Source: Azolla caroliniana (Eukaryota; Plantae; Polypodiophyta). From it: a stretch of 64,000 nt of DNA. Location of the stretch: contig JBHGNT010000012.1 of assembly GCA_043228905.1 (NCBI GenBank), positions 13,206,001 through 13,270,000 on the forward strand, written 5' to 3'. The notes beneath the pieces were generated by a model, which had not been told where the DNA came from, made no database searches, and was given only the letters and a program-made list of their open reading frames with translations. Shown one piece after another: positions 1-64,000 of this stretch. Numbering within the stretch: position 1 is the stretch's first letter; each line of letters starts with the position of its first letter. Both the position numbers and the translations under genes were made by a program.

Positions 1-739
1 TAGTCCACTCTGCCATATTTTCCTTGCCATAGCGTCTCCGGCATAATGTCCTCCAGCCACTCCGCAGTGTGCTTCGCGCAATATTATGTCCTTCTCGTCG
101 CTGCGCACTGCACGCCGCCATATGCCATCTGCGCCTTTGTGGTACAATGTGTCCTGTAATAGACAAAAGTGCCAGCTTTGAACAACTAAGCGTTTCCTCT
201 CGTCTTTGTTCATCTCCTCCGGAGGTAAGCCGGTGCTCAGAAATTGGTGCATGTTGGTGAGCCACTTGTCTTCCTCTGCGAACGCACCATCCATTGCCAT
301 TTCTGCTGTGACTCTAAACATCTCTGCATCTGGGAACTCGTCTGGTACGCCGTGACCGGTTTTGCCGGAATCTAACCGGCTCAAATAGTTTGCTACCGCA
401 TGTTGTATGCCGGGTCGGTGGAATATCTCGAACTCAAATTCTTGTAATAGTAACGTCCACCGGGCCAGCTTACCAGTGAGTGATGCTCTGGACACCAAAT
501 AGAGGAGCACCGAATGATCTACGTGAAAGGAAAATTTCCTTCCCAACAGATAGTGTCTAAACTTAGTGACACTGTAGATCATGCCCAAGGCCTCTCTTTC
601 CGTTGTGGAATAATTACGTTCTGCTTGGGACAACTTCCGACTGGCATAATAAACTGGCCGGTACCACTTCGGTTCTGTAAGTTGCATAAGCGCGCTCCCG
701 ATTGCGATGTCGGGCGCGTCAACGAACACATGGAACTCT

Positions 740-1498
740 TTAGACCAATCCGGAGGTTGCACCACCGATGCTTGTGACAATAGTACATTTAGTGCCCGGT
801 AAGCCTTGTCTTCTGTGTCCGTCCATTGGAATGGTGTTCGATGTACCATGGCATGCAATGGCGTAGCCATGTTTGCCAGATACCGGATCCACTGCAATAC
901 CGTCCTTGCTCACGATGTGGCCAAGTAACGCTCCGCTGGACACTCCGAACACGCATTTTTCCGGGTTAAGACTTAGCCGGTAAACCCTACATTTCTCCAG
1001 ACATAGTCGGAGGTGCTGAAGGTGATCCCCTTCCCGGCTATAAACAGCGAAGTCGTCCAGGAAGACATGCATGAATGCCGGAATGAATTCTCCGAAAATC
1101 TCCATGATGATCCGCTGGAAGGTTGTCGGCGCCGTTTTTAGTCCGAACATCATAACTACGGCAACAAAGACTCCCCATTTGGTGACAAAAGCGGTTTTCT
1201 CTTGGTCGTCGAGGTGCATCCGGATCTGATTATAGCCACTGAAACCGTCCAGAAAACTACACACCTCATGGCCGGAGACCGCATCCAAGACTCCATCCAT
1301 GAATGGAAGTGGAAAGGCATCCGTTACCGTAGCCGCATTCAATTTCCGGTAGTCGACATAAACTCTTATCTTACCATTCTTTTTCGGTAGTACGACTATC
1401 GGATTGAGCCATGTGGCTTTCTTTACCAGTCGGATGAAGCCAACCCTTAGCAACTTGTCGATTTCTTCTTTGACTTTTGTTGCATAATTCGGGTTCAT
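740..1498 (-). pseudogene. pol: Gypsy reverse transcriptase fragment
   Basis: Motifs VDYRKLN, DGFSGYNQI, MFGLKTAP, FLDD; reading frame broken on both sides. Confidence 0.9.
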
Positions 1499-4400
1499 CC
1501 GGTAACGCCGTTGCGCTACCGGTTTGGAGTCTTTACTCAGATGTATTTGGTTTGTTGATACAACTGAGGATCGAGTCCCCGCATGTCCTCATAGGACCAG
1601 GTGAACACATCGTGAAATTCTTTTAGGAGTGTGATCATTGCCACTTTGTTCTCCTTGGTCATTTCGTTGGCGATGTGAACCGATCTTGCGTCCTCTGTGG
1701 TACCTAGGTTTACCTCTTCTAAGTGGGATGCTTTTACACGCTACAACACTGCCATTTCTCTTTCCTGTGCCTCCTGTGCTTGCCGTAACTCCCGGATCGC
1801 TTCTTTATCCGGTTCCTCGTTGGTCCCATCCGGTTGCAGTATGTACAGTGATACTGCTTCGGCTACATCAATTTCGAACAGAGGTATGATCTTCGGATTT
1901 TCCTGTAAGTATTGATCAACCTCTTCGTCCGCCAATCCTTCCAGCATGTTGACACATTCCTCATATAGCGGCGTCAATTCCTTGCCGGTACCGGACCGTG
2001 GTTGAGTTGGTACTCGCACTTTCGCTTTTCCACGCCAGAACGTAATTATATTCTTCCTCTAGTTTTGCTTGATGTGTGCTGTTTTTAACCAAGGGCGTCC
2101 CAACAATAGTGGGTAAGCTCCTTGAGCCTGTAGCTGGAGAACTACTGCCGAAATGCGAAATGTGTGACCCCCAATGATCACTTCCAGATCATGTATTAAT
2201 CTGGTCGGCCATACTGAGCTTGTGTCCGCCATCCGAAGCCAAAACGGACATGGTTCCCAGTCATGGATTCCTAGAGTGTTACACGTTCGGAGGCTGATCA
2301 CGTTCATGCCAGATCCTCCATCGATAATCGTGCCGGGTAGCTCTTTTCCTTTCACGATGGCTATGATTGCCGGACTGCTCATGTCTACTACCATCGGTCC
2401 TTCCTCCGGATTTGAAAAGAATGCAGGAGCCGGTGGTGTGTTGGCTGCCGTCATTCCTGTCTTCAGTCTTTCCGTGAATCGTGGTACCAGTTGCAATAGC
2501 CGGCCTAACGGCAACGTTATTTGGCATTCTTGTAACGCCTGCCATGTTGGGTTTTCGGGTTGCCCTATGCCGGTGAGCTCTTCGGCATTCTCCTTTTGTT
2601 GTTCGAGCTCTACCACATTCCGCTCGTTTGCCTTCTTTACCCATTCGGTTGCCTGCTTCCGGATGGCTTCTTGAGTTTCCCACTCCGTGGCTTTGCCTCT
2701 TGATCTTGTAGTGACTTGTTGTAAGTCTGTGACTTCCGCGACTACCATGTTCACCGCTGGTCGCTTGTCGTAGCTTTTCGCCAGACATTGGTTACTATAG
2801 TGGCCTTCTTGTCGGCAATATTAGCAGTACTCCTTCCGGGTGTTGCTGGATTCGGCGTTTGTGCCCGCACCTGGTGGAGGTCCTAAGGTAAGTGCTTGGG
2901 TTTGGTCCGGTTGGCTGCTTGGAGTACCCTTTTCCGGTTCCCATGGATGACCCCCCTTTTTGTTGAAATGAAGTTTCTTGTTGAAATTATTTTTGTTTTG
3001 GTAACCTTGATGGGGATGGTCGTCATACTTGCCATAGTCGTCCTATCGTTGGTTGTAACCAGGGGAGTGATCCCGGTTATATCTCTTGTACTGTCCATTA
3101 TAGTCCCGGTATCTATCCTGTCTGTCATATCCGTCATAAGCGTCTCTTCGATCGCTGTACCAGACATCTTATGTCGGCCGGTAGCGCACCTCTCGCCGCC
3201 AACGTTCTTCTTCTTTCTCCCGGTTGCTTCGTGGTTCAATTTGCCGGACCGGTGGTGCCTACCAATTTAACAAGTTATACTCACACCGTTCCATTGTGTG
3301 ACTTCTGGAGTGGTAGAGCAAGCATTGGGAACGCATGGTGCATTCCAGCGCCGAATGTCCGACATTCAAGCATGTCATACATTGAATTGCTTGCCGGAAG
3401 AGGAGGTCCTCATCTGTCGGTAGTGCACGCTGAAGTGCGCCTAGGGTTAGCCATGAACTTGATTTTTCCATTTCCCGAACTTGGTCAATCACTTGATCTA
3501 TGCTACTGGTGCGGAAATCAATGATGGTGCACACTGTTCGTAAGGGTTCCCGGAGTGTTGCTAAGAATATGGCCTTTGTTTCTTCCTCCGATGGTGCCCG
3601 ACTGAGCTAACTGTGGATCCGCTGGAACCGGATGACAAACTGTTGAATGTTCTCCGTTGGTTCCTTCCGGATAATGTAAAATAGGCCTACCATTTCCCGT
3701 TGGTCCATCTCCTTGTGAAAGAAATGCAAGAATTTGGTCTTTAATGCTTCAAACGTGGGGATGGTGCTGGGATCTTGTGTTTGGTGCCATCTGGCAGCCA
3801 GTCCCTCTAGGGTCATGCCGAACTCTGCCATTTTTGAGCTTTCCTCTTTGGCCACATTTAAGTGTTGGGACACATGGTTTGCCTCCCAGGTCTGCTGAAA
3901 CGCATGAACGTGGGCTTCCATGTCCGAATCATCCCGGTATTTGGGATATTGTAATGACATATCGTCGTCTAGTGTCGGTATGCGGGCTGGTGGTGTTGGT
4001 GGTCTTTCCTCCTCCTTTGTCGGCTTCAGAGGTCTTTCCCGCGCCTGTATCGGCGTCAGAGGTCTTTCCTGCTCCTCTTTCAGTGTTGGAGGCCTCTCCT
4101 CCTCGACTTCCGGTGTCGGAGGTCTCTCTTCCTCGACTTCTGGTTCCGGACTGTGCTCGACTTTCGGTGGCGGAGGTTCCAACCTTGTCAATTCTAGTTT
4201 CGGTGTCAGCAAGGTATCCGACTCCTCGTCCCCCGGTCCGTCTGGGGTGTCGTTACTACTGCGGTAGTTCGTATGCGCGTTGTATTCCCCTTCCGAACCC
4301 GATTCAAAAGCCGAAAATGCTTCGGACTCGCCTTCGCCTGCTACCAATGCCTGGAGAAGGGATTCCGCTTCCCGGAGGCTGCTTAGGCTACTTCCTTCGT

Positions 4401-4633
4401 CTGGGTAGTCGTTTTGTTGTAAACGAAGAGACTCCTTGGCCACTCTCCGGATCACCTTCAAAAATGAGCGATCTGCTCTGATTTCTTCTGCCGCTTGCTG
4501 GAAAGCCTCTCGCTTCCTCAGCCATTCAACAGGTCTCCTTGCTCGCTCCGTAACCGGGTCATTCGTTGGTCTAGTCATCCATTCCCGCCGTTGTTCACTG
4601 CGATTGTGCAAGAATCGTGGTCGCCAAAAACTG

Positions 4634-5045
4634 TGTTATTCCTTAGGGCCGGACAATGGCCTACCACATGGTGTCTACGGAAGACACTTCACCAAAGGGT
4701 GCTACGGCGAGATAACTTAAGACTCAACGATTAATCAGACTTTAATTGGTTACTTAGCAATATGGCATTAGACTTGATACACACGTATGATAGAACAATT
4801 AGCACAGAACGGTAATCAACACTTGAAGATAAAACAAGAAGCTTTATTAATTATCCGTCAAAGTTTTACATTGTAACCGGGCCTTTATATAGATCACCGG
4901 TGCTGAGTACAAAACGGTGCCAACCGGCACCTGTTCGGAACTGGTCCGTCCATTCACGTCTCATAAACTACTTAATTATAATAGATTTCGAATATACAAT
5001 CCCTTTCACATTCTGGTCTTTAACTCCTTTGTCGGCCGAGTAACA
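4634..5045 (-). repeat. 5' LTR of the Athila-like Gypsy
   Basis: Termini TGTTA...TAACA; adjacent PBS-like tggcgaccacg on the minus strand; gag starts just inside. Partner LTR is not in the window. Confidence 0.7.
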
Positions 5046-5205
5046 CGAATTAGCTAAGTGGTAGCTAATTAGCTATTACCATACTTTAGTCAAGAAGCTA
5101 ATTAGTTGCTACCATATTGACTCAGTGGTAGCTAATTAGCTATTGTCATAGTCTAGAAGAATAGCTAGTTAGGTAAGACGTAGTTGAGTAGCTAATTAGC
5201 TACCA
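5046..5205. repeat. AGCTAATTAGCT-type palindromic satellite tract (probable intron)
   Basis: Repeated gtagctaattagcta, the same motif as 14300-15900, followed by the acceptor-like ttgttgtAG at 5208-5216. Confidence 0.8.
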
Positions 5206-5216
5206 TGTTGTTGTAG

Positions 5217-6971
5217 AATCTTGTGGATTAAGGAGGGCGCATGAGCTATTCGGTGTTGATGACGCTGCAACCGATGAGGAGATAGTTGCTAACGTGGCTG
5301 AAAGTAAGAGTCCTGCTACCACAGCTCCACCCTATTCTTTTGGAAGATTGTATTGAATTAGGCAACGATGTGAAAAGCCATGAAATATTGGAAATAACAT
5401 GTAAATCTGAGTTTCACAACAACAGTGTTTTTGAACACTTGATGCAACATTTCTTCGAATCCCAAAACCTTGATTCCACCCCACCGAGCGCAAGTATTGG
5501 TAATGTCCAAACAGATCCCATTGTACTAGAAAAAGCACAAGACGCGGCTGAGGTGATGGATAGGTTGTTGGAGGAGGACACAAGTCTTGCGCAATGGGTG
5601 AAAGAAGCAAGGCTAAATAGGCAACCAGCTAGAAAAAGCCTGAAGAAGGGGCCACGATCGAGGACAAGACCAGTTACCCGGTCAAGGGGCTCTTGAATTG
5701 GAATGAAATACTTATTATTGGGATATGATTGTTAGCGATTTTCCAAGGTTTTTATTAAGTTTTATTATGATTTATTTGGACTTGGTAAAACCTCCGATTG
5801 GTTGTTGCTTGATCCACATTATGTAATGGAACTCTATGATGTTTCTCCAAGATAGGCCCAACACAGTCGACCAAGGGTTTGAAGAGGAAAAGGACACCAA
5901 TTGTGTCGACAGAACCTGAGTTGATTGAAATTGATCGTGTGCTACCAGTAATTGGTGCAACAGAGGCTTAGTTACAGGAATGGAAACATAAACCATTAGA
6001 AGTCGAAAGAAGAGCCTTGATCTTGGAGCTTGATAAAGTCCTGATGAGTGTGCGATATATGACACCAAGGAGGGACGCAAATCAATTTCTAGAGTGGGTT
6101 GTGCAATACTTTGATTTGGGTTTAGGGTTGAAAAACCATGTACAGATCTGTGGAAGTGTGTAGAAAGATTCTTCCCGAAGTGGCGACAACAGTTCAAGGA
6201 TCAGTGGACACGAGAGAAATGTGAGCAGAAGGATGTTGCAAGATTCAAAAGACTTTTTGATTTTTGGGCTATTTGGCCAGATTATAATGCCGAAAATACA
6301 TTGATTTTGGATATAGAACATTTCCGGCATTACTTCTACATTCACAAATGTTGTCTCATTCTACCTGAGGAAAAGCCTGAACACTACTTGGTGAAAACAT
6401 TGAGCTACCAACTAATTGCATGGTTGTGGGCTCCATGTTACGGGCATGACCATAGAATATCCCGTGGTGAGAATTTACCGTAGTATTCTATACACGTGGA
6501 TAAGTGTGAGGGTTAAACGAGAGTGTAAAGAAGGGGAGGGTTACTTTTAATCCTCGGGATTGAGACAACCCATTAGGCCAAGTGTGAACTTACCTGGGGG
6601 CCTTGGGTATCGCTATAAATATGAGGCCTAGCTACCCTGATTTCATCATCTTTTGACTACGTCGAGACTCTGACGTTGTGGTGGGTCAACTCTTGTAGCG
6701 AGCGCGCCAACACCAGGTACGACTCGACGCCACGACGGTAGTATGAGACGCCGTTCCAGGCTCGAGCCCGTCTCGATCCTTTCGCTCGGGGGTGGTCGGG
6801 TGGATCAACACCCTTCTATCTCTCTCACCTTTCTTATGTTTATCTATATTTTATCCTTATTCTATGCTTACATTAGAGCATAACTCTAACACTCCATATT
6901 GAGCTCAGTATGTAGATCATATAAGTAGAGAAGTTCCACTGACCAGCAAGAGCTTAGCTGTTTATAGGTGA
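5217..6971 (+). pseudogene. Decayed gene with C-terminal FCP1/NIF (HAD-family CTD-phosphatase-like) domain, split by a solo LTR
   Basis: Manual translation across frameshifts and stops gives RRALILELDKVL...PRRDANQFLEWVVQYFDLG...FKDQWTREKC...KRLFDFWAIWPDYNAENTLILD...CLILPE, which follows NIF domain motif order. The frame continues across the solo LTR (WAP|Y). Confidence 0.55.
6436..6891 (+). mobile_element. Solo LTR of the chromovirus family also present at 21478, 56004 and 57584
   Basis: TG...CA termini, perfect 5-bp TSD CTCCA (6431-6435 and 6892-6896), clear similarity to LTR 57584-58038. Confidence 0.92.
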
Positions 6972-7886
6972 TTTGTATACATTGCCAGTGGGATGTTATA
7001 AATATGTAATTTGATGACAGATTAATCAATGAAGAATTAAATTGCTTGTTTTGAGTAACCTATCTACTATGTAATTTTAAGAGTATGTTCAGGATTGCTG
7101 ATCTCACGATAGTGTTTTTTCTTAAAATTATGCAAACTATTTTAACTTGTACATGGTTCACTTGAGTAAATCTGTATATAAAAAAGAAGAACCCTAAACA
7201 ATATTATTAAACTGGTTTTTAAGAAAGAAGAACAAAAAGAAGATTGTATATAAAAAAGACACGATTTTATTGAGAAAGAAGCACAAAAAGTAGACTGTAT
7301 ATAAAAAAAAACTCCCAAACGAATTTATTTAAATGTTTATTTGCAATACATGTGCTTTGTTTGGTTTACAAGAAAATTGGTAATTGCTACTTCTAGCTCC
7401 AAATTCCATGGCATACTGTTGTAAATACATTCATACACATTAGCACTAACTATGTATAAACCTGAGCAGATATTTTATTGCAACATTAGGACGTTGATGC
7501 ACCTGACCAAATGAGAGTACGTGTATGTCACTAGTTTGTCTTCTAATAACCTATACACATAATCGTAATCATCTAGTCTTGCATAAAAAATACCTTCAAT
7601 GTAGAATGCCCCGGTAGATACAACATTTCCCCAAGCATCTACAATATTCTGCGTTGCACACTGTTTACTAACCGTGAACTTCAATATATAGAAATCATCA
7701 CCCTTTGAATTGCCTTCTTTTGCATTTACAATGAAATTATCCCCAACATTTAAGACATCACTTAGAGTATCTCCATGTCCTTGATATGTGAAGTCAACAT
7801 TCTTTTCTGTTTCTCCATCAACTGCTTCGTTATCGTTCAATGTATGATACTCCCAATTCTGAATATATACTTTGTTTAAACAATAC

Positions 7887-10800
7887 TGTTGAGAATCGAA
7901 CTCAACTTCCCATAGGAATAGGTTCACACTAGCCCATGGACATACTAGGCTAGTTTTGTAAATAGTAGAAAGGGCGCTTGCCCTAGCTTAGTTGGTATAT
8001 AAACCAACTCATTGTAACTTAGTTACTGTTGGAAGTCTTATGTAATATACAGTTTGATTATCTCTCTCTCTCTCTCTCTCTCTCTTTGTTGTTACACACA
8101 CACACACACACACACATAGTCTCTCATCTTCTGTTGCATTGCAATCACCGCAGAATCCATTTCTTAACATGGTATCAGAGTGTGTGGTTGTCTGATCACA
8201 CCTATTCGATTGTGTTGTGCTACACGCCGACGATCAACAGAACCGGCTAATCAACAGAAGAAGAAATCACCATGAACACTTAGATGGGAAGCACTCTTCC
8301 TACGGAGAAGCTCGACAGAACGAACTTTGCATCTTGGGGTACAAGATGCATCAATACCTTGTTGGACAAGGTTACTGGAGCTACATTGAAGGAGCTCACG
8401 AAATGCAACCCAACCCAACACACGCCGACTATCCCGCTTGGGAGCAGATCGCGAGTCGTGTGTTGTATTGTCTAGCATCATGAGTTCATGATCATATGCT
8501 TGGCTACATTCGAGAGGCAAAAACGCCGAAGTAGGTGTGGGAAAATCTCAAAAAGATTTTCGTAGCCAACACGGCCACACGCAAGCTCCAGCTTCGTCAA
8601 GAGTTGAATAGCATCCAACAGAGGGACATGTCAATCTCAAGCTATACCTTGAAGATCAAGGAACTATGTGACGCCCTCGGATCGATCAACGTCGTCATTG
8701 ATGATGACGAACTAGTGCAGATATACCTCGGAGGCTTAGCACCGTGTTTCGACGCGATTAGATCAGCCATTCTTGCAAGGGAGAACCCTCCCTCCTTCGA
8801 CCTTCAATCGATATTGTTGGTCGAAGAGAATCACGCCCGACAGAGGAGAAACACATCAGATGGTCATTTTCTCTACTCCTAGTCGGATAATAGAAGAGAT
8901 TTCGGTCATGGAAATAGAGGTCGTTTCAAACAAGGCCATAATGATCAGCGGAATCAACAGCGTAACCCCCACCAATGACAAGCGGACAAGAACGGGCCCA
9001 GAGAGCTTGGCGGAAGGGGGTATCATAACGCCAGACCGAGCAATCGTTGAAACCCAGTCGAGTGCGGGTACTGCGGAAAACCCAACCACTACGAAGAAGA
9101 GTGCAGGAAGAAGAAACGTGAGGCAAGCCAACAACTTACGAACTACGCAATAAATTCTGACTACCACGATCATGGCAGAATGTTCGTAATGAGGCATAAA
9201 GCACACTCAATGTCCGCATAGGCTTCAACTAGCGCCTCCACCTCAAATAGTGTATGGTTTGTTGACTCGGGTGCGTCCAACCATATGATGTTTCATGAAG
9301 ATTGGTTCCGGGAACTGCGTAAACCCGATCAGCCCGGATATGTCGAGACTGGCGATGACACGACTGATTCAATACAACATATCGGGAATGTCCCATTCGG
9401 AAATGATGTGGACCAAACTTACCTCAAGAACGTCTTGCATGTCCCAACAATCACGAAGAACCTGATCTCAGTAGGTCAAATTGTCGAACAGGGAATGCAA
9501 GTACGATTCAACAATGATGGTTGTTTTATTGAAAAAGGCGATCCAATCGTAGCCCATGGCCATCGTGAAGGCCGTATGTTCATCCTCAAGTCGAGCGAGG
9601 TAAAGTCGGCCATGTACGCAAAGGGCTAGAAAGTCGAAATTGACTTGAAATTGTGGCACAAGAGGATCGGCCACATTAATCTCCAAAAGCTTCAGAACAT
9701 GCAGACGAAAGGAGTCATAATCGGACTTCCGAACTTTACGGCAAAGGAGATCACAGGCGTGTGCGAAGCATGCCAATTCGGAAAGCAACACCGTCACCCA
9801 TTCTCTAAGGAGCGGAATGTGAGCAAAGGGATCCTGGATGTAATACATTCAAATGTGTGGGGACCAGCCCAAATGGCTACCTTCGGCGGATGCTGTTATT
9901 ATGTCACGTTCATTGACGACTTCTCTAGGAACACCTAGATCTACCCGATGAGACAGAAGAGTGAAGTGTTTGGACACTTCCAGAAGTTCAAAGCCGAAGT
10001 AGAAAAAGCTATGGGCCGACATGTACGCTGCCTTGGATCAGACGGAGGTAAAGAATACTTTTCAGATGAGTTCACGAAGTATCTCCAAAAAGAAGGAATC
10101 CGACGAGAGTTCTCGTGCCGACATACGCCTCAGCAAAACGGCGTAGCAGAGGGGAAAAACAGGCACATAGTCGAAATCGCGCAAGCTATGATGAATGAGA
10201 AGAACTTGCCGAAATCATACTGGGCAGAAGCGGCAAATACGGTCATATACCTCATGAACAAGTGCACAACCTCAGGAGTACACGACATAACTCCACATGA
10301 GAAGTTTTTCGGGAAGAAGCCGAACTTATCGCATGTCCGCATTTTTGGCGCAATCGCCTATGTACACATTCCTGACAATACGCGGCAAAAGCTCGATCCA
10401 AAGTTGGAGAAATCTATCCTCGTGGGATACTCACTCGAACAAAAGGGGTACAAATGCTACAACCCATCTACCTGAAAAGTTCGCATTAGTCGAGACGTAG
10501 TCTTCAATGAGTCCGTATCCTGGTACACACCAAAGAATACGTAGACTCCGCTCGACGCGGATGACACCAAAATAAGAATAGAAGCCGAGGATCACCTCAC
10601 GTAGATGTTCGAAGATAGCCCAACTTCGACACAGTTGAGTGGACCACAAGAGCCCCCAAGTGATAAAAGCACATTTCGGCCAAGTCCAAAGCTAGATAAA
10701 GGCAAGGCGAAAATGCAGGAATACGAAGATCATTTCGATCTTGGCAGTGAGTTCGAAGGCCTTGACATTCACACAGACGGCATGAAGAAACCTCTAGAGT

Positions 10801-12891
10801 CCGCAAACGACAAGCCACGCCGATCTACGCGTGAGAAGAACCTTGTAAACCGCTACGGCTATGACGAGTACTTAGCGTATCATTATGCCTTCATGATGAA
10901 GGTAGTGTCAGTACGGGAGCCAGAAACGCTTTCTGAAGCCGTGAAGGATCCACGATGGGTTAACGCGATGAATGAGGAAATGGAAGCGTTATGTAAAAAC
11001 GAGGCATGGGATCTCGTTCCTCATCCCCCAAACAAGAAACCGATCGGTTGTAGGTGGATTTACAAAGTAAAACATAATGCCGATGGCTCTGTAAATCGCG
11101 TCAAAGCACAACTCATTGCAAAAGGATACGCGCAAACACACGGTGTAGACTACAAAGAGACCTTTGCCCTGGTGGCAAAGATGACCACAGTACGAACGGT
11201 AATTGCACTCGCCGCAGCGAAAGGGTGGCACCTCCACTAGATGGACGTGAAAAATGCTTTCCTCCAAGGAGAGTTAGAAGAAGAAGTGTGTATGATACAA
11301 CCACCCGGATTCGAATCGCGTAAACATCCGCACGCCGTATGCCAACTCAAGAAGCCACTCTACGGCCTCAAACAAGCACCGCATGCTTGGCAGTCGAAGA
11401 TCACGCAGTATCTTCATCAAGTCGGATTTCGGATGTCAAAATCCGATACTTCCCTGTACATCCGAAACGAGTTGGATAGCCCGATAATCATCATCTTGTA
11501 CGTGGATGATTTGGTCATCAGAGAAAGGATCTCGCCGAGATTAACAAAGTTAAATCACTTCTTTCCGACAGATTCGAAATGAAAGACCTGCACGAACTAC
11601 ATTACTTCCTAGGCATTGAAGTAATTCGGACACCAATCGGGATAATGATCTCACAATGGCACTACGTCCTCAACTTACTCTACAAGTTCGGAATGACTGA
11701 GTGCAAGCCTGTGTCTACCCCTCTCGATCGTAACCTAAAGATTGATGCCAATTCCAGAACCGCTGAGAGCGAGCCAACTCAATATCGACAACTGATCGGT
11801 GGTTTGATCTATCTAATCATTACGCGACCCAACCTCAGTTATTCGGTCGGCCTACTTAGCCAGTTCATGCAGAATCCGCAAAACCTTCATCTTGATTGTG
11901 CTAAGAGGATACTACGGTATGTCAATAGGACAATGGCGTACGGCATCATGTATAAATCGAACACGACTATTCGCCTCGAAGGGTACACCGACGCGGACTG
12001 GGCAGGCTATAAAGCGGATAGACGATCCACCTCCGGATTTGTCTTCTCCCTCGGCAGCAGAGCAATCTCTTGGAGCAGCAAGAAATAGCCGACAGTCGCA
12101 CTGTTGAGCACGGAAGCCGAATATAGGGGCGCAACAGTCGCCGCATGCGAAGCCGTATGGCTTAAACACATACTAAAGGATCTGGGCGTTCCCATCAAGG
12201 ATCCCATTCATCTCTACTGCGACAACATGAGCAGTACCTACCTGGCACGGAAACCCGTATTCCACGCGTGGACTAAACCTATCGAAGCGCATTACCACTT
12301 CATCCGCGAGCGCATACAGGCCAGTGAGATCGATCTACAACATACCAGTACACACCTCCAAGTTGCTGATATATTTAGGAAGGCCTTAGGAGTCGACAAG
12401 CTCGAGCAATTTGCATCGGACCTTGGTCTCACGACATCTACATTGCCGAACTTGAGGGGGAGTACAGGTATAGGCGACATGGAAGCAATGCGCAACAATA
12501 CGCCACACATACGCAATTGATCGAGTACGCCAGTACGCAACACAACCGACTAGACAAGTCGAAGTACGAACCGAACAACCTTCTCGACATATAGAAGTTG
12601 CATTCGAAGGGGTGTGTTGAGAATCGAACTCAACTTCCCATAGGAATAGGTTTACACTAGCCCATGGACATACCAGGCTAGTTTTGTAAATAGTAGAAAG
12701 GGCGCTTGCCCTAGCTTAGTTGGTATATAAACCAACTTATTGTAACTTAGTTACTGTTGGAAGTCTTATGTAATATACAGTTTGATTATCTTTGTCTTGA
12801 GCTCTCTCTCTCTCTCTCTCTCTCTTGCTACACACACACAGTCTCTCAACTTCCGCTACATTGCAATCACCGAAGACTCCATTTCTTAACA
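7887..12891 (+). mobile_element. Ty1/Copia LTR retrotransposon (Copia-1), full-length structure, decayed ORF
   Basis: LTRs 7887-8169 and 12615-12891, PBS TGGTATCAGAG (tRNA-iMet) at 8170, TSD AATAC/AATGC. Gag, protease (DSGAS), integrase, RT (LYVDD) and RNase H (DADWAG) with multiple stops. Confidence 0.95.
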
Positions 12892-14280
12892 AATGCCTCC
12901 AATTTCCCTGCACACAATGGAAGCAACCGCAATACAATGAACATCCAATCTAGAATAACCGCGAACAGCATGGAGAGATCACAATTCGGGAATTCCTTGG
13001 TACTCCCAGGTCTTCTCCCTATTTATCTTCATCTGTCTAACCGCAATACAATGAACATCCAACCTAGAATAACCGCGAATAACATGGAGAGATTGCAATT
13101 CGGGAATTCAGGTTTGATATCTCGGACCTGCGAAGAATAAACACTAGTTGCACTCGTTGACATATTAGCTCTTAAAAATTCAACTACATGTCCTGCACAA
13201 TTCATTTCCACACCATCTGCCTTTAGTTGTTGATGGGTAAGTGCCCGCTTTATAACAACACATGCACCATCTTGTTCACCTTTACCATGGCTAGAGCCAA
13301 AAAAATTCCATCTCATCTCCAAACCTGTTATAGCATGACACCTCCCCACAAAATAAAATGGACGTCGAGCCTTGAATTGTGACGCAGCTCCGTCATACCA
13401 GACCCAATGTTCAGTAAGCTCCAAACATTGAGCTAATAACCATTGCCAATGTAAGTTAAAACAATGTTGGACGAAGAAGGTATCATGCTTCTTATCATCA
13501 GAAATAAAAAGATGAATTACCTTTTTAACATCACCTGAAAGTCGAAAATATGTTATGTGCACAAAAATGGTTACCTGCGTTGAACACCAATGCATAGATT
13601 GAATTTCATTCTGCTACTTGAAAGTATAATTCTCTACGAAATCTACGACTCTAACTACTACATCATTTGGAAAATATGCAAGTCTTAAACTGATGGGCTT
13701 GCCATGAATAAATGAAGTTGTGTTTAATGAACTTTCCTAGATATACTACAAATAGAGACACCAAATCCTTTGGTTTAAGTGACTTCCTAACTAGATCCTT
13801 TCTTTTACACACCTTTCCTTCGAAATTGGAGACAACTGACTCAAATAACTTGACAAAGATTAATATTTCACTACTCAATTCATTTGGACACCACCTAAAT
13901 CTACTAGGGCCACAATCTTGACATAAACCCATGACACATTTATGACTGTGGAAGATAGCTTCAACTTCTCTCGGACACAATATTGAATCTAAAAGACAAC
14001 TCATGGAAGAGATAACATGCTCAGATGATTTACAGTGCTCTTGCCGGCTTGATCGACAAATTGGGCACTCACAACTGGAAACTGCATTAGTTAGGGAGGC
14101 GCTATAGTGACGTAGTAGATTAACAAAGTCCTTCAGAAAACCCATGTGTACATGGTAAATGCAACAACATGTATATCAATCCTTCAAGCGTCTCACAAAG
14201 TGTGGCTTAAGAGACTCGAATGTTCATAGTTGAACTTTGATATTTGGATGCATTCGCCTAAACCTAATAAATAAATCAAC

Positions 14281-15945
14281 CTGCGTAATAAAATGGACAT
14301 ACTAATTAGTTGATTAGCTATGCTCCAAACCTGTTATAGCAGCTAATGAGCTATTCTGGTAGCTAAATAGCTATGATTGGTAGCTAATTAGCTGGTAATA
14401 GCTAAATTAGCTATGGGCAATAACTAGTTAGCTAAGTGGTCGCTAATAGTCATAGGCAACTAATTAGCTATGATTGGTAGCTAATTAGCTATTCCGGCAG
14501 CTAATTAGCTATCCTAGTAACTAATTAGCTGGTAATAACTAAATTAGCTATTGGGAATAACTAGTTAGCTAATTTGGAAGCTAATTAGCTATAGTCAGAG
14601 GCAGCTAATTAGTTATTCTAGTAGCTAAATAGCTGTGATTGGTAGCTAATTAGCTATTCTAATAGCTAAATATCTATGATTGGTAGCTAATTAGCTATCA
14701 TGGCACCTAAATAGCTGGTAATAACTAAATTAGCTAGTAATAACTAATTAGCTATTAGGAATAGTTAGTTAGCTATTCTAGTAGGTAATTAGTTATAATC
14801 ATAGGCAACTAATTAGCTATTCTAGTAGCTAAATAACTATGATTGGTAGCTAATTAGCTATCCTAGTAGCTAAGTAGCTAGTAATAGCTAATTAACTATT
14901 GCGAATAGCTAGTTGGCTATCCTGGCAGCTAATTAGCTATAGTCATATGCAGCTAATTAACTAGTTATCACCTTAACTATTATGGTAGCTAATTAGCTAG
15001 TCATACACAACTAATTAGCTATTCTAGTAGCTAAATAGCTATGCTCATATTCTTAGGTAGCTAACAAGCTATTCTGGTAGCTAAATAGCTATGCTCATAT
15101 TCTCTTAGGTAGCTAATCAGTTATTTTGGTAGCTAAATAGCTATGCTCATATTCTTAGGCAGCTAATAATCTATTCTGGTAGCTAAATAGCTATGCTCAT
15201 ATTCTTAGGTAGCTAATCAACTATTCTGGTAGCTAAATAGTTATGCTCATATTCTTAGGTAGCTAATTAGTTGTGAGTGCTAGCTAATTTGCTATGATTG
15301 GTAGCTAATTAGCTATCCTAGTAGCTAATTAGCTAGTAATAACTAAAATAGCTATTAGGAATAGATCGTTAGCTATTCTGGTAGCTAATTAGCTACAGTC
15401 ATACACACTTAATTAGCTATATTGGTAGCTAAATAACTATGCTCATATTCTTAGGTAGCTAATTAGCTATTTTGGTAGCTAATTAGCTAGTCTAGTAGCT
15501 AATTAACTATTGTCGTAGGCAGCTAATTAGCTATTGTGGTAGCTAAATAGTTATGATTGGTAGCTAATTAGCTATTGTGGTAGCTAAATAGCTATGTTCG
15601 ATATTCTTAGGTAGCTAATTAACTATTCTAGTAGCGAATTAGCTAATAATAGTTAAATTAGCTATTGGCAATCACTATTAAGCTATTACTAGTAGCTAGT
15701 TAACTATGGTCATATTCTGAGGTAGCTAATTAGTTATTACCGGGAGCTAGTTAGTTATGGTCATATTCTGGGGTAGCTAATTAGCTATTTTGGTAGCTAA
15801 TTAGCTATTACTGGTAGCTAGTTAGCTATGGTCATATTCTAAGGTAGGTAATTAGCTATTCTGGTATGGTCATATTCGGAGGTAGCTAATAAGCTAACTA
15901 ACTAAGCTCAAAAGTCAAAACAAATGTTGAGATAAATGTAAATAC
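14281..15945 (-). repeat. 1.67-kb phase-0 GT-AG intron of the transposase, filled with AGCTAATTAGCT satellite
   Basis: Donor CAG|GTATTT at 15946/15945 and acceptor CAG|GTT at 14281/14280. The spliced frame reads ...HLLDVPQ|VDLFIRF... The interior is dozens of degenerate palindromic units. Confidence 0.8.
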
Positions 15946-18900
15946 CTGAGGTACATCAAGAAGATGAATGGGATGCTCCTCGTATTGATTCCTTCCAACA
16001 CGTTTCCTTCATAAATCCTTCTTATTGGGTAAAACCCTACTCTCATTACTCCAAAATATTGTGATTATATCCTTGATTTCTGATGTTATGGGTGTCATTG
16101 GCTTACATCTTGTTGTCAGCTTTAGCAGACTAGTTCCTTCACCCGAGGAAACTATCCGATTCAATGTATTGTACACACTTTTTCTACTAACACCAAATAC
16201 CTTAGATAGCACACTGATGTTAATATCGTCAACATCACTATTAAGTAACATCATTAGACTGGACCTTTTTAAGACAAGATCATCTTCTGACCTGCTCATG
16301 GATACGAAACTATTACAGAGATTATTTACTAGTACAGATGTTATGTTTGTATTAAGAAGACCATCACAATCAACTAACTCCTTTATCGATGGATCATTTA
16401 ATATTCCATAAAGTACTACCTTCTTATCTTCATTGCTGATGTGCTTGGTTTGAACATTGAAATAGTCTACAACCTTTCTCTCTATGATAGTAGTCCCATT
16501 GCTTCCATTCTCAGTGATATTTAGACCTATATCGCAACCAATACTATCTTTACCTTTAGTGAGTTTGGCTTTTATATCCTTCAACAATTTGTGGAGAAAT
16601 CGTTGCGGAATTTAAATCACAATAGACAGACAATGCTGAAATACGAATCACACACGAATACTAGAATAGACAAGATAAACAATTATACACAGAGATTTAC
16701 GTGGAAACCCTAAAATGGGGAAAACCACGGGAGAACAGAATCTTCACTATACGAAGTGGATATACTACACCGAGAGGAATACAACACTCTGTCGAGTGTA
16801 TTAGCCGCACAGGGCTCTTCGCGTCTGTTGTTACTCACATAGCTATGGCGCGGCTCACACTTCTCTCTCTTATGTTGGGAGACAGGTCCCTCCGGATGGG
16901 AAGGGAGAAGATCAGTGCCGATGAACAAACTCGGCCGAGGCCGATAGGCCGAGGCCGAAGACCGGATGAGGTGGACCCGGCCACGGAGAGCCGAATGATG
17001 CAAACCCGGTGAAGACCGGATGAGGAGTACCTGGCTACGGAGAGCCGGATGATACAGACCCGGTGTGAACCGGATGAGGAGTACTCGGCTACGGAGAGCC
17101 GGATGGTGCAGGCCCGGTATGAACCGGATGAGGAGACATATTCGTAAATAGCCAAAAAGTCATATTAGTATAAATATGACTTAGGGCAAAACTTTTTTGT
17201 TACTGTTGTTGTTATTTTTCTTGCTAGTGCAAGAAGAAGAGAGAGTGCGTAACTGTACAGAGAGAGAGATGAGGTCGTTGCCTCTGTTGTAACCGCCGCC
17301 TGTGGCGAAGATCGTGAGTCCGAGGTCGTTGCCTCCGTGAACTCACTGTTTTGTACATTCATACATAGTGACAGTTTGCAGCCTGTGGGCTGCCGTGGTT
17401 TTTTCCCCTAGTTTGGGGTTTTTTTCCACGTTAACCTCCTGTGTATCTTTCTCCTCTTTGTGTCGTGTTCTATTTCCCGTTTTCTGTGTATGAAAAGAAT
17501 CTCGGTTGTGGCCGAGCGTTGCGCATAAGGAGCTAGGAGTTCCCGTCAAGTGGTATCAGAGCGAAACGACACAGAAAATGGACGAATCGTTTGGCGGCAT
17601 GTTCAAGCTCACCGGCTCCAACTACTCAGTGTGCAAGTTGAAGATGAGGGACATGCTCGTGGTTAAAGACCTCTGGCTGCCGGTTCAGTTCGGGGACAAG
17701 AGACCGGACAAAATCGACGCCGTGATATGGGAGGTGATGCACATGAAGACAACGGCGTACATATGGTGCTTCATCAACATGAGCCTGTACAACAACTTCA
17801 ATGAAGAGAGCAAGGCTCATGAGCTCTGGGAGAAGATCAGCATAATGTTTCAAAACAAAAATGTTGTTAATCAGGTTTCGATATTCCGGAAGCTAGTAAG
17901 ACTGCGGTACCAAGATGGCTCCAGCATGGCGGAGCATATGAATGCCTTCCAAGGGCTGATACACCAAGCAACGTCATTGGAAGTACCTCTTGCCGATGAA
18001 GTATTAGCGCTACTCCTGCTCGGTTCCCTACCGGATAGCTGGGAGACGTTGATTGTCACTTTGGGCAACGCCGGGCCTGAAGGAAAACGGTTATCCCTAG
18101 CAAGAGTAAAGTCGAGCTTGCTAGATGAGGAGGCGCGTCGGAAGGATAAAGATACGAGCTCCGACTCCAAAGCGCTCCTTACCGAATCGGAATGCAGAAG
18201 ACATAGAAACCGTAAAGACAAGGAAACCGACGGTACCGATTTGAAGCAAACCCCGGACCAGAACGGTAAAGACCGGAACGGTAAAGACCGGAGGGGGCCG
18301 GACCGGAAGGGAACGACGGCAATCGCGGCAAGTGAAGAGGAGTTGATGCTCATCACCGAGGAGAGTGAAATAAACCTTGCCGGCGACGAGATGACCTGGG
18401 TGGTAGACTCCGGAGCGTCGTTCCACCTTACCCCGGACCGGAAATGCTTCTCATCCTACTCAGTCGGTGATCACGGTTGTGTCCGGATGGGAAATGAAGG
18501 GACATGCCAAATTGTCGGCATAGGAGACGTGTGGCTGACAACACCAACCGGATGCAAGTTGCTACTGAAGGATGTCCGACACATTCCGGAAGTTCGTCTG
18601 AACATGATATCAGCCGGTCGGCTAGATGATGAAGGCTACACGGGTAGCATCCGGAACGGTGTCATGAAGTTCAGCAAAGGGAGCCTGATTGTGGCTCGGG
18701 CCCGGAAGGTAAACACATTGTACCTGATGAATGCCCGGTTATGTCCAGAAGAAGTGAACGGGGCATCCGACACTGCCGGTGAGCTGTGGCACAAGAGGCT
18801 GTGTCATATGAGCGAGAAGGGGATGAAGAGGCTTGCAGACGACAACCTCATTCCAGTGAAGAACGTGCACTTGGAGAAGTTCACTGATTGTCTGGCCGGT

Positions 18901-21477
18901 AAGCAGAACCGGACCTCCTTTCGATCAAGGCCACCGATGAGACGTAATGCACCACTGGAGTTGGTGCATACGGATGTGTGTTAAGTAGACACGAAGTCAC
19001 ATGCCGGAGCGCAGTACTTCGTGACGTTCATAGATGACCACAGCCGGAAGCTGTGGGCCACACCGTTGAAGACAAAGGATCAGGTGTTATCCGTCTTCAA
19101 AGAGCTCCACGCGAGAGTGGAAAGAGAAATCGGCCGGAAGCTGAAGGCGGTTCGAGCAAATAACGGAGGAGAGTACCGGGGGCAGTTCGAGGAGTACTGC
19201 CGCTCGAAGGGAATCCAGCTCGAATTTACCGTGCCGAAGACGCCGGAACTAAACGGACTGGCCGAGAGGATGAACCGGACCATAATGGAGAGGGTCCGGA
19301 GTATGCTAGCCCATGCAAAACTACCCAAGAAGTTTTGGGCTGAGGCACTGTCGACGGCGACATACGTGATAAATAGATCACCCTTAGTACCTTTGGACGG
19401 AGACACGCCACAGAGAGTGTGGACCGGTAAGGAAGTATCCTACCGGTAAGGAAGTATCCTACCGGCATCTGAAGGTGTTCGGGTGTCTCGCTTACGTGCA
19501 TGTAGCTAAGGACCGTAGAGGTAAGTTAGATCCAAAGACCCGGCCATGCATATTCCTCGGTTACGGTGACGATGAGTTCGGCTACCAAGTGTGGGACCCG
19601 GTCGACAAGAAGGTATTCCGGAGCCGAGATATTTTCTTCATGGAGGGCAAGACGCTCGCCGACTGGGAGTCGGAAAAGAAGATAATGAACTCCGAGTCGA
19701 CCGGTAAGGATAGACTCTACGATGAGCAGACCCAACCGGCAAGAGACCGGTTAGCACTCGAGGAACCAGCCGGTTACGGTGAGGATACCGAACCGGTAGA
19801 AGAAGAAGTAGAGGAAGCTGAGACCGGAACCGGCCAAGACCCCGAATCGGATTCAGATGAAGAGCAAATGTAGGAGCCGGTTACCGAAGCCCGAAGACGT
19901 AGATATCCTCTAAGAGAGAGAAGGGCCCCCCAGAGATTTCCGGATGCAGAGCATGTTCTGCTGACTGATGAGGGGGACCCGGAAAGCTTCGAAGAAGTGA
20001 AGGAAGACACCCATAGCCGAAAATGGTTAAGTGCCATGCAGGACGAGATGGATTCCCTGCATGAGAACCATACATACGAATTGGTGGAGTTGCCGAAAGG
20101 AAAACGGGCACTCCGAAACAAGTGGGTGTACAAGTTGAAACCGGGAGATGCCGGAAACCCCCCGAGATACAAAGCCAGGATCGTGGTGAAGGGGTTCCAG
20201 CAGAAGAAGGGCGTGGACTTCGACGAGATATTTGCCCCGGTAGTAAAGATGACCTCCATCCGGACGGTGCTGAGTATAGCAGCAAGCATGGACCTCGAGG
20301 TAGAGCAGCTGGACGTAAAGACGGCATTCCTTCACGGTGACCTCGAAGAGGAGATCTACATGCAGCAACTGGAAGGATTTGTGGAGAAAGGGAAGGAGCA
20401 CCTGGTATGCCGGTTGAAGAAGAGCCTGTACGGACTGAAGCAGGCTCCCCGGCAATGGTACCGGAAGTTCTACTCCTTCATGACCGATCAAGGGTACCAC
20501 AAGACGCAGGCCGATCACTGCGTGTTTGTGAAGAAGTTCGAAGGAGGGGACTTCATGATACTCCTCCTGTACATGGATGACATGTTGATCGTCGGACGAG
20601 ACCAAGTAAAAATACGGATGCTAAAGAAGGCTCTCAACCGGACCTTCTCAATGAAAGACTTGGGTCCGGCAAGACAGATGTTGGGGATGCACATCATCCG
20701 TAACCGGAAAGCGAAGCAATTATGGTTGTCACAGGAGAAGTACGTGACAAAGGTGCTTCACCGGTTCAACATGTCAAATGCAAAACCGGTCGGATCGACA
20801 CTTCCGGCAAACTGCAAGCTATCCGGCAAGCAAAGCCCGAAGACGAAAGGAGAGAAGGCAGATATGATGAAGATTCCATATGCCTCTGCCGTCGGGAGCT
20901 TGATGTACGCAATGGTTTGTACCCGACCGGATATTGGATACGTAGTCGGAGTGGTGAGCCGGTTCATGAGTAATCCCAGCAAGGAGCACTAGAACGCAGT
21001 CAAATGGATACTCCGGTATTTGAAGGGCACTTCAAATATATGTCTCCGATTCGGCTCCGGAAAACCTCAACTAGACGGTTTCACCGATTCGGACATGTCG
21101 GCTGATGTGGATACCAACCGGTCTACATCCGGGTATGTGATGACATATGCAGGGGGAGCTATTTCGTGGCAGTCGAGGCTGCAGAAGACGGTTGCATTGT
21201 CAACCACAGAGGCGGAGTACATGGCAGTTGTGAAAGCCGGCAAGAAAATATTATGGATGAAGGACTTCATCGGAGAGCTTGGTATCCGGCAAGAGGAATA
21301 CCGACTCTACTGCGACAGTCAAAGTGCCATCCACCTTGCTAAGAATGCGGCCTACCATTCCCGGACGAAGCATATCCAGCATAGGTATCACTGGATCCAG
21401 GAAAGAGTAGATGACTAGGAGTTCGCACTGACGAAGATCCACACGGCAGAGAACGGGTCAGATATGCTGACCAAAGT

Positions 21478-24400
21478 TATTATAGATCTAGGTACTAAAG
21501 TAAGCTTAAGATAAGGATAAAGAAATGAAAGATAGAGAGCAGAAAGAGAAAGAAGGGTGCCGATCCACCCGACCACCCCCGAGCGAAGGGATCGAGACAG
21601 ACTCGAGCCTCGATCGGCGTCCCATACCACCGTCGTGGCGTCGAGTCGTACCTGGTGCTGGCGCGCTCGCTACAAGAGTTGACCCACCACACGAGCAGAG
21701 TCTCGATGTAGTCAAAAGATGATCCAATGAGGGTAGCTAGGCCTCTTATTTATAGCGATACCCAAGGCCCCCATGCAAGTTCACACTTGACCTAATGGGT
21801 TGTCTCAATCCCGAGGATTAAAAGTAATCCTCCCCTTCTTTACACTCTCGTTTAACCCTCACACTTATCCACGTGTATAGAATACTACGGTAAATTCTTA
21901 CCACGGGATATTATATGGTCATGCCCGTAACATACTCCCCCTCTTTAAAACATTGCACTCCTGCAATGGAAAGTTAGGGAAGTTAGTTCTAAGAGTATTT
22001 TCGCGTTCCCATGTGGCATCTTTTATTGATTTATCCATCCATTTTATTTTAAATTCTCGGATTTCTTTAGTACATAATTTTTTTGTTTTAACATCGAGAA
22101 TTCTTTTTGGTACATGTGGTTTAGAAGATAATTCTTCAGAAGTAACCAGAGTTTCAGTCGTAACTGTATTGTCGCCAGAACCTAGAAGTTCTTTTAGACG
22201 ACTCACATGAAAGACTGGATGAATTCCGACACCATCGGGAAGAGCGAGACGATAGGCTAATGACCCAATGCGTTTGAGGACTGTAAAAGGTCCACAAAAT
22301 CGTGGGGCTAACTTAGCGCACTTACCCGTAGACAATGTCTTAGAATTGTGAGGTACACGTAAAAATACCTTCTGTCCAAGGTTGAATACACGAGGTTGCC
22401 TATGATGATCGGCATAAAAACGCGCTCTATCTTGAGCTGTTTTTATATTATCTCGTGCAATATGCAACATATCTTACATATCCCGAAGAAAGTTTTGTGT
22501 ACTTCGCAACTCATCATGATGTATATTAACATCAATCGGGGCTCGTGGCTGAAAACCATACATCAACATAAAAGGACTATATCCCGTCGACGTATGCTTG
22601 GAGCTGTTATAAGCAAACTCCAAAATTGGGAGATAACGTTCCCATTTTGTTGGTTTTGCACCAACGTATGCTCGAAGCATGTCCTCAATAATTTGATTTA
22701 CTCGTTCTGTCTGTCCATCGGATTGAGGATGATCCGTGGAGCTCATGCTCAACGTAGTTTCTAACTTCTTAAAGACTTGTGTCCAGAAGTCACTAGTAAA
22801 CTTTGGATCTCGATCACTCACGATATCCATTGGTAACCCATAAAAATGAAACAATTCATCAATGAATTGGTAAGCCAATTCAGGAGCTGTTACCGTGGTT
22901 TTAGTAGCAATAAATCTGGCCATTTTAGTTAGTCAATCAACGACAACCCAGATGGCATCATGACCTTTTTGGGTGCGAGGAAGGCTAACAATAAAATCCA
23001 TGGATATACTTTCCCACTTATTATTGGGAATGTCCAAGGGATGTAAAAGTCCTGCGGCTTTAAGTCGCTCGGCTTTGTTAACCTGACACTGGTGACATTT
23101 AGTCACATAGCTATGTATGTCAGGACGCATCTTAGGCCAATAAAATTGAGTGGAGATGAGAACGAGTGTATGATGTATTCCAGGGTGCCCTGCTAAGGGT
23201 GCATCATGGCATTCAAAAAGAATCCTCTTTTTGACCTCGGGTAAATCTGGAACACAAACCTTCCCATTACGGTAGAGCAAACCGTTAGCAATGTGGAAGT
23301 ATTCCTTCGAGGATGTGGTGGTGTCTGTTCCAGACTCAACTCTTGTCCAGTATTTTGCGAAATAACTGTCATCAGGATACTTTCCTCGAAGGTGATCATA
23401 AAGATCTGATCATAACTTCACGGATGCGACTTAGTGCATCAGCGACAGTGTTCATGGAACCTTTACGATATCGTATAGAAAAATCAAAGTCCTGGATGAG
23501 ATCAGCCCATCGTGCCTTACGACTTTTCAGGTCTTGTGGGTCACAAAAATATTTGAAGGACTCGTGGTCCGTAGTTACCACAAAGTGATTTCCATAAAGA
23601 TAATGGCGCCATGTTTTGAGCGCATGTATAACTCCAAATAATTCCTTTTCTTGAACGGTATACCGACATTGAGCAGAATCAAGTTTCTTACTCTCGAATG
23701 CTATTGGTTTACCATCTTGATACAAGACAGCACCTATAGCATAATCGCTTGCATCGGTTTCAACCTCAAAAGGTTTTGAAGGATCGGGTAAAAGAAGTGA
23801 AGGAGCCTTGCAAACCAGGTCCTTGAGTTCCTTAAAGGCAAGGTCTAGTGTAGCATTCCACACAATAGGTTTTGTAGACTTACGCGTTTGACCTTTTAAA
23901 AGATCAGTAAACGGCGTCGTCAATTGGGAGTAATTACGAAGAGACTTTCGCAAAAACCCCACAAAACCAAGGAATGATCGAACTTCTTCAGATCCTTGAG
24001 TTGCTTAGATACCTCATCTTCTTCGGATCGACTTAAGCGATATGGAGGTATACTTATTGGTGCAACACCAGATACAATATCTATACGATGGTCTATATTA
24101 CGTTTAGGAGGTAACCCATCAGGTAGTTCACTTGGAAAAACATCATGAAAAACATTTAAGATTTCATCAAGTTGTTGTTCAAAATATGTTACTTGAATCG
24201 GGACATTATCTATATTGTAAACGTGAATGTTCGGATCAAGTACACAATAAAATAACGTAGAACAAGACAACTCGGATATTGATGGACACGAGGAAACAAT
24301 CGAGAGGGATTGTTTTTTTACACATTGAATAAAATGCGTACAATCGTTCAGTACAAAAGAAATGGAATGACGAACCCAATCAATCAATAAAGAAGAGTTT

Positions 24401-27400
24401 TTATTATAAAACCAGGGATAACCCAATATTACATCGGTGGTACAAAGATTCATTACATGGAAGTCTACTTCCTCTATATAAGTATCAATAGAAATTCCTA
24501 ATGAATGAATCGCCCCGTTGATGTATTGTACTCTTCCATCAGCCAAGTGCACCGTGTAGGTGTGATCACTTACGGTAGGTTGGATTCCCCATATCTGAAC
24601 CAAACGATCATTCACAAAATTGTGTGAGCTTCCCGAATCAAATAAAAATTGTACGGGAGATCCATTGATATACCCGTTTGCACGTAGTAAATCATTGGGA
24701 CCCAATACATAGTGAGGGAAAGAACATTGACAATTACTTAAATGATGTCTATAGACCTGAAGGACATTAGGAATCTGACCTTTATGGTCTGCAGATTTAG
24801 CTTTGTTGTCGTGCTCTTTCCGTTGGAGCTTTCGACATTGATCTTTTGTATGACCCTTCTTTTTGCAGAATACACAAAAAGGATGTTGTCGCTTACAATC
24901 GCGATCCAGGAATTCGTTGGGTGTCTTGCGTATCCCAACAAATTGCGACTGCTTAGTCCCGGGCGCTTCGTTGGGTTTGTTATGGTCCTTCTTCGAAGTG
25001 CGTTGATAGCGAAGAACTATTTCAACGGCCTCTTCGAAGGATTTTGGATCCTTATTCCAGTGATAGTCCGAATTGGGGATGCCATTGACAAAACAAGCTA
25101 TCAACCAATTGTCCCCTTCTAGACCCGATTTTTTTATTTGGGTTCTAGCATGGTGAACATAGTCTTCTAGCGAGGAAAATTTCCTGCTAGAGAGGTTCAT
25201 TAAAGTTTGTGCTGCCTCGGTTTGAGAGGGAGGTTGCAGAAATTGGCCCTTAAAAACCGTGACAAAATCTGTCCATATATCGGGCAATTTCCCCATAGTA
25301 CCGAGGCCACGCCACCAGGCAGCGGCCTTACCCCCGAGTTCTCGGCCGACATATGCAATCTTCGTACTATCTGGCGTGGGATAGAGCTCAAAATGAGACT
25401 CCCATCGTCCCAACCATGTGCAGATTGCTTCTTCGGTTCTTTCCTTTTTGTCTCCCGTAAATGGCTTAACGATAAATGATGGTTCACCTTCTCGCTCATC
25501 AGGTCTATTAGTCTCATGCTGTAGACTAATGACACGTGCCTCAAGAGCACTCTGAGATTGCCGAAGTTCGGTCATCTGTTAAGCGGTGAAACTAAGGTAT
25601 TGGGTTATTTGTGCCAAATACATCTCTGTGGACATTTGTCCAAGAGGATTCCCTTGAGTTCCTTCCGCTTGAGCGGATGACATCGGGTCGTTAATTTGAG
25701 CCATTAAAAATTATTTCTGGAAAAGAAATAGGATAAGGTCAGAGATATAGTCATAACATCATGTCGTGATGTAAACATATCATGGGCGAGCATTAATTGA
25801 TATCATGATCTCACGTCATTACCCCTCTAGACGTATGAGATGAGGTTCAAGATCAGGTTACTATGGTAACACAAAGGTGTTTTAAAAACCATGGGGGTGA
25901 CAAATAAATGTCTTTCCCTTATCTCTATATCGATTTTTTCATGGTGGCTCCCCGAGGCTCAACCATGTATGTTCGCGTCATGAATAGTTTATACACGAAA
26001 AAAATGTTAATAATAAACTATGTTTCGGTGCCCACATATGTGGTTTCGGCTCTTTAAGTCCTATTACGAGGACCCCGAGGTGCACTTAGACCTTAAGTCT
26101 AAACATGTGTTATAGTCATATGTATCAAGGATGTTGTATGGTCTTGGTCATATTTGAACTCGAGACCTCGAGAACAAATACATTAAACACTTGAGCCAAC
26201 CAAGTAAGTTGCTCTTCTCGAATGCTTAATGTTTGATGTGTATAAGAGATATGCGAGATCATATATGTTTTTTTTCAAAGAACATATATGTCAAGGGTCC
26301 TTATTTACCAAAACTATGTTGGTACGTTACCTAACCTCAAGTCTCGTAATAACGATGGCATACGCCAAAGTGCAACCTAATGGTCAAGCCAAATCAGCCC
26401 TCGTTTCGTAGTAGGCTCACGTGGGCCATCACATGGTCACGTTATTACGAATGCCTCTCGTAAGAACGAGCTCATGGTGGCATCGTATCCATGTAACGAG
26501 GGAGGGATGTTGGATACGTGCGTCATTGGAGCGACCTCACTTGAAGTGGGTCAAGCCCTACGTACTCAACATCATTATGGCTATTGGCGTTTCTTTACGT
26601 AACGAAATCGAGGTCATCAACGGGGTTATCAACGATAAAAAATTGTTGAAAAAGGGATGGTGACAACGCCATTCTCACAAAAATGTGAGGACGGCCACCA
26701 ACATCCTTTTCCCGACAAGGACAACTTTCGATATAATCACGTAATAACGAATATACACATATGTTTACTTATCACATATATACGATCAAATATGTATATA
26801 TGTGACCACATATGCCTATATTAAACATATCGTTATATTAAATAGCCACAAATGATGTGATCGAGATACGTAATCGAGGTATATACCTCTACGCACACGA
26901 AACATCCACAAATAAGAGATCATCATAATACGCAATTGAGGTATTGACCTCTTACGCATACGAGACCAACTGCGTATCGTTTACAACAAATCAAGGTATT
27001 AAACTCATACGCAAACGTAACATATGTTCGTGAACGTAATACGTAATTGAGGTATTACCCTCGTACGCATACGACACTCATCACATATTATTAATATGTC
27101 AAACAAGGTATTGACCTCGTGCACATATGTAAACGTTTTAAATAATCAATTAAAGACCACTACAACATCATTGACTTAATGAAAAAAATTACATATAAAC
27201 TAAACACATGATTAGATGGGAGAAGAGAGAATAGAAAGAAAAATTATGGAAAGAGTTACCGAAGTTCTTTGTTGATCGTTGTCTGGATCAAGGCCAACCG
27301 CACAACGATCGATCAGCATCAATCAAAAGACAAATGAAAAATAAAGAAACATTAATACAAAAATCTGATACCAAATATTATAGATCTAGGTACTAAAGTA

Positions 27401-27830
27401 AGCTTAAGATAAGGATAAAGAAATGAAAGATAGAGAGCAGAAAGAGAAAGAAGGGTGCCGATCCACCCGACCACCCCCGAGCGAAGGGATCGAGACAGAC
27501 TCGAGCCTCGATCGGCGTCCCATACCACCGCCGTGGCGTCGAGTCGTACCTGGTGCTGGCGCGCTCGCTACAAGAGTTGACCCACCACACGAGCAGAGTC
27601 TCGATGTAGTCAAAAGATGATCCAATGAGGGTAGCTAGGCCTCTTATTTATAGCGATACCCAAGGCCCCCATGCAAGTTCACACTTGACCTAATGGGTTG
27701 TCTCAATCCCGAGGATTAAAAGTAATCCTCCCCTTCTTTACACTCTCGTTTAACCCTCACACTTATCCACGTGTATAGAATACTACGGTAAATTCTTACC
27801 ACGGGATATTATATGGTCATGCCCGTAACA
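21478..27830 (-). mobile_element. Gypsy chromovirus, RT-deleted non-autonomous copy
   Basis: 455-bp near-identical LTRs (21478-21932 and 27376-27830), TSD AAAGT, PBS TGGTATCAGA. Gag-PR about 25705-23990, RNase H 23396-23962, integrase and chromodomain (RILD...KW...ATWE) 21919-23280. No RT core. Confidence 0.93.
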
Positions 27831-27999
27831 AAAGTGCTGACACCCAACAAGCTGGACGCATGCCGGAAGAGAATCGGACTGGTAGGACACCCCACGCCGG
27901 AGTGAAGGGGGAGTTTGTTGGGAGACAGGTCCCTCCAGATGGGAAGGGAGAAGATCAGTGCCGATGAAAAAACGAGGCCGAGGCCGATAGGCCTCGGCC

Positions 28000-28450
28000 G
28001 AAGACCGGATGAGGTGGACCCGGCCACGGAGAGCCAGATGATGCAGACCCGGTGAAGACCGGATGAGGAGTACCTGGCTACGGAGAGCCGGATGATGCAG
28101 ACCCGGTGAAGACCGGATGAGGAGTACCTGGCTACGGAGAGCCGGATGATGCAGACCCGGTGAAGACCGGATGAGGAGTACCTGGCTACGGAGAGCCGGA
28201 TGATGCAGACCCGGTGAAGACCGGATGAGGAGTACTTGGCTACGGAGAGCCGGATGATGCAGACCCGGTGAAGACCGGATGAGGAGTACCTGGCTACGGA
28301 GAGCCGGATGATGCAGACCCGGTGAAGACTGGATGAGGAGTACCTGGCTACGGAGAGCCAGATGATACAGACCCGGTGTGAACCGGATGAGGAGTACTCG
28401 GCTACGGAGAGCCAGATGGTGCAGGCCCGGTATGAACCGGATGAGGAGAC
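28000..28450 (+). repeat. 54-bp tandem repeat in Copia-2 3' LTR (8 units plus a partial; 3 plus a partial in the 5' LTR near 16957-17140)
   Basis: Unit gaagaccggatgaggagtacctggctacggagagccggatgatgcagacccggt. Confidence 0.92.
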
Positions 28451-29469
28451 ATATTCGTAAATATGTTTCTGAGAGCCTATCGAGGCTACATTTGTAAATA
28501 GCCGAAAAGTCATATTAGTATAAATATGACTTAGGGCAAAACTTTTTTGTTACTGGTGTTGTCATTTTTCTTGCTGGTGCAAGAAGAAGAGAGAGTGCGT
28601 AATTGTACAGAGAGAGACGAGGTCGTTGCCTCTGTTGTAACCGCCGCCTGTGGCGAAGATCGTGAGTCCGAGGTCGTTGCCTCCGTGAACTCACTGTTTT
28701 GTACATTCATACATAGTGACAGTTTGCAGCCTGTGGGCTGCCGTGGTTTTTTCCCCTAGTTTGGGGTTTTTTTCCACGTTAACCTCCTGTGTATCTTTCT
28801 CCTCTTTGTGTCGTGTTCTATTTCCCGTTTTCTGTGTATGAAAAGAATCTCGGTTGTGGCCGAGCGTTGCGCATAAGGAGCTAGGAGTTCCCGTCATCTT
28901 ACTCTCTCTTGCGTTTTTCAACTTCTGTACACACTATCTCTCTTACTCAGTTCGTCTCTACATACTACGTGTTTGCCCTAGTTGCATATATACTTACGCA
29001 ACTTTCTGGTTATTTACATACGTAGCCCTCATGGGGTACATTCTTTAGACTATTTACAAATATAGTCTCCCGAGTTGGCTATATATACGATTCCGGTTTC
29101 GGCCTCGGCCTATCATCAACTCGACTCCTGTTTTTCGACTGTCGGCCTTTTCGAACAATCGGATCTTCCTCCCACTGGAGGGACATATCCCAACACAATT
29201 GACGATGTTTTTTTTTTCTGCCCAATACTTTCATATCGCTTGTTGTGTCCTGATAGCGTCATCCCTATCCTGATGATCATTGAGGGGTAATTCTAAACAC
29301 CCTCCTTCCCCTTCCATTTGTCTTGACATATTTAAACCCTAATTTTCCTGAGAAAAAGACACGTATTTAAGATGGTTATGGGCAACAACAATACACAAAA
29401 ATATTCCGCAATACCCAAGATTATACAAAACAATACACAAGATAATCAATAGAGAGAATAGTTATTGCA

Positions 29470-29995
29470 ATCTAGAACCGAAAAATGGTGGTAATCCAGG
29501 GCCAAATAGTGGCAACAACTAAGTGTAGAATGGCGGTAGTGGAGGAGTGAACTTCGTTTGATCGAACAGTTTTGGCAATCCAGGACCGAACAATGGTGGC
29601 AACTGAGTGTGGAATGATGGTAATGGAGGAGTGAATTCCGTCTGATCGAACAATGGCAGATGATGCTTGGAACGCACAGTGACGACAACTGAGAGTAGAA
29701 TGGCCATAGTGGAGAAGGAGTGAACTCCCTCGGATCGAAAAGTGGCAGCAATACACGACCAAACAATAGCGGCAACTGAGTGTAGAATGGTGGCAATGGA
29801 TGAGTGAATTTGGCAGATGATGCTTGGACTGAACAGTGGCGGCAACTGAGTGCAAAATGGCAGCAATGGAGGAGTGAACTCCGTCGAATTGAACAGTGGT
29901 AGATGATACGCGGATTGCATAGTGGCGGTAACTGAGTGTAGAACGGCGGCAATGGAGGAGTGGACTCAATAGGGTTTAACAACAGTGGTAGTAAT
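29470..29995. repeat. Degenerate tandem repeat (about 60-90 bp units) upstream of the transposase
   Basis: Recurrent ggcaactgagtgtagaatggcggcaatggaggagtgaactcc...atcgaacaatgg. Confidence 0.75.
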
Positions 29996-30602
29996 CTAAG
30001 ACAAAATACTCAACCAAAGATGGCCCACGTGATGTGGCAAAGGAACATGCATAATGGTCCTAGGAATTCGGTATATAATTTATGGTGCACATATCAATTT
30101 ATGTTGCACATTTATGGTGCTCATTTATATAATTAAAACTCTCTACTATTTTCAATGGTAGCTTTTTGCATAGCTAATTAGCTATGTCAAGGACATAGGT
30201 AATTGTTTCCACTCACATGCTTTCACCCACAATTGGAAGTCGACATCATGCTATCTTTTCACATAGCCATATCATGGAGTTTGAAGCTTCAAGAATGCAT
30301 GGTCATGTCTACCACAGAGTCTTAGTATATAGCAACATCAGAGGCAGCGAAGGAAGCCATCTAGTTGCACCAACTATCAGCCGACTTCTCGGTGACAAGA
30401 CGAATCGACCATCTAGCGCGGACCAACTATTGTGACTCTCAAGGCGCAATATACCTCATTCGAAATCCAATCTATCATGCGAAGACAAAACACATTGAGG
30501 AATGATTTCATCATATCTAGGAGCTCATAACAGAGAAGAAACTCGAAGTTCGGAAGATCGACACCGAGGTGAACATCATCGATTGCTTGACAAAGCCACT
30601 CT

Positions 30603-33600
30603 TGTCATGAAGACAACATTTTGGTTATCCAGAATCGAACCCACGACTTCTTGGTCTATGTGTTGAACCCTTAACCATTGTAATAACATATATGTTGTGT
30701 GATTATAATAATTATGTTTCTAGTTATTACAAGATATTAGAATATTCTAGAACATTCTAGAACATTCTAGATTATTCTAGAACATCTTTTAATATTTCAT
30801 GATTATATTTCTTATCATAAAATCTAAAATATTCTAGAACATTCTAGATTACTCCATAAGGACCTATAAATAACTGTCTATACATTCGTTTCAACTCATT
30901 CGGTTCAACACTAGTCTTTAGCCCTTAGCCTACTCATTGTGATCTTGTTTCATCATAATATAATCTCATTTTTATTTCAAGTCTTATCTCTCTCTCACAC
31001 TCTCTCTCTCTCACGCACACACACACACACCCTCTCTCTTTCGTTCTCACTCTCACTCTATCTTCTACCCACGAGTCTCGACAGTTTGAACTGAATATTT
31101 CTGTTTCCTTTTCCAATAACCCTAGTAAGCTTTCTTCTTTTCCCTTCTTTCTTTTTCTCCCTCAGTTATGGAATCCGTCAGCAAGCAAGAGTATATGTGT
31201 GTCCTTTCTGAGCTCGACATGCTCACGACTAAGTTTGTGGCATTAGAGCAAGAAAATCATAGGCTACTTGGGGATTTACAACAAGTGAGTACCGAGAAAG
31301 CTCATCAATATAAGGAGTTATCACAACGGGTTCATCAACTCGAGGCTACTATATTAACATTACGAGAACAAGCGGCGGGGGTTCAAAACTCCCCAAGGGA
31401 ACCAAAGATTAGCCTCCCTGCCAACTTTGATGGTACCCGATCTTTGTTTTGAGGTTTCCTGAATCAAGTCCGTTTGGTGATTCAGTTACATCCCAATCGG
31501 TACCCAACTGATGCTGCTCGTGTGGGATTAATAGGAACCTTGCTAAGCGGTACCGCATTAGCATGGTTTGCACCACTTCTAGAGAAGAAATCACCATTGT
31601 TGGAGGATTTCGAGACATTCGTTAAAGAGTTTCAAGCTAGTTTTGGAGACACCGATAGCACTAGAATGGCAATAAACAAGATTCGAAGACTCTGACAAGG
31701 AGATTGTCCCGCTTCAGCCTACGCAGCAGATTTCCGTCTCTTGGCATGTGACATCCCTTGGGATAAGGCAGCCTTAATGGATCAATTTCGTTAGGGTTTG
31801 CGTAACGATGTCAAAGATCTTCTTCTTACTTTCCACGAAGATCCAAAGTCTCTTACAGAGGCCATTAGTCGAGCTGTGCGATGTGATAATCGCCTATTTG
31901 AGCGACGTTCTAAACGTCAACAAATGCTACGCCGTCAACTGGAACAGACGTATGCTTCAATAGTCGCAACACCACCACAAGTTCCCATACCCGTTACGAG
32001 GGATGGTCCCACTCCGATGGAAATAGAGTCAACACAACGTCGAGGGCCTTTATCAGATGCTGAGAAACAACGACGTCAGGCGCATCGCCTATGCCTCTAT
32101 TGTGGTGGTCCATGACATATTGCTATGAATTGTCCACATAAACCCAGACGACAAGTTTACCAAGTAAGTGTACATGACAACCCTACCATGAGTTCTACTA
32201 TCACTTCTAATAACTTAAATACTAAGCCTAATAACCCATGCCATGAGAATAAATTTGATGTCTTGAGCCAATTAGAGGATGTGTTAAACGAATAAGTCCG
32301 GCCAAAATAGGAGCCATTTGGTTGGAACATCCTAGATATGTAGAGTCTATACCTAGTTGTGGTTCCATTTCATCAAATCAAGTTAGTAGAGTTTTTTCTG
32401 CACAAGTCGAGCTTAGCACATCTATAGGTCATCGAGTCCTAGCCTCTGCCCTCCTAGATTCTGGAGCCAATTCTTGTTTCATGGATCGCGAGTTTGCATT
32501 GACCCAAAACATCATCTTGAACAAGCTCCCGAACCCAGTAGCTGTAGGAGTCATTGATGGTCACCCTATAGCATCAAGTGATATAGTCGAAGAGTCTGAA
32601 TCAATTCATGTAGTCCTAGGTAATTTGGCTAGTATCACCTCATTCAACATCATTAGTAGTCCAGAGCACTCTCTAGTTCTTGGTCTTCCTTGGTTTGAGT
32701 TACATAACCCAACTATTGATTGGAGAAAAAGAACTATTGAAGAGGTCATAGTACAGTCCGAGTCTCTTGAAACTCCAACAAAGGATCTAGGATCCCACAT
32801 GATTTCAACAATCTCTATACATCAGTTACGAGAGGATGGAAGGAAGGAAGACATGATGGTGTTTGCGGTTTTAGCAACTCCCTCATCTACCTCACAAGAA
32901 TTGGGGGTCCAATTACCAAAGAAGTACATAGAATTCTCCGATGTGTTCGATAAGGTGAAGGCTAATAGATTACCAGAGCATCGACCCTATGATTGCCCAA
33001 TTGATTTGCAGCCAGGAAAAGAGCCTCCATGGGGGCCAATTTATAAACTTTCGCCCACGGAGTTAGAGGTTCTTCGAGAATATATAGATGAGAACCTGGC
33101 AAATGGTTTTATCCAACATTCAAGATCTGCTGCTGGTGCACCCATCTTTTTCGTTAAGAAGAAAGATGGTACGCTTCGTATGGTCATGGATTATCTGGGC
33201 TTGAATAAAGTAACTATTAGAACCGATATGCTCTACCATTGATCTCAAGCCTTCTAGAACGCCTCAGTGGAGCAAAGTATTTCACGAAGTTAGATCTTCG
33301 AGGTGCCTACAACCTTGTTCGAATTCGTCTTGGGGATGAATGGAAGACCGCATTCCGCACTCGCTATGGTCATTTTGAATATACAGTGATGCCATTTGGT
33401 CTCACGAATGCACCAGCAATTTTCCAACATATGGCGAATGACATTTTTCGAGACTTCCTCGATATCTTCAATCATAGTTTACTTGGATGATATCTTGATC
33501 TACTCAAAAACTCAAGAGGAGCATGAGATACATGTTCGCCAAGTTTTGCAACGGTTACGAGAGTATGGTCTCTATGCAAAATTGGAGAAGTGTAGTTTCG

Positions 33601-36265
33601 ACCAGTGTCAAGTGGAATTTTTGGGGTACATAGTCTCTTCAAATGGCATCTCTATGGATCCATCAAAGGTTCAAACAATTTTGGATTGGCAAACACCACA
33701 GTCTATGCGAGATGTACAATGTTTTTTGGGGTTCGCAAACTTTTATCACAAGTTCATCAAAGATTATTCAAAGATTGTATTGCCCCTCACTCAACTAACG
33801 CGCAAGAATCAACCATTTGTATGGGGTATAGATGCGAACTCCGCATTTGAGGGTTTAAAGCAAGCATTTACATCTGCACCAATTTTAATGCATGTCGATC
33901 CAATGAGGCACTTTATACTTGAAGCTGATGCATCTAATTTCGCACTCAGAAGCGTACTATCCCAGATTGGTGAAGATGGCGAACTGCACCCTGTGGCTTT
34001 TCACTCACGGAAATTTGAAGCCGTAGAAATCAACTATGAGATTCACGACAAAGAGCTTCTTGCCATTGTGGATTCTTTCCAACAATGGCGTCATTTTTTG
34101 GAGGGTTCTTCTCAACAGATTATTGTCTTCAATGATCACAAAAATCTAACATACTTCCAAAGTGCTCGAGTCTTTCGGGAGCAGATTGCGACAAATGCAT
34201 TCGCCCAAGAGGTTTTGAGTCATATTATCCCAGATCGTGCTTCCAGCTCTCAATCTAAAAATCCTCGTCTAGACTACACCCAGTTCAATTGGCATGATGG
34301 TTTGCTTTTTCGACAAACTCTCTTGTATGTGCTTGACGGTCCTTCTCGACTCAAAGTCGTGCAACAATGTCATGACACGCCAATGGCTGGACATTTCAGC
34401 ATCCACAAGACTTTTGAGTTGATTTCTCGCCGATATTGGTGGCCACGGCTTCGCCATTTTGTTACGGATTATGTTCGTAGTTGTGATACATGTTGCCGAT
34501 CAAAAAAGCCTCGACATCATCCATATGGCCTATTACAGCCAATGCCTATTCCGGAGAGGCCCATGGAAATCTATTTCCTTGGACTTTATTACGGATCTTC
34601 CACCTTCCAAGGGATTTGATACTATTCTCACGGTAGTCGATCGTTTTACGAAGATGGCGCATTTCCTTCCATGCACGAAGACCATTAGTAGTCAAGAGAC
34701 AGCCGATTTACTCATGCGGGAGGTGTTTCGCCATCATGGTCTTCCGGATGATATTATCAGTGATAGGGGTCCCCAATTCATCTCGAAATTTTGGCAGCAC
34801 ATGTTCAAACTCTTACATACTTCTTGTAAACTCTCTTCCGGCTACCATCCAGAGACTAATGGGCAGAGTGAGCACACCAACCAAACAGTCGAACAATATC
34901 TACGTTGTTTTGTCAACTATCAACAAGATGATTGGGTGGAATTATTACATTTGGCGGAATTTGCTTACAACAACTCCGAACATTCTTCTACTGGCTATTC
35001 CTCATTTTTTGCTAACATTGGGTACCATCCTCATTGGACGATGCTTGAACATCCCGAACTCCCGAAAAACCCGACTGCTAAAGATCGGCTCACTCGACTC
35101 CAAGAAATTCAAGATATACTTTTGCATCATTTATGTGATGCCCAAAACACTCAAAAGAAGATTGTTGATCGTCATCGGCGTGATTCATCGACTACGTTTC
35201 AAGTAGGAGATCGTGTATGGCTCTTACAAGGTAGCATTAAAACCACTCGACCTTGCTACAAATTGGATTATCACCGTTTCGGCCCATATGTGATCTCTGG
35301 TAAGATCAATGATGTGACATTTCGTCTTGATCTCCCTCCTCATATGCGTCTTCACCCGGTCTTCCATGTTTCACTTTTGGAGCCCTACACAACAAGCTCT
35401 ATTCCGGGTCGTCTTACACCTCCCCCACCTCCAATCGAAGTTTCCAATGGCTCTGAATATGAGGTTGCTGCTATTCTCGACTCCAAGATCATCCGCAACA
35501 AACTATATTATTTGGTTTATAGGTTAGGTTATACACCTAATGATCGAACATGGGAGCCTGCCGAGCCGCAACAAACTATATTATTTGGTTTATTGGTTAG
35601 GTTATACACCTAATGATCGAACATGGGAGCCTGCCGAGCATCTTGTTAATGCCTCCGACATGGTTGTTGCATTTCACAACAAATATCCCCATAAACCAAG
35701 TCCGAACTCTTGTCTTCCAACTTGTGGAACTCGTCATCGAAAGGGGGGGATAATGTCATGAAGACAACATTTTGGTTATCAAGAATCGAACCCACGACTT
35801 CTTGGTCTATGTGTTGAACCCTTAACCATTGTAATAACATATATGTTGTGTGATTATAATAATTATGTTTCTAGTTATTACAAGATATTAGAATATTCTA
35901 GAACATTCTAGACATTCTAGATTATTCTAGAGCATCCTTTAATATTTCATGATTATATTTCTTATCATAAAATCTAAAATATTCTAGAACATTCTAGATT
36001 ACTCCATAAGGACCTATAAATAACTGTCTATACATTCGTTTCAACTCATTCGGTTCAACACTAGTCTTTAGCCCTTAGCCTACTCATTGTAATCTTGTTT
36101 CATCATAATATAATCTCATTTCTATTTCAAGTCTTATCTCTCTCTCTCTCACTCTCTCTCTCTCTCTCTCTCTCATTCTCTCTCTCTCACGCACACACAC
36201 ACACACCCTCTCTCTTTCGTTCTCACTCTCGCTCTCACTCTATCTTCTACCCACGAGTCTCGACA
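30603..36265 (+). mobile_element. Gypsy chromovirus, Tcn1/Tf1-sushi-like (element A), decayed
   Basis: LTRs 30603-31083 and 35754-36265, TSD ACTCT/ACTCC, PPT aaggggggga. Sushi/PEG10-like Gag (PKISLP..FDGTR), PR (LLDSGA), RT (YLDD), RH, INT and chromodomain. No tRNA PBS. Confidence 0.93.
30740..30848 (+). promoter_or_regulatory. Heat-shock element arrays (alternating nGAAn/nTTCn) upstream of the LTR TATA box
   Basis: gaa-ta-ttc-ta-gaa-ca-ttc-ta-gaa-ca-ttc-ta-gat-ta-ttc-ta-gaa at 30740-30782, a second cluster near 30826-30848, TATAAA at 30865. Confidence 0.75.
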
Positions 36266-39200
36266 ACTCCTAGATCAATGCTTCAGAACACTGAGGACAA
36301 TGATGGGACTAGGACAAGTGACTGAGTAGAAGAGAGCTGAACAAATAGTAGTACAAGGAAAGTCGAGACTAGCTCGATTGGACGAGCCGAAAAGGCGCAA
36401 TATACCTCATTTGAAATCCAGTCTATCATGCGAAGACAAAACACATTGAGGAATGATTTCATCATATCCAGGAGCTCATAACAGAGAAGAAACTCGAAGT
36501 TCGGAAGATCGACACCGAGGTGAACATCACTGATTGCTTGACGAAGCCACTCCTAGATCAACGCTTCAGAACACTGAGGACAATTATGGGACTAGGACAA
36601 GCGACAGAGTAGAAGAGAGCCGAACAAACAATAGTACAAGGAAAGTCGAGACAAAACACATTGAGGAATGATTTCGTCATATCCAGGAGCTCATAACAGA
36701 GAAGAAACTCGAAGTTCGGAAGATCGACACTGAATGCTTGACAAAGCCACTCCTAGATCAAAGCTTTAGAACACTAAGGACAATGATGGAACTAGGACAA
36801 AGGACTGAGTAGAAGAGACAAAGAGGGTAAATACACAGAAAAACTAAATTCAAAATACTGTGTAAAACTCTGTACATAGGATGTGCTTAGAGAGCGCTTT
36901 TATACAAGTCCATACGGATTGACGGAAGTACTGACACGTACTTCAATGCTCATAACTGAGCTCCTACACTAACTCCCAAATATATTCCCTCGCAGAATAT
37001 TTGTTCACCAACCTCCCGGTTTCCACACCGATCCAGCCTCTTGTTGCGCACCAGTTTACGCACCGATCCGGCCTAACCGATTGATCCAAATCAATCCAGT
37101 TCTCGGCTTGCACAGCCGATTCGGCCAATGTTGAGCTTGTATCTCAACACTCCCCCTCAAGCTCAACTTGAGGCTTTTCTGGTCTTTCGCTCCGGTTTCT
37201 CTTGGCTTCACGCCTCGCTCGCACTCCTCGACCCGTTCGATTCCGCGCGCCTCGACCCTTACGGTCGGCTCGTTTGCTCGTGCGGCCTTTTCCAGTTCCC
37301 TTGGTGTCACGGTGTTGGTGCCTCTTCTACATCCCTTTATTCTGCTTGGCCTTCAGTTGATTCGGTGTCTCCGAATCAAACATCCGAGCCGAATCGGCTG
37401 GCCCCGATTCGTCTTCGCTTTTTTCCGCATTGGCTATCTCCAATTCGTCCTCAATCTTGACCTTCTCACTCTTGTTGGCTTAATCTCCCCCATGTTTGGC
37501 TAGCTCCGGCTCCTTCTTTCAGCTGTTACCCTCTTGTCCGCTTCCAGACTCTTCTGTGGATCCGCCTTCGGCTTCTTCAGCCGACACTAAATCTAATTCG
37601 TCATCCGATTTGATGTCATGGTCACTTCCGCTCCTTTCCTGCTCCTTCCCGTGGTCTTGCAGGACTTTTCTCCCCCTCAAGTTCGGCACGTCAAGGTGCC
37701 GCAACCCAAGCGCACCCGAGAATTGCTACAACTTGTCTAGACCAAGGGGCTTGGTGAAAATGTCGGCGTTCTGCCGATCCGTCAAAACATACTGAAGTTC
37801 AACTTCACTAGAGAGGACACGCTCACGGACAAAGTGGTAGTGCAGCTCAATGTGCTTAGTCCGGGCATGGAAGATGGGGTTCTTCACAAGTTGGATGTTG
37901 TTGAGGTTGTCGCAGTAGATCGTCGTCGGACTGGACACCTCCACCTGCAGATCCTTAAATAACCGCTTTAGGCATATGGCTTTGCACGTTGCGACAACCG
38001 CTCCTCGATACTCAGCCTCTGTGCTCGACATTGCAACTGTCGGCTGCTTCTTGCTACTCCACACGATCGTGGCGCTCCCAAGGGAGAACGCGAATCCGGA
38101 TGTGGATCGGCAATCGTCGGGAATTCCGGCCCAGTCGACATCCGTATAGCCGACTAGCTGCGTGGCAGTACCGGTTCGATATAGTAGTCCCAGGTCCTTA
38201 GTGCCACTGACGTACCTGAGTACGCGTTGCGCTCTCTAGAGGTGCTCCTCGGTTGGCCGTGCCATGAATTTACTAATCAAGCCGACCGGGTAACTAAGGT
38301 CTGGTCAGGTGATAGTCAAGTATATGAGGCTTCTAACAATCTGTCGAAACCTTTTCAGGTTCCCTAGGTCCTTCATATCAAATGATGCCGCAAGCTGGAG
38401 ATTTACGCGGTCAATTTCACCTAGGTTGACGTCGGTGATGACCAAGTCATCAACATAAAGTAAAATACTAATTGGCCCAAGTCGACCTTGCCGAACAAAC
38501 AATGAAGAGTCTGATTTGCACATCGCAAATCCCATCCGACGCAACTGCTACGTGATCTTCGCATTCTAGGCACACGAGGCTTGCTTTAGTCCGTAAAGGG
38601 ACTTCTTCAACCGGCATACCACCGAAGTGTTCGTTCTAGAGTGAAATCCAAGGGTTTGTGCCATATACACTTGTTCCTCAAGCTCGCCTTGCAGGAAAGC
38701 ATTCTTTACATCCATCTGATGTAAGTGTCAACCCTTCGATGTAGCTACCGCAAGAAAAACAAGGACAGTCGTCATCTTCGAGACCGGCGCAAACGTCTCA
38801 TCGTAATCAATGGCATGTTGTTGCGCGTAGCCTTTTGCTACTAATCGAGCCTTGTATCGGTTGATTGAGCCGTCAGTGTTGTACTTGATCTTGTACACCC
38901 ACCTGCATCCAATTGGCTTTACACCCTTGGGGGCGTCAACCAGGTCGTTCATCTCTTCCTCCATGGCGGCACGCCAATTTGCGTCCTTTGCCGCTTCTGC
39001 ATAGCTCTCTGGCTCATGCAATTCCGCTACACGTGTCATGTATGCATAGTGATGCGCCATATACTCACTATATTCGAACCGCACAACGAGGTTCTTTTGG
39101 CGGGTAGATCGACATAATTGATCATTAGCCGATGTTGAGGCCGTTCTGGCCGACGCGGGCGTCTCTCCTGAAGGCCCTTCATCACTCTGCTTGGAGTCGG

Positions 39201-39276
39201 ATTCACGTCGATCCGACTCATCCCTATCCGTGCCGTACTCCGGCATCTTCTTCTTTCCATTTTCTTTACACGTAAG

Positions 39277-39723
39277 TGTCATGAACACATGACCATTATG
39301 GCGCCACCCGGACTTGAACCTCGAACCTTGTAATCCATACTTGAAAACCTCAACCATTAAGATAACTTATTGTTATATGAAACAATAAATGCTACTTCTT
39401 GTATTATATTGATTATTCTAAAAACTCTAGATTATTCTAGAATGTTCTAGAATGTCCTAGAGCATTCTAGGTCTAGAACATTCTAGAACATTCTAGAAAT
39501 CTCTAAGCTATTCTATAGGAACCTATAAATAAGGGCATACATGTATTCTCAAATAAATTCGAATCAACACCAGTCTTTAGCTCTCCTCATTACATATCTT
39601 GTATCCATTCTCTTTCTTTCTCTATCTTATACATCCATTCTTCTCTTAGTATTTGGTTCCTTTCTTCTCGTGTTCTCTAATATCCTTCTTCCATCACTCT
39701 ATCTTTTATCCTTGGTTCTGACA
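39277..39723 (+). mobile_element. Solo LTR of a Tcn1-like family related to element A
   Basis: TGTCA...TGACA, perfect TSD GTAAG (39272-39276 and 39724-39728), ttctagaa HSE cluster 39411-39500, TATAAA at 39524. Confidence 0.92.
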
Positions 39724-40197
39724 GTAAGCCGTCTCTTCGGCTTCCTGCGTGGGGAATGCACGGCCGAGTCTCCACTACTCGCCGGCTCTTCATCTGACTG
39801 GTCAAACCGACCTAGTCGCTCATTCGGTCCACTTAGCCGAAATGAGATCGAACTCTCTTCAAGAGTTCTGACTTCGCGTTCATCAGGAGGCATCTCAGCC
39901 TCACTGACCTCATCTTCAGAACTCGGATTGGAGTTGAGGTCCGGAGTCGGAGGCAAATACCAAGACGCAAACTCATCGAACACGACATCGCGACTTACGC
40001 GAGCTTGTTTGGTTCGGGGGATATAACACTTATAACCCTTTTGTTCATCCGAATAGCTGACCAAGATACACTTCTCGACTTTCGCATCAAGCTTCCTCCG
40101 CTTCTCCTTCGACACATGCACATACGCGATGCTACCGAAGACCCTCAAGTGTCGTAGATTCGACTTCCTTCCGAAGTACAACTCTTGTGCCACCACT

Positions 40198-43100
40198 TGT
40201 CAAGATTCGAACTCTTGACACGACATAGTTATAATCTAGTATTATGAGTTAACCAAGATATCTAGTACATAGTTATGTATGTAATTGATCCTTATTATTT
40301 TGCTAGCATCATGTGCATAGTTGCTCCCTTGTAGTATTTATACTTGGCACATGCATGCATACCTACATGCTCTATTGTAGATTCACATGCGTGCAACAAG
40401 TATGCATGCCATGTAGTATAAATAGAGGAGATCACCTTGAAGGAATTCAAGGTGAACAACACCAGTTATGGAGTCTTTCCTTTAATACTATCTTCTTTCT
40501 TGTCCATTTGGTTATCTTCTTGCTTGTCTCTTGAGCTTATGATCCGTGACAGTTTGTTCACCTTCCCATCCTCATAGCTCTCCCTCTCATAAGCCATAGC
40601 TATGTCCGACTCAACTAGTGAGTTAGGCCAAATAATGGTAGCCTTACAACAGCTATAGCTTGAAAATGAAGCTCTTCGAAATTCTTTACAAGAACTTCAA
40701 GTCGGTACCTCCCTATCCTCACAACCCCCGAACCCTAGTCTCCCACAACAACCTAGCCTAGAGCCCGATCTTCTACCAACATCTAGCCTAGCTTCGTCAC
40801 AGTTTCTTGAGCCTAAGGTTAGCCTCCCAGAAAAATTTGATGGAACGAGGTTGCGTTTCCAAGGGTTCATCAACCAAGTTCGACTTATCATTCGGCTACA
40901 ACCTCAACGTTATGGAGATGGTCTTCGACAAGTCGGCCTTGTGGGCACCCTTCTCTCCGGTCCGGCCCAAGCTTGGTTTGCACCATTGGTAGAAACCTCG
41001 TCACCTCTATTGGAGGACTTTCCCGCCTTCCTCGCCAAGTTAGAGGCCACATTTGGAGAGACGGACCGACGACGTACAACTCTTAACAAGATTTATGCAC
41101 TCGAACAAGGTTCGCGTGCAGCTTCGGTCTATGCTTCAAAATTTCGACAACTAGCATGCGACGTCAATTGGGATGATCAAGCTTTAGCTGATCACTTTCG
41201 GCACGGCCTTCAAAGCAATGTCAAGAATCTTCTCTTAAACTTTCCAGAGCCCACCTCGTTATCCCAAGCGATTTCACAAGCAGTCCATTGTGACAATCGT
41301 CTTTTCGAATTTCGCCAAGAAGAGCGCTGGACTTGGGTTCCACCTCATTCACTTCCACGCCACGCCCCGATCATACAACCCCAGGCATCCTCACACTCGC
41401 CTACTTTGGCAGATGCTCCTATCCCCATGGAAATTGATCAAGCCCGATTTCGGCCATTGACTGATGTGGAACGACAATTTCGGCGGGCTAATGGCTTGTG
41501 CATGTATTGTGGCGCCTCTGGTCATGTCGTTCGCCATTGTCCTAGGAGTACTCGCCCACAATTCCATCGAGCTAATGGACCCCAACATTCGGAAAACGAC
41601 ATCGTTCGGTTGCATGCAACTGGACATCTCCCGTCGCCCACTTTCTCTTGGTTCCATTGCCGAACCATCAGGCAATTTCACATTGGAGGTATGGATTTCG
41701 TTTAACTCTAGTTCCATTCAGTCTGTTGCTTTACTTGATTCTAGGGCATCTTCTTGCTTCATCGACGTCGCGTTTGCCCAAGCACATGGCGTACCTGTCG
41801 TTGGCCTCTCAAAACCCATTCCAGTTGAAGCCATCGACGGGTGCGTCCTCTCGTCAGGTGCAATTACTCAAGCTACAATCCCATTAGGGCTTTGGGTGGG
41901 CTCACACCAGGAGGAGCTCGCCTTTTACCTCATCGCATCTCCTCGACATCCGATCGTCTTAGGACTAACGTGGTTGGAGGCTCACAATCCAATAGTGGAT
42001 TGGTGCAACCACTCGATCACATTTAGCAAGCCAAGATGCTCGTGCCAAAGTATGAAGGTAAATTCAGTTTCCTATCCTTCGGAGACGGTCGACTCCGAAT
42101 TGACTACCCCATCATCGGTCCAGGATGGGTTTGTTTGTGGCGCCATTTCTAACACACTCCATGTTATACCCGAAAAATACCAACACTTCTCCAACGTATT
42201 TGAAAAATGTAATCCTGATCGTTTGCCTGAACACCGGCTCTACGACTGTCCGATTGATCTTCAAGAAGGTGTGTGTCCACCCTTTGGTCCTCTATATGCG
42301 TTGTCTGCACCAGAGTTGAAGGCCCTTCGTGTGTATCTCGATGAGAACCTCGAGAAAGGATTTATTCAACCTTCTAAGTCACCAGCCGGGGGCCCCATTT
42401 TATTTGTGAAGAAGAAGGATGGCTCTCTACGCTTATGTGTCGACTACCGAGGTCTCAACAAACTCACTGTGCGTAACCGTTATCCGCTACCTCTAATCCC
42501 CGAACTCCTTGATCGGCTCCGAGTTGCGCGTGTCTTCTCCAAAGTTGATTTGCGTGGAGCGTACAATCTAGTACGCATCAAGCCGGGGGATGAGTGGAAA
42601 ACCGCATTTCGAACACGGTATGGGCATTTCGAATACAAGGTAATGCCTTTTGGTCTTACTAACGCTCCCGCAGTTTTTCAACATATGATGAACGATATAT
42701 TCCGGGAATATCTTGATCTTTTTGTTGTCATTTACCTCGATGATATTCTCATTTTCTCGCCAAACATGGAGGAGCACACTCGCCAAGTCCGATTAGTTCT
42801 TGCCAAACTTCGCGAGCATGGCCTTTATGCCAAAGGCGAGAAATGCGAGTTCGATCGTACCTCGATCGAATTTCTGGGCTACATCATCTCGCCCACTAGC
42901 ATCACCATCTCTGTCATTCAGGCGTGGGCGACTCCAAGGCGACTTAAAGATGTGCAATCCTTCCTCGGCTTCGCGAATTTTTACCGTCGCTTCATCAAGG
43001 GGTTTTCCACCCTAGCACAACCTCTTATCGCTCTCACCCATAAAGGCACTCCATTTTTATGGACCTCGGAGGCGCAAAATGCGTTCGACTCACTCAAACA

Positions 43101-46011
43101 CGCATTCATCACTGCCCCGGTGTTGCTACATGCTGACCCCACAAAACCCTTCCAAGTCGAAACCGATGCCTCTGACTTTGCCATTGGCGTCGTCTTATCC
43201 CAGGCAGACGACAACAACCTAATGCACCCAGTGGCTTACTATTCCCAAAAATTTACGGCATCCGAAATCAATTATCCCATTTACGACAAGGAGCTTGCTG
43301 CTATCATTGTTGCCTTTGAAGAATGGCGACCCTACTTGGCCAGCGCACAACATCGTGTCCAGGTAGTGACTGATCATAAAAATTTAGTTTATTTTTCCAC
43401 CACTCATACTTTGAATCGAAGGCAGGCCCGTTGGTCGACATTTCTCGCCGACTACGGTTTGAGATCGTATTTCGACCTAGTGGCCAACATGGGAAGGTTG
43501 ATGCCCTTTCTCGCTAAGCTGACCTTGCACTCCGCCTTGGGGATGCTGCTTATGCTCAACAATCTAGACGTTTGTTGAAACCCGACCAATTGCATCTTTT
43601 TGCCTCTTGTATGTTGCAGGATGATTCTTTACTCCAACAAATCACTGATACATCCAAGACCGATACGTTCGCCAACGAGGTTCGAGATAGTCTGCAAAAC
43701 CCCTCCAAGGCGACCAAAAGGAAGGATCTTGACACCTTCACCATACAAGAGGGTTTGTTGTTCCGATATCATCTCTTATACGTCCCGGATGGCCCATGTC
43801 GCACCCGGGTGTTGCGGGAATGCCACGATGACCCACTTGCAAGTCATTTCGGGGTCATGAAAACCCTCGAGCTAATCTCTCGGGGGTATTGGTGGCCACA
43901 ACCATGGAAGTTGGTCAAAGAATACATAAAGAGTTGTGAGGTTTGTGCTCGCTCCAAAGCCATTCATCATCGGCCATACGGCTTACTACAGCCGCTTCCA
44001 TGTCCTCGTCGTCCTTGGGCCTCTATCTCTATGGACCTGATAACTGATCTACCCTTGGTCAATAGCTATAACTCGGTGTTGGTCATTGTCGATCGGTTTA
44101 CGAAGATGGCTCACTTCACTCCATGCTCCAAAACCATTTCCGGAGAAGGAATGATGCATCTACTACTCAACAATGTGGTACGCTTGCATGGACTCCCCGA
44201 TGATTAACAATCGGCAACGGTTCGGTTCGGTTCGGTTCGGTTTGAGAGGGTCCAAACCGAACCGGTTTGGAACCGAACCATTTAAAAATGTTGAAACCTG
44301 AACCGAACCGCGAAACCTTTAAACCGAACCGTTAAACATTTTTCAAACCGTTAAACCATTAAACCGTAAAAACCGCGGTTTCGTGGTTCAGTTTCGGTTT
44401 TCAACATAGGTCAAATTTATTTTATTTTATTTTTAAATTTATAATATTTCATTATTTAGAGTTTTTAAAATTTTTAAGATGTTCCTAAAATGTGAGAATA
44501 AGAGTAAAAATGAAAAGATTGTTTAAAAACAATTTTTAAAATTTTTTAGAATTTTTTTCAAAATTTTAATTTTTTTTAAAAAAATTAAAAAAATTAAAAA
44601 TTAAAAACCGTTTAAACCGTTTAAACCGAGGTTTTTGATTGCTGAAACCAAACCGAAACCGAACCGAACCGTTGAAACCGTTAAGCCGTTAAACCGCGGT
44701 TTCGCGGTTCGGTTCGGTTCAAACCGAACCGTTGCCGATTGTTACCGATGATGTCATCTCGGATCGCGGACCCCAGTTTGTCTCTCACTTTCGGCAATGC
44801 CTGCTACAAACTTTAGGCATCTCTGTCAAGTTGTCCTCCGCTTATCACCCCCAAACTGACGGGCAAACAGAGCGTGTCAACCAAATCCTTGAGCAGTATC
44901 TTCGGTGCTCGGTTAGTAACCAACAAGATGATTGGGTCAACTTACTTTCGCTCGCGGAATTCGCCTACAATAATTCTCTCCATGCATCAACTGGCGTCAC
45001 TCCCTTCTTTGCCAACTATGGTTTACATCCTCGCTTCAACATTTCCCTTCCTACCACTTCCGTGAACCCTTCGGTGGAGGATCGCGCCCGCATTTTGGAA
45101 GAACTACATCATGATTTATCCTTGGAGCTTAGTCTTGCTAGTGAACGATACAAGAAGCAGGATGATCGCCATCGATCTTCCACTCCACACTTTGTCGTTG
45201 GAGACATGGTCTGGTTGTTACGTCGACACATCTCTACTACTCGTCCATGTGCGAAACTTGATTACAAGAAGTTGGGACCATTCCGTATCATCGAGTGCAT
45301 CAATCTCGTCGCCTTCCGGCTCGCCCTTCCATTCCACTTCCGGATTCACGATGTTTTTCATGTCTCCCTCCTCGAACCCCATTATGCTTCACAACTCCCA
45401 GGACGTCAGGCCCCACCACCACCACCTGTGCAATTGACGACAGGGGAGGAATACGAGATCGACCAAATCCTTGACTCACGTTGGCACCGTCGACACTTAC
45501 AATACCTCATCCTATGGAGGGGTTACCCCATGTCTGAGGCCACATGGGAACCATCGGCAAATTTACAAAATGCCCCAGAGGTCATCCAAGATTTTCATCA
45601 CCGATATCCCCACAAACCAGCGGCGGATTTGGGAAGGCGGCGTAGGAGGGGGGATAATGTCAAGATTCGAACTCTTGACACAACATAGTTATAATCTAGT
45701 ATTATGAGTTAACCAAGATATCTAGTACATAATTATGTATGTAATTGATCCTTATTATTTTGCTAGCATCATGTGCATAGTTGCTCCCTTGTAGTATTTA
45801 TACTTGGCACATGCATGCATACCTACATGCTCTATTGTAGATTCACATGCGTGCAACAAGTATGCATGCCATGTAGTATAAATAGAGGAGATCACCTTGA
45901 AGGAATTCAAGGTGAACAACACCAGTTATGGAGTCTTTCCTTTAATACTATCTTCTTTCTTGTCCATTTGGTTATCTTCTTGCTTGTCTCTTGAGCTTAT
46001 GATCCGTGACA
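40198..46011 (+). mobile_element. Gypsy chromovirus, Tcn1/Tf1-sushi-like (element B)
   Basis: 354-bp LTRs 40198-40551 and 45658-46011 (2 differences seen), TSD CCACT. Gag about 40602-41705, PR-RT-RH 41464-43578, INT and chromodomain 43572-45688. No tRNA PBS. Confidence 0.95.
44205..44744. mobile_element. hAT-type MITE inserted in the integrase of element B
   Basis: TIR taacaatcggcaacggttcggtt / aaccgaaccgttgccgattgtta, 8-bp TSD CCGATGAT (44197-44204 and 44745-44752), subterminal aaccg repeats, AT-rich core. Confidence 0.93.
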
Positions 46012-48498
46012 CCACTTTTTTGCCGATCCGATTCTGGATGTAGACCGCGGTTCAGACCGCTTCGGCCTAATAGAACTTGGGCATGCTCTTTTCTTCCAAC
46101 ATTGCTCGTGCCGCTTCCACAACCGACCGATTCTTCCTTTCGGTTACGCCATTTTGCTCCGGCGTATACCTGAAACTAAATTCGCGTCGAATTCCCATTT
46201 GTTGCAGATAACTGTTGAATTGGCCGGAAAAGTACTCTTTTCTGCCATCTGATCGCAGGCACTTGATCTTCCTCCCTGTTTCCCTTTCGACAAGATTTTT
46301 GAGGTTCCAGAAACAGTCGAAGACTTCACTCTTCTTTTCGATGAGGTAGATTCATGTGTGCCAAGTGTAGTTGTCGATGAAGGAGACGAAATATTGACCC
46401 CTGCCAAGACTCATGTTCTATGTCGGTCCCCATACATCTGAATGTATCAAGTCGAGCTTATTTTGACTCCGATTACGCTCGTTGGGGAAAGGAAGTTGGT
46501 GTTACTTCCCTAGTTGGCAGGCTTCACAAATTTGGGCCTTTTGACCATTGAATTTCGGCAATCCGAACACAACTTGTTTCGATTGCAGGTCCGGAAGCCT
46601 TTGGTAGTTGACGTGGCCTATCCGCTTATGCCACAAATGGATATCAGACTCAACTTTTTGCCCTTTTGCGAACATGGCGGTGCCTATGTCACCACGATGC
46701 CTTCTTCCTTGCTCCTGTCGGCCGCCTCCATTGCACGCCGACTCGCCTCATCCACCACAACCACAGGACGGGGCCTATCTCCCTTTGTGTACAACATCTT
46801 GTTGTTAGCGTGCGTACTTGTCGACGTACCCGTGTGATTCTCCTCTACAAGGAGCATTGACTGCAAGTCGAAAAACGACGGTGTATTCTCCCTTGTACAA
46901 ATAATAGTTCGGAATGCTTCGTACTTCGACGCCAATCCTCCGTGGTAGATCTGCACCATTTCGCCCTCCTCAACATTCACATCGATGGAGGCGAGGGAGT
47001 CGCAGATATCTTTTATCTTGGAGGTGTAGTCAGCCACCGTCATGTCGTGTTGATGCACATTGCTCAACTTCTGTCGGAGTTGGCTTCCTGGCTGTGGTGC
47101 TTGCGGCGAAAATCTTTTTCAGATTTCCCCAAGCATCCTTCGGCGTACTTGCATCCCAAATGTAGCTCAAGAGTTGTTCGCTCACACAGGATGTGAAGCA
47201 ATAGAGAACTTTGCTCGCCGATTGTTCCCAGGCTAGGAAGTCTCTGTGTGTCGATTCGGGTGCTGCATCATTCGCTCCATCGACATAGCTCATGTATCCA
47301 TGTCCGAGCAGGTACTGGTGCATCTTGTACGACCAAGATGCATAGTTACTTCTGTCGAGCTTCTCAGTTGGAAGCAAACTAGTCATACCTCTATCCATTT
47401 TTTTCTTTCTGTTCTTCACCGAGATTAGGTTTTTTGTTTCAAGCTGAAGTCGGTTGTAGAGGTTCTCAACCCTCGCGCTTTGATACCATGAGAAATGTTA
47501 CATGTGGAAGCTATACGAAACAAAGAATACTGACAAAGAAAAACAGGTTTAATGGAGAGCTTAAGACACAATGTACGCGGGAGAGATAGAGAGGGTAAAC
47601 ACACTGAAAAACTGAAATCAAAATTATGTGTAAAACTCTGTACATAGGATGTGCTCAGAGAGCGCTTTTATACAAGTTCATAAGGACTGGCAGAAGTACT
47701 GACACGTACTTCAATGGTCATAACTGAGCTCCTACACTAACTCCCAAATATATTCCCTCGCGGAATATTTGTTCAATGGCCTCCCGGTTTCCGCACCAAT
47801 CCGGCCTCTTGTTGTGCACCGGTTTGTGTACCAGTTTACGCACCGGTTTACGTACTGATCTGGCCTAACCGATCAATCCAAACCGATCCGGTTCTCGGCT
47901 TGCACAGCCGATCCGGTGAATGTTGAGCTTGTATATCAACAAACACTGAGCGAGGATACTCACTAGAGAGGAAACAATCGAGGGGCGAATGAACCGAAGA
48001 TAGATTGAAGATTTAGTGAGGAGCACAGGAACGAGTGCATACAGAGAGCATACGATTGACCAAAGGATGAGAGTCAGAATTGGACATGAGCCGATCCAAA
48101 CAAACGAGCTGATTCGGACACGACACGATTCGAACTAGTCGATCCGACCAACTTAGACAAGCCGACCCAAACAACATACGATCCGGATAACTAACTAAAT
48201 TAGGCTAGATTCTGACTTTACCTCTACCAATTCGGCCATATTCCGTCTGACTTATAATTATACAATTGTAACTTTCGATTAAAATTGTAATCTAGGTTTA
48301 CGGGGGAGATAACCCTATATCACTGTATGTAGATAGAGTAGTCTTATGGGGGAGTTTGTTGGGCTAAAAGTCCCACTTGTATCCTAGTGTGAACACGTCC
48401 TCATAGTTAGGGCGAAGTTACCCTAACTATATAAGTGAGAGACTAAGCATTGTAAATGTGAGGTTCGAAGGTTAATGTAAGATAGTCTTCTTTGAGCA

Positions 48499-48545
<47 letters not shown>

Positions 48546-50936
48546 ATGCAACTGGCTGTTTTTTTTTTATCTTCTCGATTCTTATCACAATTGCATACTT
48601 CTATCTTGATCACTACTCGTGTTGTTTGCTAGATCCACTAACAGGTCCTCAAACATCTTCTTCTACGTATTATCTACAACAGATATATGAGTTCCACACA
48701 CATGTTATTTACTCTTCTTCAATAAATAATAGTTGTTACTGCAAATTATCTTCTTGCCCTCGTACACAAAGTGTATAAAAATTCAATGTCTTAGTGTTTA
48801 CAACCATTCAACATGTTGGGAAGTATATAAATGCCAACTACACTAAATTAGGCTTCCAACTACATTAAACTTAAGTGTTTTGATGCAATAACAATTGAAA
48901 CAAGCTTGAAAATATATGCAAATGTGTGGTGTATGATTAAACTATGAAGGGTTGGATCATTGTAGTATCCAACTAATTAATATTCAACCAATGGATCCAA
49001 TGATATGAGACCAAATATGTGTGCATGATCTTCGTGGGTGTCATCTCATTATTTCCATCAAGGTTTTACATGGCATTGTGTTTGGATAAATACACATGCA
49101 CACACTTTCTCCACACACAATAGGGCACATATACCCACATAAAGGATCCTACCATCAAACGTTGAATACTGTGACCAATGATGTATCTAGACTCATTAAA
49201 AGTCTAGAATTTTGTTTCCATAGGTTAAGGACTGGGGTGAGATTGGGGGCATGTTCAATTAGATCTTTTTAAAATTGACATATATGGAAGAATAAACCAC
49301 ATTCCAACATTAGCCCTAAGTTTTAAAAAATTATACAATACAAAATATAGCCTAGGGATGTTCTAATCTTCAATCTTCAAACGCATGGGATGTATGTGGT
49401 CCATATAGTTTAAGACCACACATGTTTATAGTTTACTTTAAATGCGATCAATAAGATTGATTTATGATAGTCCTCCTCAATGACAATACAGTTTCATGTG
49501 ATGGGGCATATGGTAGTATATTCTTGATTATTTCAAAGGCTTGTCCCATAGAACAATGTGACACTTGATTATTCATTGAGTTCTTTCAATTATGACGTTG
49601 TGAAGCTTGAAACCAAATTAGAAAGGTGCTTTTTCAAGAAATTGTTTGATTAGGAAAGTTCATGAACTTCAAGGAATTTTGTCAATTCACCTCATTGTAT
49701 TACATTTAGGGAGAAGTAAGTAGAGATCACCATAGGACACTAAATATGCTTGCTTATTTTTAGACTTGTCTATATTTGCTTTAGGCACAGGAATAGACGA
49801 AATTCCAATTCCCAATTTGAAGCATACTAAATATCAAGATGGCATGCTAACATCCTTCCTAATTGGAGAGTGATGGGGGTTACTTAAATCATGGAATTAA
49901 AAAAGCCATAACCCAAACATGTTAAATAAATTGAGATAACCTCTCTTTTTTCCCAAAAAAATCACATAACCTCTTATGTAAGGCATTAAGTATGTATATG
50001 CATAATATTAATAATTTTTGTGTCATCAAAAGCTTAAATTTGACCACCTCATTAGCATTCCTTTTAAGCACAATGGTGCTTTATTTTTTTGAGCTCCCAA
50101 ATTTGGGTTCTTGATAGGGAGATGTAAATCCCTATACTTTTGGTGCAAGCTGATCCTACAGGCTACAATTGCAAGAAGAAGCAACAAAGAACTTGACATT
50201 AAAACACAAGGTGTGTTTGAAACACACAAAAACCTCAAGGTTGGCAAACATGATTGTTAGTGGAATAACTTTGGAGAATGTAAGGTCAAGAAAAACACAT
50301 GTGTGAATCAGGTCTATGCAATGACACATATGTGCATGATCGTGTTAATGTTGGAACAAATAAATCTAAGGGGAGGTAGAGAAAGTATTGGATATCGGAT
50401 ATGTTGAATACAAATAATATGTTGTAATGTTAATATGATTGCATATATGGATGGATGGATACAATGAGAGTGGCAGGATACAGCTAGATATGGATAGAGA
50501 GATACACGCGAGTCACTCCACTATCATCTACGGGAATGTGTTGGCCCTTGGGTTCGATCGAATACGTAGGGGGGTGTTGTGTAAAGGAAGAAAGAGGAGG
50601 AGGAGGGGTCGGAAAAGCTCCCTCCCTCTCTCCACAAATACAAAACAATAGAGAGAGTTTGTAGGGAGAGGAGATGGAAGGGAGGTAAAGGCCCGGGAGT
50701 GCGTGTATCCGTCGTTTTCTTACATTTAACTTTAATTTTTTTTTTATAAAAAAAACTCCCGTATTTTCCTTTATTTTCTGAAGAAACAAATAAATACATA
50801 GATATAAATTATAATGATATACATATATATATATATATATATATGATTATATGTATGCATGCTGCGTCGTGCGAAGCGCATCGCATCGCACATCTAAGTA
50901 TGTATGTATGTACTGCCTACAGCTATGCATGTATGT

Positions 50937-51119
50937 ACATACTTCACGACGTGCAAAGCAGTTTTCATAATCCTCTCTTACATACATACATAGGCAGTAC
51001 ATACTTCACGACGTGCAAAGCAGTTTTCATAATCCTCTCTTACATACATACATATATACATACATACATAGGCAGTACACATACTTCACGACGTGCAAAG
51101 CAGTTTTCATAATCCTCTC

Positions 51120-51150
<31 letters not shown>

Positions 51151-51222
51151 GGCAGTACACATACTTCACGACGTGCAAAGCAGTTTTCATAATCCTCTCT
51201 TACATACATACATACATACATC
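50937..51222 (+). repeat. Four-copy tandem repeat with ACGTG core upstream of the FLA gene
   Basis: Unit acatacttcacgacgtgcaaagcagttttcataatcctctctt(acat)n-aggcagt starting near 50937, 50999, 51079 and 51159. Confidence 0.9.
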
Positions 51223-51476
51223 CATATACGTATATGTATGTATATGTGTGTGCGTGTATATATACATGCAAATGTATCGCCCAGCACACACACACACACA
51301 CAAACATACACAGAGAAGAGAAACACAGACGAACGCAGAGATCTGATAGGAGTCCTCCAATCCAATCCAATCCACCCGATCTGTGTATCTATCTATCTAT
51401 ATCTATATCTATAACGCTATTGAATCGAATCCAGTCCAGTTCAGTTCAGTCTAGTCCCGCTTCCCAGTTCTTTGCA

Positions 51477-52271
51477 ATGGCGCGTCTAATGGTACTACTG
51501 CTGCTGCTGCTGCCACTAATGGTAATGTTGATTGCTACCTCATCAGCCACCACCGCAGGGCCGCCTGCCAATGTGACGGACATCCTGAGCAAGGCCGGCT
51601 ATTTCTCCACCTTCCTTAACTTGGCGTCGGCGGCGAACGTGAACGTGACTGCAGAGCTGCAGGCGTTCATCGACCGCAGCGGCACTAGTGGCGCCACCCT
51701 CTTCGTGCCGATAGACGCCGCCTTCACCCCTTACATCAAGACCGTCTACGGCAACCTGATAGCGGCGCAGCAGAAGGCGATCCTCCAGTATCACGCCCTC
51801 CCCACCTTCTACGACTACAGTACCCTCCTGTCCACCACTAGCAAATCGCTGTCCAACCTCTCCACCTTCGCGCCGGGCCTCAGCCTCAACATCACCGTCC
51901 ACACCGGAACCATCACCGTCCACGCCTCTCTCAACGCCGCCAATGTCACCAGCAACTACGCTACCTCCTTCCCCCTCACTGTCTTCGCCATCGACGCCGT
52001 TCTCCTGCCTTCCGAGGTCTTGGGAAACCTTGCACTACCCCCTCCGCCATCGCCATCGCCATCCTCTCCTGCCCCTTCCCCTGCCCCTACTACTACCCCT
52101 ACTCTATCCCCCACTTCTACGCCTGCACTCACCCCCCCCACTTCCTCCCCATCCTCTACCTCTAAAATATCCCCTGCTTCTGCTTCCTCTGCGCCTCCCA
52201 TGGCGGTGGCTTCTTCCGCGGCTCTCTTCTTCCCCATCCTGCTCTCCCTCCTCTTCTCCACCTATTACTAA
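51477..52271 (+). CDS. FLA: Fasciclin-like arabinogalactan protein, single FAS1 domain, GPI-anchored, 264 aa
   Basis: Signal peptide MARLMVLLLLLL, FAS1 H1 TLFVPIDAAF, LQYHALP, H2 VFAIDAVLLP, a P/S/T/A-rich AGP region and a hydrophobic C-terminus. GC-rich single exon. The upstream ORF extension is repeat-derived. Confidence 0.93.
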   Translation: MARLMVLLLLLLPLMVMLIATSSATTAGPPANVTDILSKAGYFSTFLNLASAANVNVTAELQAFIDRSGTSGATLFVPIDAAFTPYIKTVYGNLIAAQQKAILQYHALPTFYDYSTLLSTTSKSLSNLSTFAPGLSLNITVHTGTITVHASLNAANVTSNYATSFPLTVFAIDAVLLPSEVLGNLALPPPPSPSPSSPAPSPAPTTTPTLSPTSTPALTPPTSSPSSTSKISPASASSAPPMAVASSAALFFPILLSLLFSTYY

Positions 52272-55039
52272 TGTTGCTTGTTTGGCTCCTCACACCACCG
52301 CATTTATCTTTTCCACATATGATTGTGTATGTGGTTGTTTCCTGCTATATTATTATTGTAAGCCGACAGGCGACAGGCGACAGGCGATGGCGATGGCGAT
52401 GGCACTTGGTAAAACACAGTCCTGAAGCCATGTTCTTATTCTTGTTCCTTCATTTTACATATTCTTTCATGATCATAACTTTATAATAGTGAATAATGAG
52501 GTCTTCATTACCACGTCGCGTCGTTCCTTGTTTTGTGTATACATATGTGTTTATTTAATACATATGCCAACACTACCACACAAAAAAAGCGGCCATTTTC
52601 CTTTTAAAGTACCGCACTAAACTATATATAGTTTTGTCGTGCACAAAGTTCTCCCTCCCAGAAATGGGACTGATTTTAAGTATTTACAAAAACTCTGGTA
52701 ACTTCTTTCTTTTTTTTGAGTACATATATGCACGCTTCCTTCCACCACGCGAATGGGTGCGTCTTGAGTTTATCACACCCTAAGTTTAATATAAAGTACA
52801 AAATCTCTATAACGATAGGGTATAGTAATGAGACCATGAGGCTAATGGCAATCCTTCACTTTTACAAGAGGATCAATAAGCAATAAAGACTCGTAGTAGT
52901 GGGTTGTTTATAACAAAGTAGGAGAGATAAGAGAATCTAAGGCACACAATGACTACAAGAAAGCTCTCCCTTTTCCCTCTTCTCATATATCAACACTTTT
53001 ATAATCAAGGATTGAGTTCATCACCTTCTTGTCACTTTGCTTTAATTGAGGAAAACATGCAGCATTGAAATTTTTATAGTTCATCATTTACTTAATCGAG
53101 GAAACAAGCAACATTTTAGATAGTTTCAAACTATTATGTATACTTCAAGCCTGTTGACTATTGCACTCATATATTTGGGTATGATCGTCATTATGTATAT
53201 GAACATGTGATATTGACTTCTATTCCGTGCATTAATAAGCCCATTGACTAATGCACCTATGCATTTGGGTCTAATCATCATTATGCGTAAGGACATGTGA
53301 TGGTTAATGCACATTTAGCTCGCCCGCAAAGAATTTGTGTTGCTAAAAATCTGCAGCCCAAGAACCCAATGACCATAGCCCAAACTCTTGTAAGATTTTT
53401 GTGGATCATATTTATATGTATGTGTGTAGGAGTGGTATAAATATGTATGCCTAACTGTAAATATGTATTTGTGCTTGTGTGAATTTGTTTAAAGTGTAAT
53501 TGTGTGTATGAGTACAAGTATGATATGGATGTGTGAGAACATGTGTGTCTAAAGTAAATGCTATAAGCTCAACACAATGTAACAACAACAATTGTTGCAT
53601 ATTAAGGTTATGGGTTGCTCCTTCTTCCTCCTTTGTTGCTTGTCGATGAGTAGTAGATAGGCACCCATGCACGTCTTCACTTTTATTTTCTAATGTCACA
53701 AAGGGGTGGCTTCGACCTTAGCTAAGTTGGAGGTAATCGTCTGAGCCTATGGACAATCAATATAACTTCTCTTTGTAAAGGAAATTTTTTCCCCTCAACT
53801 GGAAGGACGTGTGATTTTACATGTTAGGATCCTACCACTTGTTAAAATTTCTTCTTATCATAAAATTAAAACCCATGCTTTCACAAATTACTAGATTACT
53901 TGGAATTCGAATCCATATTCCACCTCTAGAAAATTTAAGCAAATTTATACATTAACTTTCACTCAATGCCCGGCTTTTTGAGTCCAAATTTTGGTAGTAA
54001 TCCATGAACAAGCTGAAATCATATGGATACCAATACAATCCTCAAAGTAGATACAAACTTTGAATATCTCAAAGAACTTCCAAAAAAAGATGAAAAAACA
54101 AGATACAAACAAGAGGATTTTGGAATGCAATGGTCAACTCATTACATAGAATGTGAGAGAGTAAGAAGATAAAAGAAAGAGCGTCTTGCGGGTCAGATTG
54201 GGCGAGATGACGGGGTCACAAACTAGGGAGTTGGAGGGTGGAAGTCTTGTGTTCTATGGGCTTCAGCCGTTCGGGTTTCCGTCTGGGTCGGCGTTTCGCC
54301 CTATTCAGGTATGGCCGATTTGCTTTGCTCAGCCTGTTCGGGTTGGCTCGTTTGGACCCTCGTGTGTCTATCAGGTAGGTGGTTGAACGACACTGATTGT
54401 ACTTCAATCTACAAATTTCCGGCAAGTGCATTACGGGAAACCGGTGATTGCCAAGTAGGCCAAACCACAAGGAACCGCACAAGGACTCTACCTCAGTGAC
54501 GGGAATGATGGGAACGACGGTACGTGAAGAAGATGGTAGCACCAACACTCCCTCCTCCAAATTACCAAGAGGGTAACTAGAGCGTTCAACCACACATACG
54601 GCAAGCTCACGGGCTCACAAGGGCGTGTGTGGGTTGCAGCTTGACTTGAATCGGTCCTCCCAACGATGAGCACACGAACTCGCTACGACGAACGGAGGCC
54701 TAGGACAAACACTGTGAAGCTGCTTTGTGACGGAAGGCGTGTATGAGAGAGAGAGAGAAAGAAAGAAGGAAAGAAAGAAAGAAAGATATATTAATGTCTT
54801 CTAAGGCCAAAATTGGCCCATGAGACAGTTGGTTTACAACAAAAATGGGTATTTATCCAGTCATCAAAACTAAAATAAAAATAAAGTAAAAAATAGCTTA
54901 AGCTAAAAGAGTTCTAGTTGTGTACAAAACATGGTATATTTGATAAAAAAGAAGTGACTTTGCACTAAGCCTAATTTCATTTCCACCCAAGCCTCTCGAA
55001 AAGAAGTGGGAGGTCAAAGGGTTTTGGTGTGGGTGTGAC

Positions 55040-56003
55040 CTATGGTCCCGGTGTATAGAGTGCCCCAGCCATGGCTTCTAGGTGGTGTAGCTCACGTTCC
55101 CTTACTTTCTTTATTGCTTCTACATCATGTCGAGTTGCTTTGAAACCCAACATCCGAGGGCGTTTGGTTCTTCTTTGATTTTTTGCTTCATCACGGAAAA
55201 GCCCGAGTGGTGCAAGTGTGTTGACATTCGATGTCTCCCCCTGTTCCTGAAAAACTTCATTGGTTACATGTTGGTAAACATTAGCAACATTATTGTCAAC
55301 ATTTTGTAACTTATTCTCTCTGTGTTGTTTCAATTCTAGGATGTATCTGCCTAATTTCTTTATATCTAGTGTATCTAATAGTTTAGGGAGGGTGGGAGGG
55401 GAACCAAGTATGTCTTGGTATTTTGCCCTTATCTCAACATAGGTGGGACATTTGCATGTAAAGTGGTACTCATCCTCTATCTCTATATGGCATAACCTAC
55501 ATATCCTTTCCTCCCTAGGGACTCCATTAGTACGTCCATTCTCAATCTCAAGTTGGTGAGATGTTATTCTAAGTTGACCAATGACAACCCTTAGTGCATG
55601 TGGTAAGAATACATCTAGATATTTTGGCCACGTAATAAAAGCTAACTTAGAGAAGTGCATGAAGTGTTCCTTATAGTACAACATTTTAGATGGGAGTGGC
55701 TCTAGTGGGGTGATCCATTTATACCGAGTATAAATTTGCCATATTTCTTGGCATATTACTTTATTGCGGTCCTCACGAGAGATTAAAGTGTTATCAATCG
55801 CGTGGTCGTCCTTAAGGGGGGGGGTTATTAATGTCTAGACCGTTCGCAAGAAGCCAACTCACCATCATGCCATACCATGAGCTAGTATAGCCGAACTCAT
55901 ATAGTGCTTGAGAGGCGTTAAAGGCTTGATGGGATATTCTATCATGTGGTTGGCTATGTATCCTGTGGATAAAGACTACAAGTTGAAAAAGTGCTTCTAC
56001 TAA
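55040..56003 (-). mobile_element. Non-LTR retrotransposon (LINE, RTEX-like) C-terminal remnant
   Basis: LRITSHQLEIENGR...PREERICRLC..IEDEYHF..KCPTY is a CCHC zinc motif typical of LINE ORF2 C-termini. Truncated by an LTR at 56004. Confidence 0.75.
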
Positions 56004-57443
56004 TATTAGAGACATGAACTAATTTAATCATTAGATAAGGATAGAATATAGATAGATAGATAGAAAGGAGAGAGAGAAAGAAGGGTGCCGATCCACCAGA
56101 CCACCCCCAAGCGAAGGGATCGAGACAGACTCGAGCCTCGATCGGCGTCCCATACCACCGTTGTGGCGTAGAGTCGTACCTGGTGCTAGCACGCTCACTA
56201 CAAGAGTTGACCCACCACAAGACAGAGTCTCGACGTAGTCAACAAGATGATCCCATGAGGGTAGCTAGGCCTCTTATTTATAGCGATACCCAAGGCCCCC
56301 AGGCAAGTTCACACTTGGCCTAATGGGTTGTCTCAGCCCCGAGGATTAAAAGTAATCCTCCCCTTCTTTATATTCTCGTTTAACCCTCACACTTATCCAC
56401 GTGTATAGAATACTATGGTAAATTCTCACCACGGGATATTATATGTTCATTCCTGTAACATACTCCCCCCTCTTTAAAACATTGCACTCTTGCAATGGAA
56501 AGTTAGGGAAGTTAGTTCTGAGAGAATTTTCGTGTTCCCATGTGGCATCTTTTATTGATTTATCCATCCATTTTATTTTAAATTCTCGGATTTCTTCAGT
56601 ACATAATTTTTTTGTTTTAACATCAAGAATTCTTTCTGGTACATGTGGTTTAGAAGATAATTCTTCAGAAGTAACCAGAGTTTCGGTTGTAACTGTATTG
56701 TCGCCAGAACCTAGAAGTTCTTTTAGACAACTCATATGAAAAACTGGATGAATTTTAACACCATCGGGAAGACCAAGACAATAGGTTGATGACCCAATGC
56801 GTTTGAGGACTGTAAAAGGTCCACAAAACCGTGGGGCTAACTTAGCGCACTTACCCTTAGACAATGTCTTAGAATTGTGAGGTACACGTAAAAATACCTT
56901 CTGTCCAGGGTTGAATACATGAGGTTGCCTATGATGATCGACATAAAAACGCGCTCTATCTTGAGCTGTTTTTATATTATCTCGTGCAATATGCAACATA
57001 TCTTGTATATCCCGAAGAAAGTTTTGCGTACTTTGCAACTGATCATGATGTATATTAACATCAATCGGGGCTCGTGGCTGAAAACCATACATCAACATAA
57101 AAGCACTATATCCCGTTGATGTATGCTTGGAGCTGTAGTAAGCAAACTCCAAAATTGGGAGATAACATTCCCATTTTGTTGGTTTTGTACCAACGTATGC
57201 TCGAAACATGTCCTCAATAATTTGATTTACTCGTTCTGTTTGTCCATCGGATTAAGGATGATCCGTGGAGCTCATGTTCAACGTAGTTTCTAACCTCTTG
57301 AAGACTTGCGTCCAGAAGTCACGAGTAAACTTTGGATCTCGATCACTCAGGATATCCATCGGTAACCCATAAAAACGAAATAACTCATCAACGAATTGGT
57401 AAGCAAATTCAGGAGCTATTACTCGTCAATGAATTGGTAAGCA

Positions 57444-57583
57444 AAATGGCGTGGGTGAAAGGAAGAACCGGTCGATTGTCGACACGGCAAGGGCAATGCT
57501 GGAGGAGAAGAGCATGCCCCATTGCTACTGGGCCGAGGCAGTCCGGACGGCCTTCTACATACAAAACCGGATCGGTGACAGGG
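57444..57583 (+). mobile_element. Copia integrase fragment
   Basis: Translates QNGVGERKNRSIVDTARAMLEEKSMPHCYWAEAVRTAFYIQNR, similar to Copia-3 at 46020-46160. Confidence 0.8.
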
Positions 57584-60500
57584 TGTTACGGGCATGACCA
57601 TATAATATCCCGTGGTAAGAATTTACCGTAGTATTCTATACACGTGGATAAGTGTGAGGGTTAAATGAGAGTGTAAAGAAGGGGAGGATTACTTTTAATC
57701 CTCGGGATTGAGACAACCCATTAGGTCAAGTGTGAACTTGCCTGGGGGCCTTGGGTATCGCTATAAATAAGAGGCCTAGCTACCCTCATTTGATCATCTT
57801 TTGACTACATCGAGACTCTGCTCGTGTGGTGGGTCAACTCTTGTAGCGAGCGCGCCAGCACCAGGTACGACTCGACGCCACGGCGGTGGTATGGGACGCC
57901 GATCGAGGCTCGAGTCCGTCTCGATCCCTTCGCTCGGGGGTGGTCGGGTGGATCGGCACCCTTCTTTCTCTTTCTCCTTTCTATCTATCTTTTCATTATC
58001 CTTATCTTAAGCTTACTTTAGTACCTAGATCTATAATATTTGGTATCAGATTTTTGTACTAATGTTTCTTTGTTTTTCATTTGTCTTTTGATTGATGCTG
58101 ATCGATCGTTGTGCGGTTGGCCTTGATCCAGACAACGATCAACAAAGAACTTCGGTAACTCTTTCCAGAATTTTTCTTTCTATTCTCTCTTATCCCATCT
58201 AATCATGTGTTTAGTTTATATGTAATTTTTTTCATTAAGTCAATGATGTTGTAGTGGTCTTTAATTGATTATCTAAAACGTTTACATATGTGCACGAGGT
58301 CAATACCTCGTTTGACATATTAATAATATGTGATGAGTGTCGTATGCGTACGAGGTTAATACCTCAATTACGTATTACGTTCACGAACATATGTTACGTT
58401 TGCGTATGAGTTTAATACCTTAATTTGTTGTAAACGATATGCGTTTGGTCTCGTATGCGTAAGAGGTCAATACCTCCATTGCGTATTACGATGATCTCTT
58501 ATTTGTGGATGTTTCGTATGCGTAGAGGTATATACCTCGATTACGTATCTCGATCACATCATTTGTGGCTATTTACTATAACGATATGTTTAATATAGGC
58601 ATATGTGGTCACATATATACCTATTTGATCGTATATATCTGATAAGTAAACATATGTGTATATTCGTTATTACGTGATTATATCGAAAGTTGTCATGGTC
58701 GGGAAAAGGATGTTGGTGGCCGTCCTTACATTTTTGTGAGAATGGCGTTGTCACCATCCCTTTTTCAACATTTTTTTATTGTTGATAACCCCGTTGACGA
58801 CCTCGATTTCGTTACGTAAAGAAACGCCAATAGCCAAAATGATGTTGAGTACGTAGGGCTTGACCCACTTCAAGTGAGGTCGCTCCAATGACGCGCGTAT
58901 CCAACATCCCTCCCTCGTTACATGGATACGATGCCACCATGAGCTCGTTCTTACGAGAGGCATTCGTAATGACGTGACCATGTGATGGCCCACGTGAGCC
59001 TACTACGAAACAAGGGCTCATTTGGCTTCACCATTAGGTTGCACTTTGGCGTATGCCATCGTAATTACGAGACTTGAGGTTAGGTAACGTACCAACATAG
59101 TTTTGGTAAATGAGGGCGAAATAAGGACCCTTGACATATATGTTCTTTTAAAAAAACATATATGATCAATTGCCTCGCATATCTCTTATACGCATCAAAC
59201 ATTAAGCATTCGAGAAGAGCAACTTACTTGGTTGGCTCAAGTGTTTAATGTATTTGTTCTCGAGGTCTCGAGTTCAAATATGACCAAGACCATACAACAT
59301 CCTTGATACATATGACTATAACACATGTTTAGACTTAAGTTCTAAGTGCACCTCGGGGTCCTCGTAATAGGACTTAAAGAGCCGAAACCACATATGTGGG
59401 CACCGAAACATAGTTTATTGTTAACATTTTTTTCGTGTATAAACTATTCATGACGCGAACATACATGGTTGAGCCTCGGGGAGCCACCATGAAAAAATCG
59501 ATATAGAGATCAGGGAAAGACATTTATTTGTCACCCCCATGGTTTTTAAAACACCTTTGTGTTACCATAGTAACCTGATCTTGAACCTCATCTCATACGT
59601 CTAGAGGGGTATTGACGTGAGATAATGATATCGATTAATGCTCGCCCATGATATGTTTACATCACGACATGATGTTATGACTATCTCTCTGACCTTATCC
59701 TATTTCTTTTCCAGAAATAATCTTTAATGGCTCAAATTAACGACCCGATGTCATCCGCTCAAGCGGAAGGAACTCAAGGGAATCCTCCTGGACAAATGTC
59801 CACTGAGATGTATTTGGCACAAATAACCCAATACCTTAGTTTCACCGCTCAACAGATGACCGAACTTCGGCAATCTCAGAGTGCTCTTGAGGCACGTGTC
59901 ATTAGTCTACAACGTGAGACTAATAGACCTGATGAGCGACAAGGTGAACCATCATTTGTCGTTAAGCCATTTACGGGAGACAAAAAGGAAAGCACCGAAG
60001 AAGCAATCTGCACATGGCTGGGACGATGGGAGTCTCATTTTGAGCTCTATCCCACGCCAGATAGTACGAAGATTGCATATGTCGGTCGAGAACTCGGGGG
60101 TAAGGCTGCCGCCTGGTGGCGTGGCCTCCGTACTATGGGGAAATTGCCTGATACCTGGACAGATTTTGTCACGGTTTTTAAGGGCCAATTTCTACAACCT
60201 CCCTCTCGAACCGAGGCAGCACAAGCTTTAATGAACCTCTCTAGCAGGAAATTTTCCTCGCTAGAAGACTATGTTCACCATGCTAAAACCCAAATCCAAA
60301 AATCGGGTCTAGAAGGGGACAATTGGTTGATAGCTTGTTTTGTCAATGGCATCCCCAATTCGGACTATCACTGGATAGTGCATGATAAGGATCCAAAATC
60401 CTTCGAAGAGGCCGTTGAAATAGTTCTTCGCTATCAACGCACTTCGAAGAAGGACCATAACAAACCCAACGAAGTGCCCGGGACTAAGCAGTCGCAATTT

Positions 60501-62415
60501 GTTGGGAAACGCAAGACACCCAACGAATTCCTGGATCGCGATTGTAAGCGACAACATCCTTTTTGTGTATTCTGCAAAAAGAAGGGTCATACAAAAGATC
60601 AATGTCGAAAGCTCCAACGGAAAGAGCACGACAACAAAGCTAAAGCTGCAGACCATAAAGGTCAGATTCCTAATGTCCTTCAGGTCTATACACATCATTT
60701 AAGTAATTGTCAATGTTCTTTCCCTCACTATGTATTGGGTCCCAATGATTTACTACGTGCAAACGGGTATATCAATGGATCTCCCGTACAATTTTTATTT
60801 GATTCGGGAAGCTCACACAATTTTGTGAATGATCGTTTGGTTCAGATATGGGGAATCCAACCCACCGTAAGTGATCACACCTACACGGTGCACTTGGCTG
60901 ATGGAAGAGTACAATACATCAACGGGGCGATTCATTCATTAGGAATTTCTATTGATACTTATATAGAGGAAGTAGACTTCCATGTAATGAATCTTTGTAC
61001 CACCGATGTAATACTGGGTTATCCCTGGTATTATAATAAAAACTCTTCTTTATTTATTGATTGGGTTCGACATTCCATTTCTTTTGTACTGAACGAGTGT
61101 ACGCATTTTATTCAATGTGTAAAAAAACAATCCCTCTCGATTGTTTCCTCGTGTCCATCAATATCCGAGTTGTCTTGTTCTACGTTATTTTATTGTGTAC
61201 TTGATCCGGACATTCACGTTTACAATATCGATAATGTCCCGATTCAATTAACATATTTTGAACAACAACAACTTGATGAAATCTTAAATGATTTTCATGA
61301 TGTTTTTCCAAGTGAACTACCTGATGGGTTACCTCCTAAACGTAATATAGACCATCGTATAGATATTGTACCTGGTGTTGCACCAATAAGTATACCTTCG
61401 TATCGCTTAAGTCGATCCGAAGAAGATGAGGTATCTAAGCAACTCAAGGACTATTTACGAATGGGTTATATACGTTATAGTAAATCTCCATGGGGTGCAC
61501 CAGTTCTCTTGGTTAAAAAGAAAGAGGGCACATGGCGTATGTGTATTAATTACCGACGCTTAAATAAAGTGACGATCAAGAATTCGTATCCATTGCCCCG
61601 GGCTGACGATCTAATTGACCGTCTCCAGGGAGCTCGGTATTTTACGAAACTTGATCTCCGTACTGGCTACCATCAAATACGAATAAGTGAGGACGATGTT
61701 CCTAAAACGGCATTTCGTACGCGCTATGGCCATTACGAGTTTTTGGTTATGCCTTTTGGTTTGACCAATGCTCCGGCTACTTTTCAACAAGAAATGAATG
61801 ACATTTTCCGAGAACAACTTGGAAAATTTGTCGTTATTTTCTTGGATGATATTTTAGTTTATAGCAGTACATTACAAGAACATGCTAAACATGTCCGCTT
61901 TGTTTTACAAACATTGCGTGACAAACAGTTTTATGCGAAGATCTCAAAATGTGCGATCTTCAAGAAATCAATTACTTATCTAGGACATCTCATAACCGAA
62001 CGAGGAGTTGAAATTGATCCTTCTCGCATTGAGAAAATCAAGCTTTGGCCCACTCTTCGGAATATTCGAGAAGTTCGATCATTCCTTGGTTTTGTGGGGT
62101 TTTTGCGAAAGTCTCTTCGTAATTACTCCCAATTGACGACGCCGTTTACTGATCTTTTAAAAGGTTAAACGCGTAAGTCTACAAAACCTATTGTGTGGAA
62201 TGCTATACTAGACCTTGCCTTTAAGGAACTCAAGGACTTGGTTTGCAAGGCTCCTTCACTTCTTTTACGCGATCCTTCAAAACCTTTTGAGGTTGAAACC
62301 GATGCAAGCGATTATGCTATAGGTGCTGTCTTGTATCAAGATGGTAAACCAATAGCATTCGAGAGTAAGAAACTTGATTCTGCTCAATGTCGGTATACCG
62401 TTCAAGAAAAGGAAT
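57584..62415 (+). mobile_element. Chromovirus 5' half (LTR, PBS, long 5' UTR, gag-PR-RT, start of RH), 3' truncated
   Basis: LTR 57584-58038, PBS TGGTATCAGA at 58041, ORF 59727-62168 followed by an RNase H start. Confidence 0.92.
59727..62168 (+). pseudogene. gag-pol: Gag-protease-RT polyprotein (813 aa, premature stop before RNase H)
   Basis: [14 protein letters not shown] zinc knuckle, LFDSGS protease, [19 protein letters not shown] and FLDD RT motifs. Confidence 0.9.
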
Positions 62416-63682
62416 TTTAGTTAGTCTATCAACCACAACCCAGATGGCATCATGGCCTTTCTAGGTACGAGGAAGGCTGACAATAAAATCCATGGATATA
62501 CTTTCCCACTTATTATTGGGAATGTCCAAGGGATGTAAAAGTCTTGCGACTTTAAATCGCTCGGCTTTGTTAACATGACATTAGTGACATTTAGTCACAT
62601 AGCTATGTGTGACGGGATGCATCTTAGGCCAATAAAATTGAGTGGAGATGAGAACGAGTGTACGATGTATTCCAGGGTGCCCTGCTGAGGGTGCATCATG
62701 GCATTAAAAAAGAATCCTCTTTTTGACCTCAGTTAAATCTGGGACACAAACCTTCCCATTACGGTAGAGCAAACCGTTAGCAATGTGGAAGTATTCCTTC
62801 AAGGATGTGGTGGTGTCTGTTCCAGACTCAACTCTTGCCCAGTATTTTGCGAAATAACTGTCATCAGAATACTTTCCTCGAAGGTGATCATAAAGATCTG
62901 ATGATATTTCAGTGAAGCTAAGCATGTTAACTTCACGGATGCGACTTAGTGCATTAGCGACAGTGTTCATGGAACTTTTACGATATCGTATGGAAAAATC
63001 AAAGTCCTGGATGAGATCAGCCCATCGTGCCTTACGACCTTTCAGGTCTTGTTGGTCACAAAAATATTTCAAGGACTCGTGGTCCGTAGTTACCACAAAG
63101 TGATTTCCATAAAGATAATGGCGCCATGTTTTGAGCGCATGTATAACTGCAAATAATTCCTTTTCTTGAACGGTATACCGACATTGAGCAGAATCAAGTT
63201 TCTTACTCTCGAATGCTATTGGTTTACCATCTTGATACAAGACAGCACCTATAGCATAATCGCTTGCATCGGTTTCAACCTCAAAAGGTTTTGAAGGATC
63301 GGGTAAAAGAAGTGAAGGAGCCTTGCATACCAGGTCCTTGAGTTCCTTAAAGGCGAGGTCTTGTGTAGCATTCCAGACAATAGGTTTTGTGGACTTATGC
63401 GTTTGACCTTTTAGAAGATCAGTAAACGGCATCGTCAATTGGGAGTAATTACGAAGGGATTTTCGCAAAAACACGACAAAACCAAGGAATGATCGAACTT
63501 CTCGAATGTTCCGAAGAGTGGGCCAAAGCTTGATTTTCTCGATGCGAGAAGGATCAATTTCAACTCCTCGTTCGGTTATGAGATGTCCAAGATAAGTAGT
63601 TGATTTCTTGAAGAACTCACATTTTGAGATCTTCGCATCAAACTATTTGTCATGCAATGTTTGTAAAACAAAGCGGACATGT

Positions 63683-64000
63683 TGATGAGGAATAATCGTC
63701 ACTTTCCAAACTCCACCTCTCGGCCGCAACCAAAGAAACACACGAATCGTTGTTGCAGAAAATGGGAAATGCAGAAGTAATAGATGGACACGCGATTTAA
63801 CGTGGAAAACCCTGTACGGGAAAAAAACCACGGGAGTACAAGACTCCGAACCGAAACTATGCACAGAGAAGTATACAATGGCGAGCTGCAAGGCGACGAC
63901 CTTGAGCTCGCTGTCCTCGCCACAGGCGGCGGAAATACACAGAGGCGTCTACCTCTTCCTCTCTCTCACGCTCTATCTCTCTCTCTCTCACGGCTGCTCT
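63683..64000 (-). mobile_element. Copia-type LTR end, truncated by the window edge
   Basis: RT homology ends abruptly near 63682. Motif gatttaacgtggaaaacc...gggaaaaaaaccacggg resembles the solo LTR near 16694 and the Copia-2 LTR. Confidence 0.55.

What the first reader, a model, noticed from the sequence alone, without database searches (positions are those of the whole stretch)
40449..40564. Tf1-type self-priming in plant chromoviruses, with a testable prediction for a third family
Seen: neither element has a tRNA PBS. In element B, AAGGTGAACAA (40449-40459, 32 nt after the TATA start) is the exact reverse complement of TTGTTCACCTT (40554-40564), which lies 2 nt after the LTR. In element A, ATTCGGTTCAA (30898-30908, 33 nt after TATA) pairs with TTGAACTGAAT (31086-31096) with one G:U. 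Both have LTR+GT+11-mer and the context CAA|CAC. Solo LTR 39277 has ATTCGAATCAA|CAC at 39557, also 33 nt after TATA. Established: S. pombe Tf1 primes with the first 11 nt of its own mRNA. Inference: the same mechanism operates here, with co-varying primer/PBS pairs.
Basis: partly seen in the sequence, partly recalled or inferred. Interest (0 to 1): 0.75.

Follow-up and report, generated by a model that had tools for sequence, protein, structure and literature searches.

The report
Self-priming plant chromovirus retrotransposons
Three jumping-gene families in this plant DNA have no tRNA docking site; the 11 letters just behind their left repeat pair with a stretch inside that repeat, so they likely start copying themselves with the front end of their own RNA, a trick proven in yeast Tf1 and already predicted in print for the moss group to which they likely belong.

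Summary
Elements A and B are Ty3/gypsy chromoviruses with LTR+GT+11-mer complementary to a site 32-33 nt after the TATA start. Random 30-mers do this in 0 and 2 of 2000 trials. The prediction for the solo-LTR family came true twice. Public contigs leave the LTR end with GT-TTGATTCGAAT in 2 of 3 runs and a one-letter variant in the third. Contig L008 holds this LTR (79% identical), primer, PBS and RT on one molecule. Primer and PBS co-vary across relatives. RT-RH places A and B with fungal and vertebrate chromoviruses (100/99), apart from the window's tRNA-type family C. The idea is in print: Neumann 2019 predicted self-priming for 83% of 1500 plant Tcn1 elements, and this scan noted it twice on other moss DNA. 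Transcript start and cleavage are untested. Not found in my searches: tRNA-like A/B-box motifs, antisense, at the start of all five such LTRs here. Verdict: real, new members of a known kind.

The parts
40198..40551 (+). Element B 5' LTR (TG...CA, 354 bp); TSD CCACT at 40193-40197
40417..40424 (+). B TATA box
40449..40459 (+). B predicted self-primer AAGGTGAACAA, followed by CACCAGTT (unpaired C, then second stem)
40552..40564 (+). B GT linker and PBS TTGTTCACCTT
40602..45657 (+). B gag and pol (PR, RT, RH, IN, chromodomain) in overlapping frames; broken by a stop early in gag, a break between RH and IN, and a MITE; PPT at the end
44205..44744 (.). hAT-type MITE (TIRs, 8-bp TSD CCGATGAT) inserted in the B integrase
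45658..46011 (+). Element B 3' LTR; TSD CCACT at 46012-46016
30603..31083 (+). Element A 5' LTR (481 bp)
30898..30908 (+). A predicted self-primer ATTCGGTTCAA, 33 nt after the TATA start at 30865
31084..31096 (+). A GT linker and PBS TTGAACTGAAT (one G:U)
31168..35753 (+). A gag-pol with several stops and frameshifts; chromodomain partly duplicated; PPT
35754..36265 (+). Element A 3' LTR
39277..39723 (+). Solo LTR of a third family (447 bp, TSD GTAAG), inside a minus-strand copia element
39557..39567 (+). Solo-LTR predicted self-primer ATTCGAATCAA; the matching PBS was found in relatives
30632..30677 (-). tRNA-like A-box...B-box motif, antisense, in U3 of the A 5' LTR (also at 35783-35828)
39311..39356 (-). 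Same antisense A-box...B-box motif in the solo LTR
40204..40255 (-). Same antisense motif in the B 5' LTR (also at 45664-45715)

Best explanation
A, B and the solo-LTR family are Ty3/gypsy chromoviruses of the fungal/vertebrate (Tf1/sushi-like) cluster, likely the plant Tcn1 clade, whose PBS pairs with a site in their own LTR, and they likely prime minus-strand synthesis with the first 11-12 nt of their own transcript. Shown: no tRNA-type PBS; an 11-bp complement 31-33 nt after the TATA start; co-variation between families; and the tree position. Predicted by folding: the primer:PBS helix continues past one unpaired C (nt 12) into AC:GU pairs with the linker and GUY:RAC pairs with the LTR end. 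Inferred from Tf1 and untested here: transcription starts at the first base of the primer; RT/RNase H cuts after nt 11; and the freed 3' end is extended through the GT linker into U5 and R.
For: Exact, sharply bounded duplexes, with chance 0 and 2 of 2000. Leader folds give pairing probabilities of 0.59-1.0 at all 11 positions for A, B, L003 and L008; the B leader has z = -2.8. The prediction held: loose ends behind LTR+GT read TTGATTCGAAT in runs X1 (6 records) and X5 (9 records), while ends directly behind the LTR share no sequence (agreement 0.43-0.46). L008 has the solo-type LTR (78.7% over all 447 nt), primer, PBS and RT on one contig. Co-variation: each primer pairs 11 of 11 with its own PBS and 4-10 of 11 with PBSs of other primer types. 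L009 (sister of A) has a 12-bp pair, one base longer on both sides. L003 has a U-A pair where A, L008 and L009 have C-G in the second stem. The 3' LTR primer site of L011 reads ACTCTCGTCAA and its PBS reads TTAACGAGAGT, 10 of 11 complementary by inspection. Fourteen of 82 fetched loci show a TATA-linked 10-11-bp pair behind ACA+GT/GA. Tree: A and B lie in a 100/99 clade with all 11 fungal and vertebrate rows, and tRNA-type family C lies outside. Literature: Tf1 mechanism (PMC7175516) and Tcn1 83% self-priming (PMC6317226 supplement).
Against: There is no transcript start, cleavage or cDNA evidence. Run X4 gives TTGATTCAAAT (9 records), which would mispair with the solo primer at one place; it sits at a CpG and was not phased with its own primer. 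The A leader as a whole is not unusually stable (z = -1.4, 17 of 200 shuffles). The third duplex of the Tf1 'pretzel' is supported only in B (2 of 300 shuffles) and not in A, L008 or L003 (77, 184 and 259 of 300). Two loci with clear LTR pairs, L070 and L079, gave only 8 and 7 bp. In L015 the duplex is lost when 60 more bases are folded. No named Tf1 or Tcn1 reference was in the tree, and the host was not identified.
Confidence: 0.88

Rival explanations
1. A host tRNA, half-tRNA or tRNA fragment primes, and the LTR complement is a leftover or a structural helper.
For: The solo-family primer, and those of some fungal-type relatives (L015, L050), resemble the T-loop of tRNA (recalled consensus, no call), so a tRNA could touch the PBS. 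No host tRNA set was available to exclude fragments.
Against: There is no TGG within 0-5 nt of the LTR end. The PBS differs between related families and always follows the family's own LTR site, including a matched length change. Family C and the copia at 7887 in the same window show the ordinary TGGTATCAGA site.
Confidence: 0.05
2. The pairing is a leader structure kept for packaging, dimerisation or translation control; the transcript starts elsewhere and the primer is something else.
For: The transcript start is inferred only from TATA spacing. The helix extends into a second stem, so structure as such is conserved.
Against: The 3' end of the paired tract is fixed at CAA|C and the PBS is fixed 2 nt behind the LTR. 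The 5' end lies 31-35 nt after the TATA start in the relatives that show the pair, which is the geometry of a primer. No other primer site is evident.
Confidence: 0.06
3. Chance complementarity in AT-rich LTRs.
For: These LTRs contain palindromic TTCTAGAA runs that give spurious pairs (L008 hits at 2727-2728).
Against: 0 and 2 of 2000 random trials, none TATA-linked; a prediction made in advance was met.
Confidence: 0.01

Closest known systems
Plant Tcn1 chromoviruses (REXdb; Neumann et al. 2019, PMC6317226; Novikova et al. 2010, PMC2864245)
   Same: No tRNA PBS and a predicted self-primer (83% of 1500 elements), 5-bp TSD, overlapping gag/pol frames, chromodomain with aromatic cage, and grouping with non-plant Tf1/sushi elements.
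   Different: The passages I read give no transcript-start geometry, co-variation or second stem; per-element PBSs are in a file too large to read. Novikova 2010 found no PBS for SM-Tcn1. B without its MITE is about 5.27 kb, just under the listed range of 5466-9444 bp.
Tf1/Tf2 of Schizosaccharomyces pombe, with Tj1 and Tosmo1-3 (Tf1/sushi group)
   Same: An 11-nt self-primer complementary to a PBS behind the 5' LTR, a chromodomain integrase, and a duplex next to the PBS on the U5 side.
   Different: Tf1 priming is shown by experiment (cut between bases 11 and 12); here it is inferred. The third 'pretzel' duplex is supported only in B. Primer sequences are family-specific and 11-12 nt long.
TAR lineage of Ty1/copia (Houba, Osr-1)
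   Same: Predicted self-priming in plants (89% of 203 elements).
   Different: Copia domain order and a different lineage; A and B have the gypsy order RT-RH-IN-CHD.

Membership tests
Tf1/sushi self-priming group | No PBS complementary to a tRNA 3' end | tested here: met
   No TGG 0-5 nt after the 5' LTR in A, B, L003, L008, L009; half-tRNAs and fragments were not screened
Tf1/sushi self-priming group | About 11-nt LTR tract complementary to the sequence just behind the 5' LTR | tested here: met
Tf1/sushi self-priming group | [quoted passage not shown] | not testable with these tools
   No RNA holder listed; TATA spacing of 31-35 nt is compatible
Tf1/sushi self-priming group | RNase H cut after nt 11 frees the primer | not testable with these tools
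   RT and RNase H domains are present; nt 12 is an unpaired C in folds
Tf1/sushi self-priming group | Three-duplex 'pretzel' leader | tested here: inconclusive
   Second duplex predicted in A, B, L003, L008 and L009; third duplex beats shuffles in B only, 1 of the 4 in-clade leaders tested
Tf1/sushi self-priming group | RT-RH in the fungi/vertebrates chromovirus cluster | tested here: met
   100/99 clade with all 11 fungal and vertebrate rows (44 rows chosen from the 134); rows are named by host only
Plant Tcn1 clade (REXdb) | Chromodomain with aromatic cage | tested here: met
   Pfam Chromo in A and B. B shows Y...W..Y. In A the W is in the second copy of a duplicated piece. Cage positions as in PMC3350952, matched by eye
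Plant Tcn1 clade (REXdb) | 5-bp TSD; gag and pol in overlapping frames | tested here: met
   TSDs CCACT, GTAAG and ACTCT/ACTCC; B ORFs 40659-41705 and 41461-43578 overlap
Plant Tcn1 clade (REXdb) | Clusters with named Tcn1 references (Cryptococcus Tcn1, PpatensLTR2, SM-Tcn1) | not testable with these tools
   No such named protein among the 240 hits listed; REXdb fasta too large to read
Plant Tcn1 clade (REXdb) | Host is a moss or club-moss | tested here: inconclusive
   The host fasciclin gene hits angiosperm FLAs at only 31-35%, and leaf and plant metagenomes hold parts of the stretch. A plant, probably non-seed; not identified

The most novel reading that the evidence does not exclude
Beyond self-priming, this plant chromovirus clade carries a second design element: a tRNA-derived Pol III internal promoter (A box and B box at tRNA spacing) in antisense at the very start of U3, kept in LTRs that are otherwise barely alignable. 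It would bind TFIIIC and act as a chromatin barrier, or as an outward antisense promoter, that keeps the self-priming transcript start usable after chromodomain-guided insertion into heterochromatin.
Probability: 0.3. Interest if true: 0.6.

Novelty: new member of a known kind. Interest (0 to 1): 0.3.

Why it matters
Self-priming in plant Tcn1 elements rests on a bulk blastn prediction (PMC6317226). This locus adds a prediction made in advance and met, co-varying primer/PBS pairs of 11-12 nt with a fixed 3' end, and exact positions at which one 5' RACE or an in vitro RNase H assay would test the mechanism in a plant. The concept itself is not new. The antisense A/B boxes in U3 would matter more if they prove functional.

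Tried and rejected
No whole genome is held, so copies could not be counted or phased. No RNA holder listed. The first read-laying over 1.5 kb was swamped by the flanking copia and did not show the LTR end; the narrow second call did (18 of 48 loose-end rows shown). Viral contigs gave 3 distant loci only. The host gene search did not name a close relative, and neither RT search listed a moss, Cryptococcus or Selaginella protein among 240 rows. Automatic LTR-end calling gave 10 of 21 loci with at least 10 bp. Four of the 11 misses (L009, L020, L044, L058) were wrong ends and were positive; L070 and L079 stayed negative. One search gave hits in 22 of 82 loci. I counted 14 and set aside 8 (L005, L011 at 9161, L026, L042, L052, L057, L063, L076) with other linkers or inside inverted repeats. 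I did not count how many of the other 60 hold an LTR-PBS junction at all. The L011 row used wrong coordinates and is replaced. Element A's RT was misaligned across frameshifts and redone. Rfam gave no tRNA match (E up to 10) over the U3 regions, and ARAGORN found no tRNA in the window, so the U3 motif is not a cloverleaf; Rfam's miRNA hits there come from the TTCTAGAA palindromes and are far below threshold. The primary Levin papers and the Esnault and Levin review are not held; Tf1 facts come from citing papers. Searches for a description of A/B boxes in chromovirus LTRs (listings only) and among this scan's notes showed none; that is weak evidence of absence.

Full report
Observation. The five 11-mers, the three TATA distances (32, 33, 33 nt) and the 2-nt GT linker are as stated. 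Element B spans 40198-46011, with LTRs that differ at 2 of 354 positions and TSD CCACT. Element A spans 30603-36265 with TSD ACTCT/ACTCC. The solo LTR is 39277-39723 with TSD GTAAG. B and the solo LTR sit inside a minus-strand copia element. A and B have the gypsy order gag-PR-RT-RH-IN-chromodomain. Both are broken: A by stops and frameshifts, B by a stop early in gag, a break between RH and IN, and a 540-bp MITE in the integrase. Neither has TGG within 0-5 nt of the LTR end. In the same window, gypsy family C and the copia at 7887 carry TGGTATCAGA behind their LTRs; that this is the tRNA-Met site is recalled knowledge. Random 30-mers from the elements' interiors gave an 11-bp duplex with the LTR in 0 (A) and 2 (B) of 2000 trials, and never near a TATA.

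The prediction. No genome is held, so I used public assemblies. Contigs from three runs of three studies were laid on the last 69 bases of the solo LTR plus its flank. Records that leave directly at the LTR end share no sequence (agreement 0.43-0.46). Records that leave after the next GT read TTGATTCGAAT in X1 (6 records) and X5 (9 records), and TTGATTCAAAT in X4 (9 records); 18 of 48 rows were shown. One of these runs may be the window's own source. Independently, metagenome contig L008, fetched by RT similarity, holds an LTR 78.7% identical to the solo LTR over its full length. The X4 variant lies at a CpG and may be decay in dead copies; it was not phased.

Co-variation and structure. In the clade around A and B the primers differ: AAGGTGAACAA (B, L003; L001 shows the primer but the contig ends before a PBS), ATTCGGTTCAA (A), ATTCCGGTTCAA (L009; L006 is a 3' LTR without a PBS), ATTCGAATCAA (solo, L008) and ACTCTCGTCAA (L011 3' LTR; its PBS is complementary at 10 of 11 by inspection, and its 5' LTR copy gives 8 pairs, 2 G:U and 1 mismatch). 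Each of A, B, L008, L003 and L009 pairs 11 of 11 with its own PBS and 4-10 of 11 with PBSs of other primer types. All end in CAA followed by C. Folding gives the primer:PBS pairs probabilities of 0.59-1.0 in A, B, L003 and L008. It extends the helix past an unpaired C12 into AC:GU with the linker and GUY:RAC with the LTR end, where L003 has U-A in place of C-G. The third duplex of the Tf1 'pretzel' beats shuffles only in B, 1 of the 4 in-clade leaders tested. Among all 82 loci, 22 gave a TATA-linked pair of at least 10 nt; I count 14 with the ACA+GT/GA junction and set 8 aside. L070 and L079 have clear LTR pairs and no such duplex.

Placement. A 44-row IQ-TREE of RT-RH, chosen from the 134 rows of a FastTree run, puts A and B in a 100/99 clade with all 11 fungal and vertebrate rows. 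Seed-plant and algal rows and family C lie outside. Rows are labelled by host only; no Tf1, sushi or Tcn1 reference was at hand. The chromodomain of B has the three cage aromatics (positions as in PMC3350952). The host is a plant by its fasciclin-like arabinogalactan gene, whose named hits are angiosperm proteins at 31-35% identity. A non-seed plant is likely but is not shown.

Mechanism. Shown: the missing tRNA site, the complement, its position, its co-variation and the tree position. [quoted passage not shown] No RNA data were available. I give this 0.88. tRNA-fragment priming, a non-priming leader structure and chance share the rest.

What is known. Neumann et al. 2019 state that most plant Tcn1 elements lack tRNA PBSs and are predicted to self-prime, by blastn for a complement of at least 10 bp starting 0-5 bp behind the LTR (PMC6317226, passages). 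Their Additional file 5, read whole, gives 83% of 1500 elements, a 5-bp TSD, mostly overlapping gag/pol frames and a chromodomain in all. Additional files 1 and 3 were too large to read and may already list these primers. Novikova et al. 2010 found no PBS in SM-Tcn1 (PMC2864245, passages). The pretzel description comes from passages of bioRxiv 10.1101/2022.12.06.519325 (figure not seen). Tj1 comes from passages of PMC4600332; passages of PMC3601003 were also seen. The Levin papers were not held. This scan noted the same kind twice on other moss DNA. The finding is therefore real and well supported, but it adds new members to a kind already predicted in print.

A side feature. All five LTRs of these families in the window start with an antisense TGGTTRR...RGTTCRANYY motif at tRNA-like spacing: 5 matches in the window, all in these LTRs, against 0.03 expected. 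That pattern was written after seeing the sequences, so the chance figure is too favourable. The B-box test was written before I saw further relatives. It matched L001 and L009 and missed L003, L006 and L011; the other 11 LTR starts tested had no match. In the alignment of 7 LTR starts, GTTC-A is invariant while the spacer is not. Rfam and ARAGORN see no tRNA, so it is at most a promoter remnant. That A and B boxes bind TFIIIC and can act as barriers is recalled knowledge. Three literature listings showed no description of it. I rate a functional role at 0.3.

Verdict: observation confirmed; interpretation supported; new member of a known kind; interest 0.3.

Noticed in passing
window 30632-30677, 35783-35828, 39311-39356, 40204-40255, 45664-45715 (all minus strand); L008 2619-2663, L009 4061-4105; B box only in L001 near 4160: Antisense tRNA-like A-box/B-box motif at the start of U3 in LTRs of both the A and B subclades; absent from L003 and L011, degenerate in L006. 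Possible TFIIIC or Pol III element.
   Followed up: partly
L002 77-134: A similar A-box/B-box stretch lies in sense orientation just before a truncated gag and matches A's U3 in reverse (77%): an inverted LTR piece or a tRNA-type SINE.
   Followed up: no
window 44205-44744: 540-bp MITE with long TIRs and an 8-bp TSD (hAT type) inside the integrase of the very young element B, so recently mobile.
   Followed up: partly
window 21470-27830, 56002-57422, 57584-63683, 6435-6876: Gypsy family C: several copies with an LTR+TT+TGGTATCAGA site and a chromodomain; its RT lies on a long branch among the algal and seed-plant rows with no close relative fetched. One copy has an inverted duplication (61888-62416 and 63155-63683).
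   Followed up: partly
window 30727-30850 and 39429-39504; L008 2720-2830: Tandem TTCTAGAA palindromes (heat-shock-element-like, recalled) just upstream of the TATA box in the A and solo LTR families.
   Followed up: no
window 36814-47941 (minus strand): The copia element hosting B and the solo LTR has no TGG site behind its apparent 5' LTR end; a half-tRNA type site is possible but was not tested.
   Followed up: no
window 51480-52271: Single-exon fasciclin-like arabinogalactan protein gene with a signal-peptide-like start, a Pro/Ser/Thr tract and a hydrophobic C-terminus; only 29-35% identical to its listed hits.
   Followed up: partly
window 14350-15870: AT-rich satellite built from TAGCTAATTAGCTA-like palindromic units; a related short patch lies near 5050-5210.
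   Followed up: no
window 35493-35639: 73-bp tandem duplication inside A's chromodomain; the first copy has R where the second has the cage W.
   Followed up: partly
window 1-4940 (minus strand): A further, more distant gypsy element (RT-RH 32-41% identical to B); its LTR and PBS were not defined.
   Followed up: no
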